Virus record (IMG/VR): IMGVR_UViG_2700989044_000001
Span: 75,683 to 139,682 of that record
DNA length: 64,000 nucleotides
Source: a virus
Taxonomy: Duplodnaviria > Heunggongvirae > Uroviricota > Caudoviricetes
Reading direction: 5' to 3' (one strand)
Every line of letters starts with the position of its first letter. Position 1 is the stretch's first letter. The notes beneath the pieces are model-generated. The model saw only the letters and a program-made list of their open reading frames with translations. It ran no database searches and had not been told where the DNA came from. Of this stretch, positions 1 through 64,000 are shown one piece after another. The position numbers and the translations under genes are program-made.

Positions 1-228
1 ATGATTTCAAAAACAAAATACTCTGGACTAACAACTCCAAAACTAGTATCTTCAATGAATTTTTTAAAAGAGAAAAACGACGAATGGTTTGTTGAGCTAT
101 TAGATGATGGATTAGTTGAAAAGATTTCTTATCAAGCCCCTACAAGTAAAGTCAGACAAACATTTGAAGGTTGGTTTATCACTACTGCAGGAAGAAAAGT
201 CTTAAAAGATGTCTTAAAGAAAATGTAA
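1..228 (+). CDS. 5'-truncated hypothetical protein, possible winged-helix C-terminus
   Basis: ORF runs off the left edge; ends in a wing-like WFITTAGRKVL motif. Confidence 0.45.
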   Translation: MISKTKYSGLTTPKLVSSMNFLKEKNDEWFVELLDDGLVEKISYQAPTSKVRQTFEGWFITTAGRKVLKDVLKKM

Positions 229-255
229 GAGACAGTTAAACTCTGTCTCTTTTTT
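227..255 (+). terminator. Rho-independent terminator
   Basis: aagagacag-ttaaact-ctgtctctt followed by T run. Confidence 0.75.
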
Positions 256-307
256 GATTAATATATAGGTATATTTAAATTTTCCAAATAAGAGAGGAAG
301 TATACCT

Positions 308-784
308 ATGAAACAATTTATCGAAGAAAAAGACATTTATATCGAAATGATGCAGCAATTAAAGGACAAATTCCATGACACGCTAGGTCACATTTTTGTT
401 GATGAAATTTTAGTTATGACAGATACTGAGTTTGAAATTAAGCCACCACGTGGAAAAGGTGGAGAAGATCCAAGTGAAGAAGCGATTGCGAAATGGGAAG
501 ATAAAAAACGTAAAGCTTGGAAATTTGAAATGAAGAAAATTCCAAAGTTATATCGAGATGCGCTTGATAAAAATAAAGAATTTGTTCTTATTGTTCGACA
601 AAGCCTAGTTAAAGAATTAACAGATGCACAGGTTATTGCTCATGTTTATTCTGAAATGCGTAAAATCAATCATGAATATAAATTACAAAAACCAGATGTT
701 CATACATTCTCTGATTTAGCGGAAAAATTAGGTCGTTCGGATTGGGACTCTGCTTATGATCTTCCTAATATTTTAGAAAATTAA
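308..784 (+). CDS. Phage putative-metallopeptidase-like protein with degenerate zinc motif
   Basis: AHVYSEMRKI...KPDVHTFSDL...DW pattern; similar to ORF 10811-11269. Confidence 0.45.
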   Translation: MKQFIEEKDIYIEMMQQLKDKFHDTLGHIFVDEILVMTDTEFEIKPPRGKGGEDPSEEAIAKWEDKKRKAWKFEMKKIPKLYRDALDKNKEFVLIVRQSLVKELTDAQVIAHVYSEMRKINHEYKLQKPDVHTFSDLAEKLGRSDWDSAYDLPNILEN

Positions 785-788
785 GTGG

Positions 789-1151
789 GTGTTTAATTTG
801 GATCAAGAGTTAATAGATATTCGACAAGATTTATTAAATATGCAACACCAAATAGCAAATTTAAGTATTTCAATTGAGAATTTAAGTAATCAAAATTTTA
901 CTCAACAAAACAATATTAACATGATGGCTCAATCTATAAATATGCAAATTCAACTTTTAAATCAGATGAATCAAGTAATTAGCAATCTTACAAATAAGTT
1001 ATCAGATATGGAGATTAATTTTGATAATTCCGATAACTTCACTAAAGATATAATTGATGGCCAAAACGTTATTTTAGCTGAAATTAATGAGTTAAAGAAT
1101 TCCATAGAAGGAATTCGATTCTATATGTTAAATAGCAACTCAAATTTCTAA
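789..1151 (+). CDS. Coiled-coil hypothetical protein
   Basis: Heptad-like Q/N/L/I-rich sequence, GTG start directly after upstream stop. Confidence 0.6.
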   Translation: MFNLDQELIDIRQDLLNMQHQIANLSISIENLSNQNFTQQNNINMMAQSINMQIQLLNQMNQVISNLTNKLSDMEINFDNSDNFTKDIIDGQNVILAEINELKNSIEGIRFYMLNSNSNF

Positions 1152-1256
1152 TGTTATATTTTTCAACAGATGCCTATATTTTAAATATTGAATAGTTTCA
1201 AACAAAAGGCATGTGTTAGTTCAAAATAATCTTAGAAATTGGTGGTGAATTGGTAA

Positions 1257-1502
1257 ATGAAGTCTTCAAAGAGAGTTGATGAAAGAATCGTTAAAGATTA
1301 TCGAATAATTGATTCTGCTTGGGATGAATTCTCTGATTACGTTGGTGAACATAATATAGGAACACCTTTGACTGTTAAACAATTTGAAGAAATATTTAGT
1401 AAACTAAATAGAAACAATAAGTTTTCGCCAATGAAGGATTATATTTTGGAATCTTTCAGGAATGATTGTTATGCATGGCCATTTGTAGAAAAGAACCAAT
1501 GA
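1257..1502 (+). CDS. Hypothetical protein
   Basis: ATG with upstream GGTG, 81 aa. Confidence 0.6.
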   Translation: MKSSKRVDERIVKDYRIIDSAWDEFSDYVGEHNIGTPLTVKQFEEIFSKLNRNNKFSPMKDYILESFRNDCYAWPFVEKNQ

Positions 1503-1583
1503 TTTATTGGTTCTTTTTTTTTAAAAAAAGCGGAAAAATACATATAATTCTTTTAATTAAAAAGAGAAAGGTTTGTTGTATCT

Positions 1584-2138
1584 TTGAAAAAACGAGGTTA
1601 TTTAGAAATTATTTCAGGCGGAATGTACTCCGGCAAAAGCGAAGAATTAATAAGACGATTAAAAAGATGTAGTTTTGCAAATATTAAATTTCAATTATTT
1701 AAACCAGAAATTGACAATAGGTATAGCGAGAACAAAGTAGTAACGCATGATAAAGATTCACAACTAAGCGCTCTATCAGTTAGTACTCCAAAAGAATTGA
1801 TATCACTAGTTGAATCAGATACTACGGTTGTTGGTATTGATGAAGTTCAATTCTTTGATGAAACAATTGTTGAAGTAATAGAGCAATTAAATGAAAAAGG
1901 TATAAGAGTCGTAGCTGCTGGATTAGATATGTATAGTACTGGGGAACCATTTGGTTCAACTGGAATTTTGATGGCAAAAGCTAAGTACGTAAGTAAACTA
2001 CACGCAGTATGTGTAGTATGTGGGAATAACGCTTATATTTCTAAGGCTATTAGTGAGAATGATAGTGCTAATAATGAAAGTACAGTTAAAGTTGGAAGCG
2101 TCGGGGATTATGTTGCAGTATGTGAAAATTGTAAATAA
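1584..2138 (+). CDS. tdk: Thymidine kinase (type II, TK1-like)
   Basis: P-loop GGMYSGKSEELIRR, FKPEIDNRY, GIDEVQF, AGLD, zinc site CVVC...CENC. Confidence 0.95.
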   Translation: MKKRGYLEIISGGMYSGKSEELIRRLKRCSFANIKFQLFKPEIDNRYSENKVVTHDKDSQLSALSVSTPKELISLVESDTTVVGIDEVQFFDETIVEVIEQLNEKGIRVVAAGLDMYSTGEPFGSTGILMAKAKYVSKLHAVCVVCGNNAYISKAISENDSANNESTVKVGSVGDYVAVCENCK

Positions 2139-2162
2139 AACAAATACAAAGGGGAGACACTT

Positions 2163-2510
2163 ATGTCAAAAGAAATAGGGAAGCAGGCGATAGTAACTGA
2201 TCATGGCAGTCGAAGAATAAAAGATAGACTAGGATTAAGCAAAAAAATAGCAGATAAGGTATCTCAAAAAGCGTTAGAGAACGGTGTTAGTCATAGTGAA
2301 ACAAAGGGTAGCTTTAAAAAATATATAGATGCTTTATATTTAAAACATAAAAAAGCTAATAATATTAAGATTTATCACAGAAAGATTTATTTGTTTAGAA
2401 ATGAAGTATTAATCACAGTATTAAATTTACCTAATAAATATTCTGTGGTTGCAGATAAATTACAAAGAATTAAAAACCAAGAGAAAGAAAAAACAAAAGA
2501 GTCTCAATGA
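2163..2510 (+). CDS. Basic hypothetical protein, weak resemblance to RelE/DUF4258-like small RNases
   Basis: TDHGSRRIKDRLG N-terminus and YLFRNEVLITV C-terminal strands; RBS ggggag. Confidence 0.4.
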   Translation: MSKEIGKQAIVTDHGSRRIKDRLGLSKKIADKVSQKALENGVSHSETKGSFKKYIDALYLKHKKANNIKIYHRKIYLFRNEVLITVLNLPNKYSVVADKLQRIKNQEKEKTKESQ

Positions 2511-2697
2511 CTCTTTTTTATTTTGAAAAATTTTCTAAAATATTTTGGTATTTTTTCATGAAATCCATCATACATTGTATTATAAAGAATTATTATTTAG
2601 TGTTATATTTTCAATAGTTTTTAATAATATTAGTAATTATAATAATTTGTCTTCTTTTAAGAAAAAGTGATATTTTAATAAATTTAAAGTAGAGGGA

Positions 2698-3003
2698 GTG
2701 GTGAGATTGTTATGTATAAATTGTTTGCAAAATGCTACAAATAAACTTATAGCAGATGACATTATCATCCTTGAATATTTGAATAATCAGGGGGCAACAA
2801 TTCCACAATGTACTATGTCAAGAGAAACTATAAAAGAAGAATTGAAGATGACAAATCATAAGTGTTATTCGTCAATTAGTCGTTTAGAATGTTTAGATAT
2901 GATTGAACGTAAAGTTGGTACAAAATCAAGTAGATATTTTATTACAAAGAATGGTCAACATGTTTTGTATTTGGTGAATGATAAATTACAGGAGGTTGAA
3001 TAA
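2698..3003 (+). CDS. Winged-helix DNA-binding protein, TubR-like partition adaptor
   Basis: ILEYL...SRETIKEEL...SISRLECLDMIERK...YFITKNG wHTH pattern; stop abuts tubZ start. Confidence 0.65.
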   Translation: MVRLLCINCLQNATNKLIADDIIILEYLNNQGATIPQCTMSRETIKEELKMTNHKCYSSISRLECLDMIERKVGTKSSRYFITKNGQHVLYLVNDKLQEVE

Positions 3004-4134
3004 ATGGCTGGTACTAAAATTGGTTTTCTTTGTTTTGGTGAAGGCGGTTCAAATGTTGGAGAGTATGCTGCTCAAAAAGGTTTTCCAGTAGTTGCAGTCA
3101 ATAGCGCTAAAATAGATTTAGAAAAAATAAAAATAATTCCAAAAGATTGTAGGATTCACTTGGATGGCTGGGAAGGTGCTGGCAGAAATAGAGATGTAGG
3201 TAGGGAAGCAGTTCTATCTCACGCAGAAACAATCTTTGAAAAGATAAAAGATAAATTTAAAGATTGTGACATGGTGTTTTCAGTAGCTTCAACAGCTGGC
3301 GGTACAGGTTCAGGATCTTTAGCGGTTGGTATCGAACTTCTTTCAGAAATAAATAGTAAAGTTGGAGCGATAACTATTTTGCCAGACAAAAATGAAAGCC
3401 CAAAAGCTCATATGAATTCTTTAGAATGTTTCTCTGAGTTAAGCCAATACGAACAATTGAATAGTACGTTTATCATTGATAATGAAAAAGCAAATCAAGT
3501 ATTTAAAGGCAAAGACAAAATTCAAATTTATCAATTATCTAATAATCAATTGATTGACAATTTAGCGGAAATATGCTCACTAACCGATCAACACGCTTTA
3601 GTTTCAAATTTTGATAAAAATGATCTACTTGAAATACTAAGTGAACGAGGAACCACTATAATTAGCAAGATAACAATACCAACAGAAGAATTGAAAGATG
3701 AAGTAGAAATTGTTAATGCAATTAGAAAATCTTGGGAAACTGTTTGTTCTTCTGACATTGGTGATGGGCAAATAGTAAAAGCTGGTGTATTTGGTAAAAT
3801 ACCAAAAGAATTAACTTCAATGATAGATTCAAGAAAAGTTTTTGAAGAAATTGGAATGCCATATGATATAATTGAATCTTACTATTTGAATACTGAACAC
3901 TCTAATCATTGTATTTTCTATACTATTCTTTCTGGATTATCCTACCCAATTGAAAGATTGAAACAAATAGAAAGTGAAGTACAGATGATTGAACAAGAAT
4001 TGATTAATAGAGTAGAAGTTTCTAGGACCCAAGTTTTTTCAACTAATAATTGGAACTCTAAGTTTAAACGACCTGAACAAAAACAAAATGTTAAAACATC
4101 GTTAAGTGATAGATTAACAAGATTTACTAAGTAA
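3004..4134 (+). CDS. tubZ: Tubulin/FtsZ-family GTPase, TubZ/RepX-like
   Basis: GFLCFGEGGSNV, GAGRNRDVG, tubulin signature AGGTGSG, IIDNEK, NFDKND T7-like loop. Confidence 0.9.
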   Translation: MAGTKIGFLCFGEGGSNVGEYAAQKGFPVVAVNSAKIDLEKIKIIPKDCRIHLDGWEGAGRNRDVGREAVLSHAETIFEKIKDKFKDCDMVFSVASTAGGTGSGSLAVGIELLSEINSKVGAITILPDKNESPKAHMNSLECFSELSQYEQLNSTFIIDNEKANQVFKGKDKIQIYQLSNNQLIDNLAEICSLTDQHALVSNFDKNDLLEILSERGTTIISKITIPTEELKDEVEIVNAIRKSWETVCSSDIGDGQIVKAGVFGKIPKELTSMIDSRKVFEEIGMPYDIIESYYLNTEHSNHCIFYTILSGLSYPIERLKQIESEVQMIEQELINRVEVSRTQVFSTNNWNSKFKRPEQKQNVKTSLSDRLTRFTK

Positions 4135-4140
4135 TATTTA

Positions 4141-4170
4141 ACAAGAGAGAATATTCTCTCTTGTTTTTTT
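4141..4170 (+). terminator. Terminator after tubZ
   Basis: Perfect 24-bp palindrome acaagagagaat/attctctcttgt plus T run. Confidence 0.75.
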
Positions 4171-4197
4171 TATTGTTAGAATAAGGTTGGTGATACT

Positions 4198-5295
4198 TTG
4201 AAAAAAATCTACTTTTTTAAAGATGGGCATAAAGATATGCATAATTACTTGGGTAAAAAAGGCGCAAACCTATGCGAAATGTATAATATGGATTTGCCAG
4301 TACCAAATGGATTTATTATACCCACATACTTAAATAGAGAAACAAAAGAATTAAGAAGAGAAATAGAAAATGCAATTGAAAAACTTGGAGGTAGGTTAGG
4401 AGAAGATTTATTTGTTTCAGTACGTTCAAGTGCTCCCACCTCAATGCCAGGAATGATGGATAGTTTTTTGAATATAAGTAATTATGATGACTTATTTAAT
4501 TCTATAGAGCTAGTGGTTAATTCATGGAACAATAAAAGAGCTGTTACTTATAGGGAAAATAATGGTATCTCTGAAGGAGTGGGTACAGCTATAGTAATAC
4601 AAAAAATGATCTTTGGAAATAAAGACGAGAATTCTGGTTCTGGAGTTGTTTTTAGCAGAAATCCTAATAATGGAGAAGAAGGACTAGTCGGGGAGATATT
4701 GTTTAATTCTTTTGGTGAGGAATTAGTGCTTGGTAAAAAGACACCACTTTCAATTACTATATTAAAAGAAAAAATGCCCAACGTTTATACATTATTGGAA
4801 AATATATCAAAAAAGCTTGAAACTCATTTTTCATCTATGCAAGAAATAGAATTCACTATTGAAGAAAAAGAGTTATATGTATTGCAGACAAGAGAAGTAA
4901 AAAAGAAAAACAAAATAGTTAAGTTTAAAATAAAAGAAAAACAAAAAAATCCAATAACAATAGGTATAGCATCTTCTTATGGAGCGGCTACAGGGTTAGT
5001 TGTTTTTGATTCAAAGAAAGCAGTAGAATTAAAATCAAAAGGTAAAAACGTTATTTTAGTAAGACTTGAGACTAGTCCCGATGACATTGAGGGAATAATC
5101 GCTTGCGATGGCATTGTAACTTTACAGGGTGGAGCAACTTCTCATGCAGCTGTTGTTGCTAGAAGTATGAATAAGCCATGTATTTGTGGCTGTCAATACT
5201 TAGATGTAAATGAATTAGAATGGATAACAATTGAAGGTCAAACTGGTAAAGTTTTTCTCGGTGAGTACGATTTAGAAATAGATGATAGTCTATAA
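4198..5295 (+). CDS. PPDK-like protein: ATP-grasp plus phospho-His swivel domain, no C-terminal PEP/pyruvate barrel
   Basis: LGKKGANL, VSVRSSAPTSMPGMMD, QKMIFGN, EIEFTIE..LYVLQTR, ETSPDD, GGATSHAAVVAR; only 365 aa. Confidence 0.85.
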   Translation: MKKIYFFKDGHKDMHNYLGKKGANLCEMYNMDLPVPNGFIIPTYLNRETKELRREIENAIEKLGGRLGEDLFVSVRSSAPTSMPGMMDSFLNISNYDDLFNSIELVVNSWNNKRAVTYRENNGISEGVGTAIVIQKMIFGNKDENSGSGVVFSRNPNNGEEGLVGEILFNSFGEELVLGKKTPLSITILKEKMPNVYTLLENISKKLETHFSSMQEIEFTIEEKELYVLQTREVKKKNKIVKFKIKEKQKNPITIGIASSYGAATGLVVFDSKKAVELKSKGKNVILVRLETSPDDIEGIIACDGIVTLQGGATSHAAVVARSMNKPCICGCQYLDVNELEWITIEGQTGKVFLGEYDLEIDDSL

Positions 5296-5411
5296 TATAT
5301 CATTCTTATATTATTTTTTACTGATAATTTAATTTAAAATATATTTCTATTTTAATTAATATAAATATATAGTAAATATATTAAGAATAAGAGAAAGAGA
5401 GGTGTTTTAAA

Positions 5412-5495
5412 ATGGGTTGCAAATGTAATGATTGTTGTTGTGGGTGCGAATGCAAAGATTGTGAAAATGGATGTTGTGATAAAAGTGAAGAATAA
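5412..5495 (+). CDS. 27-aa Cys-rich metallothionein-like peptide (not in ORF track)
   Basis: MGCKCNDCCCGCECKDCENGCCDKSEE, 10 Cys; RBS gagaggtg; hairpin terminator at about 5506-5535. Confidence 0.75.
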   Translation: MGCKCNDCCCGCECKDCENGCCDKSEE

Positions 5496-5563
5496 ATAAT
5501 AAATGAGTCGATTAGTTAAAATCTAATCGACTTTTATTTATTATTTAAACATGAGGTGGTAAC

Positions 5564-5980
5564 TTGACTAGAAATATGATAGTAGAAATAGAAGAGTTTA
5601 TAGATTCGTTAATAATAATGCACAATATTATTAATGAAAACAACATAAGTTTTGAGTTAAAAAAATCAGATAATGGTGTATTAACTTTATTTTCTATTAG
5701 TGGAAATTTAATTATAAATTCAATTAATGTAATAAAATTAGTTACAGTAACCGCAGAAGAAGATTTTTCTTGCACAGCGATGTGTGAAGTAAGTAGATTC
5801 AGTCCATTTTATAGAAAGTTACTAGACTATAAGAGCTCTCACGCTGGTTATATGAATTTAGATTTGGATAATTATCATAAAAAGTTTGAGTATAACTTTA
5901 GAGATTTAAAAAATTTTAATGATTTCTTTATGAAAATGATATGGGACGTTTTTATCTCTAACTTTATTTCTTCAAAATAA
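5564..5980 (+). CDS. Hypothetical protein
   Basis: RBS gaggtgg before TTG; 138 aa. Confidence 0.6.
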   Translation: MTRNMIVEIEEFIDSLIIMHNIINENNISFELKKSDNGVLTLFSISGNLIINSINVIKLVTVTAEEDFSCTAMCEVSRFSPFYRKLLDYKSSHAGYMNLDLDNYHKKFEYNFRDLKNFNDFFMKMIWDVFISNFISSK

Positions 5981-6056
5981 ACTTTTTAAAAACCATATAA
6001 TTGATATATAATATATTGCAACTCTTATTTTAGATTTGAATTTTAAATAATAGGAG

Positions 6057-6905
6057 TTGTTTTTTTTGAAGAGATTAAAGAAAAAAGCTTGGGAAACCAT
6101 TGAATTATATCATCACACTAGTTCGCAGTTTTTTATGCAAGTGATGGAAGAAGGGCAACTTACTTCTGGTGGATACAATGGCAACATATCTGGAGGAGGT
6201 CACACTAGTATTTTCGATGTATTTAGCGATGAAGACCCTTCATCTAATATATATTACCCTTTAATAATTTTAGATGAAATGATAAAAGTACCTAGTGATG
6301 ATAAAAAAGTTACTAAAACATTAACTGATTTAGTTAATAAAATGAAAGAAGAAAACCCTGATTGGCAATCTGAAGAAATAGAAGTAAGTGAGACTAAGCC
6401 TAGTGGAAACGAAATAGGCGTTTACTTAAGTAGTGATAAATACAATTCTGTTGGTTATGCTGAAGATGCAGTTTCTAAAGGCGATACAAGTAAATTAAAC
6501 TTTGAAGTTACATTAGCTATTAAGGTTCAAACTGATGCTTTAAGTCCGGATTACGATGATCTAGTTAGCCTTGAGTTAGATATTGATGATAGAAGTTCTG
6601 TTCCACTATGGAAACAATCACTTAATCAAGTTGAACAGTGTGTTCATAATGGACCTATTGATTCTGAAAGCATAGTTAGTGTTACTTTTCATAGTTTAGA
6701 AAATGCTTATAATGATTCTGATGGGAAGTTTAATGATGAAGATGAATTTACTGAATTTGTAAGTCAATATATTAAAGAAGATGAGCCTATGTCTACAATG
6801 GAAGCGTTAAGTCAATTAGCTTTGATGGATTCAGAATATGCAAATACAGAAAGTTTAGTGATGTCTTCAAAGAAAATAAAGAGATTAAAAAAGTTTAATA
6901 AATAA
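6057..6905 (+). CDS. Acidic protein with ADP-ribosyltransferase-fold-like motifs
   Basis: LYHHTS, GVYLSSD...GYA, VHNGPI..ESI pattern. Confidence 0.45.
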   Translation: MFFLKRLKKKAWETIELYHHTSSQFFMQVMEEGQLTSGGYNGNISGGGHTSIFDVFSDEDPSSNIYYPLIILDEMIKVPSDDKKVTKTLTDLVNKMKEENPDWQSEEIEVSETKPSGNEIGVYLSSDKYNSVGYAEDAVSKGDTSKLNFEVTLAIKVQTDALSPDYDDLVSLELDIDDRSSVPLWKQSLNQVEQCVHNGPIDSESIVSVTFHSLENAYNDSDGKFNDEDEFTEFVSQYIKEDEPMSTMEALSQLALMDSEYANTESLVMSSKKIKRLKKFNK

Positions 6906-6984
6906 TAATTATTTAGTGATTTTGTTAACTATTTATCGCTATTTTTATATAAATATATATCATATAAAAAAGGAGAGAATAGAT

Positions 6985-7554
6985 ATGAAACAACTATCAC
7001 TAGGAAAGAAAATAGCAGTTGGTGTAGGTGCTATATTAGTATTTTTCATAATCGTTGCAGCAATTGGTTCTACTACTTTATGGAGTCAGCGTGGAAAGGT
7101 AGTAAAATTAGAAAACAAGATTGAAGCACGATATAACTTCAATAAATCAGATTACGATAAAATGTGGAAGACGTTTGTTGAAACTGCTAAAGTTACAGAA
7201 TTACAAGCTGAGCAATTTAAAGATGTTTATACTGAATTAATTTCTGGACGATATGAAGACACAGATCTATTGTTTAAAATGGTTCAAGAATCAAACCCAC
7301 AATTGGGAACTGAAGTATATACTAATTTGCAAAGACAAATCGCTGCAGATAGATCAACTTTTAACAATAACCAAAAAGCAATTCTCGACATTATTAATCA
7401 ATACAATAATTACATTGAACACGATGCAATTATTATAGCATTTATTACAAACCGCAAACCTATCGATAGTAGCAAGTATATTATCACTTCAGAAAGAACA
7501 GAAAAAGCATTTGAATCAGGCAAAGATGAAGTTATTGATTTGCAAAGCAAGTAA
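6985..7554 (+). CDS. LemA-like single-TM helical membrane protein
   Basis: N-terminal TM then KLENKIEARY...VQESNPQL...YTNLQRQIAADRSTF; ATG 6985 has RBS aggag (track start 6916 is probably too long). Confidence 0.6.
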   Translation: MKQLSLGKKIAVGVGAILVFFIIVAAIGSTTLWSQRGKVVKLENKIEARYNFNKSDYDKMWKTFVETAKVTELQAEQFKDVYTELISGRYEDTDLLFKMVQESNPQLGTEVYTNLQRQIAADRSTFNNNQKAILDIINQYNNYIEHDAIIIAFITNRKPIDSSKYIITSERTEKAFESGKDEVIDLQSK

Positions 7555-7604
7555 CAAATAGTATTAACTCTGTAAAATGTATAGTTATTTTGGGAGGTAT
7601 ACAA

Positions 7605-7751
7605 ATGGACAATGAAATGTTCAAATTATTTGTTGAGAAGGTTGTTAACAATGAGTATTTGACAGATACAGAAAAGCTCAATGCCATTAAAGGATATTTA
7701 AATGATCCAGAAAATCTTATCTATAATATGGTTCTAGATAAGAAAGAGTAA
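7605..7751 (+). CDS. 48-aa hypothetical protein (not in ORF track)
   Basis: RBS gggagg; MDNEMFKLFVEKVVNNEYLTDTEKLNAIKGYLNDPENLIYNMVLDKKE. Confidence 0.6.
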   Translation: MDNEMFKLFVEKVVNNEYLTDTEKLNAIKGYLNDPENLIYNMVLDKKE

Positions 7752-7786
7752 TTATATAAACTCCTAAAAATGAGAGAGGTAATAGT

Positions 7787-8944
7787 ATGTTTTGGATTCC
7801 ATTACTTATTCTAGGGATATTCATTATAGCTCTAGAAATTATCTTTACGCATAATTGGTTAAGGGCAATATTGATAATTGTAATAACAGCTTTTTTATCT
7901 GCTGCTACAATTGGGATTGATTATACTATTCAAACTACAGATACAGAAGTTTGGTCTGGGAGCGTTATAGAGTGGAGTCACGATGAAGAGTGGGATGAAT
8001 GGCATCCACCAGTTACAACGTGTACAACTGATTCAAATGGAAAACAAAATTGTACAACAACTCCAGGATATTGGGAACACCACTATGCTGAAAATCACAT
8101 AAAAACTTCTGATAAAGGATGGATTTATGTTGATAAGTCTCCAGATGGAAAACGATTTGATGACAATTGGCCAAATGATAGTTCAGTGCTAAAGAAATAT
8201 TGGCCAGAAGGTACGCCTACTGCATCTAGACATACTTACACGAATAAAGTAAATGCATCTTACAGTATCTACAAACATAAAGATGTTGATTTAGAAAAGT
8301 TTCCTGACTTACCTAACTATCCAGACAAAGTAAGAGATAAAATGTTTATTGATAGAATAATCGGTAGTGTTCCAAATAAGGAGAAAGCAAGTGTATTGTT
8401 ATCTCACCACAATACAAGATTAAATAAACAAGTACCAGATCCAGAAAGAGAAAACAAAACTCGTTCTTGGAAACAAGTAAATATGATTTTTGTTAATGTT
8501 GGTGAAAATAAGTCTGAAGATTATGGTTTCGCTTTACAAGACAGTTGGGAAGGCGGAAATAAGAACGATTTCGTTGTATCTTTCAGTATGAACTCTGATG
8601 GAACTCTAAATTGGGTTTATCCTTTTAGTTGGTCTGAAGTGGAAATACTAAAGTTAGAAGTAAGAGATTACATGATGGATCTTAAGAAAATTAATGACTT
8701 TGTTCCTGTAGTTGAAAAGGTTTCAACAATGGTTGAAGAAAAGTTTGAAAGAAAAGAGTTTGCTGATTTTGATTACTTACAAATTGATCCAAGCAATGGT
8801 GTTATTGTTCTAATTTGGGTATTTAGTATTTTAGCTATTATTGTAAATGCTTTTCTAATCTTTAAAGAAAAGCAAGATCAAAGCAATAGACGTAATACTG
8901 ACAGACTTTATAATCCGCATAGGTACTATAATCCAAGAAAATAG
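7787..8944 (+). CDS. Membrane protein with large extracytoplasmic domain
   Basis: Two N-terminal TMs, one C-terminal TM, WEGGNKND motif, CTTDSNGKQNC loop. Confidence 0.7.
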   Translation: MFWIPLLILGIFIIALEIIFTHNWLRAILIIVITAFLSAATIGIDYTIQTTDTEVWSGSVIEWSHDEEWDEWHPPVTTCTTDSNGKQNCTTTPGYWEHHYAENHIKTSDKGWIYVDKSPDGKRFDDNWPNDSSVLKKYWPEGTPTASRHTYTNKVNASYSIYKHKDVDLEKFPDLPNYPDKVRDKMFIDRIIGSVPNKEKASVLLSHHNTRLNKQVPDPERENKTRSWKQVNMIFVNVGENKSEDYGFALQDSWEGGNKNDFVVSFSMNSDGTLNWVYPFSWSEVEILKLEVRDYMMDLKKINDFVPVVEKVSTMVEEKFERKEFADFDYLQIDPSNGVIVLIWVFSILAIIVNAFLIFKEKQDQSNRRNTDRLYNPHRYYNPRK

Positions 8945-8958
8945 GAAGGGTGTTATAA

Positions 8959-9282
8959 ATGATTTGTGATACTAGAGACTTAAGAACTTCGTTAAAGCTA
9001 AATCAGGTTGCTGTTTGTATCGATGAGCCAACACAAAAAGTCTATTGTTCGGAACAAGGTTTATTTCAAATTACGAATACGGGAACATCATTAGAATTCA
9101 GACCATCTTTATTTGAAGATAAAAAGTGGTATATCGATGAAAAAGATGTAAATGTTATGTCTGATAATGAAATGAAAGTAAAACTGGAAGAATTAAACAC
9201 TAAGCAAATAAAAATAATTTCAATTGCGGTTTGCGTATTATGGTTTGTTTTTGTTGGTGGATGTACAATAGTAAATGCATAA
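8959..9282 (+). CDS. Hypothetical protein with C-terminal TM
   Basis: RBS ggaaggg; hydrophobic C-terminus. Confidence 0.6.
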   Translation: MICDTRDLRTSLKLNQVAVCIDEPTQKVYCSEQGLFQITNTGTSLEFRPSLFEDKKWYIDEKDVNVMSDNEMKVKLEELNTKQIKIISIAVCVLWFVFVGGCTIVNA

Positions 9283-9345
9283 ATATTTAAATAAATTAGA
9301 ATATTTACTAATATTTACAAATATCTTTTAAAATTTAAGAATATA

Positions 9346-9378
9346 AAAAAACCTCTTAGAAAAACTAAGAGGTTTTTT
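9346..9378. terminator. Bidirectional terminator between convergent genes
   Basis: aaaaaacctcttag-aaaaa-ctaagaggtttttt. Confidence 0.8.
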
Positions 9379-10201
9379 AAATTAGATTTTCAAATGTTGT
9401 AAAGTGACATTTTAAATCTGAAGAATGTTTATCTATGAACTTAGAATAGTAATTATTTAGTTTGCTAAGTCTCTTTCTGTCGTTTAAGATGAAAATTATT
9501 GGTATAGTTACAGGAGCTTCGAATGGTTGCCAATCGTGACACTTGAAGTCAGAGCTATTAAAAAAATAATTATGATAAGCATCTATCTTCTTGTTGAGTA
9601 CATCTTGATTTTCCGTAGATAAGTCAATTTCAAAAAATGCATAATTGTCGTTTTCATTGTTAAGCCAATATGAAAAACAATCTGGTCTAATTTCGTACTC
9701 TTTTGATCCTACAGAATACTTTAGTTTTATTTCTTGTTTCCAATCAAGTACTTCATATTTACTAGCTAACCCAGAAAATACCTCACTTACAGCAACAGTA
9801 TGTCTCCATTTTTGGTTTAATTTTTTAATAGGTCTGAATAGTTTTATATCTAATAGTTTTGATCCAGGTCTTGTTAGTACATAATGATATTCCGAAGAGC
9901 CTTCCCCTATGGATAATCTTGGAGAAAATCTATCTACACACCCTAATGAGAATAATTTTTTCATAGTTTTTAAAGTTGATTTATCTGGTGAGTTACTATC
10001 TGGATAAAATATCTTAGCTATTTGAGAAGTAGTAACTATTTTGTTCATGTTGATCATTTTGAGTATTTTGATATCTTTGTCATTAAGCCTAAGTTTAAGT
10101 TCGTTTATATAGTGAGCATTAGACTTTTTAACTGCTTCTTCGTGTAAATCTCTTAGCTTTCTATTCCTCTCCATTAATAGACAAACATCAGACGTAATCA
10201 T
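9377..10201 (-). CDS. Replication-relaxation (Replic_Relax) family relaxase-like protein
   Basis: N-terminal wHTH (IVTTSQIAKIF...LFSLGCV), GEGSSEYHYVLTRPG, RHTVAV, IRPD, FFEIDLSTE; the only long minus-strand gene, RBS aggagg on minus strand. Confidence 0.8.
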   Translation of the reverse strand: MITSDVCLLMERNRKLRDLHEEAVKKSNAHYINELKLRLNDKDIKILKMINMNKIVTTSQIAKIFYPDSNSPDKSTLKTMKKLFSLGCVDRFSPRLSIGEGSSEYHYVLTRPGSKLLDIKLFRPIKKLNQKWRHTVAVSEVFSGLASKYEVLDWKQEIKLKYSVGSKEYEIRPDCFSYWLNNENDNYAFFEIDLSTENQDVLNKKIDAYHNYFFNSSDFKCHDWQPFEAPVTIPIIFILNDRKRLSKLNNYYSKFIDKHSSDLKCHFTTFENLI

Positions 10202-10252
10202 AAATAACCTCCTTTTATTATATAGATATTCTAATTAATCAAAAATGATACC

Positions 10253-10383
10253 AGAAATTGGTTAATTTCTATGGTTAATTTCTTTTGATATTAACTGTGA
10301 TGTGTCTCCAACTATAAACAGTTGATGGATTTTTAAGGCGTGACCGTGCAAATCCTTCCTATCTCATTTTCAATGAGATGGAA
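10253..10383. repeat. Inverted/direct repeat cluster, candidate oriT or operator
   Basis: IR agaaatt-ggtt-aatttct (10253-10270); DR tggttaatttct x2 (10259, 10272); hairpin ttcc-t-atctcatt-ttc-aatgagat-ggaa (10356-10383). Confidence 0.45.
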
Positions 10384-10454
10384 CCTTGAGGAGGTTGGTG
10401 ATAAAAAAAATGAAAAATTTCTCAACGAAAAACTTTTTATTTTTTTGTGTCTCT

Positions 10455-10477
10455 TTTTTCGTCGTGGTGAATATAAT
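10455..10477 (+). promoter_or_regulatory. Putative promoter motif TTTTTC.TCGT..GTGAATATAAT (copy 1)
   Basis: Near-identical copy at 13105-13128; GTGAATATA also at 10762. Confidence 0.45.
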
Positions 10478-10513
10478 GAAAATATAACAAAGAAAAAAAG
10501 ATGGTGATAAATT

Positions 10514-10696
10514 TTGTTAGATAAAATAGAAGATTTAACTTTAGAATTTCTATTTGTTATTACTGATTTTGTTTATAAGATAGTAATTAACATAATAGAA
10601 AATTATATTGTTACAAGTGATGTCTGGCCAAAGTTGATTTTTGTAGGTATTATTTTCTGGATGTTTAAGAAGAAAAGAGTGGTGAGGAAAAAATAG
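10514..10696 (+). CDS. Small membrane protein at start of T4SS-like cluster
   Basis: Hydrophobic C-terminal helix followed by KKKR. Confidence 0.55.
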   Translation: MLDKIEDLTLEFLFVITDFVYKIVINIIENYIVTSDVWPKLIFVGIIFWMFKKKRVVRKK

Positions 10697-10810
10697 ATAA
10701 TTTCCTTATTATATAGGAAGGAAAAATAAATTTCTAATTCTTTGTAACATTTGATATTATTGTGAATATATTGATAATATAAGGTGGAAAATAAAAGGAG
10801 GAAACATAAC

Positions 10811-11269
10811 ATGGCTGAGTATTCGTTTGCTGATAGTAAATATGAGTCATTGGCTCAAGATTTAATTGATGCAGACCCAATTGATTTAGGTCATATCGAT
10901 GTTAGTGCAATTGCTTTTCTGAATAAAGAAGAGAAAAATCCAAAGTGGCCTTTTAGAATAATACCAATAAGAGAACCACTAACTATGTTAACTAAGTTTG
11001 AGTATTACGTTGAAATATGCGAATCACTATTAGAAAATGCAACTAAAGAACATATCGAATTACATATCTATAAAATTCTAAGACAAATTGATAAAGAGAG
11101 TGGAAGAATCATACATCCAAATGTTATTGAGTTTAGCGACATAATAGATTTGTTCGGTTATGACTGGCAAGAAAAGAAAATGTTACCTTCTATTATAGAT
11201 CAATTAGATGCAAAGACAGTTGCAAATACTTTGGTAGGTAACACTAGTGGACCGCCTAGCGTAATTTAA
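10811..11269 (+). CDS. Phage putative-metallopeptidase-like protein with degenerate zinc motif
   Basis: RBS aaggagg before ATG 10811; LHIYKILRQI...HPNVIEFSDII...YDW; paralog of 308-784. Confidence 0.5.
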   Translation: MAEYSFADSKYESLAQDLIDADPIDLGHIDVSAIAFLNKEEKNPKWPFRIIPIREPLTMLTKFEYYVEICESLLENATKEHIELHIYKILRQIDKESGRIIHPNVIEFSDIIDLFGYDWQEKKMLPSIIDQLDAKTVANTLVGNTSGPPSVI

Positions 11270-11288
11270 AATAAAGGAGAGAAGGTAA

Positions 11289-11753
11289 ATGAAAAAACAT
11301 TACGAAGTAGTCGGGACTATTGCGGAGTTAGATCTTAGGGAGTTAATAACTGAAAAAGAAAATAGCTTCGACGTTAATAAAGAAAAATTAAAGTTTATAG
11401 TTTCTGCAGCACTTTCAACTCTAATATTTTCATTAGTTTTTCAGGATCCATCTTTAGCAGCTAATGGTGAAATGATACAAACTGCTTCTTCCAATTTTAA
11501 AACTCCTACACAGTTAAATCACATACTGGAATTTGTTAGTTGGATAATCGATTTATTGAAATACATTTTATCGGGAATTGCAGGTTTAATTTGTACATTC
11601 GCTGGTTATAAGTGGGCTACATCTTTAGAAGGTAATGGCCAAGAAGCTGCTAAGAAAATTCTAAAGAATGCATTTGTAGGTGGCGTAATAGTTTGGACAG
11701 GTTCTTCAATAGCTGGATTCTTTGTGGATAAAATGAATGAAATATTAGGGTAG
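11289..11753 (+). CDS. VirB2/TrbC-like pilin
   Basis: Leader ending in PSLA, then two hydrophobic helices separated by EAAKKILKNAFVGGVIV. Confidence 0.7.
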   Translation: MKKHYEVVGTIAELDLRELITEKENSFDVNKEKLKFIVSAALSTLIFSLVFQDPSLAANGEMIQTASSNFKTPTQLNHILEFVSWIIDLLKYILSGIAGLICTFAGYKWATSLEGNGQEAAKKILKNAFVGGVIVWTGSSIAGFFVDKMNEILG

Positions 11754-11767
11754 TTTGGAGGGAGAAA

Positions 11768-11905
11768 ATGAGAGACCCATATAGTAAGATATTTGTTTAT
11801 ACAGTCGCAGGATTTTGCGGCGTTGCTGGTTTTATCATAACATATATTGCTATTGGTTATCTATTTAAGCCGGCGGAAACTTGGATTGAAAATAAAATGA
11901 GATAA
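11768..11905 (+). CDS. 45-aa single-TM protein (not in ORF track)
   Basis: RBS ggagggag; MRDPYSKIFVYTVAGFCGVAGFIITYIAIGYLFKPAETWIENKMR. Confidence 0.6.
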   Translation: MRDPYSKIFVYTVAGFCGVAGFIITYIAIGYLFKPAETWIENKMR

Positions 11906-11939
11906 AAAATAAAAATTGATAAAATAAGGGGGAAATTTA

Positions 11940-12089
11940 ATGTTTACTACTATTAGTGCAGTTGTTGGGACTGTTTTTCAATTTTATGTTGCCTCTAGAG
12001 TTTGCGTAGGTATTTTCAAAAATGTAAAAAACAAGTTAGAGAGTAATCAAGTTGAAAGTGAATCTCTAGACAGTAAGAAGGTGATTTAA
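11940..12089 (+). CDS. 49-aa hydrophobic-N-terminus protein (not in ORF track)
   Basis: RBS aaggggg; stop abuts GTG of VirB6-like gene. Confidence 0.55.
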   Translation: MFTTISAVVGTVFQFYVASRVCVGIFKNVKNKLESNQVESESLDSKKVI

Positions 12090-13049
12090 GTGGATTGGAG
12101 CTTAGGGATAACGGAATCTATTAAAAAAGAAGTCGGTGAAAGTTGGGAATTAATAAAAGAGAATATTGGAGATTTCTTCCTATATTTATCACAACAATTA
12201 CAAGAAGGAGCAAATAGTTTTTTAGCAGAAATGCTAGATTTCGTACTCTATACTCCTTTAGTAGCTGATAATGAAATCATTTTATCTATTTGGGCGACAG
12301 TTAGAATTATTTCATTTGCACTCATTGGTGTAATGTTCGTTTGGGAAGGATTTAAGAAAGTTATTTCAACCGACAATATTATAAGACATGTGGAGTTTAA
12401 AGAAATGTTTGTAAGGATGGTTTACGGAATAGTATTAGCTGTTTTTAGCTTAGACATTATTGATTTGATGATTAACTTTAACAATGTTTTAATCGATACA
12501 GTGAAAAGTTCTTTCCCAATGACATTAGAATCTAAGTTAAATATAAATGGAGTATTCAGCTTCCTTATGGTATTAGCTTTAGTAATAGTTCAAGTTGTAT
12601 TAGGAATAAAACTCGTCTTACAGTACTGGATGCGTATAGCAGAGATATGGCTCATGGCTGTATTAGGTCCTCTGGTATACGTACTATGGATAAACCCTGG
12701 CTCGAAATTAAGTGGAGTTTTATCGCAGTGGGTAAGCAGGCTTACAACTACAATATTTACTACATTCATATGGGCTTTAATTTTAGCAATTTATTCTGGT
12801 ATGGTGAGTATGATAGCTTCTGCTGGCATGTTAGCTGGTTTCCCTACTCTAGGTCCAATTGCAGGAATTTGTTTATCAATAGCCATGTTGCTAATTATGA
12901 TTGAAACACCAGCATTCTTAAGGAGTTTTATGGACAACCAACCTAATGCATTGCATTTAGTTAAGAAAGTTTATACCAACGTTAAATCAAGTACGCCTAT
13001 GGGGTTTGCTAATAAAGCTGCTGGATGGATACTACCTAGTAAAACGTAA
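12090..13049 (+). CDS. VirB6/TrbL-like polytopic membrane protein
   Basis: About 6 TMs; RIAEIWLMAVLGPLVYVLW...W motif; position between pilin and PrgI/VirB4. Confidence 0.75.
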   Translation: MDWSLGITESIKKEVGESWELIKENIGDFFLYLSQQLQEGANSFLAEMLDFVLYTPLVADNEIILSIWATVRIISFALIGVMFVWEGFKKVISTDNIIRHVEFKEMFVRMVYGIVLAVFSLDIIDLMINFNNVLIDTVKSSFPMTLESKLNINGVFSFLMVLALVIVQVVLGIKLVLQYWMRIAEIWLMAVLGPLVYVLWINPGSKLSGVLSQWVSRLTTTIFTTFIWALILAIYSGMVSMIASAGMLAGFPTLGPIAGICLSIAMLLIMIETPAFLRSFMDNQPNALHLVKKVYTNVKSSTPMGFANKAAGWILPSKT

Positions 13050-13071
13050 TTTATTTAAATTACGTTTTTTT
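13041..13071 (+). terminator. Terminator within T4SS cluster
   Basis: aaaacgtaattt-attt-aaattacgtttt plus T run. Confidence 0.6.
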
Positions 13072-13104
13072 ATTTTTTTAAATTATTTACCATATTTTAG
13101 GTCA

Positions 13105-13128
13105 TTTTTCATCGTTAGTGAATATAAT
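13105..13128 (+). promoter_or_regulatory. Putative promoter motif (copy 2)
   Basis: tttttcatcgttagtgaatataat, matches 10455-10477. Confidence 0.45.
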
Positions 13129-13153
13129 AATTATATAAGGAGGAGGAAATAAT

Positions 13154-13531
13154 ATGATAGAGAAAGAACCATTATGTGCTATACCAAGAAATTTAAATGA
13201 GCCAGATACTATTATCCACTATCCTGTAAAGTTAAATTGGAAACAAATTAGTTATATTTGCGTAGGTGTAGCGGGAGCATATTTTGCTTTTCAAACTGGG
13301 TTACCTATTGAATATAAAACTGCTTTAATGGCTGGTAGCGTTGGAACTTCATTAGTTACTAGTTTAATAAAATATGAAGATTCTACTATTGATGAATTGG
13401 TAATTGATAGTTTGCACTATGCTCAGAAGAAAAATATCTATAGACAACTAGAGAAACGAGGTGCAATGAATGTCAAATTCAACTCTTATGAAGAAAAAAT
13501 CACCGGAGATTATGCCTTTTCAGAGTTCTAG
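13154..13531 (+). CDS. prgI: PrgI/VirB3-like membrane protein
   Basis: IPRNLNEPD.I..P..LNWKQISY N-terminus, two TMs, overlaps virB4 start. Confidence 0.7.
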   Translation: MIEKEPLCAIPRNLNEPDTIIHYPVKLNWKQISYICVGVAGAYFAFQTGLPIEYKTALMAGSVGTSLVTSLIKYEDSTIDELVIDSLHYAQKKNIYRQLEKRGAMNVKFNSYEEKITGDYAFSEF

Positions 13532-15161
13532 TCTCCGCAAAGTATTAAAGGTTTCATCAGTCAATTTAGGGTTTAAATCCTACAATGATAAACTTGCTAT
13601 TGTTGAAAATTTCGGTAGATTTTTAAACTCTTTAACTCATCCTATACAAATAGTTAGTGATACAAAGTTGATAAATCCAGATGAATGGCTATTAAAAATG
13701 CCAGATCAAGATTATTATGAATTCTTAAAAGACTTAGTAAACTCTAGTAATGTTTCAGAGAAAATATTTTACATAGCTTATACTGCGCAAGATGAGTCAG
13801 AATTAAAGATAATAACAGATGCTTTAAGGAGTGGAATTAAAAGGTGTCGTCTATTGGCAGAAGAAGTTGAACCCGAAATTTCACAAAGCATACCAGTGCT
13901 TAAACCAGGACATGTTAAAGTTGGTGATTGGTATAATCATACTTTGATAGTAAAGAATTGGCCACATAGCTGCGTATCGGGTTGGTTAGAAAACCTGTAC
14001 AATTTAGACAAAAACATAACTTTATCAATGTTTATAGAGCCACAAAATAAACAAGATTCTATTAAATACATTAGCAAGAGACTAGCAAGATTGCAATCTA
14101 ACTCAATTATTAAAGATAAAGAAAATAAAACTAATGGCGAAGAAGATGAAAGTATTGCAACTGGTCTAAATATGAGAGAAGAACTAATGAGAAATGAAGG
14201 TAATTTCTTTTTCGTTAGTTATTACATTACTGTTAAAGCAAAAAGTTTAGAACAATTAAAAAGAGATACAAAATTTGTAAAAACTATTTTAAACGGAATG
14301 ATGATTGAAACGTCTAAAGCTACTTTAAGACATGATGATGGATATAGATGTTCACTCCCACTTATGCAAAATAACCTTCGTTCTAAAGCTGCGTATACAT
14401 TCACAACTACCCCACTAAAGAGATTTTTCCCTTTTATGTCTGCTAATATAGTTGATAAAGGCGGAATAATGATTGGTAGCAATTTATTAAATAATTCATT
14501 AATTTTCTTAGATCACTTTAGTTATTCAACAGCGAGTATGGTTGTTATAGGAAAGACTGGTTCTGGTAAATCATTTACTGTAAAAGCTCAAATAGATAAG
14601 CTGGTAAAACAGGGAGTGGAAGTAACTGTTTTAGATATAGAAAAAGAATTTGATAGGATGCAAAAGCATAAGAATTTAATAGTAAAACACTTTGGGACCA
14701 AGGTTGAACAGTACAAACAATTCTTATTTGACTATTGGGAAGAAGTAAATAATGGACCTAAAAAACCAAGATTTTTAGTAATTGATGAGTTTTGGAGCTA
14801 TAAAAAAGATCCGGAAATAGCTGATTTATTGCAAAAAATGGCTAAGTTAGGAAGAAAGAGATGGTTAGGTATTTGTCCGATTACTCAAGAAGTAAATGAT
14901 ATGTTAAGTGATGAATTCTCTAAGAGTCTAATAAATAATTCCAGTATAAAAATTATTTTACAAATTGATCCTAATCAAAGAAAATTAGTACAAGAAACTT
15001 TTGGTTTGACAGATTCTGAAGTATCTTTCTTAATTGGTGCATCTGAGGGTGAAGGAATATTGTTCGCAGGTACAAATCATGTGCAATTTAAAACAATTGT
15101 ATCAGATAAACAATATGCGCAAATAACGACAAAGCCACAGGAGTTATATCAAGTTAGTTAA
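13470..15161 (+). CDS. virB4: VirB4-like ATPase (compact)
   Basis: Walker A VIGKTGSGKS, Walker B LVIDEFW, RKRW...ITQEV.D, GASEGEG, N-terminal FFVSYYITV segment. Confidence 0.85.
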   Translation: MSNSTLMKKKSPEIMPFQSSSLRKVLKVSSVNLGFKSYNDKLAIVENFGRFLNSLTHPIQIVSDTKLINPDEWLLKMPDQDYYEFLKDLVNSSNVSEKIFYIAYTAQDESELKIITDALRSGIKRCRLLAEEVEPEISQSIPVLKPGHVKVGDWYNHTLIVKNWPHSCVSGWLENLYNLDKNITLSMFIEPQNKQDSIKYISKRLARLQSNSIIKDKENKTNGEEDESIATGLNMREELMRNEGNFFFVSYYITVKAKSLEQLKRDTKFVKTILNGMMIETSKATLRHDDGYRCSLPLMQNNLRSKAAYTFTTTPLKRFFPFMSANIVDKGGIMIGSNLLNNSLIFLDHFSYSTASMVVIGKTGSGKSFTVKAQIDKLVKQGVEVTVLDIEKEFDRMQKHKNLIVKHFGTKVEQYKQFLFDYWEEVNNGPKKPRFLVIDEFWSYKKDPEIADLLQKMAKLGRKRWLGICPITQEVNDMLSDEFSKSLINNSSIKIILQIDPNQRKLVQETFGLTDSEVSFLIGASEGEGILFAGTNHVQFKTIVSDKQYAQITTKPQELYQVS

Positions 15162-15176
15162 GGAAGGAGTGTAATT

Positions 15177-17654
15177 GTGTTTAGTAAAAAAATTGAATAT
15201 CCTAAAGATAGTATTGTCATTAAATTGGAGAATGATATTGAATCTACTCATGATGATAGATCTAGTGAGGTTGAGAGTTTTTGGTCTAGTATTCATGGGT
15301 TACAAGATAAAAAAGAGCGACCAACATTTTCTTTTGAGATATTAAGTGACAAAAAAGGAGCAGCTTTTTATCTAGCTATACCTAAAAGATTTCAAAGTAT
15401 AATTGGTAAAAAGTTAAATGCAGTTTATCCATATATAGAAATTAAAGAAGTTGCTGATCCAGTTAAAGAGTTTAGTCCTAAGATAGATGAACACGTTTAT
15501 AGTTGTGAGTTAAAGTTAACAAATCATGAATCTTTTAATTTAAAGACATCGGGTTTAAGTAAGACATTTTTAAATAATTTATTAAATACTATGAACCATT
15601 TTAATGAGGATGATTCATCATTAGTGCAAATTTTAATAAAACCGTTACCAGAATCTTGGAATCATAAAGCTCAAAGAAATTCAACTAGAGCAAGGGCAAA
15701 AAGTTTTCATAGTTCAAATCCAATTGTAAAAGGATTAATGTTGATAGTAGATTTACTAGTAAGCTCGGTAATGTTAGTACTTGATTCAACAGTTACTAAT
15801 GGACAACTTAAAAAATCATTTAAAGAAGTATCCGCAACAACTACTAAAACAGAAAAAGATGATAAATTTTCAAAACCCTGTTTTAATGTTTCAGTTAGGA
15901 TTGCATCTAAATCAAAAGATGCAATTGTAGCAGAACAAACAGCTAAGAGTATATCAACAGTGTTCCAAAATTTAGATAGTGAAAACAAACTAAGACCTAA
16001 AAAAATAACTTTTAAATCTATAGAAGAAAGGTTTGAAGAACCAAAGACATTTAAAAATAGCGCGTTAAATGTACAAGAAATGTCCCAGTTTATACATTTA
16101 CCTGGGAAAGGTGTATCCGCTGATAATGTCGGTAAAGGAAATGTAAAAATGCCATATGACAAAAATGTTCCATCTAAAGGAATAGTTTTTGGATATAGCC
16201 CGCAAAAAGATAATAAACCTGTTGCTTTCCCTATGAAAGTTATTTCTTTAGAAAAATACGACGAATTATATGACGAATATGAAAAGCTAATCGATAACTT
16301 ATGTAAGCCTAGATTGGTTTTAGGTCAAATGGGTACTGGGAAAAGTGAGTGGGTAGTTAATTATACTCTTAGTTTAATTAATGCGGGACTATCTGTAATT
16401 ATTGTAGATCCTAAAAATGATACTCAAGAAAGGTTAATACAATCAATATCTGAAGATAAAATAGATAAAATTGACTACTTAAATTTAGGAGATTTAATAT
16501 TCCCTCCTGGTATGAATCTGCTGAGACGTAGAAACCCTGGCGACCCAACTGAAATATCATTAATTGTACAATCTTTAATAAGCTTCTTTAAGAAAGAATT
16601 TGGACGTTCGTGGGGCTTTGCGATGCAGCAATTAATTATGATGACTGGTAATGCTATCTTATTAGATGAAGTCGCAACTCTATACGAATTCCAATTAATG
16701 TTAACTAATAAAGAGTATAGAGCAAAAATGATAGACAAGATAGAAGCGAAAATAGCTGAAAACTCTGGTGGTAAAGCAATGTTAAAAGAGTTACTACAAT
16801 TCTGGAAACAGTTTCATAGTTGGCCAGAAAAAAATCAAATGGATCGCATTAGTTCCACAATGAATAAGATAGGCGTATTTATGAGTAATAGAATTGTAAG
16901 AGCTATAGTGTCTCAAGAAGAAAGTTATGATTTTAGAAAAGCTGGAGATAATGGAAGAATAACTATTGTTAATATTCCTGATGGAGAATTGCAAGATGAA
17001 AATAGAGAACTATTAGCATCATTTATAAATAAAGCTATTTGGTTAGATTTCCGTTCGCGAGCATCTATGCCTATAAGAAAACGTTATCCAACTATGTGGT
17101 TAATTGAAGAAGCACACATGGTTATGGATACTGAATTTATACCTGTCTTAACTCAATCTCGTGGATATCGTTTAGGCGTAACAGTATTAACTCAAGGCTT
17201 AACGAACTTTGATAATAAAGGTATGAGTGAACTTAAAGATTTAATTTTAACTAACTGCAAAAATAAAGTAGTTTTCCGTGTTGGGCCACAAGATGCTCGC
17301 GCATTAGCGGAAGAATTCTCTCCACTTACTTCATATGATTTAATGAATTGTCCAGATTATCATTTCTATTCTAAGATACTACTTGAAGATGGTAAAGTTT
17401 CAGATGTGTTCTTTGCGAATTCACCACCAGTAGCACCTGAATTAAGAGATTATCAGAAATACAAAGAAGCAAGTAGATCTGGTAAATATACAATAGATGA
17501 AATAGAGGATAGACTAGATTCAAGACATAACTTAGAAGATACATCTTCTATAATGAATTTAGGTTTATCTATGGAAGAGGAAAAAACAATTGTTAAAGAA
17601 GAAAAACCTAAAAAGAGAAGGGCTAAGCCAGGTCTAGAGTTTTTAGATAATTAA
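15177..17654 (+). CDS. virD4: VirD4/TraD-like coupling ATPase
   Basis: Walker A LVLGQMGTGKS, IIVDPKND, Walker B LIEEAH, SRGYRLGVTVLTQ, NKVVFRVG..DA. Confidence 0.8.
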   Translation: MFSKKIEYPKDSIVIKLENDIESTHDDRSSEVESFWSSIHGLQDKKERPTFSFEILSDKKGAAFYLAIPKRFQSIIGKKLNAVYPYIEIKEVADPVKEFSPKIDEHVYSCELKLTNHESFNLKTSGLSKTFLNNLLNTMNHFNEDDSSLVQILIKPLPESWNHKAQRNSTRARAKSFHSSNPIVKGLMLIVDLLVSSVMLVLDSTVTNGQLKKSFKEVSATTTKTEKDDKFSKPCFNVSVRIASKSKDAIVAEQTAKSISTVFQNLDSENKLRPKKITFKSIEERFEEPKTFKNSALNVQEMSQFIHLPGKGVSADNVGKGNVKMPYDKNVPSKGIVFGYSPQKDNKPVAFPMKVISLEKYDELYDEYEKLIDNLCKPRLVLGQMGTGKSEWVVNYTLSLINAGLSVIIVDPKNDTQERLIQSISEDKIDKIDYLNLGDLIFPPGMNLLRRRNPGDPTEISLIVQSLISFFKKEFGRSWGFAMQQLIMMTGNAILLDEVATLYEFQLMLTNKEYRAKMIDKIEAKIAENSGGKAMLKELLQFWKQFHSWPEKNQMDRISSTMNKIGVFMSNRIVRAIVSQEESYDFRKAGDNGRITIVNIPDGELQDENRELLASFINKAIWLDFRSRASMPIRKRYPTMWLIEEAHMVMDTEFIPVLTQSRGYRLGVTVLTQGLTNFDNKGMSELKDLILTNCKNKVVFRVGPQDARALAEEFSPLTSYDLMNCPDYHFYSKILLEDGKVSDVFFANSPPVAPELRDYQKYKEASRSGKYTIDEIEDRLDSRHNLEDTSSIMNLGLSMEEEKTIVKEEKPKKRRAKPGLEFLDN

Positions 17655-17678
17655 AAAGGGACGAAAGTTCCTTTTTTT
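17653..17678 (+). terminator. Terminator closing T4SS-like cluster
   Basis: aaaaagggac-gaaa-gttccttttt, GNRA loop. Confidence 0.75.
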
Positions 17679-17679
17679 A

Positions 17680-17708
17680 TTTACATAAAATATTGATTTT
17701 GATATAAT
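17680..17708 (+). promoter_or_regulatory. sigmaA-type promoter
   Basis: TTTACA-N17-TATAAT with TG extended -10. Confidence 0.7.
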
Positions 17709-17739
17709 TAAAATATAATATAAAGAAGGTGGAATTGTT

Positions 17740-18156
17740 ATGGTTGAAGAGATACTAATACAACAGTTGTATAGCGCTAGCTTACTTAGAAAAGAAATGT
17801 ATAGTATTGAAGATGTATTGTCAAAGCGCGTAGAATCATACTTTAAAAGTAAAGATTCTAAAGTAGATTTTGATGGTGATTTGATAAAAATGAATTCTCA
17901 AAGATATGAAGTTTTTGATTTAAAAGGTATAATTTGCTGTAGTTGTGGATTAGAAGGTAGATTTTTTGCAAAAGAAAGAGGTAATGAGAGCTACCCTTAT
18001 CATTTTAATTTATATGCTGTTAATGATAAAGGCGAGGAAGTACTTATGACTAAAGATCACATTGTACCAGTTTCAAAAGGTGGTAAAAATCACATTAGTA
18101 ATTATCAAACCATGTGTATTATTTGTAATGAAAAAAAGGGAAATCAAGAGGTTTAA
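17740..18156 (+). CDS. HNH endonuclease
   Basis: CCSCG, TKDHIVPVSKGGKNHISNYQTMCIICNEKKG. Confidence 0.9.
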   Translation: MVEEILIQQLYSASLLRKEMYSIEDVLSKRVESYFKSKDSKVDFDGDLIKMNSQRYEVFDLKGIICCSCGLEGRFFAKERGNESYPYHFNLYAVNDKGEEVLMTKDHIVPVSKGGKNHISNYQTMCIICNEKKGNQEV

Positions 18157-18294
18157 GTAATAATCTTTTTAGATAGAATTTCCATTGTAAGGATGATTTT
18201 CTTTGTTTTAATATTTATTATTACCATGTAAAAAATATGGCTCAGAATTGAATCTAGTGATTTTAATGACAGAGTTTATATAGAATATCATTAT

Positions 18295-18329
18295 AAAAAG
18301 GAAAATAGATTAAATCTATTTTCCTTTTT
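18295..18329. repeat. Perfect 17-bp inverted repeat (bidirectional terminator or operator)
   Basis: aaaaaggaaaatagatt-a-aatctattttccttttt. Confidence 0.65.
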
Positions 18330-18614
18330 TTGCGTTTTTTACATAAATAAGACGCACTTATTGTTATAATTACATATTAATTGTATTGGAATGAAATAAG
18401 CTTAGTTTGTTTTTTACTCTTTATTGGATTTTTTTTAAGAAAGTTGTTATAATTCATCAAAAAAATCCTATACTATTGATAGGTGAATGTAAAAATTATT
18501 CATTTTTTAAAGAGCTATCTACTAAGTGAAATTAGACAGCTTCGTTATGTATAGAAAAATTGCATATTATCACTTTTCAAAAAGTGTTTTTTAAAAAGAT
18601 AGGAGGCGTTACAT

Positions 18615-19127
18615 TTGTACTTAGTGAAATCGAACGGGAATTACCATATCGTTATTTCAGATATTGATGTTTCCATTTCACCTTTACAAAGCGTTGAAAT
18701 TGAAGATAACGTTTTTGAAAATTCTTCACACGCTAAAGATTTACTTGATAATAAGTTTATAGTAGCTGAAAAAGTTACTAAATTACCGAAAGTAGAAGAA
18801 AAAAAGAAAACTGAAGTTAAGAAAGAAAAAGCTGAAGTTTTCGTCGCTAGAGAAACAAAGAAAGTTGAAGAAGTTGAAAATGTTTTTGTAGCAGAAGTGA
18901 AAGAAGCTAAAACTAAAGCTAAGGCTGAAGTTGGAGCGGAGCAAGAAGTCATTACTAAAGAAGAAGTTTCTAAAGAGGAAACTAAAGCTGAGGTAAAACC
19001 AGTTGCTAAAAAGACTGAAGTTAAAAAAGCTGAACCTATTAAAGAAGAAGCTAAAGTTGAAGCAACTGAGGAAGAAAAAACTACTAAAAAAACTGTTACT
19101 AGAAGAAATACTAGAGCTAAAAAATAA
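18615..19127 (+). CDS. Lys/Glu-rich hypothetical, probably virion-associated
   Basis: RBS aggagg, TTG start; low-complexity K/E/A C-terminal half. Confidence 0.65.
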   Translation: MYLVKSNGNYHIVISDIDVSISPLQSVEIEDNVFENSSHAKDLLDNKFIVAEKVTKLPKVEEKKKTEVKKEKAEVFVARETKKVEEVENVFVAEVKEAKTKAKAEVGAEQEVITKEEVSKEETKAEVKPVAKKTEVKKAEPIKEEAKVEATEEEKTTKKTVTRRNTRAKK

Positions 19128-19141
19128 GGGGGATATTTTAA

Positions 19142-20401
19142 ATGTCAAAAAAATTAAATTGGTTAGATAAATTCGCTCAAGAGCAAGCTGAAAAACAAAC
19201 AATGAAGAAGGTAGCATCTACTAAAAAAGTTGCTAATCAAATTATCGTAAGTCCAGAAGATGTACCAAGTGCTGAAGAAGGATCTACAATTGAGTTTAAT
19301 GGTGAACAATTTAAAGTCGTAGACGCTAATTTCTCTGATGAAGTTGGCCCAGGTGTAGTATTAGAAAGAGCTGCTGCTTACGAAAATTTACAAGGTAATC
19401 CAATGGACGTTTCTATGGGTACACAAAGTGCTGGTATGGTACCAGCTTCTAATAATGGTCAACAATATCACTATGATTTAAATAACAATACTCAACAAAC
19501 TTATAGCATTGAAGAAGATGCTCAATATGGTATGTCTTCTGCACCAGCTACTGAACAACAAATTGCAGGGGAAAACGCAGTAGATCGTACAAATGTTCCA
19601 GGTAGATACACTCCATCGCCTGATTTAAGTTCTGCTAATGGTGTGGCTACTCCAGGTATGCCTACTGCTCCAGCGCCAGTTTCAGTTGATGCGCCAGCTG
19701 CAGCTCCAACAACTGAACCAGCTCCAGCTGCTGAAACTCCAGTGGGAGATACTACAACTACTGAAGAACTAACTGTTGATGAAACTACTGAAACTCCAAC
19801 TGAAGACAAAACTGAAGAAAAAGAAAACAAAATTCTTTCTAAAGTTAAAAGTTCTCTTCCAAAAAAAGAGAAAAAAGCAGTTTCTAAAAGAACTGCAATG
19901 AATACTTCTATTATCAACTTAGCTTCTGATGTTTCTGATGCTATTGTTGCTGAAACTGAAGATGTATTAGAAGATGCTGAAGAAACAGTTAAGCAATTAG
20001 TTCCTTCACATTTAGCTACAAAAGCTCTTCAACTATTAGAAGCGGAATTAGAAGAAGAAGGTATCGAAGCTTTATTTGATAAAGCTGATTCTTTAAGTAA
20101 AACTGCTGGTGAAGAAGAAGATTGTACTGAAGAAGAAATGAAAGAAATTGTTAAAAAAGTTGCTGAAGCTGTAGTGGAAGATATGGAAAAAACTCTTGCT
20201 GAAGCTGATGAAACAATGGATGAAGAAAGAGAAACTTTAGCTGATGGTGAAGATCAATTTGAATTAGAAGCTAAATTAAAAGCTATGGTTGAACGCAAAT
20301 TACATGCTAAAGGTATTTATACTCGTTTCGCTCGTACAGCTAAAAAAGCTCCAAAGAAAACAATTGCTCAAAAAATTCGTGAAGCTCGTAAAAATCGCTA
20401 A
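19142..20401 (+). CDS. Acidic low-complexity protein, possible internal head/scaffold-like protein
   Basis: E/D/A/P/T-rich with basic ends; highly expressed-type codon bias (gct, act, gaa). Confidence 0.55.
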   Translation: MSKKLNWLDKFAQEQAEKQTMKKVASTKKVANQIIVSPEDVPSAEEGSTIEFNGEQFKVVDANFSDEVGPGVVLERAAAYENLQGNPMDVSMGTQSAGMVPASNNGQQYHYDLNNNTQQTYSIEEDAQYGMSSAPATEQQIAGENAVDRTNVPGRYTPSPDLSSANGVATPGMPTAPAPVSVDAPAAAPTTEPAPAAETPVGDTTTTEELTVDETTETPTEDKTEEKENKILSKVKSSLPKKEKKAVSKRTAMNTSIINLASDVSDAIVAETEDVLEDAEETVKQLVPSHLATKALQLLEAELEEEGIEALFDKADSLSKTAGEEEDCTEEEMKEIVKKVAEAVVEDMEKTLAEADETMDEERETLADGEDQFELEAKLKAMVERKLHAKGIYTRFARTAKKAPKKTIAQKIREARKNR

Positions 20402-20492
20402 TTAAAATAAAAACTTTTATAATTTGTATTTTATAAGCAGATACTATAATTTAGTATCTGCTTTTTATTTGCTATTAAGGAGGCGGTTTAAA

Positions 20493-21641
20493 TTGTCGAA
20501 GATTTATCATAGAGGTCAAGATTTATTTTTATATGTGCAATTTAAAGATGAACAAAATAAACCATTAATTGAAATAGAAAGTCCAGTATTTACTATTAGT
20601 TATGAGAAAAATGGCGACTACTATACTCTATTTGAGGAGCAAGAATTATTTCCGTTAGATCAATCACAAGGTGAATATTGTTTTAATATATCTTTGCCTG
20701 AAAATGCAGAGTACTCAATATACGATATAGAATATTCTGCTAATACAGTGGACGGAAAAGTGGCGAGAGTGAATGAGAATTTCCATGTAATCCCTAAATC
20801 TGAAAAATACGCAGATGCAATAAAAGTTTATGGTTTTATTCACCAAACGAGAGTAGGTTATCCATTAATTAGTGCTATAGTTAAAATAAAGTTAGTAGAT
20901 AATTCAAAAATTGTAGCAGAATCATATACTAACTTTGATGGTAGGTGGGAAGCATACTTATATCCAGGCGAATATGTTTTTGAATTTTGGAAATTCGGAT
21001 TTAAAAGCGAAGAAATAGTAGCGCAAATTGGTGTTGAACATACTGAAATACAATTTGACAATGTTTCTTTAGAATCAGAAAATGAAATTAATACTGGCAA
21101 TGGCATTTATACTATCTCAGATAATTTTGTTACTAGAGAAGGAACACCTTTAGAAGGTTTAACGGTTAAAGCGATAGATGTTCTAAAGATTGGTACGAGT
21201 AAAGAAGTTGCCGCGCAAGACATAACAAATAATAGTGGTGAATATAGAATATATTTAGACCCAGGTATCTATTTGCTTAAAGTAAATGGTAATTCACTAT
21301 TAGAAGATTTTTCTCAAACTTTCAGATTAAGAATAGAAGACAATGGGAAATTCACATTGGAGAATTTAACGCAAAATGTTGGAGTCCCAGCAGACGATCT
21401 AATGGTAGATCAAGGTAGTGGAAGTGTAACTATAGAAGATTATATAAAAGATACAAATGGAACTCCTATAGTTGATGTTCAAATTTGTGTATATAGAAAA
21501 AATGATATTAATACTTTAGTAGCGCAAGACTACACGGACCCAGCTGGAAAGTGGGCTGTGCATTTGGATCCTGATACTTATATATTTGAGTATTACCACC
21601 CAGAGTTCCATGAATTCCAAGAGGAAAAGCAAGTTAAGTAA
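20493..21641 (+). CDS. Virion protein with repeated carboxypeptidase-regulatory-like (transthyretin/Cna-B) beta-sandwich domains
   Basis: Three repeats of T..DG.W..YL.PG.Y.F; TTG 20493 has RBS aaggagg. Confidence 0.6.
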   Translation: MSKIYHRGQDLFLYVQFKDEQNKPLIEIESPVFTISYEKNGDYYTLFEEQELFPLDQSQGEYCFNISLPENAEYSIYDIEYSANTVDGKVARVNENFHVIPKSEKYADAIKVYGFIHQTRVGYPLISAIVKIKLVDNSKIVAESYTNFDGRWEAYLYPGEYVFEFWKFGFKSEEIVAQIGVEHTEIQFDNVSLESENEINTGNGIYTISDNFVTREGTPLEGLTVKAIDVLKIGTSKEVAAQDITNNSGEYRIYLDPGIYLLKVNGNSLLEDFSQTFRLRIEDNGKFTLENLTQNVGVPADDLMVDQGSGSVTIEDYIKDTNGTPIVDVQICVYRKNDINTLVAQDYTDPAGKWAVHLDPDTYIFEYYHPEFHEFQEEKQVK

Positions 21642-21810
21642 GTATTAAATTTAATAAAAATTTAAATAAGATTATTGTTGAGGAGTGTAATAAATCTCAG
21701 TAGTAATCTTATTTTTTTTATGAAGGAATCAATATTGATTTGATTTTCTTGATTGAAAGAGAGAGTGTTAATAGTAAAAAAAATAAACACATAATAAGGT
21801 GGGCCACTTT

Positions 21811-22608
21811 ATGAAAAATGAAGAGAGATACAAAGGCTATATTCAAGTAGATAACGATAAACTTGCTTCCTACTACGAAGGAAAAAATTTAGATGAACTA
21901 TGTGCGAATCAATATTTAGTAACTGAAGATGGGCATGTTGTTAAATTTAATTGAGAAAGAATTGTTCATTTGAATTTACCAGAAATGAAAAACTTTAAAG
22001 CCAAAAACATCCATCAAAAGATGGCACTCGATTTATTACATGATAAGAGCACTCCTGCAAAATGCTTGGTAGGTATTGCGGGTTCAGGTAAGACAAGATT
22101 AGCTATTCAATATGGTTTACATTTATTAGCAGAAGGCGACATTCAAAAAATCTTTATTACTCGTAACCCAGCTACTGTCGGTGAATCAATTGGTTTTTTA
22201 CCTGGTGATAAGTCTGAAAAAATAAACTTTATCACACAACCAATTTTAGATAACTTAGAAAATGGTGAATTTGGTCTAGCACACATGATACAAAAAGAAC
22301 AATTAGAATTTGATGCTCCAAACTTCTTACAAGGTCGAGATATCCGCCATGCATTAGTTATTGTAGACGAAGCTCAAATGATGGATAGAGCATTGGTGAA
22401 AATGCTTGGAAGTCGTGTTGGAGAAGGTTCACAAATTGTTTTTGTTGGTGACTATGAACAAGCATTCGATAAAAGATATAAAGGCGAAAATAACGGTCTA
22501 TTGCACATGATTAATGCGCTTAAAGGCGAAAAAATCTTTGGCGTAATGGAACTTCAAGATAGCGTGCGCGGACCTGTAGCTGAAATGTTCGCTAAAATGG
22601 ACATTTAA
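21811..22608 (+). pseudogene. phoH: PhoH-family ATPase interrupted by in-frame TGA at 21952-21954
   Basis: 47-codon upstream ORF is in frame with track ORF 21970; GIAGSGKT, IGFLPG, FLQGRDI, DEAQ, GDYEQ, VRGPVA motifs. Confidence 0.8.
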
Positions 22609-22688
22609 ATATATCATCATAATAAATAGTTATTTTTTAAAACCCCTCTTCTATTCTCTTATTAAAAGAATAAAAAAGGGGTTTTATC

Positions 22689-23147
22689 GTGCCTACAATA
22701 AAGAATGTTTCAAATAATAATATCATTATTTTTAATAAGATACTCGAACCTGGGAAATCAACAAATATTAATCGAGTACAATTAGATGAAATAGAAGATC
22801 TTATAAATAGCGAACAATTAAAAATTGAACCACGTCAAAATAAGAAAGTAGAGAAGCCGAAAATGGAGACTGCAGCTATTGTAAATGAAATAGATAAGGA
22901 ACAATTCTTAGAAGTAAAAGAGAGATTAATTCCAGCGTTTTTCAGTTTACATTTAAATGAAAGTTTAACTAAAGAACAATTAAAAGACTTGATATGGTTT
23001 TTTAAAAACGTTGGACCTACATCTCAATTAGAAGATGAAGTTAAATCTTTAATGAATGATGTTGCTTCTGGAGAAGAATTAGTTGAAGTGCTTTTAAATA
23101 ACTTATACCCTGAGTTAATTAATAGTTATTTGAAAAATAATAATTAA
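22689..23147 (+). CDS. Hypothetical protein
   Basis: RBS aagggg, GTG start. Confidence 0.6.
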   Translation: MPTIKNVSNNNIIIFNKILEPGKSTNINRVQLDEIEDLINSEQLKIEPRQNKKVEKPKMETAAIVNEIDKEQFLEVKERLIPAFFSLHLNESLTKEQLKDLIWFFKNVGPTSQLEDEVKSLMNDVASGEELVEVLLNNLYPELINSYLKNNN

Positions 23148-23235
23148 TTAGTAAAGAAATTTTTATTTGAAGTTCGCTTATTATATTTATGGTAGACTGT
23201 AAAGTTTACTATTATATAGTTAGGGGTGATATTCT

Positions 23236-23457
23236 ATGGCTAAGTACAAATTAAAAGGCAATATCGATGGAGTAGAGCAAGTTTTCCTAGTTTTACACGA
23301 AAAAGGAAAAGATACTCAAATGTTAACTATGGTTGAAGGCGTTGAATACGAACTTACTTTAAACCAAGTAAACATGTTACCAAAAGACAAAGATGGTAAA
23401 GTTATTGGTTTATTTGAAGAAGTCGTAGCACCACCAGAAGTAGACCCAGAAGGTTAA
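23236..23457 (+). CDS. Hypothetical small protein
   Basis: RBS aggggtg; terminator at 23465-23497. Confidence 0.7.
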   Translation: MAKYKLKGNIDGVEQVFLVLHEKGKDTQMLTMVEGVEYELTLNQVNMLPKDKDGKVIGLFEEVVAPPEVDPEG

Positions 23458-23575
23458 TAGTACTAAAAAGAAGCAAGATAAAACTTGCTTCTTTTTTATG
23501 AATAATAATTGTTAATTTTGATATTTATTTATAAGACGACAATAGTCGTTAAAAAAAATATTGGAGGTGTTAAAT

Positions 23576-24115
23576 ATGGCTGTTATTTTAACTCCCATTA
23601 ATCAAGTAGCTTCTCACCCTACATCAAAAAGAGAAAGAGAATTGATTCAACAACTAAGAGTTATGCTTAAAGATTTACCTCAAGACGTAAATAGAACTTT
23701 AAACACATTAGTTGAAGAAGATAGAGGTGAACGCTGGTCAGATATGCAATTGTTGATTTATTTGCAACAAGCTATTGCAGATATTAATGCTGAACCGGCT
23801 CATACTAGTTATGAACTTGATAATTTTCCGGAACCATGGAAAGCGTGTGTTATTAATGGTTCAATGATCTTCGCTTTAATTGCGGAAGGTATCCTTCAGG
23901 TGGGTGAACAATTTTCGTATTCGGATAATGGTATTTCATTATCTATCAATCTTGCTCAAGGTTATCAGTCTATGGCTCAAATGCTTTTAGCAGGCTATAC
24001 TCAATTGAAGAAAGATATTAAACGAGCTATGAGACCAACTGCCGCTGGCGTTAAGTCGAGTCCAGCTCCGGTGCGAATTAGATCTTATGCTCCGCGTCAG
24101 TGGACGTATAGATAA
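23576..24115 (+). CDS. Head-tail adaptor (neck) protein
   Basis: IQQLRVMLKD...WSDMQL..YL..A..DIN..P...FSYSDNGISL; RBS ggagg before ATG 23576. Confidence 0.6.
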   Translation: MAVILTPINQVASHPTSKRERELIQQLRVMLKDLPQDVNRTLNTLVEEDRGERWSDMQLLIYLQQAIADINAEPAHTSYELDNFPEPWKACVINGSMIFALIAEGILQVGEQFSYSDNGISLSINLAQGYQSMAQMLLAGYTQLKKDIKRAMRPTAAGVKSSPAPVRIRSYAPRQWTYR

Positions 24116-24156
24116 TAATCATTTAGTGATGGAAAGAGGCTATATGCCTCTTTTTA

Positions 24157-24185
24157 TTTACATAAAATCAATAATATGATATAAT
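24157..24185 (+). promoter_or_regulatory. sigmaA-type promoter
   Basis: TTTACA-N17-TATAAT with TG, directly after terminator 24133-24155. Confidence 0.7.
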
Positions 24186-24222
24186 ATCTTTATAAGGAAA
24201 TAAAAGAAAGGAGAAAAAAGTA

Positions 24223-24543
24223 ATGGGGGCTTTTTATAAAAAAACATGTCCAATATGTAATAATAAATTAACTAAAGAGAGGGTTAATTCAGTTAGGCGA
24301 ATAGAATGTCCTAATCAATGTTATGGTTACTTCAGATTTTCATCACAAGATGAATTGTATCAAGTGCAGGTTAGGGTTTTTGGGAAGTCGTTTGATGTAT
24401 ATAATGTAATTCAGGGCAATAGGAAAACATATAAACAAACAAGCAATATTACAAAAGAAATAAATTACTGGAAAGAAGATGAACGATATCTATTAAAATT
24501 ATTGACAATAGATAAAAATGAACGTCTTCAGTGGCCAAAGTAA
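24223..24543 (+). CDS. Zinc-ribbon hypothetical protein
   Basis: CPIC...CPNQC. Confidence 0.6.
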   Translation: MGAFYKKTCPICNNKLTKERVNSVRRIECPNQCYGYFRFSSQDELYQVQVRVFGKSFDVYNVIQGNRKTYKQTSNITKEINYWKEDERYLLKLLTIDKNERLQWPK

Positions 24544-24619
24544 TAAGAGACCCATGGTCTCTTTTTTTTTATGTTTTGATTTTTACAATTGCGGAAGATT
24601 TCTTTGTTAATAAAAATTG

Positions 24620-24648
24620 TTTACAAAATCACAAAAATATGGTATAAT
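24620..24648 (+). promoter_or_regulatory. sigmaA-type promoter
   Basis: TTTACA-N17-TATAAT with TG. Confidence 0.7.
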
Positions 24649-24689
24649 AATATTATAAGGAACAAAGAAAAATTAAGGAGGGGAATCAA

Positions 24690-25823
24690 GTGGTAAATTA
24701 TGTTGTTTTAGATCTTGAAGCAAATAATGATGAAATAATTGAAATTGGTGCTATAAAATTAGATAAGAATTTAAAAACCATTGGTAAGTTTAGGACGTTT
24801 GTAAAACCTCTTAATCAAATTAGGCTTTCTAGTTTTATAAGAGACTTAACTAAAATAAAACAAGTAGATATTGATAATGCCAAAACTTTTGACAAGGTTT
24901 ATGATAAGTTTTTAAATTGGGTAGGGAATGATTCTATCATAATAACTTGGAGTAATACTGATAAGTATTTCTTAAATAAGGAATTTAATAGATACAAAAT
25001 TACAAATAAAGATATTTTTAAAAGATTCTTAAATATCCAGAGAAGGGTTTCGCAAATTTTATTAAGTAATGATGAAGTAGGGTTAAAGCGCGTTTTGAAG
25101 AAATTAAAAATAGAACCCCGTGGTCAATTTCATAGGGCTTTAGATGATGCTATTAATACGTCTAGGGTAATGGTGAAATTATTTAACTTATTAGGTCAAT
25201 TCAATATTACAAAAAATGGTTATGCAGTTTTGAACACTGAGGGACCTACCAAAATAGATAAACAACGCTACAAAAATCAAATGAATAAACTCACTATGGG
25301 AGAGTTAGAAGAAAGAATTAGCGTACTTAACTCTGTTATGGATAGTGAATTCGAGAAAGAAAAAATTGAAAAAAAATACTTATTTAGTATTACTAGCGAG
25401 AAATATAAAATAATAAAATCTATTTGGATGGAGAAAAAGAAATTAGAGATACTAACATCTCAAGATATGGATATTGCGCAAATAATTTTATTCACTAATA
25501 ATGTCAATAGATTGTTTACTCATAAAAATGAATTTATATTAAAAAACAATTTAGATGAAAAAGAGTTGCTTTTTGATAAAGAAAGTCAAAAAGAAATTAA
25601 ACGACTAAAGACAGTGGCTAAAAGATATAATAAGATTGATTATTTAGAAATAACTAAAGAAGCAGTAATAAAAAATTATAAAGCTATTGTTTCTTTAATC
25701 CATAGAATACTTATGACTCCATCTTTTAATGTCAATTATAAAGAAGATTTGTCAGAAATTTTAAAATCTACCGAAAGAAAATTAAGCAAATTAATTACAA
25801 GTCGTGGGAAGGTGGCTAGTTAA
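24690..25823 (+). CDS. DEDDh 3'-5' exonuclease (ERI-1/KapD-like) with helical C-terminal extension
   Basis: VVLDLEA, EIIEIGA, LTKI, W..TD, HRALDDA. Confidence 0.85.
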   Translation: MVNYVVLDLEANNDEIIEIGAIKLDKNLKTIGKFRTFVKPLNQIRLSSFIRDLTKIKQVDIDNAKTFDKVYDKFLNWVGNDSIIITWSNTDKYFLNKEFNRYKITNKDIFKRFLNIQRRVSQILLSNDEVGLKRVLKKLKIEPRGQFHRALDDAINTSRVMVKLFNLLGQFNITKNGYAVLNTEGPTKIDKQRYKNQMNKLTMGELEERISVLNSVMDSEFEKEKIEKKYLFSITSEKYKIIKSIWMEKKKLEILTSQDMDIAQIILFTNNVNRLFTHKNEFILKNNLDEKELLFDKESQKEIKRLKTVAKRYNKIDYLEITKEAVIKNYKAIVSLIHRILMTPSFNVNYKEDLSEILKSTERKLSKLITSRGKVAS

Positions 25824-26159
25824 GTGGATTATAAACCCATGTTAATTGAAGCATTAAAAGAAATAGATAAGTGGTATAGCATAAGAAATGAATTGCGTTT
25901 AAATGAAAATGAACTTTTTTATATTGATTTCTATAGAGATATACGCGCTAATTGTTCTCTTATTCGTTCAAAATTTAAAAGTTGGAATACCGTAGAATAT
26001 GTAAGTAATATGGGCTATAAACTTCATAGTGAAATAAAAGAATTCATAAGACTAATTAGCCCACTTATAGAGAGTAATCCTGCTCACAAAGATAAGTTGG
26101 GAGAAATAAAAGATAATTTAGAGACATTGATTGTGATATTTGAATTATCTGATTGTTAA
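25824..26159 (+). CDS. Hypothetical protein
   Basis: GTG start abutting upstream stop. Confidence 0.6.
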   Translation: MDYKPMLIEALKEIDKWYSIRNELRLNENELFYIDFYRDIRANCSLIRSKFKSWNTVEYVSNMGYKLHSEIKEFIRLISPLIESNPAHKDKLGEIKDNLETLIVIFELSDC

Positions 26160-26174
26160 AGAAAGGAGATTAAG

Positions 26175-26531
26175 ATGATTGAAAGGATTAATGAATATAA
26201 TTATGAAAAATTTAAAGAAATGATTTATGAGATAAGTCAAAATAAATATAGAATGTTTGGACATTTAAATAGGTATCTTTTAACTTTAGAACAAGAAAAA
26301 ATCGCAAGGAGAATAGAATCACTTGTAAAGACTGTCGCTAGATATAATGTACAGTTGCGAGTGATGAAAGATTTCCCTCAATTAAATGACTTTAAAGGTG
26401 AATTGAGTGACTTAAGTTATGTAATTAGAGAAACTAAATCAAATGAGGGACTCCAAAATGAATACTGCTTCTTAATAGAAAAATGGGAGAGTGATTTAAT
26501 TAGCTTAGAAATAATGGTCGCGCTAAACTAA
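26175..26531 (+). CDS. Hypothetical protein
   Basis: RBS aaggag. Confidence 0.6.
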   Translation: MIERINEYNYEKFKEMIYEISQNKYRMFGHLNRYLLTLEQEKIARRIESLVKTVARYNVQLRVMKDFPQLNDFKGELSDLSYVIRETKSNEGLQNEYCFLIEKWESDLISLEIMVALN

Positions 26532-26600
26532 AAATGGTGTTAAAAAAAATTAAAAGCCTTCTTATAATATATGTATATTATATTATGAGGAGGCTTTTTT

Positions 26601-27605
26601 ATGACGACAGAAATGAAAAAATACATGGATATCCCACGACTTGGACACAAAACAACAGTAGATTATTTTTCGCACATTGCATCTAAAGGGCTTGAAATTC
26701 AAATTGGTGTTAAATTAGATGGTTCAAATGGACAATTTGAAGTAAATGAAAAAGGAGAGTTACTTGTTTATTCACGAAATCACTTGTTAGATGAAGAAAA
26801 CAACTTACAAGGATTTTATCAATACGTGACTGAAAAAGTTGATCCTGCAAAAATACCAGCAGGTTTCAAGATTTTTGGTGAATGGCTAGTGCCACACAAA
26901 ATAGTTTATCCAAAAGATATGTATCGACAATTTTATTTATTCAGCGTTTATGATTCGAATAATAAAGAATACATTTCACCTAAGTCTGACACTTATAAAC
27001 AAATTTCAAATTATATTGTTGGCGAATTAGGAATGAAGTCTGAGATTATTTTATATGAAGGTATTTACCAAGGGGTAGGGCATATCGGTGAAATATTGAA
27101 AAAAGTTACACGTGATGATGAAGAGTATGTTAATAAAGAAGTAGAATCTATTGATGATGTTTTCCATGAAGGCATCGTAATTAAAGCTCACGATTATCGC
27201 GATCGATATGGTGATCAATTGTTTGTAAAAGTTGTTGGCGAACGTTTTAAAGAAATCAAGAAAGTAAAATATAAAAATAAATCAAAAGGTCCTGATACTT
27301 CTGTTGAAGGTCAAATTGTTGAATTTGCAGTTACAGAAGCGCGGGTTGAAAAAATGCTTTATAAATTAGTTGATGAAGGCATTTTGACTCCAGATTTTAC
27401 TTTGGAAGATATGAATACAATTGCTAAAAACTTACCAAAACGAATTTATGAAGATGTTTTCAAAGAAGAAGCAGATACAATCGCCGATCAATTTGGAGAA
27501 TACGATATTAAAGCGGTAGGTAAAAAATTAAACGGCAAAGCTTTATCGTTAGCAAAAGTTATTATCAACAATCGAATTGAAGAAAAATTGAAACAAATGG
27601 AATGA
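26601..27605 (+). CDS. RNA ligase, Rnl2-like nucleotidyltransferase
   Basis: Motif I KLDGSNG, IFGEW, FYLFSV, EGIVIK, FVKVV. Confidence 0.85.
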   Translation: MTTEMKKYMDIPRLGHKTTVDYFSHIASKGLEIQIGVKLDGSNGQFEVNEKGELLVYSRNHLLDEENNLQGFYQYVTEKVDPAKIPAGFKIFGEWLVPHKIVYPKDMYRQFYLFSVYDSNNKEYISPKSDTYKQISNYIVGELGMKSEIILYEGIYQGVGHIGEILKKVTRDDEEYVNKEVESIDDVFHEGIVIKAHDYRDRYGDQLFVKVVGERFKEIKKVKYKNKSKGPDTSVEGQIVEFAVTEARVEKMLYKLVDEGILTPDFTLEDMNTIAKNLPKRIYEDVFKEEADTIADQFGEYDIKAVGKKLNGKALSLAKVIINNRIEEKLKQME

Positions 27606-27737
27606 TTTTCACCCTTAAAACCTACTATTTTTTAAATAGTAGGTTTTTAAGAAGGAAAATACATAAATCAATTTTCTAATCACTCAGGGTGAATTATTTG
27701 ATTATATAATAATTATATTATATGAGGTGTAGATGAA

Positions 27738-28187
27738 ATGAATATTGAAATTTGGACAGATGGAACATCAAGGCCAAAAATGACAAATAAAAAAAATAAA
27801 GGGAAAGATGGACATTCTGCGGGTTCAATGGTTATTAAAAGTAATGACAGCGTATTACTTCAAGAATCTTTTTATCTTGGGGTTATAGATAATAATCAAG
27901 CAGAGTATTGTTCATTTATTAAAGCATTAAAGTGCGCTATAGATCTAAATGTAGAACATGTTGTTTTTTATACTGATAGTAATTTAATAGAAAAGCAGAT
28001 GAATAATAAGTATTCTGCGCATAAAGATTCAATAATTCCTTATTATGATGAGGCAAAGAATTTATTACAATCATTAAAATCATGGGAAGTAGTTTGGATT
28101 CCACGGACAGAAAATAGAGAAGCTGATAAATTAGCTTATGAATTTATTAAACAATGGCAATTAGAAAACATAACAAGAGATATATAA
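27738..28187 (+). CDS. rnhA: Ribonuclease HI
   Basis: WTDG, NNQAEY, YTDS, NREADKLA. Confidence 0.9.
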   Translation: MNIEIWTDGTSRPKMTNKKNKGKDGHSAGSMVIKSNDSVLLQESFYLGVIDNNQAEYCSFIKALKCAIDLNVEHVVFYTDSNLIEKQMNNKYSAHKDSIIPYYDEAKNLLQSLKSWEVVWIPRTENREADKLAYEFIKQWQLENITRDI

Positions 28188-28231
28188 AGTCACACATTTT
28201 CTATTTTAAATAGAAGAAGTATTTTAAATTT

Positions 28232-28453
28232 GTGTTTGAGGTGAATGATTTGAGAAGATTGATTAGAAAATTAAATAGCGAAAAAGAGGTTTATGTTCCT
28301 CTAAACGAATTAGATGAAGCAGATGTAAAATTTAATAGATGCCCAATATGTAAGGGTGCTGATGAATTGAAAAGAGAAAATGGTTTTAAACATTGCCCTA
28401 ATTGTAAATCAAAATATAAGACTTTTGATGGTAATGTGTATATTGTACAATAG
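28232..28453 (+). CDS. Small zinc-ribbon protein
   Basis: CPIC...CPNC. Confidence 0.55.
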   Translation: MFEVNDLRRLIRKLNSEKEVYVPLNELDEADVKFNRCPICKGADELKRENGFKHCPNCKSKYKTFDGNVYIVQ

Positions 28454-28464
28454 GAGGGAGTTAA

Positions 28465-29007
28465 ATGGAAGCACCGCGAATTACTATTTATTATAGGATA
28501 TTAAGTAATGTTGATGAAACTCCAGTAACAAATTTCATGTTTATAGATTCTACGAAAGATTTAACTTTAAATTATGGTCATATTGACCCAACTAAAGGTG
28601 GAGAATCTCCTTATATTATAGAGTTTGATATATGGAATAATGAACCTGCTTTTGCTGCAGGTATGTTACCAGATAGAGTTAAGGATGCTAAAAATTGTAC
28701 CTTTGAAGTTTGGGATAACGCGAATTTAAATTCTATGAATAATTTAATTAAAGATAAAAAAATGTTTGTACATGCAAGATGTATTACTAAAACTAGAAAT
28801 TCTAAATGGTTACCTATTGCTGGAGCGTACGTATCTCTCGACAAAGATGGTATATTTGGTAACGTTGATAAGACTAATGAGGGAGTTTTAAGTGGTCAAC
28901 CGGGTGGTGATCACACTATCATACAAACAAAATTAGTTTTGCCAGAGTTGGTTGGTTACAATAAAAATTTCAATTTCGTATTTAATTTTGGATACGATTA
29001 CGATTAA
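28465..29007 (+). CDS. Hypothetical beta-rich (likely virion) protein
   Basis: RBS ggagggag; located in neck region. Confidence 0.55.
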   Translation: MEAPRITIYYRILSNVDETPVTNFMFIDSTKDLTLNYGHIDPTKGGESPYIIEFDIWNNEPAFAAGMLPDRVKDAKNCTFEVWDNANLNSMNNLIKDKKMFVHARCITKTRNSKWLPIAGAYVSLDKDGIFGNVDKTNEGVLSGQPGGDHTIIQTKLVLPELVGYNKNFNFVFNFGYDYD

Positions 29008-29037
29008 ATATTAGTTTATAAGTTAGGGGGTGGTTTT

Positions 29038-29907
29038 TTGAAAAGAAAAGGTAGTTTTGTAATAAAAGTATCTACGTATAAGAAGAGATTTTCAAGGATA
29101 ACGTATGCACAATTAACTAACAATGGTTCTCCAATACAGGTTGTATGCAATGAAGAGGGGATTATTACTACTGCATTATCTGGAAGAATAACAAAATCTC
29201 GCTCAGCTTATTCTGATGGCATAAAAAATGCGAAAATTACAGCGTATAAGGATGGTAAAGTTTATGATTACACTTATACTCATAATGGAATAAATGAAGA
29301 TGGAGAATATGATGCTAGGTTAGCTGGTAGTTATTCTTTGTTTTTAGAAAATGGCAAATATGACATAAGAATAGAAAGTGAATTATATAATAGAACTATA
29401 AAGAATTATCTTGTTGAAGATGGAATAAAGCTTTACAGAAAAACAATAAGGATGGGTCAAATAAAAGCTAAATACCCATTAGATGATGTAGTTAGAGAAG
29501 GATATTCAATAAATAATTTAGTTACTTTTGTTTCTTATTCAAAACAAGAGAATTGCGACTATAACGAAGCATTAGAACACACCGCGAAAGAAGCGTTAAT
29601 AGTTGGTGTAATAAGAGATCAGCACAATTTACCAACTGAGGATGCTGAATTAATAGTGGCAGATAGTAAAACAAAAGTTATAAAAGCTTTTATAAGAACT
29701 AAAGGAGATGGAAAATTTTCTTTTGTTTTAGAACCTGGGAAATATGATGTTATCTTAAGATCAACTAAGCATAGTGCGAAAATTGTAAGAGATTATGATT
29801 TTGTTGATTTTAGAAATGGATTTTTGTTAGATTTATTTAATATTGATAATGAAAATTACAATAATTCTTTAAAAAGTGGTGGTGAATGGTTATGGATTTC
29901 CAAATAA
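29038..29907 (+). CDS. Virion protein with two carboxypeptidase-regulatory-like domains
   Basis: G.YSLFLENGKYDIRI and GKFSFVLEPGKYDVIL repeats. Confidence 0.6.
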   Translation: MKRKGSFVIKVSTYKKRFSRITYAQLTNNGSPIQVVCNEEGIITTALSGRITKSRSAYSDGIKNAKITAYKDGKVYDYTYTHNGINEDGEYDARLAGSYSLFLENGKYDIRIESELYNRTIKNYLVEDGIKLYRKTIRMGQIKAKYPLDDVVREGYSINNLVTFVSYSKQENCDYNEALEHTAKEALIVGVIRDQHNLPTEDAELIVADSKTKVIKAFIRTKGDGKFSFVLEPGKYDVILRSTKHSAKIVRDYDFVDFRNGFLLDLFNIDNENYNNSLKSGGEWLWISK

Positions 29908-30743
29908 ACGAGAGAAGATTGCCTGCACCAATAAACATAACTGTTTCTATCCCAAAAGGGCCTGGACATTTATTGATAGTTTGGGATAGCGTTAAAAATC
30001 CAGATTTAAATAAGTATCCAGATGGTGAGCCTAAAATTATAAAAGTTAAATATAACGTATACAGAGGCCTTTCTATAGGTGGTATTTTCTATAAGATGAA
30101 TAAACAACCATTAGAGCAATTACGTTTTGAAGATGAAAAAGTTGGTAGAAACCCTAATACTCAATATTTTTATAAAGTCTCTACTGTTGCGGAATTTGAT
30201 GATGGTTATGAAAAATACGATGTTGAAGGTGAGTTATCTTCACCAGTTATTTTTCACATACCAACTACTAATAAGTGGTTTAAGAAAATAAATGAAAGAA
30301 ACATGTGGATATTAAAAAATACAGGCGTTTTAATGGATTTATATATTAGAAAAACTGATGGAGAACGCTGTGATAAATGTTTAAGTCAAACAAGAGGACA
30401 AGGATATGCTGATTGTTTAGAATGTTTTGGTACTACATATAAAGGTGGATATGAGCCTATGACTCAATTATATGTAAGACAAAAACCTGCAACACAACAA
30501 TTAGAATTAACTCCTCACGGTTATGTTCAAAACAGTACTCCAGGCGCATGGACAATTTCAAATGTTAAACTTACAAATAGAGATTTATTGATTAATCCAG
30601 AAGGTAAGATATTCTCTATTACGGGTTCCCATGTTAGTCACGCTGCTGGTTATTTGTTTCACCAAGAATTAACAATGAGAGAGTTAGACCCAACAGATAG
30701 ACTTTATAAAATAAAGAGAACAACTTTATACCCAGAATGGTAG
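29886..30743 (+). CDS. Head-closure/neck protein with FN3 domain and zinc finger
   Basis: WDSV..YNVYRG..YFYKVSTV FN3; CDKC...CLECFGTTYKGGY; NRDLLI...F.I. Confidence 0.6.
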   Translation: MVMDFQINERRLPAPINITVSIPKGPGHLLIVWDSVKNPDLNKYPDGEPKIIKVKYNVYRGLSIGGIFYKMNKQPLEQLRFEDEKVGRNPNTQYFYKVSTVAEFDDGYEKYDVEGELSSPVIFHIPTTNKWFKKINERNMWILKNTGVLMDLYIRKTDGERCDKCLSQTRGQGYADCLECFGTTYKGGYEPMTQLYVRQKPATQQLELTPHGYVQNSTPGAWTISNVKLTNRDLLINPEGKIFSITGSHVSHAAGYLFHQELTMRELDPTDRLYKIKRTTLYPEW

Positions 30744-30814
30744 TGTTTTGTGTTAAATATTACAAATAAACTATCTATAATAATTATAGAGATTACAAGT
30801 TAGGAGACTAGAGA

Positions 30815-31159
30815 ATGAGAAGTAGAAAAATTACCATTGAGAATATTACTGGTAAAAGAATTGACGGTATTATTACTAATCAACCTATTGAGTTAACGGA
30901 TCAACAGTTATCAGCAATTGCTGAGGGAGTATTGCAAGTATTGTACAATATGGGGGTTTATTCTGGAGTAGAATTTAATTACGATTTAAAGCTCGATGAT
31001 GGTACTAAATTTTATGTTCATGGTACAGACGTAACTGTTTTACCAGCAAATCAAGATTCTTATACTAGACGAATTAGAAATAATAGTCAAGTTGTTTCTA
31101 AACAAGATAAAAAAGATGATGATTTCTTAAGAGAAATGGAAAAAATGGAAAGAAATTAA
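30815..31159 (+). CDS. Hypothetical protein
   Basis: RBS aggag; terminator 31178-31207. Confidence 0.6.
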   Translation: MRSRKITIENITGKRIDGIITNQPIELTDQQLSAIAEGVLQVLYNMGVYSGVEFNYDLKLDDGTKFYVHGTDVTVLPANQDSYTRRIRNNSQVVSKQDKKDDDFLREMEKMERN

Positions 31160-31313
31160 TAAAATGTTATTTTTATGAAAACCGTAACTTAATTAGTTAC
31201 GGTTTTTAATTTTGTGAAAATAGAGCCTGTTATATTTTTATAAAGCTTGAATATACTAAATACGTAATACTGGACTATCTTTGTATTATAAATATCTTTG
31301 GAGGTGGTATCAA

Positions 31314-31877
31314 ATGAGAGCCTCCGCTCTAAAGTATACAAAAGATGTGATAATTGATTTATTGAAAGGTTTTTTAGCGAATTATGAGAATTATCAAAAT
31401 TTCTGTGAAATAGATTTTTCTCATGCAATGGTATACGATAAAGAACCTAATGAGTTGAGATCATTTCCATTGGCGATAGTTTCCGGTAGTAATGGACAAG
31501 TTATCACTGGTGGGTTACAGGATTTTGCTCATGAAATTCACAATCAGTTTGGTGATTTAGTAGCTTACCGTTATGGTGGAATGTATGAGTTTAATATCAC
31601 TATTGATTTAGGTACTAGAAGTACGTTTGATAGGGAATTATTTTCAGACTTGATAGCTATGGCGTTAAGGGTTCATTTGAGAAGACATATTGAGAGAGAG
31701 GGTATTATCATTAAAGACATGAGATATGGTGGGGAAGCAGAAATACCTTATGATAGTGATAAAGTATATGCTTCTAGTATACAATTTACCACTTGGTCAG
31801 AATGGTATAAAGATATTGACTTACTTGATATCGCTGATATTAACCTTAATTTTAATAGAGATTTGAATAACCCTTAA
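31314..31877 (+). CDS. Tail completion/terminator protein
   Basis: Directly upstream of sheath; FPLAIVS...ITIDL...DRELFSD; ATG 31314 with RBS ggaggtgg. Confidence 0.55.
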   Translation: MRASALKYTKDVIIDLLKGFLANYENYQNFCEIDFSHAMVYDKEPNELRSFPLAIVSGSNGQVITGGLQDFAHEIHNQFGDLVAYRYGGMYEFNITIDLGTRSTFDRELFSDLIAMALRVHLRRHIEREGIIIKDMRYGGEAEIPYDSDKVYASSIQFTTWSEWYKDIDLLDIADINLNFNRDLNNP

Positions 31878-31959
31878 CTATTAAGGAACACGGTAATTAT
31901 GGTAACTTCTTCTTATTAGGAGTTAAATATTATAAATGCAATTAAAGGAGGTAACAAAC

Positions 31960-33699
31960 ATGCCATATAAAAAACCCGGCGCTTATGCTCGCTTTGTAAA
32001 AACTGCTTCTGCTATAACTTCAGTTGGTGCTACTCGAGTTATGGCTATTGTTGGTACTGGTAGAATGTATTTCGATAGTCTTAATGAGAATATCGTAAGA
32101 AACAACAAAGCTATTTCTGATGAATTAGCTCGTAAAGGAGTATATGAAGTTTATGCAGTAACTAATAAATCAGTTAAACCTGCTGATTTAGACCCTAGCA
32201 ATGAAGCTGTTTTAAAAAGTAAAGTAAGAGTTTATGAAAAAGATGTTGATTATACTATAGCTGTTGATGAAGCAACTGGTACAGCGAGAATCGTATGGGA
32301 AAAAGAGGCTGGTGCAGATGCTGTAGTTACTACAGAAACGTTTGCTGACACTCATCCTTTACATGAAATCGTTTCAGCTACTGTTCATGAAGAGCACCTA
32401 ATTACTGACGGTTCATATAGAATTCAATTTACTTATATTGATAGTGCTGATAGCAGCTTTAATACTTTCGCTATTATCAATAATAAAAATGAGGAAGTTC
32501 TTGGTGAATATACATTCACTAATACTGCTTTAATTAATGTTATCCCAGGCTTAACAATGACTGTAAGAGATTTCTCTGCTGCAAATGTTGGAGATTCTGT
32601 TAAAATTGATTGTACAGCTGCTAAAATTAAAGCTGGTTTGTTCGATGCAGATCAAACAACTTTCTACATTCACTATAACTATAAGAAAATGGATGCAGCT
32701 TTAGAACCTAAAGTATTCTCTGATTACAATAGTGTTGTTGCTGAATATGGTAACTATGAAGTTACTGCTTCTGGTAAAGTTATCAACTCATTATCATTAG
32801 GTGCAGAAATCGCATTTACTAATGGTGTTACTCCAATCGTGTTAGTACAAGCGAAAAACGATACTGCTTATGAAATCAACACTGCGATTGATAAATTAAG
32901 AAAAGATGTTGTTGGAGTTTCTGTTATTTCAACTATTGTACCATTAAGTACTGCAAATGGTGTACGTTTACACGTATCTGCTCACGTCCTTGATATGTCT
33001 GATGAAGAAGTGGGAAGAGAACGTATGGCTTATGTTGGTATTAATAAAAACGAATCTTATGGCGAAGCTGCTTTACTTACTAAAGGTTTTAATAATGAAC
33101 GTTTAGTATGTGTAGCTCCAGGTTCTGCTGTTAAAGAAATTCGTGACTTAGAAACTGGTAAAGTTAGTTTAAGAAATCTAGATGCTAGCTATCTTGCAGT
33201 AGCGGTAGCTACATTAGGTCTTAAAAATGACCCTGCCGAGCCATTAACAAATAAACCAATTACTGGATTCAGTTCAATCGGTTCAGTATATACTGAATTT
33301 GAAAAGAACCATATGGCTGAAAATGGAGTACTTATTTTAGAACAAAGTGGTAACAATATCAAAGTAAGACATGGTATCACTACTGCTGCTACTGAAGTAA
33401 ATACTGCAGAGATTACATTAGTTCAAATTAAAGACTATGTAATTGAATCGGTTAGAAAATATCTTGGCGAAATTTATATCGGTAGAAAATTAATGCCTAC
33501 TGTTGTAACTGATGTTCAAACTACATTAACAAATATCTTATCTCAATTTGTATCTCAAGAAGTAATTCTTGGTTACGGTTCAGTAGATGTTGTTCGTTCT
33601 GAAGATGATCCAAGAGCGATTGATGTTAAGTTTGAAATCGAAGCAGTTTATCCATTAAACTACATCAACATTGCATTCTCATTCTCTGGTGTAAACTAA
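31960..33699 (+). CDS. Contractile tail sheath protein (579 aa)
   Basis: MPYKKPGAYARF start, P.EPLTNKPI.GF, GVLILE..G...VRHGITT, C-terminal FEIEAVYPLNYINI. Confidence 0.92.
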   Translation: MPYKKPGAYARFVKTASAITSVGATRVMAIVGTGRMYFDSLNENIVRNNKAISDELARKGVYEVYAVTNKSVKPADLDPSNEAVLKSKVRVYEKDVDYTIAVDEATGTARIVWEKEAGADAVVTTETFADTHPLHEIVSATVHEEHLITDGSYRIQFTYIDSADSSFNTFAIINNKNEEVLGEYTFTNTALINVIPGLTMTVRDFSAANVGDSVKIDCTAAKIKAGLFDADQTTFYIHYNYKKMDAALEPKVFSDYNSVVAEYGNYEVTASGKVINSLSLGAEIAFTNGVTPIVLVQAKNDTAYEINTAIDKLRKDVVGVSVISTIVPLSTANGVRLHVSAHVLDMSDEEVGRERMAYVGINKNESYGEAALLTKGFNNERLVCVAPGSAVKEIRDLETGKVSLRNLDASYLAVAVATLGLKNDPAEPLTNKPITGFSSIGSVYTEFEKNHMAENGVLILEQSGNNIKVRHGITTAATEVNTAEITLVQIKDYVIESVRKYLGEIYIGRKLMPTVVTDVQTTLTNILSQFVSQEVILGYGSVDVVRSEDDPRAIDVKFEIEAVYPLNYINIAFSFSGVN

Positions 33700-33721
33700 T
33701 AATTTTAAATCACAACAACTG

Positions 33722-33754
33722 TTATTTGCTAAGGGTTTTTCCCTTAGCAAATAA
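33722..33754 (+). terminator. Hairpin between sheath and tube
   Basis: ttatttgctaaggg-ttttt-cccttagcaaataa. Confidence 0.6.
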
Positions 33755-33784
33755 TTATATTAAGTTAAGAGGGGTGAAAAAAGT

Positions 33785-34513
33785 ATGGCAATTCAAAAAG
33801 TTAATGGTACGCAATCTGGTATACATTCAGCATATTCTTCTGCTTCCAATAAAAACTTAAATACTTACCGTGCATCAGGCATGGTCGATATGGAGAACAA
33901 CCCTGGTGGTTTAGCCATTACCACTACCAATATAGAAGTTTGGTCAAATGGCGTAAAAGTAGGTTTCATGCAATCTGCTTCTCCATCAGAATCTCGTAAT
34001 ATTGTGAAAGTACAAGAATTAGGAACTGAAGGCGTTGTTCAAGCTGTACCGGGTAACACAAACGGTGGACAATTATCTATTTCTAGGTTCGCATTATATA
34101 ATTCAACTTTATTTGCTGCTTTAGGTTTAACACCAAGTGGTACACATAGTGTCCCTACTTCTTTACACACTACTTATAATGCAGCTGAAGATGCTCCTTA
34201 TAATGTTGGTGCTGGTAAGAATCCATTTAAAACATTGAAAGACCAAAGAGTTCCAATTGAAATTAAAATGAAAACAAGAAAGCCTATCGATTATTCAGGT
34301 TCTGACGGTTGGTATGAAGAAGCATATGTTGACTGCTGGTTATCTTCATATAGTAAAACAATTGCTTCTAACACAATAACTATTACTGAACAAGCTACAA
34401 TTCAATACAGTGATATTTATGTTGCTCCTGTTAATGATACTATTGGCGGTACAACTGGTAATACTCCGGCTGCAGATAGTAGAAATGCGACTGGTAGAGT
34501 ACTTAGAAAATAA
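33785..34513 (+). CDS. Tail tube protein 1
   Basis: Follows sheath; VGFMQS.SPSESRNI, YVDCWLSSYSKT, ITEQATIQY. Confidence 0.8.
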   Translation: MAIQKVNGTQSGIHSAYSSASNKNLNTYRASGMVDMENNPGGLAITTTNIEVWSNGVKVGFMQSASPSESRNIVKVQELGTEGVVQAVPGNTNGGQLSISRFALYNSTLFAALGLTPSGTHSVPTSLHTTYNAAEDAPYNVGAGKNPFKTLKDQRVPIEIKMKTRKPIDYSGSDGWYEEAYVDCWLSSYSKTIASNTITITEQATIQYSDIYVAPVNDTIGGTTGNTPAADSRNATGRVLRK

Positions 34514-34536
34514 TTAGAAATCGAGAGGTGATATAA

Positions 34537-35103
34537 ATGCCGAATATTTTTAATGATGGTCAAACCCAACATTTGAATTCCCAAAGAGCCTATGGTTGGG
34601 ACAGAACGGTTAATACTGATTTAGCTGCTGGTACTAGAATGGTACCAAACTCCCCAACACAAAATGGTTTATTGCAAACTAGTACGAATATTAGAATAAA
34701 AATGAATGGCGATGTTATTGGTATGGTTCAATCCTTAGCAGTATCAGAGTCACGTAATATTAATAAGTTGCAAGCAGTTGGTCAAGAGGGTGTTGTTCAA
34801 GCCGTACCAAGTAATACAAATGGTGGTCAATTAACAGTTTCTCGTATTGCATTATACGATAGAAAAATGATTGACGTTACTGGTATTAACAACAATGATA
34901 TTGGTGTATTTGTTACATTACGCCAACAACGTGTTCCATTTGAAATTTCATGTGAAACACCAAGTAATGCCGGCGAAGATACAGTTTTTGGTGATATCAC
35001 AACATATTATGATTGCTGGATTTCTTCTTACAGTAAATCATACTCTGTTCAATCTATTACAGTTGCCGAAAACTTAACAATTCAATACTCAGACTTATTA
35101 TAA
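34537..35103 (+). CDS. Tail tube protein 2 (paralog)
   Basis: SESRNINKLQAVGQEGVVQAVPSNTNGGQL matches tube 1; YYDCWISSYSKS. Confidence 0.8.
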   Translation: MPNIFNDGQTQHLNSQRAYGWDRTVNTDLAAGTRMVPNSPTQNGLLQTSTNIRIKMNGDVIGMVQSLAVSESRNINKLQAVGQEGVVQAVPSNTNGGQLTVSRIALYDRKMIDVTGINNNDIGVFVTLRQQRVPFEISCETPSNAGEDTVFGDITTYYDCWISSYSKSYSVQSITVAENLTIQYSDLL

Positions 35104-35261
35104 TCAATAGGACTCTTAAAAGGAGTCCTATTTTATTTATATTTTGCATTTGCTTGTAATAAATACATAACTTTCAGTTATTCTTTAAATGTAAAACAAA
35201 AATGAAAAGATTCTTATTGAATTCATGAATCTTAAATATACAACGAAGGGGTTTTAAAATA

Positions 35262-35609
35262 ATGAGAAAATCGTTAGAAGATTTAGTATTTGTTGGTAGA
35301 ATTGAAGAAAGCTTTAAAGTATACGGAAACGATTTCGTTTTAACTACACTAACATCAAGCGAACAATTATCTGCTACAGCGGCGACTGACCGTTATGATA
35401 ATTTATCTAGAGTAAATGCGCTTAAGATTGAAATTCTTGCTCGTTCAATGAAAAAAGTTGGAGATATTGAACTTAATGATTTACAAGAAACTTTAGATTT
35501 TGTTGGTACAATGCAAATGCCAATGATTAACGAATTGTTTGGTAAATATGAAATTTTACAAAAGAAACAAGAAGAAGCATTAAAGGACTTGAATGAATTA
35601 AAAAACTAG
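35262..35609 (+). CDS. Tail assembly chaperone (G-like)
   Basis: Position between tube and tape measure; ends at slippery A AAA AAC TAG. Confidence 0.75.
   Translation: MRKSLEDLVFVGRIEESFKVYGNDFVLTTLTSSEQLSATAATDRYDNLSRVNALKIEILARSMKKVGDIELNDLQETLDFVGTMQMPMINELFGKYEILQKKQEEALKDLNELKN
35600..35606 (+). other. Programmed -1 frameshift site (A AAA AAC)
   Basis: -1 frame is open from 35606 into ATG 35645: LKKLASDTYSRIRWKVMKAIG. Confidence 0.8.
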
Positions 35610-35644
35610 CAAGCGACACTTATAGTCGTATTCGATGGAAAGTA

Positions 35645-36364
35645 ATGAAAGCCATTGGGTTGCCACCATCTGACCCGCGGGTAAGCCAGATGAATGACGC
35701 TCAATGGCTTTGGTGCTATTTTAATGAAGTTCAAGATGAAAAGGAAGAAGCAGATAGCTGGAAGTCTCGCTTTGACTATTTAACTTACTTTATTAATTTC
35801 GATATGGCTAAAAGTGTCCATGAAATGAATGGTAATAACAGTAGAAAATCAAAATACCAGCAGGATGGTTTACACGGTAATAGTCAATTCAACAAAGAGA
35901 TGCGCGCCGCTACTTTAGGTTATGATCCATCTAGCGGTTTATCAGTTGATGAATTTTTACAAAGTAAATTACAACCCAAAGAGAAATCTGTAGAAGGGGA
36001 TACAACACCAGACTTAATGAATGATAGCTTTGAAGAATTGCTAGCTAGTGGTGGTTTTGTAGAAGTTGCAGATGCGTCTCAAGGAATAGGGAATTCAAAA
36101 GAACATGTAGATGACTTCTTAGATAGAGCATTTGAAGATGAGCGACGAGTAATAATGCAGGATCAGTTAAGAAAACAAGAACAATTAAGAAAACAAGAAA
36201 TGATGAAAGATGCACCTATTGGTATTGAAGAAGAAGATTGGGATAAATTAAACAGCCCTGATGATAGTCATTCTTCATCTAACATAGAAGTTCCAAAAAA
36301 TGACGAAGAGATAATAAGAGAGTCAGAAGAACAAGATTTAGATATTTTTGATTTTGATGATTAA
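35645..36364 (+). CDS. Tail assembly chaperone, frameshifted (T-like) part
   Basis: No good RBS; joined to upstream ORF by -1 shift; LPPSDPRV..MND.QWLW. Confidence 0.7.
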   Translation: MKAIGLPPSDPRVSQMNDAQWLWCYFNEVQDEKEEADSWKSRFDYLTYFINFDMAKSVHEMNGNNSRKSKYQQDGLHGNSQFNKEMRAATLGYDPSSGLSVDEFLQSKLQPKEKSVEGDTTPDLMNDSFEELLASGGFVEVADASQGIGNSKEHVDDFLDRAFEDERRVIMQDQLRKQEQLRKQEMMKDAPIGIEEEDWDKLNSPDDSHSSSNIEVPKNDEEIIRESEEQDLDIFDFDD

Positions 36365-36393
36365 CGTTATTGTAAAAAGAGGGTGGTGGTAAA

Positions 36394-39300
36394 ATGAGTG
36401 AAAATAAAGTTATCAAAGCCATTATGGGTCAAATTAATGATTCATTTGAAAAAGTTGAAAACTATAAAATTAATGGTAACGCAGATGGTGCTATTCAAGA
36501 ATTAGATAAATTAATGGATAAACTTGGCGACGTTGAGCAGCAATTTAAAACTGCTGGTGGAGATGCATTCACTAAAAATATCCAAGAATCTTTTGCAAAT
36601 GCAAAAGCACAAGTTCAAGATTATATGAACTTCTTAAATAGTTCAAAAGATCAACTTGAATTTGGAGAAATATCCAGAAATGCAGCACAAAACTTTGATA
36701 ATTTAAAGAATAAATTCAACGAATTAAATCAATCATTAAATGGAATTGTCAGCAATCCAGCTTTAGATGATTTCACTAAGAAATTAGAATCTATTAAAGA
36801 CGTAAATCTAGATATTAGTGAAAAAGTTAGACAATTCGATAGCCAACTTGGTGAAATGGGTAAGTCTGTAGAGAAGTTAAAACAAAATATAGAATCTCAA
36901 CTTCAACTTATTGACTTTGGTAGCATAGGTGGTAATGAAGCTTTGTCGAGTTTTGACAAAGTATTATCATCAATTTTAGAGCGTGTTAATGCAACGAAAG
37001 ATCAAGTGAATTCAGAAGTTAGCAAAATGCTTTCTCCAGAACATATTTCATCAGATGGTGCAACTGAAAAGATAAACAGTTTCGTAAACGACGTTAAAAG
37101 AATGGGCGAAGAAATCATTCAAACAAGTAATGAAATAAAAGCTAGCTTTGGTTCATTATTTTCAAACTTATCTAACGATGTAGATGATAATACTATTTCT
37201 ATGTTGGAAAGGCTATCAGATGTAATCGGTTCACTAAAAGATAATAATATAGAGATTAAAAACCCACTCTCAGACTTAATAACTTCATTAAAATCTATTA
37301 ATGAAAAAGACATTGATATGGTAGCTAATTTATCGAATGCTCTAAACGACATGCTAAACATGAAATTTGACCAAGGGAACAATACCGTCTTTGGTATAAT
37401 GGAACTTAATAATGGTTTAAACTCTATGAAAAGCACTATTGAAGATGCTGCTAATGTTTTTAAGAGTCTTTTTGATGTTGTTAATAATGACAATTCATTT
37501 AATAACTTTGCAAATCAAATGAAAGATATGCAAGCTAAGATGAACGAAATGAATAGTGCAATGAATGAAATATCATCTTCATCGATGGCTACTATTAACA
37601 GTTTACAAACACAAACTTCTCATTTATTTAATCCAAGGTACAGTGAACCATTATCTGGAGCTTATGGAGATAACAATATTAATCCAAGAAATCCTAGACC
37701 AGATCAATTTTATGGTTCAGCGGGTTCAATGGGTCAAGATTTTTATCAAGATAGAAGTTACCAAAATATGATGAATCAAATGCATTCTACTCAAAATAAT
37801 TTAGGTAGAATGTTATGGAATAACTATGACGAAGAAAGATATGGTCATGGTGGAGATGCCCCTTGGATAACAAGAAGTGGAAATAGAACAAAAGAAGCTT
37901 TAATTGAAAACAATGAAATATCTGCTTTAATAAATCTTTTAAGTTCAGATAAAGGACTCAAAAGAAGCATTAGAGACTTACCTAACAATGTTAATGCTTA
38001 CGGCTCTGGTGGGGCAGATGATCAATTCGCAACTATCGAAAAACGAGTAGAAAAATATGTTCAAAATATAGAGCAACTATTATCTAAGTTTAGTAATATG
38101 AAAAACATAGATGCAGATGGTTCTTTTGATGATATTCTATTAGAAATGATTAATAACGGTAAAAACTTTGTTAATAAGTTTGACGATGTATTGAGTGAAT
38201 TGCCATCAGAAATGAGAAGAAAGTTAAAAGGTAATAGCACAATTGACGAATATAGAAAAATGGCTGACCAATATAATGCAGAAGCATTAGATAGAACAGT
38301 AAATTCAGACCTTAGAGGTAAATATGCTAGTGAAAATGCTTACACTGGCGATGGAACTGATTTCTTTTTACAAATGCTAAGCGGCTCAAAAATGAAAGGT
38401 GGAGCGGCTTCTTTAAGTTCAGCTATGCAAGGCCTGTCTTCAAATTATGATTATGACCCATCACTACGTTCGAAAATGTTATCAGCTAGTAGCTATAATG
38501 ATAACATGCTAAGCAGACATGACAAACTATTATCATCTTTGGACGGTGGAGATCATAACTTGATTATGAAAAATGCTACTGAATTCATGGAAAGTGGAAA
38601 ACTAAGTCTTGGTCAAAACACTGGAATCATGAGCAGTTTGGCAGCTTCTTTAAGTACGTCTGGTGGAAAAGATTCTGAGAAAACACTTAGTTTCTTAAAA
38701 GATATGGATAGTCAAGCTAGAGAAACTGGTTCAGCTATTAAAGACATTATGGAGAATCTTATCCAAATGATGGAGTTGAAAGCTGTAACACTCGAAGGTG
38801 ATGAAAGGTCTAAATTCGAAGAACAATTAGATAAAATAAAAGAAAAGCTTAAAGGCGTTAATGAAGAAATGGCTCGTTCTTCAGAAATACGCACTGATGC
38901 TTTTGTTTCTGCTGCATCTTCATTTGGTGAAGATGATTATGATAGAGCTGACGATGAATCTATAAGTTATTTATCAAAAAGACATAGTCAAGGTTATAGT
39001 AGAATACAGAGAAATACTAGCAATTTAAGAAGTCATGCTTATGCTGCTAAAATGGCAAATATGTCTGGTAATCCTTTAAGAGGATATAGAAGGGGAGACT
39101 TGTCAAATAACAGATTAGATAATATATCAGATATATCTAGAGACTTAGAAGCAAGAATGTATAAGATTAATGGTCTTAGATCTGAATTTGACGAAGCAGC
39201 AGCCGATCCAACAAGAAAAGATGAAGCAAGAGATAAATTATATCAATTAAATGACAACCAATCTCAAATGAATAATTTAGCTAAGCAATTAGCTAAGCAA

Positions 39301-42300
39301 ACTCAAATGAGTGATAAAGATTTAAAAGATGCTCCACCGGAAGTTAAGAATGTTTATAACGCTGTACAAGAAATGCTTGATTCTACAAAGACTTCAAATG
39401 TAGAAATGATGCAATTGAACGAATTATTAGGCTTAGATGAGTTAAATGAAGATTTAATTAAAACAAACCAAGAATTAGATAAAGTAAGAAATAGCAATTG
39501 GGATAAATTTAAAAGTGGAATTAAAGATGTAGGGGATACTATTAAGAATAGTATAATTAGTCCTTTACAATCTGTTGGTGGTACTGCTTCTAATTTAGCT
39601 AAATCTGGTCTTGGCGCAATGGGATTAGGTTCGCTAAGTTCTTTAGCTGTCAATCCATTTAGTTTAAGTAGTATAATGGGTGGAGTATTCTCACTAGCTG
39701 GAGATATGTTCCAATCTGATATCGCGCAAGGTCAAGCGAAAAACACTTTAAGATCTTCTGAAATGATGGTTTATGGTGCTAATTCCGGTTCCAATGTAAA
39801 TGATATGATGTCTAGAGGTTTACAATACCAAGATGATAGTTATGGTCTTATTAACTATTCAGACTTAACTAGAACATATTCAGGCTTAGCTAGTAACGTA
39901 GTAGGTCAATACGGTCAAGCGAGCTCGTTAGCTCAAAAAGATATGAATGATTTCGCAGACACGAGTTTGGCTTTACAAAAAGGTTATGGTATTGGTGAAG
40001 GCACTGTTAATGACGCTATTAATACATTTTATAAAGAATTAAGAATGAATGTTAACGAAACTGAATACGAATTAGCAAAAATTGGACAAACAGCTCAATC
40101 ATTAAATGTACCATTTGGTAAACATTTAGAAAATGTAACTAGTATGGCAAAGCAGTATAAATCTATGGGGTTTGAAGCTGAATATGCAAGTGAAGTTGTT
40201 GGTAACTTAATGTTCCAACATGGCATGACTTATGACGACGCCTCTAGTATTGCTATGAAATCCGCTAATGCAGTAACTGGAATGAGCGATGGATGGACTG
40301 CGTTTACAGGAATGATGAACGGATATTCAGGTAATCCATTAGAAGCTGTAGTTGGTCTTCAATATGGTTATAATCAAGATGGCACTATTAAAGACGGTGT
40401 TATAGATCAACGAATTGAAAATCTTCAAACTAAATACAATATGATGAGTATGCTAGGTGGTTCTGCTGGTGATTACGCTGTAGCTAAAACTTTAAGTAAT
40501 GATGGTTTTAGTAATAGGGAAGCCGGTATGATTTTAGATGCTATGAAAAATGGCGATACTGATTTCATGAGAGACATGTTTACTAAAAACATGGAAGGAA
40601 CGCTAGAAGATGGAGAAAAATTAGATCCTAATAATCCAGATGAATATTTCAAACAAGTATTTGATAAGATTAATCAATCTGCTGAAGAGCAATTATCAGT
40701 AACAGAGAAAATACTTGCAACATATAGACAAGGAATAGATGAAATTGTCTTTGCAAACCAAGATTTATTTGATTCATTAACTCCTTTAATTGGTGTAGTT
40801 GATGATTTAATGAGTAAACTTGGAGATTTCGTTGGTGGTTTAGATGACTTTATTTCTTCTATGAAAGATATGTATCAAAATAGTTTCTTATCCGACTGGG
40901 GTATGAGTGACTTCTTAACTGCTGGATTAGTTGGTGGTGGTCTTTATGGCGCTGCTAAGGTTGGTTCTAAAGCATTAGCAAGAAGAGCATTTTCTGGTGG
41001 AGGAAGTAGAGGCGGAAATTCTAGAAATCGTGGTGGAGATGACGATGATAGCGATAGAAGACGCGGTACAGGTTCCGGTTCTAGAAGTATTGATGTAGAT
41101 ACAGATACTCATGGTAGTTCCAAATGGTCTAAGTTTAAGAAAGCTGGTAAAGCTGGTGGTAAAGCCGGCTTATTACTTGGTGGTGGAGCTCTTTTAGCCG
41201 AAATGCTATTGGGTGGTGGTGAAGAAGCTTCAGCTGCCGAAAACGATTGGGGTGCTATGCTAGGTGGTAGTGGTTATAACCCTGGTGGAGATTCTGTTGA
41301 AACGCCTGAAAGCGTATCAGTATTAAAAGATATTTACAACTTATTAGCTGGAAATGGAGTTTCTTTAAATCTTAGCGGTGCAACTGGTTCAAGTTCTTCC
41401 ACAGCTGCAGAAGAAGCCGCAGCTATCGCTACTGCAACTAGTGGTGGAGCTGGAATGCTGCAAAATGCTCTTTTAATTGGTGGAGCTGGAGTAGTTGGCG
41501 GAGGAGCTATGTCTCTGTATAGAGATAGGAACAGTAAAGGTGGAACAACTACATTCTTAAATAATTCTCAATCTGCTAGACAAGCTGCTATTGATGCAGA
41601 AGATGAAGCGAGAAGAGCGAGAGTTCAACAATCTTATGAGATGAATAGAGCATCTGGCCAGACCGCTTCTGAAGCTAAATTAAATGCAGATAGGGAAGAA
41701 TCGCTAAGAAGTAGAAGTGCGTTTAATAGAATGAGCCAAGCTGACTATGAAGATTTATTTAAAACTAGCAATACTAAGGGAATAAAGGGAGCGTTAAAAG
41801 GATTAAAAGGTGTTAAAGCAGCTCCTGTTATTGGTAGTGCATTAAGTCTTGGTTTAAGTGCATGGCAAGTTAATGATGAGTTTAATGATATTAATGCGTT
41901 GGCTCACATGACTGGTGCAAAAACCGGAACAGCAAAAGCTGGTTCAGTAGGAGATGCTAGTTTATCAGCTACTTTAATGGGACTTGGTGCCGTTGGCGGT
42001 TCATTCATCCCTGGGCTTGGGAATATAGCTGGAGCGATTGTCGGTGGTGGACTTGGTCTTGGTTTAGACTGGCTAGGAGATAAAACTGGCGCTAAAGATT
42101 GGGTATTAGACAAATTAGGTATGGGTAGTGAAGATGTAAAAGATTCGCTAGCTACATCTGGTCAGCAAGCGGCTGCTAAGAGTTATCAGAAGAGAATGGG
42201 ACAATACGGTTATGGTTCTATTAATGATGATTTTGCTTTAATAGCTTCAAGTTCTCAGCAAAAACATGGAAAATATTTATCTGGTCTATCTCAAGAAGAA

Positions 42301-45075
42301 AAAGATGCTTGGTCATCTAAGTTCACAGAAGAATATTTATCTAAAATAGCTGATGGAGTCGATCCTTCTAAGGCTGAAGCATTAGCGAAAGATCAAGCAG
42401 ATAAACTTGTTGAAATTCAGTTAGGCACAGAGGACGTAAAAGAGTTAAACAAAGAGCAACTTGGTCAAATGCTTGAATTATACTCTTTAACTGGAGAGAA
42501 TAAAGAAGCTTTATTAGAATATAGTGACACATATTTTAAACGCGAAGAAGATTCAAGAAAAGTATTGGACGCAACCTCTGAAGCTACAGGGTTATCTTTA
42601 GAGCAATTAATTCAAATAGGCGAAAGTATGAACCTACTTCCTTCTGAGTTAGCGGCTTTAATAGCGATAAATTCTGGTGGTAGCGATAATGTTAAATCAG
42701 CATTTACAAGTAATGCAAAAATTGAAGACATGAGAAAAGATTTAGAAAAGAACAAAGGTTTATCTAAAGGCACTATTGAAGATACAATTGCTCATATGGT
42801 TAGTTCAGCTGGTGACTTAACAGCCAAAGGGGTAAGCCAAAAAGAAATGTCTAGATATGCTACTTATTATGCTGGAAGTTATCAATCTGGTAAATCAGAA
42901 GAAGAAGCAGCAGCTATGGCTGAAAAGCAATTGTATGCAGATAGACAAGCAGATGAAGTTCTTAATGGTAAAGGTCTAATGTCTAAAGTTTCAAAATATG
43001 CTAAAGACCTAGGGTTTACTGGAGCTAGAGCGGTTGGTTCAAGTATAACAAACGCTCAAGTAAAAGACGCTATTTCAACTACTGCAGCAGCTTCTGGTAT
43101 GACTGAATGGCAAATAAAACAATCACTACAAAGACAAGGTATTAACGAAAAAATGTTTACTAGTTATCTTTTACAAAATGCGGATAGAGATGACGCTGGT
43201 ATTAAAGGTAAATTAGGTAAATCAGAGGTAAGTAAATTCTTAGGTAACAAATCAAACGCTGACGCGATAGGAAGTACGATGGCTAAATCATTAGGTTATA
43301 GTGAACAACAATTGGCTAAAATGGAAAAGTCTTACCAACAAGCAGATGTTCATAAAGAAGAAAATCAAAAGTTCTTAAATGAGAAAATACTTTATACAGA
43401 AGAATATCAAGGTAGTAATCACAATGACGCTAAAACACAAAGAAAAGATTTGCAAGATTTAAACCAAAAATTTGAAACCACTTTACAAAAATCAGATCAA
43501 GAATTTAGAGATAAATTACAGGATGCTAAGAAGAAAGCAGACTCTGAAAACACGACATCCGTTGTTGATGCAATTGGTTCATTAGGTACTTTATTAGGAA
43601 CAAGATTATCAGAACTAGGCACTGCGTTATCTTCTATGAGTGGCATGGGTGGAAGTGGTGGAATCTATAGTGGCGGTGGCGGAGATCCTACAGCGCTAAA
43701 GAAAGCTGACATTAAAAGTAAATCTTCATTATCTGCTAAAGAACTTGATGCATGGATAGCGTCTAAAGCTCCAAAGAATTCATTGATGTTAGGCATGGGT
43801 AAAGCGTTTAAAGAAGCAGAAGAGAAATCTGGGTTAAACGCTGAATATTTAATTGCTCACGCTGCGCATGAAACTGGATGGGGAACTAGTAGAATAGCAA
43901 GAGATAAAGGAAACTTCTTTGGAATTGGCGCTTTTGATGCAACTCCTTACACTAGTGCATATGGTATGGGCGGTACAGGTAGCAATAAGTACTATGGTGG
44001 TATAGTAGAAGGCGCTATGTGGATAGCTGAGAACTATGCAAATAAAGGTCAAAACACTTTAGATTCTATGCGTAACAATGGTGGTAAACACGAGTATGCT
44101 ACTGATCCATTATGGGATGAGAAAATTGCTGGTATTTGGGCAGGTGCTCCATCTGCCCCAGGAGGTAGTGGTAGTTATAGCGGAAACGTTGCATCATACT
44201 ATTTAGGCAATCAATTTACTAAAACTTCTGGTTATAAAGAAGCAGGCCGAAAAGATCATATAGGATTAGACTTAGCTGCTCCAGCGGGTACTGATATTTA
44301 TGCTTTAGCAGCAGGTACAGTTAAATCTACTGGTAGTCATAGTTCTGCGGGCAACTATGTTACAATTGAACACGACGATGGCTCGTTAACAAAATATTAT
44401 CATATGTTAACAAAAGCGTTAGTTAAAGAAGGGGAAAAAGTAGCAGCTGGACAACACATAGGTGATGTGGGTAGTACTGGTAAAAGTACAGGTAATCACC
44501 TGCACTTAGAATATTGGAAAAATGGACAGCATTATAATCCAAACGATATATTGAAAAAAGTAGCTGGTATAGGCGGATTTAGTGGAGACCCTAATGAAAC
44601 AGGTGGTACTGGAGCATTGCAGAAAGCAATAACTGCTAATACCGAAGCTGTTGGTAAAACAACAGATGCTTTAAAATCAAACACTCAAGCTATCTCAAGA
44701 CCAATATTAACTAATGCTTCAGCATATGATCCGTTTTCTGGAATACATCCAACTAACTCTTTAGATTATAATAGATATACTTTTGATTTGTATAAGAAAG
44801 TTGGAATGGACAATATTTCTGAGAATGAATCTGGTGTTAATTATCAAGAGTTATCTAAGAAAGCTAGAAACGCATTTGATATTAACGTTAAAACTGCTAT
44901 TGATCCATCATCACACCCTAATTTTACTCAATTACTTGATAAACATTTAAAGGTTGCAGTTAAAGCTGCTGTTTCTGAAGCAACTGAAAGTTTAGATAGT
45001 AACTATGCTTCTCAGTTTAGTGAAATTTGGAATACGGTAAGTTCAACAATTGACAATAGTAAAACTATAAAATAG
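36394..45075 (+). CDS. Tape measure protein with C-terminal glucosaminidase (GH73-like) and M23 peptidase domains
   Basis: 2893 aa helical A/S/G-rich; AHETGWG..NFFGIGAFD..YATDP.W; HIGLDLAA, YYHML, HLHLE. Confidence 0.9.
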   Translation: MSENKVIKAIMGQINDSFEKVENYKINGNADGAIQELDKLMDKLGDVEQQFKTAGGDAFTKNIQESFANAKAQVQDYMNFLNSSKDQLEFGEISRNAAQNFDNLKNKFNELNQSLNGIVSNPALDDFTKKLESIKDVNLDISEKVRQFDSQLGEMGKSVEKLKQNIESQLQLIDFGSIGGNEALSSFDKVLSSILERVNATKDQVNSEVSKMLSPEHISSDGATEKINSFVNDVKRMGEEIIQTSNEIKASFGSLFSNLSNDVDDNTISMLERLSDVIGSLKDNNIEIKNPLSDLITSLKSINEKDIDMVANLSNALNDMLNMKFDQGNNTVFGIMELNNGLNSMKSTIEDAANVFKSLFDVVNNDNSFNNFANQMKDMQAKMNEMNSAMNEISSSSMATINSLQTQTSHLFNPRYSEPLSGAYGDNNINPRNPRPDQFYGSAGSMGQDFYQDRSYQNMMNQMHSTQNNLGRMLWNNYDEERYGHGGDAPWITRSGNRTKEALIENNEISALINLLSSDKGLKRSIRDLPNNVNAYGSGGADDQFATIEKRVEKYVQNIEQLLSKFSNMKNIDADGSFDDILLEMINNGKNFVNKFDDVLSELPSEMRRKLKGNSTIDEYRKMADQYNAEALDRTVNSDLRGKYASENAYTGDGTDFFLQMLSGSKMKGGAASLSSAMQGLSSNYDYDPSLRSKMLSASSYNDNMLSRHDKLLSSLDGGDHNLIMKNATEFMESGKLSLGQNTGIMSSLAASLSTSGGKDSEKTLSFLKDMDSQARETGSAIKDIMENLIQMMELKAVTLEGDERSKFEEQLDKIKEKLKGVNEEMARSSEIRTDAFVSAASSFGEDDYDRADDESISYLSKRHSQGYSRIQRNTSNLRSHAYAAKMANMSGNPLRGYRRGDLSNNRLDNISDISRDLEARMYKINGLRSEFDEAAADPTRKDEARDKLYQLNDNQSQMNNLAKQLAKQTQMSDKDLKDAPPEVKNVYNAVQEMLDSTKTSNVEMMQLNELLGLDELNEDLIKTNQELDKVRNSNWDKFKSGIKDVGDTIKNSIISPLQSVGGTASNLAKSGLGAMGLGSLSSLAVNPFSLSSIMGGVFSLAGDMFQSDIAQGQAKNTLRSSEMMVYGANSGSNVNDMMSRGLQYQDDSYGLINYSDLTRTYSGLASNVVGQYGQASSLAQKDMNDFADTSLALQKGYGIGEGTVNDAINTFYKELRMNVNETEYELAKIGQTAQSLNVPFGKHLENVTSMAKQYKSMGFEAEYASEVVGNLMFQHGMTYDDASSIAMKSANAVTGMSDGWTAFTGMMNGYSGNPLEAVVGLQYGYNQDGTIKDGVIDQRIENLQTKYNMMSMLGGSAGDYAVAKTLSNDGFSNREAGMILDAMKNGDTDFMRDMFTKNMEGTLEDGEKLDPNNPDEYFKQVFDKINQSAEEQLSVTEKILATYRQGIDEIVFANQDLFDSLTPLIGVVDDLMSKLGDFVGGLDDFISSMKDMYQNSFLSDWGMSDFLTAGLVGGGLYGAAKVGSKALARRAFSGGGSRGGNSRNRGGDDDDSDRRRGTGSGSRSIDVDTDTHGSSKWSKFKKAGKAGGKAGLLLGGGALLAEMLLGGGEEASAAENDWGAMLGGSGYNPGGDSVETPESVSVLKDIYNLLAGNGVSLNLSGATGSSSSTAAEEAAAIATATSGGAGMLQNALLIGGAGVVGGGAMSLYRDRNSKGGTTTFLNNSQSARQAAIDAEDEARRARVQQSYEMNRASGQTASEAKLNADREESLRSRSAFNRMSQADYEDLFKTSNTKGIKGALKGLKGVKAAPVIGSALSLGLSAWQVNDEFNDINALAHMTGAKTGTAKAGSVGDASLSATLMGLGAVGGSFIPGLGNIAGAIVGGGLGLGLDWLGDKTGAKDWVLDKLGMGSEDVKDSLATSGQQAAAKSYQKRMGQYGYGSINDDFALIASSSQQKHGKYLSGLSQEEKDAWSSKFTEEYLSKIADGVDPSKAEALAKDQADKLVEIQLGTEDVKELNKEQLGQMLELYSLTGENKEALLEYSDTYFKREEDSRKVLDATSEATGLSLEQLIQIGESMNLLPSELAALIAINSGGSDNVKSAFTSNAKIEDMRKDLEKNKGLSKGTIEDTIAHMVSSAGDLTAKGVSQKEMSRYATYYAGSYQSGKSEEEAAAMAEKQLYADRQADEVLNGKGLMSKVSKYAKDLGFTGARAVGSSITNAQVKDAISTTAAASGMTEWQIKQSLQRQGINEKMFTSYLLQNADRDDAGIKGKLGKSEVSKFLGNKSNADAIGSTMAKSLGYSEQQLAKMEKSYQQADVHKEENQKFLNEKILYTEEYQGSNHNDAKTQRKDLQDLNQKFETTLQKSDQEFRDKLQDAKKKADSENTTSVVDAIGSLGTLLGTRLSELGTALSSMSGMGGSGGIYSGGGGDPTALKKADIKSKSSLSAKELDAWIASKAPKNSLMLGMGKAFKEAEEKSGLNAEYLIAHAAHETGWGTSRIARDKGNFFGIGAFDATPYTSAYGMGGTGSNKYYGGIVEGAMWIAENYANKGQNTLDSMRNNGGKHEYATDPLWDEKIAGIWAGAPSAPGGSGSYSGNVASYYLGNQFTKTSGYKEAGRKDHIGLDLAAPAGTDIYALAAGTVKSTGSHSSAGNYVTIEHDDGSLTKYYHMLTKALVKEGEKVAAGQHIGDVGSTGKSTGNHLHLEYWKNGQHYNPNDILKKVAGIGGFSGDPNETGGTGALQKAITANTEAVGKTTDALKSNTQAISRPILTNASAYDPFSGIHPTNSLDYNRYTFDLYKKVGMDNISENESGVNYQELSKKARNAFDINVKTAIDPSSHPNFTQLLDKHLKVAVKAAVSEATESLDSNYASQFSEIWNTVSSTIDNSKTIK

Positions 45076-45135
45076 ACTAAAAAGGGGAGAATTATTTTCT
45101 CCCTTTCTTAGTATTAATATTATGAGGTGATAAAA

Positions 45136-46590
45136 ATGACTACAGGGCCATTTGCAAATTCTTATGAACCAACTGTTATTCATACTATTAATAGCACTAC
45201 TATTGGTAGAAAACCAGTAGATGACATGTGGCAAAATAATGGTGAATCTAATAAGTATTACGAGGCTCAAAAAAGAGCTGATATGTATGCGAAATTAAAG
45301 GAAAGAACTCCAATGGTTATTGAATATAAACAAACTCCAGATGAGTGGAAATCATTTACAATGTATATTAATCCTGATAGATTATCAATAACTAATCAAA
45401 AAGTAAAAGGTAAAGCTTATACACGCGGTGGTATATTTTACCATCACTGGGGAGATGATAACCCGATATTAACATTGTCTGGTACTACTGGTTTTTCTGG
45501 TATGAAAGGAATTCAGACATTGGAACAGATTTACCATGCTTCTGGTACTTTATTAAAATATCAAAAATTTGGACCTGAAAAATATGCGCAAAGAACAAAT
45601 TTCCAACCACCTGATGTAAATTTAAATTCTCCAGTTTCTGTTGTTGAAGCCGCTATGAATAAAACAACAACGAGTTTGGTTGAAGCATTAAAAGGTTTTG
45701 TTGAAAAAGATTCAGCAAAAAAAGAAAAATGGGAAGAATATAAAAATTTACAAAAACAACTTGAAGAAGCACAAAAAAATAGCACTAATAGTGTTACTGA
45801 CAAACTTCATATTGCATCTATAAACTTAAAGCAAAGAAGGCTAAGAGAAACTTACGGTTTCCCAGAAGGAAGTTATTATAACTTATCTAAGACAACTCTA
45901 CCTAATAATGAAAAAGAAACAAACAATCAAAAAGCGTTGAGTTTGGTTGCTATCAATAATTATATGGCTTTAAATAAAGTGGGAGATATACTTTCTAAAG
46001 TTAGAAAAGCAGAAGAAGAGGTAGATAAGACAGTGGCGAATAATAAAACTATAACTTCTGCTAATAATTATAAAAAAATAGCTTCAACTGTATTTAAAAA
46101 TAAACTCCCAGGTATTGATAATGAATTAATATCACAATTAGCAAGTCAAAAAGCATCTTACTATAAAGCTGGGACAGAAGATATTCGTATTTTAAACGGT
46201 GATTCAAGTCCTTACTCAAATTTACAAGATAGTCCAATACCATATAGAGAAGATTTAACTGGGCAAATGGTTCAAATATCGCAAGACAGAACTGCAGCTT
46301 TAGAGTCTTTTATGCAAGATATGGCTAAATTGGAAGAAACTGAAAAAAAATACTATGAAGAATTAAGAGATAATGCTTTTGATGATGTTATGGATGATGT
46401 AAACGACGAATGGAAACCAAGGGTAATATTTATTTACTTTGATAATAAAGCTTATATGGGACATTTTGATGCATTTTCTTATTCGCAAGAAGCAGCTAAT
46501 CCGTACTATATAAGATATGAAATGAGAATAACAATCACTAAAGAGATATTAAGTACAAAGAAAGAGAATAAGATTAAAAAGTTAACATAA
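45136..46590 (+). CDS. Tail tube initiator/baseplate hub-associated protein with large insertion
   Basis: FTMYINPDRLSI...HWGDD..ILTLSGTTG; C-terminal YMGHFDAFSYSQEA.NP..I.YE. Confidence 0.6.
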   Translation: MTTGPFANSYEPTVIHTINSTTIGRKPVDDMWQNNGESNKYYEAQKRADMYAKLKERTPMVIEYKQTPDEWKSFTMYINPDRLSITNQKVKGKAYTRGGIFYHHWGDDNPILTLSGTTGFSGMKGIQTLEQIYHASGTLLKYQKFGPEKYAQRTNFQPPDVNLNSPVSVVEAAMNKTTTSLVEALKGFVEKDSAKKEKWEEYKNLQKQLEEAQKNSTNSVTDKLHIASINLKQRRLRETYGFPEGSYYNLSKTTLPNNEKETNNQKALSLVAINNYMALNKVGDILSKVRKAEEEVDKTVANNKTITSANNYKKIASTVFKNKLPGIDNELISQLASQKASYYKAGTEDIRILNGDSSPYSNLQDSPIPYREDLTGQMVQISQDRTAALESFMQDMAKLEETEKKYYEELRDNAFDDVMDDVNDEWKPRVIFIYFDNKAYMGHFDAFSYSQEAANPYYIRYEMRITITKEILSTKKENKIKKLT

Positions 46591-46614
46591 TAAAGGCTTA
46601 AAAGAGGTGACATT

Positions 46615-49137
46615 ATGGCAAATACGGAAATAAAACATACCGTAAAAAAGGGTGATACCCTTTGGGATATAGCTAAGAAATATCTAGGTGATGGTACAAA
46701 ATGGAAAGAAATTTACAATTTAAATAAGAGTCAAATTAAAGATCCTCATTGGATATACCCTGGTCAAGTATTTATCATTAAAAAAGGTGAAACCGTTGTA
46801 CCTGTCGCTAAGCCTCCAGCACCTAAACCAGAGCCAGCTCCTGTGCAGTCTTCAAAAGTTGATCCATTAAAGTTATCTTATGAAAATAGATATAGTAGAA
46901 CAAAAGAACTAGATAGTACACAACATGATCCAAGTCAAATGAAAATTGTAGACTTCAAACAAGATTATACTGTTGTTGTACGTAAAAAATTATATTACGC
47001 TATAAATCAAGATGATAACGAAAAATATATAAAGATGTTTCAACTTAATAATTTTATGCAAATTAGAACATCAAACTCTGTTTACGGTAAAGGTTCAGCT
47101 AGTATAACAATAAAAGGCGGAGAGAGAGTTGTAGTAGCTGATAAAGATGTTATTAAAGAAAAAACTGGTGGATGGAAATTTGAAACATTTTTAGCAAGTT
47201 GGAATAGTATTATGCACGAAACATCTGGTAAGGAAGAAAATGGAATAGAATATAATAACACAATGAAAGTTAGAGAACATAAATATGGATGGGCTTATGC
47301 TGAAAAATGTGATATTGAACCTATGGATGAAGTTTACATTTTTTCTAAAAGTAGAAAGCTAAAAAATAAAGATGGTTCTTATCCTTTTAAACAAATATTC
47401 TTTGGCTACATTACAGCAGTAACAAAATCTTATACTGCTGGACAAACTGGTCCAATGATAAGTATACAAGTTGATGATCACTTAAAACTTTTAGATATAT
47501 CTAGGGTTGCTAATAGACCTGCGCTAGATATGACGACTGTTGTCCCAGGGTCTAGACTTGATGGTCATGGTTTCTGGGTATTAGAAGATGATTATAGATA
47601 CAATGGTATTAATCCTGATACTTTAGAACCATTAAGTTCGGGTGCAAGTTTCGTGTTAACGAATTCATTTGCTGGTCTAGAGGCACATAAGATAATTAAA
47701 CGTTTATGCATCGAGGCTGGAATACCTCTTAACAAATTAACTCAAAGAATAGAACAAACTGAACGAGTACCGTTTGCTGTTCAGATAAGGGAAAATTTTG
47801 GCGACATATTTAGTGGAGACTTTGAAAAACGATTAACCTATTGCGAAAAAGCAGCTAATGTCTTAAATTTTGAATTTTTTGCTGATGAAGAAGGCAACAT
47901 AGTATTTAAAATACCAACATGGAATATAGGCGTAAATAGAAAACCGCTAAACAATTGCGGTCAAGATGTTACTTATTTATATGATGTAGGAGGAGCTCTA
48001 CATAGAGAACCTCAAAAGAAAGAATATGAAACAAAAGAAGTAACTAAAACTAAAACTGTGCAGAAAACAACAAAACAAGCGATAACACATACTGTGAAAA
48101 AAGGAGATACTCTTTGGGATATAGCCGCTAAATACTTAGGTAAACCAACTCTTTGGCCTCAAATTTACAATTTAAATAAGAGTCAAATTAAAGATCCTCA
48201 TTGGATATATCCAGGGCAAGTATTTACAATTCAAAAAGAAGTAACTCAATCTGTACAAGAACAATATGTTGAAAAAATTAAAGTTGAAAAAAAATCTGAA
48301 CCAGTCGATAATTCTAATAATCCTTCTGTTTCTAAGATGACTGATAAGCTGATACCAGTAGCGTACCCATGGGAGATTATTTCTTTCACTTTTACCGATA
48401 CAGATAAAGAAGTGTATACTGCTGCAACTGTAACGGCAGATACTCCACTTATTAGTTTAGCAAACGAAGGTGTAGTAATGGCGGTTACTAGAGCAGTTCA
48501 AGATCCTGGCTTAATTGCAAAATTCGGCGTTAGAGTAGCTCCACCCGTAACGACTCCATTAGTGGGAGGATATAAGGGCGCAGAAATATATGCTAATATG
48601 CAAATTATAAGGTCATTAGCTAATAGATATACTGGAACTCTACAGATGGTAGAAGAATCTTCAATAAGGGTGGGAGATCCAATAAGATTCCATATTTATG
48701 ATGAAATACCATTTGCAGAACAAATGGCTAGAGATAAGAAAAATGCTAATAGTGAAAAAAATGCGCAAGCTGTATTTTATGTTGATCAAATTGATAGATC
48801 AATTTCAATTAATGGTGTATCAACAATGTCATTATCGTTAAAAGCGGGAAGAATGATGGGTATGCCATCTATATATGATAAATGTACAGAACTTTATAGA
48901 CCATTCTTTGAAAAGAGTGCAGATTTACCGCAAACGCCTGAAGATCCAAAAGTTTCTCAAGCTGGTGGAACTTATAAAGTTAAAAAAGGAGATTCTTTAT
49001 GGAAGATAGCTGTAACTGTTTATGGAAATGGCGCTAAATGGAATGTAATTTATGAAGCGAACAGGAAAGATATGAAACGAGGTCCTTTAACTCAACCCGA
49101 TAGGGTTTATGAAGGTCAAGTCTTAAAAATACCGTAA
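46615..49137 (+). CDS. Baseplate hub protein with three LysM domains
   Basis: HTVKKGDTLWDIA x2, YKVKKGDSLWKIA; FEFFADEEGNIVFKIP, IRVGDPI. Confidence 0.8.
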   Translation: MANTEIKHTVKKGDTLWDIAKKYLGDGTKWKEIYNLNKSQIKDPHWIYPGQVFIIKKGETVVPVAKPPAPKPEPAPVQSSKVDPLKLSYENRYSRTKELDSTQHDPSQMKIVDFKQDYTVVVRKKLYYAINQDDNEKYIKMFQLNNFMQIRTSNSVYGKGSASITIKGGERVVVADKDVIKEKTGGWKFETFLASWNSIMHETSGKEENGIEYNNTMKVREHKYGWAYAEKCDIEPMDEVYIFSKSRKLKNKDGSYPFKQIFFGYITAVTKSYTAGQTGPMISIQVDDHLKLLDISRVANRPALDMTTVVPGSRLDGHGFWVLEDDYRYNGINPDTLEPLSSGASFVLTNSFAGLEAHKIIKRLCIEAGIPLNKLTQRIEQTERVPFAVQIRENFGDIFSGDFEKRLTYCEKAANVLNFEFFADEEGNIVFKIPTWNIGVNRKPLNNCGQDVTYLYDVGGALHREPQKKEYETKEVTKTKTVQKTTKQAITHTVKKGDTLWDIAAKYLGKPTLWPQIYNLNKSQIKDPHWIYPGQVFTIQKEVTQSVQEQYVEKIKVEKKSEPVDNSNNPSVSKMTDKLIPVAYPWEIISFTFTDTDKEVYTAATVTADTPLISLANEGVVMAVTRAVQDPGLIAKFGVRVAPPVTTPLVGGYKGAEIYANMQIIRSLANRYTGTLQMVEESSIRVGDPIRFHIYDEIPFAEQMARDKKNANSEKNAQAVFYVDQIDRSISINGVSTMSLSLKAGRMMGMPSIYDKCTELYRPFFEKSADLPQTPEDPKVSQAGGTYKVKKGDSLWKIAVTVYGNGAKWNVIYEANRKDMKRGPLTQPDRVYEGQVLKIP
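46709..46757 (+). repeat. 49-nt exact direct repeat, copy 1 (LysM1)
   Basis: aaatttacaatttaaataagagtcaaattaaagatcctcattggatata; identical at 48161-48209. Confidence 0.85.
48161..48209 (+). repeat. 49-nt exact direct repeat, copy 2 (LysM2)
   Basis: Identical to 46709-46757. Confidence 0.85.
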
Positions 49138-49277
49138 TTTATCAAACAACTCTTAATTTTAAGGGTTGTTTTTTTATTTTGTAAAATAAAAAGTGATTTA
49201 ATAACTATTTATTTTAGTAGGAGTATGAAAATAGATAATGCAAATGTTTTTCAAATAACAATAAAAGAAAGTTAAAG

Positions 49278-50291
49278 GTGATTAATGTGAATGTAAATAA
49301 TTCATCTAGTGAAGGCAACCAAATAGCATCGGGACCATCTTCTGGATTCGTTAGATCAACAATGACAAGTAATTCAGCAAATAAGCCTGTTTATGATGGA
49401 AAAGTTGATGAATACGGTAGCGTTAGACTAAGAATTGGTATTGTTGATAACCCTATGATAAAAAGAAATGCTGGTTCTAAAATAGAACCAACTGACCCAT
49501 ACAATATTGTCAATTTAAGAACTGGACATATAACAGTTAGATGGGCAGAGCAAGATGGTGGAGTAGTTAGGTCTTCTTCGTTTGGTTCATATGGAAAAGA
49601 AGGAGAGACTTCTGATAAAGAATCATTGGCTCTTACTCACCCAATGATATGGGCTAATGATAGTAATTGGTGCGGCATGAACTACTTACCGCCTATTGGT
49701 TCAGTTGTAGTAGTAGGTTTTAGAAAACATAATCAACCAATAGTGTTAGGCTATATACAGCCACATTATGAAGTTGTTACTGATATAGAATTAGGGGAAA
49801 TAATGAATAAAGGTTTTGGTAATAATACTTCTCACTGGAAAATGCATGATGAACAAGAACATAAGGCTTGGGTAATGCAAAATGAATCAAGACCTGTAAA
49901 ACATTTAAAAGATCAAGATGGTAGGAAATATGAATGGAAACCCGCTCCTTATACTGTCGGATTAAAACTTAGATTAAAAGCTTGGATTGATCCATTTAAC
50001 CCAGATGATAAAAAAGAAATGGTAGAAATATATGCATATAAAATAAAAGATGGTGTTTTGTTGCATCATAGCTCATTAGAGGTAAGACCTGAAAAAGTGC
50101 ACACGTGGTCCGAAGATCCTATAAATGGAAAAGTTCGTTCAGAACAAGTCATAACTCCAAGCTATGCTAAAATCGGAACATCGAAGACAGACTCTCCATC
50201 TTCATCATCTACTACTTGGTCACCTGGTTCTATAGTATCTGATGCAACAGACTTAATAAAAATGACAGCGGGAGTAATACAATTAAATTAG
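49278..50291 (+). CDS. Baseplate spike-like (gp5/gpV OB-fold) protein
   Basis: NYLPPIGSVVVVGF...PIVLGY; position after hub. Confidence 0.6.
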   Translation: MINVNVNNSSSEGNQIASGPSSGFVRSTMTSNSANKPVYDGKVDEYGSVRLRIGIVDNPMIKRNAGSKIEPTDPYNIVNLRTGHITVRWAEQDGGVVRSSSFGSYGKEGETSDKESLALTHPMIWANDSNWCGMNYLPPIGSVVVVGFRKHNQPIVLGYIQPHYEVVTDIELGEIMNKGFGNNTSHWKMHDEQEHKAWVMQNESRPVKHLKDQDGRKYEWKPAPYTVGLKLRLKAWIDPFNPDDKKEMVEIYAYKIKDGVLLHHSSLEVRPEKVHTWSEDPINGKVRSEQVITPSYAKIGTSKTDSPSSSSTTWSPGSIVSDATDLIKMTAGVIQLN

Positions 50292-50302
50292 AGGTGTAAG
50301 GG

Positions 50303-51208
50303 ATGAGTATAGATGTTCAAATGTTTGTATTATGCGATCACTTAGTTAGTGGCACAGAAATAAATGATCCTATGGAAAAGCCTAAGTTGACTGTTGAATT
50401 TAATGCGCAATCTACTTTAGAACCAGGCACGTATTATGTAGTAAATACATTTATCAATAGACATGCTGATGAAACATGTAGAGGCCCTTTTTCAAAAATA
50501 TATGTTGAAGAAAAACGAAGTTTAAACATAGAGTTGGCGCAATACTTTAATGAAGATTTAATTAGTACAAAAAATGTATATGTTGGTTATACAAAGGAGA
50601 ATTTAACAAATACTCACTTAACTGATATACAAATAAAAAGAGAACAAGAAGTATTGAGTAATTTGAGTTTCCAAGATAATGTTATTAGAGGTATATATAA
50701 AATGACAGAATTAAAAAGAGTTGTCAAATATCCCCCTAGTAAAAATACTACAAAAACAGCAAATTACAATGGTAGGGAAAGTACTTGTCCGAAATGTCTT
50801 GGCAAGGGTTATTATTATGACATTTATTTCGATAAAGCAGGTAAAGCTATTACAGCTACAAAATCTCAAAAATTACTTCAAGAATGTTTGAAAGTTTTAG
50901 TTGATGAAAAATTAGGTAACAAATTCCACCCAAATTGGGGATGCGATATCGAACAAAGAATTGGAACAAAAAACATGGGTTCGTCTATAGAGATGTTAAA
51001 AGTTGAATTATCTGTTAGAGATGCAGTAGAAAGATTAAGAAAGTTACAAATGAATAACCAAATTATGTACGGAAATATGAACGAAGAAGAAATAATAGAT
51101 ACTATTGAATCTATAGATGTAACAAAGGATGGACCTACTGGTTACAATATTGATATTGAAGTTGTTTCTGTTATGGGGGAAGTAATAACTTACAATATTA
51201 GATTATAG
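50303..51208 (+). CDS. gp25-like baseplate wedge protein with CxxC zinc finger
   Basis: CPKCLGKG; KLLQECLKVL...HPNWG..I...IG...VRDAVERL. Confidence 0.7.
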   Translation: MSIDVQMFVLCDHLVSGTEINDPMEKPKLTVEFNAQSTLEPGTYYVVNTFINRHADETCRGPFSKIYVEEKRSLNIELAQYFNEDLISTKNVYVGYTKENLTNTHLTDIQIKREQEVLSNLSFQDNVIRGIYKMTELKRVVKYPPSKNTTKTANYNGRESTCPKCLGKGYYYDIYFDKAGKAITATKSQKLLQECLKVLVDEKLGNKFHPNWGCDIEQRIGTKNMGSSIEMLKVELSVRDAVERLRKLQMNNQIMYGNMNEEEIIDTIESIDVTKDGPTGYNIDIEVVSVMGEVITYNIRL

Positions 51209-51223
51209 GGATGGTGATATAGA

Positions 51224-53083
51224 ATGGAAATGAAAACGTTGAGTGAAATTGCAATAGGGTTAATATCACATATTCATGATGCTTTACCTGAAGTTGATAC
51301 TAAAGAAGGTACATTCGTTAGGGATGTTTTTGTTGACCCAGTATCTACTCATATAGCTGAATTATATCAAGAATTAAAACTATTAGAATTAAGTCAATCT
51401 ATTGTTACAGCTACAGGAGCTGATTTAGACAAATTAGCAAGAAATTTCTTCATTAGAAGAAAAGAAGCTTCATATTCTACTGGTAAAATAAGATTTTACC
51501 TTGGGTTAAATGAACCTAAAGAAGATATTTTCATTCCTCAAGGAAGTGTTGTAGGTTCGCCGGGCGATGCTAATACTGAACCAACGGAATATATGACTTC
51601 TATTTCAGCGAGTGTACTTGCTGGGGATAAGTCTACTTATCATTTGGATGTAGAAAATGGATTATTTTATATTGATGTAGATGCTATTTCGTTAGAACCA
51701 GGTTCACAATACAATGTTGGTTCTCATACTATTACATTACTTGGTGACGTTGTTGAAACTGAAGTAACATCTGTTACGAACCCATTCCCTTTTACAGGCG
51801 GTACTGATGCAGAAGATGATTTAAGTTTACAAATGAGAGTTTCGATGGCTATCACTGGTGTAAATATTGGTACTAAAGACGGTTACATGTCATTCATGAT
51901 GAAACAAAGTGAAGTTCATGACGTTGTAGTTGTAGGTGCTGGTGATCCATTAATGACACGAGATAATGGTGAAGGTGGTATGGTTGATATTTATGTTAGG
52001 GCAGAAGATGCTGAAGAATATAAAGAAACATTCTACGTTAGTGATGAATATACAACAGGAACAATACATGTAAAACCTTATGATAATATTATCCCAAAGA
52101 AACAGCCTATTATAATGATAGATCGGATAATAGGCAGAATTCCAAATAGTTCTTCTGAGACTGGATATGATGAAAGAGTATATATTAATGGTTCTAACTA
52201 CAAAAAAGAAAAAGGTTCAAATAAGTATTATCGAGATATTCTGTGGAATTTTGCAGATGTTCCAGTTGAAGGTTTAACTGATGATGACTTATTAGAAGCA
52301 ACTGCTATTAATGTTTTAAATGTCTTACTTAAAAATATAACTTATTTAAAAGATATTAAGTATGATATTGATTGGCAAATGATAGACCCTTACAATGATA
52401 ATAACAACCAAGATGATCAATATTTTTATAGAGGTTATTACAACGATGGGTTAGTTTATCTAATTACTTCAAGAAATGATGAAAATAATTCATTTATAGG
52501 TGGTAGAAATTTCATATCAAGAGATAAAAAAATATATGAAAGAATATACGTTGAGCCAGACTTTGAAATTGAACGTGATACAACTGAGTATGCGAAAAGT
52601 TATCAAGCAAAAGATTCTATTAAGTGGTTAAGTACAGAAAGACATAGTTTGCCAACTATAGATGAAACCTTGCATATAAGTTATTCTTGGAATAGTGTTA
52701 TTGATTCATTACAACAAAGACTTGAAGAAAAGAAAATATTAACAGCAGATGTTTTAATAAAACAAGCAAATGAAATTCCAATTGAAATCAAAATGAAAGT
52801 TGTACCTGATAGCGGATATAACGCTAACGTAATTAGAAACAATGTTGTTGATAATATTTCTAGTTATATTAATGAAATGAATAAAATGGGTGGAGCTATT
52901 GATAGATCTGACTTGGTTTATTTAGCAAGAGGAACTGAGGGTGTGGAAGCTGTCGATATATCAAATGTACATTTATCAATTTTTGATTCTGCTCCTGTTC
53001 AGAAAATAGAACTTAAAGATGTTGAATATATGAAGCTAGAAAGTATTTATATTGAAGTGTTGAAAGTAGGGACTATTGTTTAA
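51224..53083 (+). CDS. Baseplate J-like wedge protein
   Basis: ATGADLDKLA, FFIRRKEASYSTG, GSQYNVG, VTNPFPFTGGTDAEDD, GTKDGY. Confidence 0.88.
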   Translation: MEMKTLSEIAIGLISHIHDALPEVDTKEGTFVRDVFVDPVSTHIAELYQELKLLELSQSIVTATGADLDKLARNFFIRRKEASYSTGKIRFYLGLNEPKEDIFIPQGSVVGSPGDANTEPTEYMTSISASVLAGDKSTYHLDVENGLFYIDVDAISLEPGSQYNVGSHTITLLGDVVETEVTSVTNPFPFTGGTDAEDDLSLQMRVSMAITGVNIGTKDGYMSFMMKQSEVHDVVVVGAGDPLMTRDNGEGGMVDIYVRAEDAEEYKETFYVSDEYTTGTIHVKPYDNIIPKKQPIIMIDRIIGRIPNSSSETGYDERVYINGSNYKKEKGSNKYYRDILWNFADVPVEGLTDDDLLEATAINVLNVLLKNITYLKDIKYDIDWQMIDPYNDNNNQDDQYFYRGYYNDGLVYLITSRNDENNSFIGGRNFISRDKKIYERIYVEPDFEIERDTTEYAKSYQAKDSIKWLSTERHSLPTIDETLHISYSWNSVIDSLQQRLEEKKILTADVLIKQANEIPIEIKMKVVPDSGYNANVIRNNVVDNISSYINEMNKMGGAIDRSDLVYLARGTEGVEAVDISNVHLSIFDSAPVQKIELKDVEYMKLESIYIEVLKVGTIV

Positions 53084-53107
53084 GGAATCTAAAGGGAGGG
53101 AAGAAAA

Positions 53108-56100
53108 TTGGAGAATTACGAAAAAAAGCAAGCACAAATTGAAAGGATTTTAAGAGAACTAATTGAACTCCTTCCTTCATCTTATAATAGAGAGTCTACC
53201 GATACAAACTATTATAAATTGTTAAGAGCATTAGCACATGAACTAGCTGATTCTAGAGTGAAAATAGAAGAGGTAAAAGAAAATGCTTATTTAGATACTG
53301 TACATCCAAACGCAATTTATAATAATTTTGGTACGTTAGTAAGATTGAAAAAATCTCCAGAATGGGATGATGAAAAATATAGAGGTTTAATTCAAGGGGT
53401 TATTCAATCTTTACTAATGGGACCGACTAAAGAGTCTTTAATAAAAGCATTTAAATTATTTACTAATTTTAATGTTCAAGTATATGAATTATATAAAGAC
53501 GCTGATAAACTAGACCCATCTATTTATGAAGGATATAACCCAAAATACACTTTTCTATTAGAAATAGAAAAGCCTTTAGATACCTACTCAGATACTGCAG
53601 CACTTCAGCGAGATGCAAATTATATCATTGGTATATTAAAACCTGCCCATACTATTGGATTACAGATTACAAACTTAACCGATAGCGAAGATTTTAGATT
53701 TTACTACGGGGTAGATAGGCAAGTTAATAATTTAGCTAAAAATCTAATAAAAGAAAATATAAGTAATAGAGTAAATGAACTTGTATTAGATAATTTAGAG
53801 GAAAGAGCTAAGAAATTTGCTGAAAGTGAAAATATAAGATTAGAAGAAGCTCTGGACACTATATATAAACGAAATTATGGTATGTCTAGAAGCGACTATC
53901 AAAGTTATATATCCTACAGAGCTAGACTATTGTATGAAAACTATTTAAACTGTTTCTCATCAGATAGCAAAAGTTTAAATATAAATGAAGGATTAATTCC
54001 TACGTTGAACTTAAATAATTTTAGTAGATTAGTTTTTGATGTTTTAATGAAAGAACACAATAGCACGTCTAATGCTAAAATGATAAGTAAACTTGAAATA
54101 AAAGGAAATGTAAACTACGAAGCAGATATAAGAATGTTTTCTGGAGAAAACAAAACTTTTTCTTTTATTTTTAATGCTAGCATTGATGCTAAAATCGGTT
54201 ATGCTCTTGAAATAGATGACATCGATAAAACAATTAAACTTTTAAATATAAGAGACAATAAAGTATTAAGCTTTTTAAATTTAACACAAATATTAAAAAG
54301 TGGTACTGCTTTTAACTTAAAAATAAACTATACAAGAAATGAACAAAATTCAAAAAATAAATTAGAAGTTTTCATTGACGATTTAAAGACAATTGATGTA
54401 GAAATACCTGAATTCCAAGAGTGGCATTTCGGTTTCCAAACTGGAAGAGATTTAATAAGAATTTCAAATTTTAAAATTAATGATGTAAGTATTAAAGAAT
54501 TTGAAAACAAATACGACAATACTGATTCTAGGAACTTCTGGTCAATCCCTTTACAAGATAAAACAAAGGTACAATATGGAACTTGGTTTGAACAAGGGGA
54601 GTCTAAATACTTACTTGTTCAAGGTTTAATGGATAGCGCCCACATAAATCAATATATTGAGGGTTTATACTTAGATAGTATTGGTGCATTAACTGAAGAT
54701 GATTTATATGAGAGAATCCAACTTGAAAAAGAAAGATTAAAAGCTATTTACATTAAGCAGGGTAATGATCCATCGCTTATAGAAGAGTACGAATGGGATA
54801 GAAAAGCAACAGAAAGTATTAAGGAAGAACTATTCCGCAACGACATTATAGAGTCGCTTGGCGGTCCAGACAACTTATATAACTATTGTTTAGCGGAAGC
54901 AAGTAAATTTAAAGATGATTACGAAGCAGCATATAGAAGCAATTTTCCGTATTTGGGTATGGACAGAGTTGATGTTGAGGGGGAAAATATTAACGATGAA
55001 CATCGTTATGGATGGAAACACCTATCGCATAAAGGGCAATTAACTACATCCATTGATCTAGACGGCCCTAAAATTGGTGGTGTCAATTTAATTGGACCTA
55101 GATTTACTTTACAGGATGACTATATTTTAAAAGTAGATAGTATTAATTCTGAGAATGTTGATGTTAAGGGCATGAGTAATAAGCCTTATATTATCAATAG
55201 AATGAAAATATTTGATACTACGCATAGTCTTGTAGCTAGTGAAAAAGAAAATTTAGAATCATATTATGTCCGTGGCCCTGGTTACGAAGAAACATATGAT
55301 GTTACAGAAAATGTAATTGAAGAAAATATAAATGAAATAGAATTTGACTTTGCTGACATTTTTGAATTCTCTATTTACAGAAATGCATTTGTGTTGAATG
55401 TAAATGTTTTAAATGGACCTGAAACTTGGGTTGATGAAGAAGCTGTTGATAGAATTGTATTCTTAGATGTAGATTTAGAAGAAGATATTGCATTTATTAA
55501 GAGTTCTTCTAACATAGTTATCAATAAATCACTAATAAACGGGAAAATGGACGTTATAGCTCCAAAAACAAACGGAAGACTAGATGAAGCTTGTATGGAA
55601 ATGGAATTTGGTAGTGATACTTACGAGCTTGATATAAACTCGGATTTATCAGTATTTGAAAATGAGTTTGATGAACACTACTTAATGTATCCATTTAGAG
55701 ATTCATTCATGACAAATAAAGATCGTATTAATCGTAAAAAGATTTATTTGATTTCCCCTGATCACTTAGAAATGGGTACCGAATTTGCTGAAAACATTGA
55801 TTTTACTTCTAATACTAAAATTATAATCAATAATAGTCTAATTGGTTCTAAAGATATGCTTGTTATAGATAAAGAACGTTATGAAACAGACTTAGACGGA
55901 TATAGCGAAACTTATAATAAAGTAAAAGATGAAAACATCATAGAATACGAAGACGAAGAAACATTCTTATTTAGCAAATATAGAAACATGTTCCAATTGA
56001 ACTATGATATGTTAAATGATAAAGAAGTATGGTTAGATGAAGAAGATGTTGATCAATTAAGTACTAGAACAACATTCTATTTAGAAGAAACTTTCGGAGT

Positions 56101-56437
56101 TATTAAAGTTGCTGAACCATTCCATTTAAATATATCAAATACAAATGTTACTAAGATGATTACTAAGTCAAGTATAATTGATAAAGTTACAATGGGGTTG
56201 GATTATGATTTAGAAGAGAAATACGAGATTAATGAAAATTTAAATTCGCAAGAAAATGAATTTGAATTTGAAGACACCTACACATTTAACATGTCTAGTT
56301 TGTTTAGGTTAAACTTAGATCAGTTAAATACACAAGACAAAGGTTTGATGTTAGGTGCTGGAAATACTGCTGAGTTAGTATTAAGTAGAATTGACGATGA
56401 GGGTAATGAGGTTATTTTAGAAACAAGAATTATTTAA
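53108..56437 (+). CDS. Baseplate wedge (gpI-like) protein with ConA-like insert and acidic C-terminal repeats
   Basis: YLDT....YNNFG.LV, YRGLI, LKPAHT; F.LN...LN repeats. Confidence 0.65.
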   Translation: MENYEKKQAQIERILRELIELLPSSYNRESTDTNYYKLLRALAHELADSRVKIEEVKENAYLDTVHPNAIYNNFGTLVRLKKSPEWDDEKYRGLIQGVIQSLLMGPTKESLIKAFKLFTNFNVQVYELYKDADKLDPSIYEGYNPKYTFLLEIEKPLDTYSDTAALQRDANYIIGILKPAHTIGLQITNLTDSEDFRFYYGVDRQVNNLAKNLIKENISNRVNELVLDNLEERAKKFAESENIRLEEALDTIYKRNYGMSRSDYQSYISYRARLLYENYLNCFSSDSKSLNINEGLIPTLNLNNFSRLVFDVLMKEHNSTSNAKMISKLEIKGNVNYEADIRMFSGENKTFSFIFNASIDAKIGYALEIDDIDKTIKLLNIRDNKVLSFLNLTQILKSGTAFNLKINYTRNEQNSKNKLEVFIDDLKTIDVEIPEFQEWHFGFQTGRDLIRISNFKINDVSIKEFENKYDNTDSRNFWSIPLQDKTKVQYGTWFEQGESKYLLVQGLMDSAHINQYIEGLYLDSIGALTEDDLYERIQLEKERLKAIYIKQGNDPSLIEEYEWDRKATESIKEELFRNDIIESLGGPDNLYNYCLAEASKFKDDYEAAYRSNFPYLGMDRVDVEGENINDEHRYGWKHLSHKGQLTTSIDLDGPKIGGVNLIGPRFTLQDDYILKVDSINSENVDVKGMSNKPYIINRMKIFDTTHSLVASEKENLESYYVRGPGYEETYDVTENVIEENINEIEFDFADIFEFSIYRNAFVLNVNVLNGPETWVDEEAVDRIVFLDVDLEEDIAFIKSSSNIVINKSLINGKMDVIAPKTNGRLDEACMEMEFGSDTYELDINSDLSVFENEFDEHYLMYPFRDSFMTNKDRINRKKIYLISPDHLEMGTEFAENIDFTSNTKIIINNSLIGSKDMLVIDKERYETDLDGYSETYNKVKDENIIEYEDEETFLFSKYRNMFQLNYDMLNDKEVWLDEEDVDQLSTRTTFYLEETFGVIKVAEPFHLNISNTNVTKMITKSSIIDKVTMGLDYDLEEKYEINENLNSQENEFEFEDTYTFNMSSLFRLNLDQLNTQDKGLMLGAGNTAELVLSRIDDEGNEVILETRII

Positions 56438-56591
56438 AGTAAAATTAAACGGTACTATTTTGAATGTATCGTTTAATTTTTTATTTATTAGAGAAATAAT
56501 TTTTAGATTACAAGCTATTAAAGATATAGAATCAATGAAATTATTGTGATTTTAAAAATAACTAAACTTACTATAAAGGAGTGTTTGTTGA

Positions 56592-57185
56592 ATGAATAGC
56601 TCTGAAGAATTCAAACAGCCTACTGGTCATATTGGTATTATACTTCATAGAGGTGGAGAATACGATATCGAAACAAATACAGTGCAAGGCGGAGAACTTC
56701 TTGAACAAATAGAATTTAAAAACTTAATCGTTAATACAGCATCTACGCTTATGGCGCAACGATTAGCACCTGGTTATGAACAAAATAAAAACACGGGTAC
56801 ATTTATTGCTGATGGACTTCAATACTTAGCTGTTGGCACTATTGTTGACCCAGATAATCCTGGGAACTTCAACTATATGAGCCCACCTCCAGCAACTGTT
56901 GAGCAAACTAAATTAGAGAAAGAGTTGTTCCGTAAAGAGTTCACAAGCTGGACGTTCTTAGATCCATCAGGTAATAGTACTGGTAACAACCCAACTAATA
57001 TTTTACGTCTTGCGACAACTTTCATGGAGAATGAAGCTGTTGGTCCTTTAGTAGAGATGGGATTATTTGGTGGTAACGCTACTGCTACTGCAGATACTGG
57101 TTATATGTTTAACTACAAAACTTTCGCAGTATGGAATAAACCAAGCGACGCGAGATTAACAGTCACGTGGAAACTTACGTTCTAA
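56592..57185 (+). CDS. Tail fibre base/baseplate-associated protein
   Basis: NLIVN.A, LAVGT, LEKELFRK, EAVGPLVEMGLF, FNYKTF..WNK..D..L.VTWKLTF. Confidence 0.7.
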   Translation: MNSSEEFKQPTGHIGIILHRGGEYDIETNTVQGGELLEQIEFKNLIVNTASTLMAQRLAPGYEQNKNTGTFIADGLQYLAVGTIVDPDNPGNFNYMSPPPATVEQTKLEKELFRKEFTSWTFLDPSGNSTGNNPTNILRLATTFMENEAVGPLVEMGLFGGNATATADTGYMFNYKTFAVWNKPSDARLTVTWKLTF

Positions 57186-57230
57186 TGTTAATTTTATTTG
57201 GTTAATTTAATTATTATTTAATTAGTAGAT

Positions 57231-57265
57231 GGGAAAGTCGGTTAAAAACAACTGACTTTCTTTTT
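57231..57265 (+). repeat. Duplicated terminator-like element, copy 1
   Basis: gggaaagtcggttaaaaacaactgactttcttttt; near copy at 57792-57824. Confidence 0.6.
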
Positions 57266-57323
57266 ATATATACATAGAGGTGGAAAATGAAAGAAAAATG
57301 CAAGATGAAAAGGCGGGAGTAAT

Positions 57324-57530
57324 ATGGATTTTAAAAAAGAGTTAGAGAAATTAAAAACTATAGAAGAAGTTTTTGATCTTGTGGATAGTTTTTTAGAAAA
57401 CGCTAATTATCATGAACTAGTTGGATTTGGGATTAAACTTTGGAAAGATATTTCCCCTAATATATCAGAAGAATATAAGCTTAGTGCAGCTAAACTATTA
57501 GCTTTAAATATTTATAAAATAAATGGATAA
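57324..57530 (+). CDS. Hypothetical protein
   Basis: RBS gggag. Confidence 0.55.
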   Translation: MDFKKELEKLKTIEEVFDLVDSFLENANYHELVGFGIKLWKDISPNISEEYKLSAAKLLALNIYKING

Positions 57531-57750
57531 AGGAGCGAAAACAATGAAAGAGACGTTGTTTTATATAAAAGATTTAAAAACAGAAAAATATGTTAGTTTT
57601 AAGCAAGTAGTAGATGAAAATAATTTTGCTTCTTTTATCCCTTCATTAGTAAGTAGTAAAGAAAAAGCAACAAAATATAAGTATGAAAGTGGAGCAGTGG
57701 GAAATGCTTCATTGTATGTAGATTTTCCTTATAAGATTGTTGAAGAATAA
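57523..57750 (+). CDS. Hypothetical protein
   Basis: Overlaps upstream stop; alternative ATG with RBS aaggag. Confidence 0.55.
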   Translation: MDKGAKTMKETLFYIKDLKTEKYVSFKQVVDENNFASFIPSLVSSKEKATKYKYESGAVGNASLYVDFPYKIVEE

Positions 57751-57791
57751 AAGTTAAAGTAGTTTAATTTAATAATTATTTAGTTACACAG

Positions 57792-57824
57792 AGGGAAGTC
57801 AGTTAAAATAATTGACTTTCTTTT
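57792..57824 (+). repeat. Duplicated terminator-like element, copy 2
   Basis: agggaagtcagttaaaataattgactttctttt. Confidence 0.6.
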
Positions 57825-57871
57825 CTATTATATCATATCAATAAAAAACCAACAAGAAAGGGAAGATATAA

Positions 57872-58600
57872 ATGGAAACGATACTTATTGTTGCTACTGT
57901 TTTTTTCGCAATTATGTATATAGTAAATATGTTTAGAATTTCATATCATAAAAGCGAAGCAGAAAAATTTACAACTTTCAATAGACAAGAAGTAGAAAGA
58001 AACGCTAAATTAGAAAAACAAATAAAAGAACTAAAAGAGGAAAATAAACAATTACACGATCTAAGTGATGGTTTAGCGAAATTAGTAAACTTTAATACTG
58101 AAGTATCTCGAAAATATATTGAAATATTGTCTAAGAATTTAGATGCTAAAGTTGGTAGAACTGGTCATTCTAGAGCAATATTGGATAAATTAAAGAAATA
58201 CAAAGGTAAAGAATATTTTGGAGATTTTACTGTTGACTATGATGGTGCACAAGAAAAATTGATTGATGCTTCTCCAGAAAAAGTGAATTCAAAATTAAAG
58301 TCAAGTTTTTCAAAATCTAGATCAGTTTCTAGTGGTAATTCACGAAGAAACAGTGGAGATGATGGAGGATTCTTTGGGACTATTCAGAATATAGCTGCTT
58401 CTGTGATTGATTCAATTGATTCAAGTAGTGGTTCATCTCATTCGCATTCTTCTAGTAGAAATGATGATAATTGGAGTTATCCAAGTTCTAGTTCAAGTTC
58501 TAGTTCAAGTTCTGATAGTTCAAGTTCTTCAAATTATGATAGTGGTTCATCGTCATCTAGCTACGATAGTGGTAGCAGTGGTGGCGGAGGTTTTGATTAA
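57872..58600 (+). CDS. N-terminal TM, coiled-coil, Ser/Gly-rich tail protein
   Basis: Hydrophobic N-terminus; SSSSSSSSSDSSSSSNYDSGSSSSSYDSGSSGGGGFD tail. Confidence 0.75.
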   Translation: METILIVATVFFAIMYIVNMFRISYHKSEAEKFTTFNRQEVERNAKLEKQIKELKEENKQLHDLSDGLAKLVNFNTEVSRKYIEILSKNLDAKVGRTGHSRAILDKLKKYKGKEYFGDFTVDYDGAQEKLIDASPEKVNSKLKSSFSKSRSVSSGNSRRNSGDDGGFFGTIQNIAASVIDSIDSSSGSSHSHSSSRNDDNWSYPSSSSSSSSSSDSSSSSNYDSGSSSSSYDSGSSGGGGFD

Positions 58601-58710
58601 GAGTGGATAATCCACTCTTTTTTTTGCTTTAAAGAATATTTTTTTACTAGCAAGAGATATATAAACTATAGGAAAAATACATAAATGTAATTAACGAGGA
58701 GTTTTTAAAA

Positions 58711-58983
58711 ATGAAAAAGATGATTAAAAAAGTAAGTTCGAGATTAAAGAAGATGTATGAAAGAATAGCAGTAACTATATTAGATGTTGCAAATGGTTTA
58801 GAGCAGGGTACTGTGATAGATATGAGAAGAGAAGTATCTCCAAATGTAATAGATATGCGTAAGCAAATTTCTCCAAATGTTATTGATATGAGAAAACAAA
58901 TTTCGCCAAATGTTATTGATATGAGGAATGCTGCAAAACCAAATGTTGTGAAGTTTGTTGATATGAGAAATCAATTGACTTAA
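58711..58983 (+). CDS. 90-aa protein with 11-aa tandem repeats (VIDMRKQISPN)
   Basis: Four full and one partial repeat; RBS gaggag. Confidence 0.7.
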   Translation: MKKMIKKVSSRLKKMYERIAVTILDVANGLEQGTVIDMRREVSPNVIDMRKQISPNVIDMRKQISPNVIDMRNAAKPNVVKFVDMRNQLT

Positions 58984-59058
58984 AAATAATAAAAAACCAT
59001 TTTTTTTGTATTTATAAAAGAAATAGTAGATATTTCAAATATAAAAAACAAATGGGAT

Positions 59059-59628
59059 GTGATATGCGTGTTACAAACAGTGAAATTTATTTTTAAAGGC
59101 CTTTATGGCGTAGAAGGTAATTATATATATAAAGTTGATAAATATGGTAGTGAATACATTACTCTTCAAACTGGAAAAGAATATCTTATGGAAGCTTCAA
59201 AATTAGCATATGTACCTAATGAAGCAATTGAAATTATTGAACAAATTCCTCCAGTAGAAAATGGAGCTCAAGGTCCAAAAGGCGATAAAGGTGATAAGGG
59301 TGATAAGGGTACTACTGGGGCACAAGGTCCTAAGGGAGATACGGGAGCCCAAGGAATTCAAGGACCTAAAGGGGATACTGGTTCTCAAGGGCTTAAAGGC
59401 GACCCAGGGGCTCAGGGTATTCAAGGTGTTAAGGGAGATAAAGGCGATCAAGGAACTGCTGGAGCGAAAGGAGATAAGGGTGACCCAGGTGTACCAATGC
59501 TAGCTGGTGCTACTGGTGCTAGACCATCTTCTCCAGCTAAAGGACAAATGTTTTATGATGAGACATTAGCAAAACCAATTGTCTATACTGGTAGTCAATG
59601 GGTAGATTTCTCTGGAGCAACAGTTTAA
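59059..59628 (+). CDS. Collagen-like (Gly-X-Y) protein
   Basis: Uninterrupted GXY run of roughly 25 triplets; C-terminal RPSSPAKGQMFYDETL.KPI.YTG..WVD motif. Confidence 0.85.
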   Translation: MICVLQTVKFIFKGLYGVEGNYIYKVDKYGSEYITLQTGKEYLMEASKLAYVPNEAIEIIEQIPPVENGAQGPKGDKGDKGDKGTTGAQGPKGDTGAQGIQGPKGDTGSQGLKGDPGAQGIQGVKGDKGDQGTAGAKGDKGDPGVPMLAGATGARPSSPAKGQMFYDETLAKPIVYTGSQWVDFSGATV

Positions 59629-59639
59629 ATATTAATCAG

Positions 59640-59679
59640 TTTACATTATTTGACTTTGTTGATATAATAAACATATAAT
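59640..59679 (+). promoter_or_regulatory. Two overlapping sigmaA-type promoters
   Basis: TTTACA-N17-TATAAT (59640-59668, with TG) and TTGACT-N18-TATAAT (59650-59679). Confidence 0.7.
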
Positions 59680-59701
59680 ATAAACAAAGGAGAGAATATA
59701 G

Positions 59702-59872
59702 ATGACTGAAAAATCAACTGGTAAATATAGTGATGGAACTTTTGGAGGGAAAGGTAAAACTCCACGAGTAAAAAGTGGTCCAACTTATGGGCAAGAACGA
59801 AGCCGAAATCAAGATGGACAGTTTAGAGCAAAACGTTCTGATGCGGGTGTTAAAAGAGGACCTAAAAAATAA
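59702..59872 (+). CDS. 56-aa basic Gly-rich protein (not in ORF track)
   Basis: RBS aaggag; MTEKSTGKYSDGTFGGKGKTPRVKSGPTYGQERSRNQDGQFRAKRSDAGVKRGPKK; terminator about 59884-59915. Confidence 0.75.
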   Translation: MTEKSTGKYSDGTFGGKGKTPRVKSGPTYGQERSRNQDGQFRAKRSDAGVKRGPKK

Positions 59873-60024
59873 AACATAACTTTAAGCTGGTGGTAATTTT
59901 ACCACCAGCTTTTTATTTTTGTCTCTAAATAACTCTAATTAATTAAATAATAATTATTTAATGTTAAATAAAATTGTTAGTTTAAATATATTTATATAAA
60001 TTAGAGAATGAGGTGATTGAGATA

Positions 60025-60279
60025 ATGCTAACTAAATTTGTAATTATTGGTTTGAATGATGGTTTAACTTCAGAAACTGTTGTAGATTTTTTAAATTTGA
60101 CAAATGAATTTACTTCTTCAATTATTCTTAATAAAAGAGGACACGAAGCGAATGCGAAGAATATGATGGAGTTATTAGCTTTGTCGGTTAGAAAAACTGA
60201 AGAATTAACAATTCAAATTGATGGAATTGATCAAGTTGAAGCGATTGAAGCTATTTATAAGTTTTTATCGAATGAATGA
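60025..60279 (+). CDS. HPr-family protein lacking His15 and Ser46
   Basis: Ungapped register with HPr; GLTSET replaces GIHARP, NAKNMM replaces NLKSIM; RBS gaggtg. Confidence 0.8.
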   Translation: MLTKFVIIGLNDGLTSETVVDFLNLTNEFTSSIILNKRGHEANAKNMMELLALSVRKTEELTIQIDGIDQVEAIEAIYKFLSNE

Positions 60280-60288
60280 GGTGATAGT

Positions 60289-60456
60289 GTGAATATTCTT
60301 GTAACAATATGTATAATTTTCCCTATGTTATGTGTTGCTTTTTTACCAGTGGGGATGATGAAATTTGGAATAAAAATGACAGGTAGAGATTTATTCTTTA
60401 TGCTTATAGGAATGTTTTTTATAAGCGGATTTACATTGATAGCTATACTTTATTAG
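60289..60456 (+). CDS. 55-aa two-TM membrane protein (not in ORF track)
   Basis: RBS gaggtg, GTG start; MNILVTICIIFPMLCVAFLPVGMMKFGIKMTGRDLFFMLIGMFFISGFTLIAILY. Confidence 0.55.
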   Translation: MNILVTICIIFPMLCVAFLPVGMMKFGIKMTGRDLFFMLIGMFFISGFTLIAILY

Positions 60457-60507
60457 AGGACGTAGGCTTTCTTTTTTTATTAAAAACAAATAATAATATT
60501 AAAGGCA

Positions 60508-61410
60508 GTGATTAAAATGATGATAAAAATACATCAAGATGTAAGGGAATTACTTAATGAATTAAACGAAATTGATGAATCGATAATTTTTGGTGGCTAT
60601 TTAAGAGATATGATTTTTGATAACATCCCAAATGATGTTGATATTGCAACGAAAGTGCCAATAGATATTTTAGTAGAAAAATATGGGCATTTAGAGAAAG
60701 CGAAGAAGAGAAAAACAACAAGCGGTCAAGATGTTTTTTCTTTTAAGATGCATAGAACAGAAAAAATATTTGTAGAGATAGTTTGTACACAAGATGATCT
60801 TTACGATAAAGCTAGAAAAGCTGATTACACACTTAATTCATTATTGTATGATGGGAAAAACCTAATAGATCTGCAGGGCGGGTTAGATGACATAAGTAAT
60901 AAATTAATAAGAGAAGTAGATGCTAGAATCATCACAAAAGATCTAGAGACGAGACCATATTTGTGGTTAAAGACACTAAGATTAATTTCAGTTACAGGAT
61001 TTGATTTATCCGATGAGACCTTTAGTGTATTGAATGAAAATAAAAAATGTATTTACAATATTAGCAATGAGATTATGCAAACAGAAGGTCACAAAACTTT
61101 AAACGGACTAAATCCATTTAAAGCGATAGAGTTGTTACATAAGATGGGTTTTGTAGCGTCTTTTGATGTAAAACACTTCAAAGAAATAAAGTATTCTTTA
61201 CAACCTCAACAGCAATTGTGTTTATTAGCTGTTTTATCTAACAAAGAAATAATAGATGATTTTATTAACTTTTATCATCTTCAACAAGATTTAAAAGAGA
61301 AATACGATAAACTATACTCTATGTATCATGGTGAAGACAAGGTACCGAGCCGTTTTAGACACCAAATTATTACTATTAAAAAAATAGTGAAAGAAATGGA
61401 GAGTAACTAA
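60508..61410 (+). CDS. tRNA nucleotidyltransferase/poly(A) polymerase-like (class II CCA head domain)
   Basis: IFGGYLRDMI...NDVDIAT, ARKADYTLNSLLYD, DLQGGLDDI..KLIR. Confidence 0.8.
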   Translation: MIKMMIKIHQDVRELLNELNEIDESIIFGGYLRDMIFDNIPNDVDIATKVPIDILVEKYGHLEKAKKRKTTSGQDVFSFKMHRTEKIFVEIVCTQDDLYDKARKADYTLNSLLYDGKNLIDLQGGLDDISNKLIREVDARIITKDLETRPYLWLKTLRLISVTGFDLSDETFSVLNENKKCIYNISNEIMQTEGHKTLNGLNPFKAIELLHKMGFVASFDVKHFKEIKYSLQPQQQLCLLAVLSNKEIIDDFINFYHLQQDLKEKYDKLYSMYHGEDKVPSRFRHQIITIKKIVKEMESN

Positions 61411-61412
61411 AT

Positions 61413-61832
61413 ATGGATAAAGTACAAAATAACTCTTTTATTCAAGAGGCTGAAGCTGTTATTGAAAATAGTTTTGTTGCATTAAGTTTAATGTGTAATT
61501 CAAAATTTAAGTTAGAAACATCTGGTAGTGGAGAAATTTATAAAATATTTTGTATTAGAGAAAATTTTGATGGAAGTCATATATATGATGATATTTTAAT
61601 AAGAGCGATAGTATTACGAAAACAAAATAGTGAGGGTGATGGAATGATAAAAATTGATTTACCAAGGAAATTTTTTAAAAGTGGAATTATTTTCCATAAT
61701 AAGTTAAAAGGTATAAAAATAAATCAAAGTTATTATAACTGGTATATAGATGCATATACGATTGACGAAGCAAATAGAGTTATAGATGTTGCAATACAGA
61801 AAATTATTAAAGAGTATAGAATGGTTCACTAA
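61413..61832 (+). CDS. Hypothetical protein
   Basis: RBS ggag; coupled to upstream gene. Confidence 0.6.
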   Translation: MDKVQNNSFIQEAEAVIENSFVALSLMCNSKFKLETSGSGEIYKIFCIRENFDGSHIYDDILIRAIVLRKQNSEGDGMIKIDLPRKFFKSGIIFHNKLKGIKINQSYYNWYIDAYTIDEANRVIDVAIQKIIKEYRMVH

Positions 61833-61922
61833 ACTTAGTAGACTGTTTTTATTTAATTTTCAATTATTATGTGATATAATATATATATAAGGTTTAATAT
61901 TTATAATTAATGAGGTGATAAA

Positions 61923-62255
61923 ATGAATGAGTTAGCTATTTATGGTACTGATTATACTATAACACACGACTTGGGTGAAGAGTTCAATGAACAATTTGAT
62001 AATCTAGTTACATTAATGCTTTTATTTGGCTATGAGGTTACTTCTTTTCGTAGAGATAGAACACGTAAAGGTTGGGATTACATCTCATCGATATATTCAG
62101 TACTTAATGGTAAGACGCATGAATATATTATGAACATAATTTTACGAGTAGATAAGCAGGAAAAATTAATTTCATTTTATATTCACGATAATGTAAATGG
62201 TGTAGATGCAAAAGAAAACGTATTTGAATATTGTTATTCTTTAATAATAAAATAA
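61923..62255 (+). CDS. Hypothetical protein
   Basis: RBS gaggtg; extended -10 at 61872-61880; paralog follows. Confidence 0.65.
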   Translation: MNELAIYGTDYTITHDLGEEFNEQFDNLVTLMLLFGYEVTSFRRDRTRKGWDYISSIYSVLNGKTHEYIMNIILRVDKQEKLISFYIHDNVNGVDAKENVFEYCYSLIIK

Positions 62256-62266
62256 GAGGTGATAAA

Positions 62267-62452
62267 ATGACTGGATTAGAAATCTATAATACTAATGAAA
62301 CAATAACACATAGTTTAGGCTAAAGATTTAATGACGAAATCGATGTTTTATTAACATTTTTAATGTTATCAAATTATGAAATCACTACTTGGAAGTCTAA
62401 TAAAATTGAGAAGCATGGTGGTTATTTTAAATTGGAGAGTGAAAAACAATGA
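62267..62452 (+). pseudogene. Truncated paralog of 61923-62255 with in-frame TAA at 62321-62323
   Basis: MTGLEIYNTNETITHSLG*RFNDEIDVLLTFLMLSNYEITTW aligns with MNELAIYGTDYTITHDLGEEFNEQFDNLVTLMLLFGYEVTSF; RBS gaggtg; ATGA overlap with next gene. Confidence 0.7.
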
Positions 62453-63009
62453 GTTTCAAAAAAATAGGTACAATTTTTGATAAATATCTAGCTGGTTTCC
62501 CAGTTGATAAAACTGTTTCTCTTATACATGGTGAAAATGGAACAGGGAAAACTAAAGTATTAGAAAAATTAATTGAGTATTATACTAAACGTGGAGAAAA
62601 TGTAATTTATTTCCCTGATGATAGATTTTTTCAATTAACAGCTGATGAAGTAGAATCTGTATTAGTTATGTCTGCTATTGGAGAAGAAACTAATATATTC
62701 AAAAAGCTTGATATGAAAATAAATACTTGGGATTATGAAAATAAAGAGGGTACATTCATAAATTCAGGCAATTTACAGATTGTTAATTTTGTTGGTTCTA
62801 TCATGTTAGCTCCCAAGCCTTCTATAGTGATAATTGATAATATCGAGAAAAGCCTACATATTTCAAAACAAGATTTAATTGTAGGGTTATTAAAGTCACT
62901 TAAAAACACTAAAAAATTGATAGCTGTAACATATTCTCCAAGCATTATTAGTGATCATCAATTAGAAACATTGCATATTAAAAATTGTGTAAACTTAAGA
63001 GACGACTAA
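62449..63009 (+). CDS. Minimal ABC/AAA_21-type ATPase
   Basis: Walker A LIHGENGTGKT, FPDDR, IVIIDNIEKSLH, AVTYSP. Confidence 0.7.
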   Translation: MSFKKIGTIFDKYLAGFPVDKTVSLIHGENGTGKTKVLEKLIEYYTKRGENVIYFPDDRFFQLTADEVESVLVMSAIGEETNIFKKLDMKINTWDYENKEGTFINSGNLQIVNFVGSIMLAPKPSIVIIDNIEKSLHISKQDLIVGLLKSLKNTKKLIAVTYSPSIISDHQLETLHIKNCVNLRDD

Positions 63010-63660
63010 ATGATTGAGATAAGATTGAGAGATATAATTAAAGGGCTTATTAGTTTACCATTTGAAATGTTATTTGTTAGTTTAGATTTTTCTAGTAGAA
63101 GAAAACGTAAAAAACTAGTAAGAGAATTTACAGATTGTTTAGATAATGAAGTAAAAGAATTTGCTAAATTTTTAGATTTTGAAGATATTGAATTAATAAG
63201 ATATAAAGAAAGCTTTTTTACTGACGGTACTACGTTAGAGTTGCGGTTTAGAGAATCGCACGACAATGAAACAAGTAGACTCACAGTCGTAATTACTGGT
63301 AAGTGTGAAATAAGAGTAGGGTATGGTAATGGATGGGCTTACTACAAAAACAACGATATAGATAATATCGCTTCAAATATGCTTAGATATCTAGATAGAA
63401 TAAAACTATCTTTAGAGGAGGATAAGCATTGGCATCAAGAGATTTTTAATCCGCTTTTAGAAAGTTACAATGTTAAGGGATATCAAAAAGTAAGGCATGC
63501 ACATATAGTGAATCTATTTGGAAATACACATGAAAAATCTATTAGAGCGAAACAAGATTTAATAGACTTCTTTGGAGATGAAGTGAAAGCAGATAGTTTC
63601 ATAAAAGATATTAATAATATCTATTTAAACAGAATAGTATTGTACAAAATGTTAAAGTAA
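63010..63660 (+). CDS. Hypothetical protein
   Basis: ATG abuts upstream stop; 216 aa. Confidence 0.6.
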   Translation: MIEIRLRDIIKGLISLPFEMLFVSLDFSSRRKRKKLVREFTDCLDNEVKEFAKFLDFEDIELIRYKESFFTDGTTLELRFRESHDNETSRLTVVITGKCEIRVGYGNGWAYYKNNDIDNIASNMLRYLDRIKLSLEEDKHWHQEIFNPLLESYNVKGYQKVRHAHIVNLFGNTHEKSIRAKQDLIDFFGDEVKADSFIKDINNIYLNRIVLYKMLK

Positions 63661-63753
63661 TTTAGAGATGATTTAAAAATTGTCTCTATTTTAATTAGAA
63701 TTCTATGTAATAATTATTTAATAACAAAAATAGAAATCAAAGGGGCTATGAAA

Positions 63754-64000
63754 ATGGAAAGTAAGATGAAAGAATTAATCGAACGTTTGGAGAAACTTGA
63801 GGAGTATTGTGAACAAAATAGTCATTTGACTTTTTACTCTTTGTACAATAAAATTATGAATCAAGTGAGAGAGTTAAATGATTTTGCAATGCTACATGAG
63901 TTACCATTAAAGATTGATGCTCACGATTTAGTAAACAAACATATTAGAAAATACGGCGCAAAAAATGAAGTAATTGATGAAGGTGAAGATACTTCTGTTA
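63754..64000 (+). CDS. 3'-truncated hypothetical protein (not in ORF track)
   Basis: RBS agggg; MESKMKELIERLEKLEEYCEQ... open to the window edge. Confidence 0.6.
   Translation, partial: MESKMKELIERLEKLEEYCEQNSHLTFYSLYNKIMNQVRELNDFAMLHELPLKIDAHDLVNKHIRKYGAKNEVIDEGEDTSV

Follow-up and report, generated by a model that had tools for sequence, protein, structure and literature searches.

The segment at positions 2511-4165 of the window, by which we mean the whole 64,000-nucleotide stretch of DNA that was analysed, very probably (at a rough probability of 80%) constitutes a self-contained tubR-tubZ operon, a cytomotive module for DNA positioning of the type III (TubZRC-like) kind, which a clade of G-like jumbo phages has conserved by vertical descent. 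The window corresponds to bases 75,683-139,682 of a 497,513-bp linear virus record with a genome GC content of 29.9%, and the source virus is the Bacillus/Lysinibacillus megaphage G, the genome of which has been published (497.5 kb; JN638751; PMC6212462). In the published record the GTPase of this segment is annotated as "FtsZ/tubulin-like", carries the CetZ KO K22222 and is described as 'more bacterial than phage-like' (PMC12484599); the same paper contains no TubR, and the searchable literature gives the phage G GTPase without its partner. The present analysis corrects the published annotation from FtsZ/CetZ-like to TubZ and adds a TubR partner that was previously unnoticed.

Work on phage tubulins has until now concerned two cases, PhuZ and the TubZRC system of c-st, a phage of Clostridium botulinum. 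PhuZ needs no adaptor and, in virulent jumbo phages of Gram-negative bacteria, pushes a nucleus with a protein shell; TubZRC partitions the plasmid prophage c-st. In phage G and its relatives, an adaptor-dependent TubZRC machinery is found in a very large phage that has never been seen to lysogenize, and the unusual points of the case are that tubC is not recognizable and that the phage carrying the module has no known lysogeny. Phage G offers a cultivable system for the role of a centromere-type tubulin motor in infection, as well as a test for a hidden episomal or spore-borne megaphage state and for the look of an iteron-less tubC.

Layout of the operon and its signals

The features of the cassette are collected in Table 1. 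The two genes abut each other: the tubZ ATG stands immediately after the tubR stop codon, TAA at 3001-3003, and the ribosome-binding site of tubZ, AGGAGG at 2990-2995, lies inside tubR, 9 nt upstream of the start, an arrangement that amounts to classic translational coupling. A ribosome-binding site, GAGGGAG at 2692-2698, also precedes the tubR open reading frame (2698/2707-3003), of which TTG 2707 is the best spaced and likely start; the recorded protein has 98 aa, and GTG 2698 and GTG 2701 are the alternative starts. The initial annotation had described a wHTH gene coupled to a tubulin-signature GTPase, preceded by an AT-rich region of 187 bp and followed by a terminator, and each of these elements was recovered. 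The spacer, with 16% GC as against 29.9% in the genome, belongs to the lowest 0.1% of 187-bp windows, and terminator-like hairpins occur at three sites in the region scanned versus 0.5 expected, the hairpin after tubZ having both the stem and the T-run of an intrinsic terminator.

The promoter candidate within the spacer falls below the threshold of the promoter/terminator scan. Clearer versions stand at the same place in the relatives, TTGACA-17-TATAAA in contig L003 and TGGTATAAT in contig L002, and the sequence at 2647-2676 in phage G may represent a host-type promoter.

Table 1. Features of the tubR-tubZ cassette of phage G (window coordinates)
Feature	Positions	Strand	Basis
Intrinsic terminator of the upstream gene (2163-2510), left edge of the cassette	2495-2517	+	9-bp stem, 3 GC pairs, T-run
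AT-rich intergenic region, presumed promoter/operator and canonical place of tubC	2511-2697	+	GC 0.16
Conserved non-coding block common to contig L003 (5504-5583)	2511-2602	+	Local alignment score 51 versus maximum 38 in 200 shuffles
Weak sigma-A-like promoter candidate	2647-2676	+	TTGTCT, ~18 nt, TGaTATTTT extended -10; read from sequence
tubR, 98-aa winged-helix centromere-binding-protein homologue	2707-3003	+	Profile, model, structure match
tubZ, 376-aa tubulin/FtsZ-fold GTPase, translationally coupled to tubR	3004-4134	+	Pfam, PDB, model, trees
Tubulin signature (G-box/T4 loop) AGGTGSG, residues 98-104	3295-3315	+	G99-G104 invariant in 16 G-like sequences
T7 (catalytic/synergy) loop SNFDKND, residues 201-207	3604-3624	+	S201, N202, F203, D204 and D207 invariant
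C-terminal extension, presumed TubR-docking tail	3949-4131	+	Model secondary structure/pLDDT, alignment
Intrinsic terminator closing the two-gene operon	4140-4165	+	11-bp stem, 4-nt loop, T-run

Identity and phylogenetic position of the two proteins

The TubR-TubZ (type III partition-like) identity that had been proposed for the pair is well supported at the level of sequence, profile and fold as well as by phylogeny and the conservation of gene order. The larger protein matched Pfam Tubulin at 4.5e-17, and its best matches in the PDB were the TubZ/RepX of B. cereus (4ei7; 2.5e-21) and c-st TubZ (1.5e-14); FtsZs reached 1e-11 at best, and a PhuZ structure was not among the sequence matches at E <= 1. 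The best PHROG was phrog_17961, which was shown to be the c-st TubZ family; the PhuZ PHROG (phrog_4733) gave 1.7e-6 only, and pBM400 TubZ behaves alike. The model of the protein (pLDDT 87.6) shows a two-domain tubulin fold, and its top Foldseek match was again 4ei7 (TM 0.79 over 368 columns), with c-st TubZ also among the best matches and CetZ structures among the good ones. The T1 loop GEGGSN, the G-box AGGTGSG and the T7 loop SNFDKND, NxDxxD being the T7-loop pattern of FtsZ/TubZ, are invariant in 16 relatives at 42-72% identity. The C-terminal extension is composed of a helix of 27 residues (316-342), a disordered basic linker (343-366) and a short terminal helix (367-374), and in the alignment the linker varies and the terminal motif SLxxRLxKF is conserved. 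By analogy with TubZ-Bt and with c-st (PMC5322520), this tail is presumed to dock TubR.

The assignment of the 98-aa protein as the TubR adaptor, a small winged-helix protein of ~10 kDa, is well supported. The single sequence matched pBM400 TubR (4asn) in the PDB with an E value of 2e-3, and a profile constructed from the aligned ORFs that immediately precede TubZ homologues on related viral contigs gave four best PDB matches that were all TubR, from pBM400 (2.1e-9), c-st (6.6e-5) and pBtoxis (8e-4 and 1.4e-3). The AF2 model (pLDDT 90.3) has a winged-helix topology, in agreement with the earlier description of the gene, and its top Foldseek match was 4asn_A from pBM400, with a TM of 0.79/0.86 and an rmsd of 0.9 Å over 81 columns, the generic ArsR/MarR winged-helix proteins being far behind with rmsd values of 2-5 Å. 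When the profile was compared with 1.84 billion protein representatives, 315 small-protein cluster representatives matched, including clusters with 52% identity to the TubR of pBM400 and others with 37-41% identity to that of c-st. The NCBIfam search yielded no TubZ- or TubR-specific match for either protein.

Two maximum-likelihood trees, in which the GTPase was compared with TubZ, RepX and PhuZ, were obtained by a quick IQ-TREE search with SH-aLRT support, and their branches are long. In both trees phage G TubZ belongs to an 18-19-member 'G-like' clade with 98-99% support, located within a 96-97% clade that contains all of the reference TubZs and PhuZs. The latter clade leaves out E. coli FtsZ and the CetZ-like proteins of haloarchaea and Dehalococcoidia, the separation being supported at 96-100%. 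The five PhuZs form a 100% clade of their own without G-like proteins, and the sisters of the G-like clade, at weak nodes of 80-84%, are a TubZ-like protein of a Pontibacillus megaplasmid and the RepX/pBtoxis group. As judged from these sequence trees, the phage G GTPase is inside the TubZ radiation, with its exact sister weakly supported, and the published FtsZ/CetZ-like label should on this placement be refined to TubZ. Since the protein is not a member of the PhuZ clade, the contrast that had been drawn with PhuZ, which works without TubR, is likewise upheld.

Membership of the GTPase in FtsZ/CetZ was rejected by the trees and by the TIGR00065 score, and the FtsZ equivalog was ruled out with 63.9 bits versus a cut-off of 295.2. 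It is accordingly very improbable that the GTPase disturbs or replaces the division or shape cytoskeleton of the host in the manner of a CetZ or FtsZ. The assigned KO K22222 (PMC12484599), the good fold matches to CetZ structures and the weak match to TIGR00065 would be in keeping with such host manipulation, but a score of 63.9 bits against a cut-off of 295 and a separation of 96-100% in the trees argue against it, and the presence of a TubR partner and of a C-terminal helix of the TubZ type agrees with TubZ.

Conserved gene order and comparison with known systems

Relatives of the GTPase at 42-72% identity were found on contigs of up to 300 kb, the closest being P0004-P0013 at 65-72% identity. 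On three IMG/VR contigs of 110-175 kb (L002, L003 and L004), a TubR homologue that is 29-52% identical abuts TubZ, and the upstream order of a metallopeptidase-like gene, a thymidine kinase gene and a PHROG 16724 gene is kept; in L003 the downstream virion-protein genes are also kept in order. Two shorter metagenome loci (L143 and L144) carry a TubR-like ORF upstream of TubZ, and the metagenome scan supplied a single further G-like locus, a partial one, in addition to those of IMG/VR. The cassette lies among genes for nucleotide metabolism and for the virion, which G-like phages conserve, and the conserved order and neighbours in related contigs indicate an inherited, maintained module and not a recent plasmid insertion. 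The same observations make it extremely improbable that the cassette is an inert relic of a captured plasmid module: although its homologues are mostly plasmid-borne and no cis site was found, both ORFs are intact, the catalytic residues are invariant in the 16 sequences at 42-72% identity, and gene order and coupling are kept in diverged jumbo-phage contigs.

Homologues were present in 227 plasmid records, 190 of them from Bacillus and 18 from Priestia. In INPHARED, searched by megablast and by tblastn with phage G TubZ, c-st and D-1873 were the sole phage records (3e-5), and a pattern-dependent scan of 185,579 species genomes gave no close relatives, only FtsZ/CetZ-like proteins at 22-33% identity.

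Among the known systems, pBM400 of Priestia megaterium resembles phage G in that a tubR of 98-101 aa abuts or overlaps a tubZ of 374-376 aa, and a B. pumilus plasmid, together with pBM400, shares with phage G the pair of 98-101-aa and 370-376-aa genes. The TubR of pBM400 is the best profile and fold match to phage G TubR, and the two TubZs are 28-29% identical over 94% of the length. However, the two TubZs form separate subclades in the trees, and the plasmid has a repeat-containing centromere upstream (PMC6009700), whereas phage G is without detectable iterons. The pXO1-like TubZ/RepX (4ei7) is the best match to phage G TubZ in both sequence and fold, and the pXO1-like/pBtoxis TubZ group, which falls weakly with the G-like clade, likewise has a small wHTH gene upstream. 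The TubZs of this group, the role of which is plasmid replication and stability, comprise 435-484 aa versus 376 aa in phage G, with ~25% identity, and they have a MerR-type TubY neighbour (HTH and coiled coil) that phage G lacks.

c-st carries the only phage-borne TubR-TubZ system that has been studied experimentally (PMC6009700; Oliva et al. 2012, cited in PMC12484599). The TubZs of c-st and phage G have a common PHROG family signal and ~31% identity, in the N-terminal half only. c-st is a 186-kb plasmid prophage whose split tubC spans 350 bp and consists of 5-bp iterons, with TubY downstream, whereas phage G is 497.5 kb in size, has no known lysogeny and is without TubY, and its tubC was not found. 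The PhuZs of the nucleus-forming (chimallin) jumbo phages phiKZ and 201phi2-1 are, like phage G TubZ, jumbo-phage tubulins of the same broad clade, but they work without TubR, whereas phage G has a coupled TubR gene.

Candidate cis site and possible role in infection

All of the TubZRC systems studied have tubC direct repeats upstream of tubR (PMC6009700). The initial annotation had seen no clear iterons in phage G, and the repeat searches agree with it: the repeat finder and TRF detected no significant direct or inverted repeats in 2511-2697 or in the whole cassette, k-mer counts with mismatches in 2511-2697 gave no repeat family above 100 dinucleotide shuffles, and the A/T-tract phasing of the same spacer is unremarkable versus other AT-rich windows. 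In L002, the distance between the upstream gene and tubR is about 77 bp, which is too short for a canonical upstream centromere. The sole cis lead is the block shared with L003, which contains four ATTTT(G/C) words spaced ~10 bp apart (2520-2557), has ATTATTATTTAGTG at its end and lies upstream of the promoter-like hexamers in both phage G and L003; as a possible operator or site of TubR binding, this block of ~90 bp appears to be the best candidate. The iterons of c-st are 5 bp long and were not recognizable by eye before footprinting (PMC6009700), so that phage G may also harbour a cryptic tubC.

The rest of the genome was searched for related elements. As a genome-wide promoter or box family the 14-mer ATTATTATTTAGTG was rejected, with four copies in 497 kb that are mostly in CDS and have no common context. 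The whole phage G genome gave no match to c-st TubY, and the sole MerR-like ORF encodes 102 aa and lies about 74 kb from the cassette; TubY is not universal, none being annotated beside pBM400 tubRZ. Eleven AATAGATAGA repeats form an array at 483.5 kb of the genome.

We lean towards genome positioning in productive infection as the role of the module. The operon would be transcribed from the host-type promoter in the AT-rich spacer, and a TubR winged-helix dimer would coat phage DNA, likeliest from the ~90-bp block upstream of the promoter, where it may also autoregulate. TubZ, with its tubulin fold and catalytic loops, would polymerize with GTP into dynamic filaments, the tail helix of which is predicted to capture TubR-DNA, and filament growth or treadmilling would then move or space the 0.5-Mb genomes in the large host cell, as homology suggests. 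Virion proteomics of phage G did not detect the GTPase (PMC12484599), as expected of a non-structural protein.

The main alternative is a PhuZ-like use, in which the filaments centre a replication factory or traffic capsids without a centromere and TubR is an autorepressor only. A part in lytic infection is established for jumbo-phage tubulins (PMC7950403), plasmid TubR represses its own operon (PMC6009700), and the lack of iterons agrees with such a use, which we regard as possible but on balance doubtful. Against it speak the position of phage G TubZ beyond the PhuZ clade and its higher score with the c-st TubZ family, as well as the strict co-inheritance and coupling of TubR with TubZ throughout the G-like clade. 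The end of the tail also keeps a conserved motif typical of partner docking; moreover, phage G served as a comparison phage outside the chimallin-encoding family (PMC10299810).

The initial annotation had taken the cassette, together with the relaxase and the T4SS, to suggest either a plasmid-like (carrier or pseudolysogenic) state or active genome positioning. The conjugation locus is indeed nearby, with a Replic_Relax gene at 9377-10201 on the minus strand, and with T4SS pilin-like, TrbL-like and VirB4-like ORFs at 11289-15161. If the module served partition in a plasmid or carrier state, genomes would be segregated as low-copy episomes at division or into forespores during pseudolysogeny, in the way that TubZRC serves the plasmid prophage c-st. 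This relaxase and T4SS-like cluster, ~5 kb downstream in the same window, fits such a state, as does the Replic_Relax gene that follows repX on a B. thuringiensis plasmid; further points in its favour are the homology to plasmid and c-st partition systems and, in phage G, the many sporulation-related genes and the 'temperate' call of a lifestyle predictor (PMC12484599). The state is nevertheless unlikely, because 50 years of cultivation have not revealed lysogeny and no prophage copy is present in the host (PMC12484599), neither a centromere nor TubY was found, and the neighbours of the cassette are nucleotide-metabolism and virion genes and not plasmid-maintenance genes. With the conserved phage neighbours and with no centromere or TubY, the plasmid-like part of the initial proposal finds no support here, and active genome positioning is the more economical reading.

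It is also conceivable, although quite unlikely, that in a clade of G-like phages the tubulin motor is tethered by TubR but has no canonical iteron centromere close to the operon, and that it positions or partitions the 0.5-Mb genomes, possibly into forespores in a cryptic carrier state. With such a motor, TubR might load at the short conserved block, spread non-specifically or use a remote array, such as that at 483.5 kb (AATAGATAGA x11). If true, this would be the first DNA-tethered tubulin system serving a phage without known lysogeny.

The TubR of phage G has a CxxC motif at residues 3-6. An N-terminal CxxC is a trait of the G-like clade, is missing from the aligned segment of pBM400 TubR and could give a metal- or redox-dependent dimer contact.

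Repeat arrays outside the window

The direct-repeat array in the phage G genome (see the table) lies in a noncoding region of approximately 900 bp close to the right genome end, and five of its 11 copies of AATAGATAGA have the form TAATAGATAGAAT. On that strand, the 10-mer of this array occurs just three further times across the 497 kb. The array is a candidate site for loading proteins, such as an origin or a centromere. Its neighbours, which comprise unknowns, a GNAT-like 537-amino-acid ORF and a CII/HTH_3-like regulator, are uninformative. The second repeat region, at 371 kb, is A-rich, spans approximately 1.6 kb without ORFs and shows repeat periods of 22–41; it looks like an origin or a promoter cluster.

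Features of phage G in window or whole-record (genome) coordinates; L199 and L200 are stretches of the phage G genome outside the window
Feature	Position	Remarks
TubR CxxC motif, M(L/F/I)CxxC(L/I)	window 2713-2724	TubR residues 3-6; kept in the G-like TubR subfamily
PPDK-like kinase, truncated	window 4198-5295	Pfam PPDK_N and PEP-utilizers; PHROG 18609
Replic_Relax (replication-relaxation) gene	within window 9377-17654	minus strand
T4SS pilin-like, TrbL-like and VirB4/TraG-type ATPase ORFs	within window 9377-17654	after Replic_Relax
Direct-repeat array of AATAGATAGA	genome 483,482-483,853 (L199:3482-3853)	outside window; 11 copies in 370 bp
Degenerate CATATATA(G)AAA-type repeats	genome 371,330-371,760 (L200:1330-1760)	outside window; densely packed

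The N-terminal CxxC motif of TubR

An N-terminal CxxC is present in 56 of the 150 best TubR-profile matches, whereas the TubR of the Priestia megaterium plasmid pBM400, unlike G-like TubR, is without it in its aligned part. Paired in a TubR dimer, two copies of the motif could form a Cys4 metal site.

Gene order around tubR-tubZ and in related replicons

The tight tubR-tubZ coupling of phage G is not universal, since extra sequence splits the pair in two more distant G-like metagenome loci: an ORF of approximately 35 codons intervenes in L143 (155-250) and approximately 480 bp in L144 (388-874). Downstream of tubZ, the PPDK-like kinase is reduced to the nucleotide-binding and phospho-His domains, the PHROG profile having a length of 685; of the G-like jumbo phage contigs, L002 carries a 743-amino-acid ORF in this position after tubZ, and in L003 it is missing. 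On plasmid p01 of Bacillus thuringiensis HD-771 (L058) a Replic_Relax gene likewise comes after repX, and TubZ and Replic_Relax are thus found together on both replicons, phage G and p01.

The IMG/VR contigs L005–L016 (23–40 kb) make up a large set of short sequences of viral or plasmid-like character. In them, a TubR related to that of the Clostridium botulinum phage c-st (88–90 amino acids, PHROG 17403) overlaps a TubZ of 350–361 amino acids, which suggests frequent carriage of TubZRC by small phage-plasmids that have not been cultured.

Follow-up and report, generated by a model that had tools for sequence, protein, structure and literature searches.

At positions 9377–17654 of the window analyzed here, a stretch of 64,000 nucleotides from the 497,513-bp genome of phage G, a giant myophage of the Bacillus group, we found a T4SS-type gene set accompanied by a relaxase-family gene (Table 1). 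To judge from the sequence comparisons, this module is the fullest known version of the phage "DNA translocation operon" that Pathria et al. (2012) described in 0305phi8-36 (orf200–207) and, in partial form, in SPO1 (gp27.3–27.9, gp29.1; PMC3357382). We consider the chances about even that the phage G version of this operon of large Bacillales phages is a minimal T4SS-type translocon exporting DNA. The first-pass annotation had taken the locus for an undescribed system, a claim superseded by that homologous operon and by a phage G paper of 2025, in which gp155–156 were named TraC/TraD-like and were absent from the virion proteomes (PMC12484599). What is new here are the added VirB4, VirB3, and VirB2-like parts, the lineage-wide conservation, the replacement of actin by tubulin, and the finding that the "coupling" ATPase is folded like VirB4 at its N terminus.

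Table 1. Features of the phage G module and of its surroundings, in positions of the window
Feature	Position	Strand	Basis or remark
TubZ/FtsZ-like tubulin gene	3004..4134	+	Pfam Tubulin 63.4 bits
Terminator-like hairpin at the end of the relaxase gene; left locus boundary	9346..9378	-	14-bp stem then T run
Replic_Relax protein, MOB_C relaxase family; HTH and PD-(D/E)XK-type nuclease domain	9377..10201	-	PF13814 89.4 bits
Tandem 13-nt direct repeat, candidate protein-binding site	10259..10284	.	Divergent intergenic region
32-nt island with 9-bp hairpin, candidate cis element (oriT-like or regulatory)	10355..10386	.	
PhageMetallopep-like protein	10811..11269	+	PF18894 23.7 bits, exactly at cut-off
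VirB2/TrbC-like pilin	11289..11753	+	T4SS_pilin 27.4 bits (cut-off 26.6); TrbC E 6e-4
45-aa single-pass membrane protein	11768..11905	+	Shine-Dalgarno site, one predicted membrane segment
49-aa single-pass membrane protein	11940..12089	+	Shine-Dalgarno site, one predicted membrane segment
VirB6/TrbL-like polytopic membrane protein	12090..13049	+	TrbL_4 44.4 bits; ~6 predicted membrane segments
PrgI/VirB3-like small protein	13154..13531	+	N-terminal IPRNL motif conserved in ortholog alignment
Compact VirB4 ATPase gp155, 549 aa	13512..15161	+	Longest ORF start 13470
DUF8128 ATPase gp156, 825 aa, "coupling ATPase" of the phage operon	15177..17654	+	PF26449 on record
Terminator-like hairpin, right operon boundary	17653..17676	+	10-bp stem then T run

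Gene content and boundaries of the locus

The ORFs lay where the first-pass annotation had placed them, and its listing of relaxase, pilin-like, VirB6-like, PrgI-like, and VirB4 genes inside a jumbo myophage was borne out by family matches of either the phage G proteins or their orthologs. Hairpins of the terminator type bound the locus at both ends, Shine-Dalgarno sites precede nearly all the genes, the reading frames and the Walker A and B motifs of the ATPases are intact, and the GC content of the module (0.29–0.32) is similar to that of the flanks, all as that annotation had described; the predicted membrane segments agree with the assignments. The further observation of the first-pass annotation that no integrase was visible holds for the entire genome, in which neither a tyrosine or serine recombinase nor an integrase was found. 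The virion-morphogenesis module that it had located 1 kb away is not supported, there being no recognizable structural gene between 18.6 and 31.9 kb and the nearest being the tail sheath at 31936. An HNH homing gene adjoins the locus.

The divergently transcribed gene encodes a member of the family that CONJscan designates MobC (PF13814), whose relaxases pair with VirD4-type coupling proteins in mobilizable elements (PMC5357655). The protein matches phrog_9381 (E 4.5e-89), the residues H134, E157, D174, E191, D193, and K205 are invariant in eight relaxase orthologs, including SPO1 gp27.3, and the dN/dS of the gene is 0.19. By these sequence criteria a relaxase gene of a recognized MOB family is present, with a predicted nicking activity. 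Of the two candidate sites in the divergent intergenic region, the 13-nt tandem repeat is not conserved in relatives; the 32-nt island, which occurs once in the genome, is identical (32/32 nt) in the closest relative, L005, despite saturated synonymous sites, and was not found in more distant loci when up to 7 substitutions were allowed. The retention of this island in the closest relative alone speaks against translocation.

Among the small genes that follow, the PhageMetallopep-like protein has orthologs in six related loci (L001, L002, L004, L005, L006, and L013), of which only that of L013 carries the HExxH motif; this motif is missing from the phage G protein, which is probably not an active peptidase. 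The pilin-like protein begins with an extended leader that contains an A-x-A site and continues as two hydrophobic helices (predicted membrane segments at residues 33–52, 83–105, and 128–146), and six of its eight orthologs match T4SS_pilin, with a best E of 5.8e-8. Small ORFs resembling the 45-aa membrane protein occupy the same position in L004, L005, and L008, and the tiny ORFs occur as a pair in L001, L003, L004, and L005. The VirB6-like protein aligns with ORF203 of 0305phi8-36 over 276 residues (BLASTP E 3e-7), and its gene has a dN/dS of 0.10. Although the PrgI-like protein of phage G itself has no Pfam match, three of seven orthologs match PF12666 PrgI (best E 2.4e-5), the L013 ortholog likewise carries PrgI, and the gene is always immediately upstream of that of VirB4. 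The VirB6 and VirB3 parts of a channel are therefore represented, the VirB3 assignment being made through the orthologs.

Gram-positive systems usually include a VirB8-like scaffold and a VirB1-like cell-wall hydrolase. No VirB8-like protein was recognized, in that phage G gave no TpcC match, and although export would require that the Gram-positive wall be crossed, no cell-wall hydrolase was found in the phage G locus; both results argue against translocation. The sole M23 domain of the genome belongs to the tape measure protein, while in the relatives L001 and L004 an M23 peptidase gene lies inside the module.

The two ATPases

The best profile for gp155 is that of NCBIfam conju_CD1110 (NF045971), with 174.8 bits and an E of 2.6e-51, a score that does not reach the curated cut-off of 325 bits; the match falls into two stretches, the better one between residues 147–399 of the protein and positions 202–461 of the 752-position model. 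The protein also matches the VirB4_CagE and TraC profiles as well as the sequence of the VirB4 crystal structure 4ag5 (E 5.9e-13). The compact VirB4s of G-like phages form one monophyletic clade (support 99) on a long stem, with a Walker A motif in 31 of 32 members, and the dN/dS of the gene is 0.07–0.11. We accordingly assign gp155, on sequence grounds, to a divergent, compact clade of the family VirB4. The named cellular VirB4s nearest to this clade are mostly from Patescibacteria, the VirB4s of Bacillales plasmids lie at about the same distance (28–29% identity), and the tree does not settle the sister group.

The PHROG family that gp155 matches with an E of 5.9e-272, phrog_2666, bears the label "terminase large subunit," from which a genome-packaging enzyme might be deduced. 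The label found no support, the only Pfam and NCBIfam matches being of the VirB4/TraG/HerA type; gp155 is missing from the virion proteomes (PMC12484599), and a canonical Terminase_6N gene, the true TerL, lies at genome position 259–591, so that a packaging role for gp155 is exceedingly improbable.

The second ATPase, gp156, is harder to classify. Its sequence profiles are of the TraD/VirD4 type and not of VirB4, namely SXT_TraD (E 1.5e-9) and conju_CD1115 (E 5.4e-8), both far under the curated cut-offs, together with TraG-D_C; in distant homologs, DUF8128 is joined to T4SS-DNA_transf and TrwB_AAD_bind. In the AlphaFold model (pLDDT 82.9), the fold of the motor domain resembles the C-terminal domain of VirB4 (Z 27.1) and TrwB (26.1) more than FtsK (17.6), whereas the N-terminal domain matches that of TrwK over 257 residues with a Z of 16.0, the next match being at 8.0. 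Both R388 folds, TrwK (VirB4) and TrwB (VirD4), are thus matched by the gp156 motor and that of the TrwK N-terminus by the gp156 N-terminus, but the sequence identity is 8–15% and gp156 carries an extra membrane helix (residues 182–205) inserted in its N-terminal domain. The model would make gp156 a combination of a VirB4-type N-terminal domain with a VirB4/VirD4-type motor domain and not a canonical VirD4, a deviation that counts against translocation. The earlier label "VirD4-like" is thus correct only by half, the N-terminal domain having the fold of VirB4. Since both ATPases group with VirB4/VirD4 and not with the FtsK, HerA, or packaging families, the objection that the first-pass annotation had itself anticipated on this point does not hold.

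Conservation and relation to known systems

The same gene order recurs in no fewer than 12 metagenomic contigs of G-like phages, usually beside the tubulin gene: the sequence tubulin-relaxase-pilin-VirB6-PrgI-VirB4-DUF8128 ATPase was found on L001–L008 and L011–L013, not all of which have the adjacent relaxase. This synteny persists down to a VirB4 identity of 31% on contigs of up to 215 kb that carry phage genes, and the dN/dS of the module is about 0.07–0.28, with saturated dS, values comparable to that of the flanking phoH. The comparison with related phages that had been proposed as a check therefore gave a conserved order and purifying selection, and the module, so far as these sequences indicate, is old and vertically inherited within the G-like jumbo phages. 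A recently captured, decaying plasmid or ICE fragment carried as a passenger, or a chimera of the assembly, might be suspected because every part has plasmid or ICE homologs and because of the neighboring HNH gene; this explanation is nevertheless very improbable in view of an order held in independent contigs across deep divergence, a purifying selection equal to that of the flanks, the native GC content, the lack of any integrase or recombinase, the intact frames and motifs, and a genome re-sequenced with long reads (PMC12484599).

The adjacent Replic_Relax gene was not seen in the most diverged relatives (L007, L008, L011, and L012), a point against DNA export: like that of Patescibacteria, the channel may be able to do without a relaxase. 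Immediately upstream of the module there is a tubulin gene in L001, L002/L003, L006, L007, L008, L011, L012, and L013; phage G itself has 5.2 kb inserted between the two. In SPO1 and 0305phi8-36 an actin-like Alp takes the place of the tubulin, with ALP_N in SPO1 gp27.9 and in ORF207; no such actin-like gene (an MreB/actin partner) is present in the phage G module, where the tubulin holds the linked position.

The published operon comprises a MobC-like relaxase, a coupling ATPase, VirB6, and an actin-like protein, its orf200 having been linked to CloDF13 MobC with an HHpred E of 4.4e-22 (PMC3357382). The phage G relaxase matches ORF200 (E 2e-7), gp156 matches ORF201 over its full length (BLASTP E 9e-14) and SPO1 gp27.4 (tblastn E 8e-23), and the genes that tblastn with the relaxase and gp156 found in SPO1-like and CP-51-like phages are neighbors. 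Phage G, 0305phi8-36, and SPO1, all of them lytic phages of spore-forming Bacillales, thus share a MobC/Replic_Relax relaxase beside a coupling-type ATPase of ~800–900 aa, a weak pilin-like gene, and a partition-type cytoskeletal gene alongside, the VirB6 homolog (ORF203) being shared with 0305phi8-36. Only in phage G and its relatives, in contrast, were VirB4 proper and a gene of the PrgI/VirB3 type seen, and the two tiny membrane proteins are likewise confined to the G-like lineage; the relaxase gene, which in the other two follows the ATPase, is in phage G divergent and at the head of the operon.

With the Gram-positive MPF-FATA/FA systems, in which VirB6 is represented by PrgH/VirB6, the module has in common the best VirB4 profile (conju_CD1110) and a PrgI gene before that of VirB4; a polytopic protein of the VirB6 type, a pair of ATPases, and a relaxase gene are shared as well. 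The phage VirB4, however, reaches only 175 of the 325 bits set as cut-off and is ~200 aa shorter, phage G showed neither a VirB8-like protein nor an adhesin nor a dedicated wall hydrolase, and the coupling ATPase, which in those systems is VirD4 or TcpA, has a VirB4-type N-terminal domain. The pilin-VirB6-PrgI-VirB4 set that the first-pass annotation took for the Gram-positive conjugation core is only partly that core, because the Gram-positive MPF classes are without the VirB2-like pilin that phage G possesses (PMC12102498). The chromosomal T4SS of Patescibacteria do combine VirB4, PrgI/VirB3, VirB6, and a VirB2-like pilin (T4SS_pilin) with the absence of VirB8 (PMC12102498), but the phage VirB4s form a clade of their own, and most of the patescibacterial clusters are without a relaxase, whereas most of the phage loci keep the MOB_C gene. 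The MOB_C mobilization pairs—CloDF13 MobC with MobB, and MobC with VirD4 in streptococcal IMEs of class 8—are likewise made up of a relaxase of the PD-(D/E)XK type and a coupling-type ATPase dedicated to it; the phage G element, though, is a 0.5-Mb lytic phage with no integrase and not a plasmid or IME, and its ATPase has no two-helix N-terminal membrane domain of the usual kind.

Candidate functions

If the module does export DNA, its proteins, made in the infected cell, would most probably form a minimal translocon of the T4SS type within the cytoplasmic membrane of the host. A particular DNA site, which may lie in the divergent intergenic region, would be nicked or bound by the relaxase-family protein, and the nucleoprotein would then be passed by the DUF8128 motor to the channel of VirB3, VirB4, and VirB6. 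Delivery of the DNA to the translocon would fall to the tubulin, and DNA, probably that of the phage, would cross the membrane and exit the cell. That the parts form a single machine, that its cargo is DNA, and in which direction and to what destination the cargo moves are what we infer from the gene set, and any transfer of DNA or of effectors by the module would be purely conjectural. A precedent for a partition cytoskeleton acting with a relaxase, a coupling protein, and VirB4 is ParM of plasmid R1, which binds TraI, TraD, and TraC (PMC4949242). Deletion of the 0305phi8-36 operon, dispensable in the laboratory, caused no growth defect (PMC3357382); any role would therefore be conditional.

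That same dispensability, which extends to replication, counts against a rather unlikely alternative, in which the module would handle DNA solely inside the cell, nicking by Replic_Relax serving to start or resolve replication and the tubulin and motor serving to tether, position, or segregate the genome at the membrane without export. The names of the relaxase family ("replication initiation by nicking" in PHROG, replication-relaxation in Pfam), the cytoskeletal genes of the partition type to which the module is linked in each of three phage groups, and the occurrence of the relaxase-motor pair without VirB4 in strictly lytic SPO1-like and CP-51-like phages—in SPO1 also without VirB6—are consistent with such handling, but it would not account for the retention under selection of a pilin with a signal peptide, of a VirB6-like channel, and of VirB3 and VirB4.

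Also unlikely is a T4SS co-opted for a role other than with DNA, such as the export of protein or a short VirB2-type surface structure that would alter the envelope or the contacts of the infected cell, for instance in superinfection exclusion, adhesion, or aggregation. A parallel would be the mostly relaxase-less chromosomal T4SS of Patescibacteria, whose set is resembled by the VirB2-like pilin, VirB6, PrgI, VirB4, and DUF8128-type ATPase (PMC12102498) and whose VirB4s predominate among the nearest named ones; the lack of an adjacent relaxase gene in the most diverged phage relatives and the aggregation behavior of 0305phi8-36 (PMC3357382) point in the same direction. The roughly equal distance of the Bacillales plasmid VirB4s and the unsettled sister group of the phage clade weaken this parallel, however, and a MOB_C gene with conserved catalytic residues stands beside the module in most loci, in SPO1, and in 0305phi8-36.

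Within the reading of DNA export, virion-free propagation from cell to cell has already been proposed for the 0305phi8-36 operon (PMC3357382). Extended to the G-like jumbo phages, this proposal becomes one that we regard as improbable: that a self-encoded minimal T4SS provides a second, virion-independent route for phage DNA into a chain neighbor through the shared septum or from the mother cell into the forespore, with the MOB_C protein and the DUF8128 motor processing the DNA and the tubulin carrying it to the VirB3/VirB4/VirB6 pore. DNA export in general has against it that we know of no precedent in a phage for a 0.5-Mb linear genome being moved through a T4SS. If the virion-independent route existed, a 0.5-Mb virus could propagate or survive in places where diffusion or adsorption of so large a particle is impossible, and the reduced relaxase-motor sets of the SPO1-like and 0305phi8-36-like phages would be mobilizable versions of the same strategy.

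Composition and setting of the T4SS-type locus

The window covers nucleotides 75683-139682 of one virus record of 497,513 bp, the genome of phage G, and has a GC content of about 30% throughout; the contractile-tail genes within it include those for the sheath, for baseplate J, and for a tape measure protein of 2893 aa, in which glucosaminidase and M23 domains occur (gp183 of phage G, the gp numbers being those of papers on that phage). The first-pass annotation had described a locus of conjugation-type genes plus a relaxase gene, which observation is confirmed: the ORFs lie where they had been placed, and both terminators, the Shine–Dalgarno sites, and the Walker motifs of the module genes were verified (Table). 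The reported lack of an integrase also holds, no tyrosine integrase or serine recombinase being found in the entire genome; the virion module said to lie at a distance of 1 kb, for its part, was not located, there being no recognisable virion gene within 14 kb downstream.

Table. Features of the module and of its surroundings, with positions in the window.
Feature	Position (nt)	Strand	Evidence or description
Tubulin-to-relaxase interval	4198-9282		~5.2 kb; truncated PPDK-like gene, five ORFs without assigned function
ORF within that interval	6057-6905		
Terminators	9346-9378; 17653-17676		
Replic_Relax	9377-10201	(-)	89.4 bits; phrog_9381
Tandem 13-nt repeat	10259-10284		
32-nt island	10355-10386		9-bp hairpin
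PhageMetallopep-like	10811-11269		23.7 bits, at cut-off
VirB2-like pilin	11289-11753		T4SS_pilin 27.4 bits; long leader with an A-x-A site at its end, two hydrophobic helices
Two tiny single-pass membrane proteins	11768-11905; 11940-12089		Predicted membrane segments
VirB6/TrbL-like	12090-13049		TrbL_4 44.4 bits; ~6 membrane segments
PrgI/VirB3-like	13154-13531		IPRNL motif conserved
phrog_2666 (family of gp155)	13470-15161		E 5.9e-272
VirB4 (gp155)	13512-15161		conju_CD1110 174.8 bits, VirB4_CagE, TraC; PDB 4ag5 E 5.9e-13
825-aa ATPase (gp156)	15177-17654		Weak TraD/VirD4 profile matches
HNH endonuclease	17740-18156		HNH_5 43.9 bits
Two conserved genes	19142-21641		Acidic low-complexity 419-aa protein; 405-aa protein with CarboxypepD_reg/Ig-like repeats
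phoH	21799-22608		ORF of 212 aa with a separate 51-aa ORF before it
184-aa ORF	23561-24115		No family match
Tail sheath	31936-33699		

Together the parts correspond to a T4SS inner-membrane core—VirB3, VirB4, and VirB6 with a VirB2-like protein—beside which stand a second motor of the VirB4/VirD4 family, an MOB_C enzyme, and a lineage-wide link to a partition-type tubulin. The smaller components were also recognised through their orthologs: T4SS_pilin was matched by six of eight pilins and PrgI by three of seven PrgI/VirB3-like proteins (best E 2.4e-5), the phage G protein itself giving no family match in the latter instance. The HExxH motif of the metallopeptidase-like protein occurs in only one related metagenomic locus, L013, and is missing from phage G. 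A search of phage G for TpcC, and for M23 beyond the tape measure protein, returned nothing, no VirB8-like protein or dedicated wall hydrolase being seen by this route. Two of the related loci carry an M23 peptidase gene within the module at differing positions (L001, 8658-9137; L004, 6685-7221), which gene may take the part that a cell-wall hydrolase plays in Gram-positive T4SSs. A promoter scan was uninformative, with 56 sites versus 53.5 expected.

Two ATPases of the VirB4/VirD4 family

The PHROG family to which gp155 belongs is labelled 'terminase large subunit'. We rejected a packaging ATPase or terminase on the strength of the VirB4 profile and 4ag5 matches, and the label must be wrong because the true large terminase (TerL) lies elsewhere in the genome, at position 259-591, outside the module; phrog_2666 is thus corrected to VirB4, the terminase label, if left as it stands, being one that will mis-annotate G-like phages. 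Nor is the 'F-like' designation of a recent phage G paper (PMC12484599) suitable, since gp155 scores 175 bits with the CD1110 profile, of Gram-positive type, versus 70 with that of the F-type TraC.

Regarding gp156, the DUF8128 'coupling' ATPase, we compared an alignment-based AlphaFold model (pLDDT 82.9) with the PDB. In that comparison the closest structure to the motor domain, which spans about residues 327-767, was the C-terminal domain of VirB4 (4ag5; Z 27.1 over 342 aligned residues, rmsd 3.2), nearly tied with the DndH C-terminal domain (Z 26.2) and TrwB/VirD4 (Z 26.1), with HerA (Z 22.8) and FtsK (Z 17.6) lower. The N-terminal 330 residues, given a separate model (pLDDT 82.4) and compared with 48,161 chains, Foldseek not being used, matched only the TrwK/VirB4 N-terminal domain (Z 16.0, 257 residues, rmsd 3.9), the next structure reaching Z 8.0. 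The two matches together indicate that the modelled gp156 has the full VirB4 architecture, with one membrane helix inserted (residues 182-205). The 'VirD4-like' assignment of the first-pass annotation is therefore upheld in part: the sequence motifs lean toward TraD/VirD4, distant DUF8128 relatives bear VirD4 Pfam domains, and TrwB is among the near-tied structures, but the N-terminal fold is of the VirB4 type. A VirB4 architecture in the phage 'coupling' ATPases of this family bears on the divergence of VirB4 and VirD4.

Conservation among relatives and the surrounding genes

About 30 full-length VirB4 relatives were found at 31-80% identity, all located on contigs from metagenomes, several of which are 90-215 kb long, with recorded lengths reaching 558 kb; searched by Megablast, with its own record masked, the locus had no match in the phage and plasmid collections, and a scan of viral_contigs with the VirB4 protein yielded no confirmed relative. 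A common gene order prevails in 11 of the 13 loci fetched: tubulin, Replic_Relax (on the opposite strand), the metallopeptidase-like gene, and the pilin with tiny membrane ORFs, followed by TrbL_3/4, the PrgI-like gene, VirB4, and an ATPase of about 750-840 aa, with the CarboxypepD_reg protein and phoH further downstream. The most diverged loci (L007, L008, L011, and L012) retain both ATPases along with the tubulin and channel genes, and at none of these four was a Replic_Relax or metallopeptidase-like gene seen. Between phage G and either L005, the closest relative, or L004, synonymous sites are saturated, and the dN/dS is 0.07-0.28 for the module, the neighbours having values of 0.05-0.07 (phoH) and 0.14-0.30 (CarboxypepD_reg).

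When 108 VirB4 sequences were placed in a tree, the compact proteins of the phages grouped as a single clade (support 99, stem length 0.43), whose sister was joined with a support of 42 and on a long branch, for which reasons we make no claim of a Patescibacteria origin. The nearest named cellular VirB4s are mostly from Patescibacteria, with those of Bacillales and actinomycete plasmids about equally distant (28-29% identity). Conservation and selection led us to reject a recent ICE insertion and, taken with the VirB4 clade and distances, rule out recent capture or a chimeric assembly, the latter of which the first-pass annotation had named as capable of overturning its proposal.

Around the module, the tubulin gene abuts it in most relatives; in phage G the tubulin and relaxase genes are split by a lineage-specific insertion that includes the PPDK-like gene, and of its five ORFs only one was matched among the fetched loci (36%, in L001). 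The HNH gene, directly after the operon terminator, is present at the same site in L005 only, being missing from the other G-like loci, and looks like a homing-endonuclease insertion. The two conserved genes beyond it always lie downstream of the module, at a distance, and nothing was found tying them to virion or T4SS parts. The PhoH of relatives is 264-276 aa long, and the split gene in phage G agrees with an in-frame stop that a separate first-pass entry had recorded. The product of the 184-aa ORF, at 72-77% identity in L001 and L002 versus 30-55% for its neighbours, is a strongly constrained protein of G-like phages.

The published operon and possible functions

A DNA translocation operon has been published for phage 0305phi8-36, comprising a MobC-like relaxase (orf200), a VirD4-like coupling ATPase (orf201), a VirB6 homolog (orf203), and an MreB-like protein (orf207), with a partial copy in SPO1 (gp27.3, gp27.4, and gp27.9); a 6.6-kb operon deletion left growth normal in the laboratory, and Pathria et al. 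proposed particle-free propagation from cell to cell via DNA translocation (PMC3357382). The homology is confirmed: the phage G ATPase resembles ORF201 (BLASTP E 9e-14, full length) and gp27.4, the VirB6-like protein ORF203 (E 3e-7), and the relaxase ORF200 and gp27.3, with H, E, D, ExD, and K residues invariant. ORF204 and SPO1 gp29.1 gave weak pilin matches, and ORF207 and gp27.9 are actin-like Alps, whereas VirB4 and PrgI-like genes were seen in phage G but in neither of the other two phages. In SPO1 a single block (2250-8307 of locus L009) takes in gp29.1, gp27.9, three genes for tiny membrane proteins, gp27.4, and gp27.3 (Replic_Relax 47.5 bits), and in the siphovirus TP-84 (4498-7037 of locus L010) the gene for a TrbC-like membrane protein of 126 aa (E 5.8e-5, sub-cut-off) overlaps the start of a homologous ATPase gene. 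The putative pilin-like status of gp29.1 and of the TP-84 protein comes only from such sub-threshold Pfam hits, an hhalign comparison with the G-like pilin alignment giving no support.

A 2025 multi-omics study called gp155-156 TraC-like and TraD-like, did not find them in particle proteomes, considered their function in phages 'entirely unknown', and made no mention of genes for the pilin, VirB6, VirB3, or the relaxase (PMC12484599). The first interpretation is partly supported: the locus, with a homologous operon already published and those two proteins already named, is not the 'undescribed system' then proposed, but a fuller variant of a published, functionally putative kind and not a new class. 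What is new here is a full inventory of the parts, their conservation and selection throughout the lineage, the replacement of actin by tubulin, and the VirB4-type architecture of the 'coupling' ATPase; phage G and its relatives supply a version with a real VirB4/VirB3/VirB6/VirB2 set, of which the 2012 operon is a reduced form.

We prefer, at about even confidence, a membrane translocon that would be built during infection and export relaxase-processed DNA. The Replic_Relax family has a PD-(D/E)XK fold (PMC3424549) and is treated by CONJscan as that of the MOB_C relaxases, partners of VirD4-type coupling proteins (PMC5357655). Plasmid R1 has a partition actin, ParM, that promotes transfer and binds relaxase, coupling protein, and VirB4-like ATPase alike (PMC4949242), and the filament at the phage loci, actin-like or tubulin, may serve likewise; a role of the locus confined to replication, positioning, or tethering within the cell, to which a partition-type filament might belong, we deem unlikely. 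Simple conjugation is disfavoured by the failure of the searches of phage G to bring up a VirB8-like protein or wall hydrolase, by the absence of a relaxase gene from the most diverged loci, by the dispensability of the 0305phi8-36 operon, and by the very large genome. A co-opted role not involving DNA, as proposed for Patescibacteria (PMC12102498), would suit relatives with both ATPases and no relaxase gene, and the MOB_C enzyme elsewhere in the lineage less well; we rank it slightly lower. If the translocon works, a cultivable lytic phage would own a conjugation-type machine, the boundary that separates viruses from conjugative elements would be blurred, and the phage would gain a way to spread or persist in chains of cells, biofilms, or spores, where giant virions diffuse poorly. 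Testable predictions follow from the full VirB4/VirB3/VirB6/VirB2 set—foci at the membrane, DNA nicked at a defined site, and DNA movement that depends on contact—and, phage G being cultivable on its Lysinibacillus host, the locus merits experiment.

The 580-bp divergent region from the relaxase gene to the channel operon contains the tandem repeat and the 32-nt island. The island is unique in the genome, was not found in more distant loci, and is identical in L005 though the nearby intergenic DNA and the synonymous sites have diverged; judged by its sequence, it could be a candidate oriT-like or regulatory site.

Follow-up and report, generated by a model that had tools for sequence, protein, structure and literature searches.

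Here we find that the left part (approximately 10202-10330) of the 312-bp region at 10202-10513, upstream of a relaxase-like gene of phage G, can be read with moderate confidence as the promoter-operator of that divergently transcribed gene. The gene, which we refer to as RR, lies within the 64-kb window that we analysed (the whole stretch of 64,000 nucleotides, bases 75,683-139,682 of the 497,513-bp phage G record, which has a G+C content of ~30%; unless otherwise indicated, positions are those of the window). According to this reading, a palindrome that would in part have been recently duplicated, together with the 13-bp tandem duplicate, would overlap the weak -35 element of a predicted RR promoter and extend immediately upstream of it (Table 1), where the repeats would most likely be bound by a sequence-specific DNA-binding protein. 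The best candidate for this protein would be the winged-helix domain of the adjacent RR protein, which may thereby control its own synthesis; any cutting of DNA nearby by RR would be a matter separate from operator binding. The right part of the region (10327-10513) would comprise a structured leader followed by a small membrane-peptide ORF, and is not the start of the T4SS-like operon that lies downstream. We infer, in each case, the position of the promoter, the identity of the binding protein and the regulatory effect. In outline, the gene module has been known since 2012 (PMC3357382), and a 2025 paper had already pointed out two of the ATPases in phage G (PMC12484599); what is new is the unique candidate binding site beside RR, the promoter map and two uncultured relatives with the full T4SS-like arrangement, represented by the IMG/VR jumbo-phage contigs L009 and L010. 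The repeats look like a control or binding site and constitute a reasonable experimental lead, not a discovery; we make no claim to a demonstrated origin of DNA transfer.

Table 1 Features of RR and its surroundings in phage G (window positions).
Feature	Position	Strand	Description
Intrinsic terminator	9346-9378		Bidirectional; 14-bp stem, T runs on both sides; ends upstream + strand genes and RR
RR gene	9377-10201	-	Relaxase-like; wHTH + PD-(D/E)XK-fold protein; PF13814 Replic_Relax, MOB_C type
RR ribosome-binding site and predicted RR promoter	10207-10256	-	Ribosome-binding site AAAGGAGGT (10215-10207); promoter predicted by analogy with the genome consensus promoter
Palindrome	10253-10270		AGAAATT-GGTT-AATTTCT (7+7, N4, 18 bp); centre ~41 bp upstream of predicted RR transcription start
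Two tandem 13-bp units	10259-10284		Exact 12-mer TGGTTAATTTCT in each (10259-10270 and 10272-10283; period 13)
Second inverted repeat	10274-10295		GTTAAT...ATTAAC; overlaps repeat copy 2, abuts first hairpin
Two adjoining hairpins	10327-10383	+	First GGATTT/AAATCC (10327-10355); second TCCTATCTCATT/AATGAGATGGAA
Ribosome-binding site and 25-aa ORF	10388-10487	+	GAGGAGG (10388-10394), then hydrophobic ORF MKNF... (ATG 10410-10487)
60-aa ORF	10514-10696	+	Hydrophobic C-terminal stretch, then basic residues (by eye)
Predicted T4SS-like operon promoter	10744-10784	+	GTAACA, 17 nt, TATATT, then ATATAAGG; same spacing as in the consensus promoter
T4SS-like operon	10811-17654	+	Metallopeptidase-like, pilin-like (T4SS pilin/TrbC-like), TrbL/VirB6-like, 125-aa protein, compact VirB4-like ATPase, VirD4-like ATPase

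The initial annotation described a divergent intergenic region containing an inverted repeat, a 12-bp direct repeat, a GC-richer patch and a hairpin, and all four elements are present where it placed them. The region is not wholly non-coding, however: its right third carries the 25-codon ORF behind the strong ribosome-binding site GAGGAGG. The 18-bp palindrome occurs a single time across the 497,513-bp genome, and the 12-mer TGGTTAATTTCT occurs twice in the whole genome, both times in this region; matches to the 12-mer with two or fewer mismatches are at chance level in the window. The array consists of two copies, with no further degenerate copies found nearby (the pAD1 paradigm has five repeats), and it adjoins the relaxase-like gene, 58-83 bp upstream of the RR start codon. 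When folded as single-stranded DNA, the segments 10245-10295 and 10320-10390 gave z-scores of -4.1 and -3.5, respectively; the leader folded as RNA showed no significant structure (z -1.6). The second of the two adjoining hairpins has the stem TCTCATT/AATGAGA within 10357-10383. The GC-richer patch (10336-10349) is the loop of the GGATTT/AAATCC stem and is ordinary, given that 14-nt windows with at least nine G+C are present in 61 of the genome's 321 intergenic regions. No credible Rfam family was found in 9300-11300, and 9000-12000 had no blastn match among phages or plasmids.

These features might also have a neutral origin, in which a recent 13-bp slippage duplication and incidental hairpins occupy an AT-rich spacer that holds an ordinary promoter only. 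Indeed, the two copies are identical and could be a recent slippage duplication, and comparable short tandem duplications exist: exact direct repeats of at least 12 nt within 40 nt are found at ~31 loci genome-wide. (Note that the spacings at most of these loci are multiples of 3, as expected for repeats within coding sequence, a reading based on spacing alone and not on gene positions.) A neutral origin would also suit the ordinary GC patch and, as described below, the lack of conservation of the repeat in relatives. However, the duplicated unit includes one half of the perfect 7+7 palindrome, and two further hairpins are present (z about -3.5 to -4). Moreover, L009 also has a hairpin shortly ahead of the ribosome-binding site, although its sequence is not the same; this hairpin (ACTGATAT/ATATCAGT) lies ~20 nt before GAGGAGG and an MKNF... 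ORF, in the same relative place as in phage G. We therefore regard a purely neutral origin as rather improbable. Elsewhere in the genome, outside the window (G000:C1:483481-483830), we noted an iteron-like array in which the 12-mer TAATAGATAGAA (or CTAATAGATAGA) is repeated, with 25-38 bp between occurrences, at least seven times; no non-coding repeat cluster in the genome is denser, and the array is a candidate replication origin or regulator array.

Because RR is the sole minus-strand gene within the window, and because the strong bidirectional terminator ends the + strand genes upstream, the RR promoter must lie in 10202-10330. The description of the region as a regulatory hub is reasonable for that reason. 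The predicted RR promoter consists of a -10 element, TAGAAT (10233-10228), followed by ATCTATATAA, and a weak -35 element, TTCTGG (10256-10251). In particular, ATCTATATAA resembles the start region of the phage consensus promoter described below, and the sequence upstream of RR fits the -10 and start part of that consensus, not its -35 element. A generic sigma-A scan gave the promoter a modest score of 5.9 (~99.8th percentile). Measured from this predicted promoter, the centre of the palindrome would lie near -41 and the second repeat near -54, a placement that would be typical where a regulator contacts the -35 element or blocks access to it.

A k-mer analysis over 334 upstream regions yielded the very strong and highly conserved phage G consensus ('class 1') promoter, which comprises AAACAGTTTACA, 17 nt, TATAAT and AAATATATAAGG (its -35 element is also written GTTTACA). 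Approximately 130 sites score above 0, 118 of them on the + strand and 13 on the - strand, with examples in the window at 24620, 59640 and 60824. No instance was found in 10150-10560, where the best score is -23.6 compared with at least 2.8 for true instances, and the first 24 kb of the window, T4SS-like locus included, is without this promoter; a second promoter class was not derivable from the k-mers. The T4SS-like operon has its own conserved promoter (Table 1), for which L009 and L022 show promoter-like counterparts in the corresponding position and L010 a weak one; the region 10202-10513 is therefore not the start of the transfer-type operon. Between the region and the first conserved transfer-type gene lie both this separate promoter and the 60-aa ORF, for which a word-seeded search found no homologues. 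A promoter-like internal site, GTGAATATAAT...TATATAAGG, was also seen at 13095-13150, before the 125-aa and VirB4-like genes; this site, at ~13100-13140 within that stretch, resembles the promoter before the metallopeptidase-like gene.

The overlap of the repeats with the predicted promoter would also be consistent with their being the site of some other regulator, of phage or host origin, that times the expression of RR and the small ORFs while RR itself acts elsewhere. Phage G encodes many regulators, sigma factors among them (PMC12484599), and the site beside the RR gene is kept in no relative that we compared. However, a timing regulator usually has several targets, whereas this site is unique in the genome, and the adjacent wHTH protein is the simplest candidate for the binding protein. 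We consider control by another regulator to be a fairly improbable explanation of the repeats.

The assignment of RR as a relaxase-type protein is supported by comparison with known families. RR matches PF13814 Replic_Relax with an E value of 4.1e-25 (89.4 bits; curated cut-off 25.3) and also matches PHROG 9381. PF13814 has been equated with the MOB_C relaxases (PMC5357655), which are restriction-endonuclease-like and not HUH enzymes (PMC12857230, PMC5714925). A structure model of RR built from 84 homologues has a pLDDT of 94.8. In this model, residues 28-121 form a winged helix that aligns to MepR, MarR and TubR (Z 8-9), and residues 149-271 align to BglII (Z 7.0), with Foldseek matches to FokI and VC1899. 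The relaxase-type neighbour with a wHTH seen in the initial annotation is thus supported, the wHTH being N-terminal. None of H134, D174, E191 and D193 varies across the 84 homologues, and K205 hardly does, which makes it plausible that RR is a working nuclease. A tblastn search with RR against 72,556 plasmids gave no match at E 1e-5, which suggests that the phage clade is far from the relaxases that have been studied; indeed, the phage relaxase family was linked to CloDF13 MobC by profile comparison only (PMC3357382). Comparison of a profile from the RR alignment with solved structures yielded no informative match.

The fold of RR bears on where a nick might be expected. The rule that an oriT is an inverted repeat beside nic belongs to the HUH relaxases, and RR is restriction-endonuclease-like and not an HUH enzyme; the earlier placing of a nic site near 10336-10355 is a guess. 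That proposal probably had in mind the oriT of pLS20, which shares with phage G a Firmicute context and in which an inverted repeat and GC-rich DNA adjoin nic; the pLS20 relaxase RelLS20 (MOB_L), however, has an HUH/3-histidine motif (PMC5313138), unlike the restriction-endonuclease fold of RR, and the GC patch of phage G is ordinary. An assignment of Replic_Relax to the MOB_L family of pLS20 was considered and dropped, RelLS20 having been identified by that HUH/3-histidine motif (PMC5313138).

The closest homologues of RR (P0002-P0007) are 58-66% identical to it and come mostly from Logan assemblies, one of their contigs being 17.6 kb long. Two close RR homologues lie on contigs of 57,687 and 11,349 bp and VirB4-like homologues lie on contigs of equal size, so the linkage holds there too. 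Searches of viral, metagenome and genome contigs with the single protein or the first alignment found no RR relatives; relatives were reached through the VirB4-like alignment and a wider RR alignment, and scans with the VirD4-like alignment added none. L009 (175 kb) and L010 (156 kb) both retain the complete layout, in the order RR (-), gap, metallopeptidase-like, pilin-like, TrbL-like, 125-aa, VirB4-like and VirD4-like. Identity to phage G is 41% (L009) and 38% (L010) for RR, and 68% and 60%, respectively, for the VirD4-like protein. The content of the gap varies: it holds an M23 peptidase gene in L009, nothing in L010 and an unrelated + strand gene in L022. The L009 gene (L009:6664-7200; LytM-type, motif by eye), which has an N-terminal membrane segment and lies between RR and the operon, could encode a cell-wall hydrolase, a function seemingly missing from the phage G cluster.

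The annotation had proposed that its reading be judged in part by whether the repeats are conserved in relatives that retain the relaxase, and on this point the comparison, at the distance of the relatives compared, went against it. In L009 and L010, which are distant relatives (RR 38-41% identical), no tandem repeat is present upstream of RR, no palindrome lies at the equivalent place, and the best matches to the phage G repeat unit have 3-4 mismatches of 12. Local alignment of the RR-upstream region of phage G with those of L009 and L010 revealed no significant similarity or shared motif (p about 0.1 to 0.4), and even the longest-scoring word common to the three regions is at chance level. 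A 'GTTA + pyrimidines' core common to the three was likewise rejected, being at chance level. L010 has three other inverted repeats upstream of RR. These results suggest that the operator is not conserved at the locus, unless it co-varies with the RR protein. The three RR proteins do not agree in residues 72-81, which form the first half of the predicted recognition helix, so co-variation between protein and site is possible and the lack of repeat conservation is not decisive. Together with the modest sigma-A score and the existence of just two, identical repeat copies, the missing palindrome and tandem repeat in L009 and L010 count against the promoter-operator reading. In its favour are the genome-unique repeats, the fold at 10245-10295, the gene layout that places the RR promoter here, the partial match to the consensus promoter, the counterparts of the operon promoter in relatives, the MarR/TubR-like wHTH in RR and, by likeness, the statement in a review that the relaxase TraX uses a domain of this kind to bind direct repeats (PMC12857230). 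Weighing these, we would put a promoter-operator at about an even chance.

The locus combines the relaxase-family gene, VirD4-like ATPase and VirB6-like membrane protein of the "DNA translocation operon" that Pathria et al. defined in 2012 for the Bacillus phages 0305phi8-36 (orf200-207) and SPO1 (gp27.3-27.9) (PMC3357382). RR matches SPO1 gp27.3 and 0305phi8-36 orf200, and a homologue is also present in CP-51; the relaxase family is the same and, in SPO1 and CP-51, so is the VirD4-like partner. The phage G locus differs from the 2012 operon in having an extra VirB4-like ATPase and pilin-like and metallopeptidase-like proteins (SPO1, CP-51 and 0305phi8-36 lack a VirB4-like gene), and in the inverted, upstream position that the relaxase-like gene has in phage G, L009 and L010. 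In SPO1, CP-51 and 0305phi8-36 the RR homologue instead sits at the operon end, where it overlaps the end of a large upstream gene (that of the VirD4-like ATPase in SPO1 and CP-51) and has no adjoining non-coding DNA; the regions upstream of these three operons have no common repeat architecture. The 2025 paper on phage G reported TraC-like/TraD-like T4SS homologues, gp155-156, described their function in phages as "entirely unknown" and never mentioned a relaxase or an oriT (PMC12484599).

Several further observations concern the neighbourhood of these operons. Four IMG/VR contigs (L104-L107, 15-49 kb) carry a VirD4-like ATPase gene followed by an RR-like gene, as an SPO1-style pair. The SPO1 and CP-51 operons open with an actin-like (ALP/Alp7A-type) protein and three 48-73-aa proteins (SPO1 gp27.9, L006:1511-2530); in phage G there is instead a tubulin/FtsZ-like gene 6 kb upstream (3004-4134). 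The possibility that the 385-aa and 107-aa neighbours correspond to the SPO1 actin-like or gp27.8 proteins was rejected on comparison.

Conjugative plasmids have divergent oriT/promoter regions in which relaxosome proteins also repress the flanking promoters. Phage G resembles these in having a candidate protein-binding repeat between a relaxase-type gene and + strand genes, over a promoter, and differs from them in that the operon promoter is 500 bp away, with two small ORFs between. In pAD1 oriT2, nic is reportedly located inside an inverted repeat of ~140 bp (Francia and Clewell, in a 2002 paper). At 10327-10383 of phage G we found stems of 6 to 12 bp, and no large nic-bearing inverted repeat 70-120 bp from the repeats as in the pAD1 paradigm. 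What the two share is an architecture: TraX, the MOB_C prototype from the Enterococcus plasmid pAD1, and RR both pair a wHTH with a restriction-endonuclease-like domain (PMC12857230), and in both systems direct repeats adjoin the gene and structure-forming DNA lies tens of bp off. They differ in the number of repeats (five in pAD1, two in phage G) and in context, pAD1 being a conjugative plasmid and phage G a virulent megaphage.

These likenesses raise the possibility that the region is an oriT-like site, in which the wHTH of RR binds the repeats, RR nicks one strand tens of bp away (for example within 10327-10383) and the VirD4-/VirB4-like ATPases move the DNA. Such a site would be compatible with a promoter-operator. 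TraX binds five direct repeats beside its own gene and nicks 70-120 bp away (PMC12857230), so the phage G site, whose hairpins lie 45-125 bp from the repeats, could double as the 'bind' part of an oriT. The conserved acidic and basic residues of RR are consistent with this possibility, and so is the presence, beyond phage G, of at least nine phage genomes or contigs in which RR is linked to a VirD4-like ATPase, as is the fact that the cis site of the operon is a missing piece, none having been proposed in 2012 (PMC3357382). However, the array has two repeat copies only and no large inverted repeat, and L009 and L010 keep all of the genes without keeping the repeats or any motif. Moreover, because the RR homologues of SPO1, CP-51 and 0305phi8-36 lack adjoining non-coding DNA, a site beside the relaxase gene is not a trait of the family. 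The absence of RR matches among the 72,556 plasmids also argues against an oriT-like site, as does the finding that the operon is dispensable for laboratory growth of 0305phi8-36 (PMC3357382). We therefore consider an oriT-like function unlikely, and the more specific proposal that a phage G MOB_C-type nuclease recognises the palindrome and tandem repeat and cuts at the hairpins to be less likely still.

A relaxase-like nuclease and a coupling-type ATPase have been present in large phages of spore-formers since at least the split of the SPO1, CP-51 and 0305phi8-36 lineages; in phage G and the two uncultured jumbo phages this pair is joined by VirB4-, VirB6- and pilin-like parts. What is missing is the DNA substrate of the nuclease, and a genome-unique repeat beside its gene offers a concrete candidate fragment. 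If RR binds this fragment, the substrate of the whole machine would become accessible. If the fragment is in addition an oriT-like site, the T4SS-like DNA translocation operon of large Bacillus phages would for the first time have a known cis-acting 'origin', one that would mark the DNA moved by the phage VirD4/VirB4-type motors, for example into the forespore or, independently of virions, between cells. If instead it is an operator only, the search for the substrate must move elsewhere, and the non-conservation of the repeats already urges caution.

Two other genes of the cluster deserve comment. An HNH endonuclease gene (17740-18156) lies behind the VirD4-like gene; it is absent from both L009 and L010 and probably represents an insertion of the homing type. 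The VirB4-like ATPase (13470-15161) matches PHROG 2666 with an E value of 6e-272; this PHROG is labelled 'terminase large subunit', a label that looks wrong for the VirB4-like family. This compact ATPase (~560 aa) has ~28 relatives (P0159-P0186) with 40-80% identity, on contigs of up to 558, 245 and 192 kb, which suggests that further uncultured mega- or jumbo phages carry the module.
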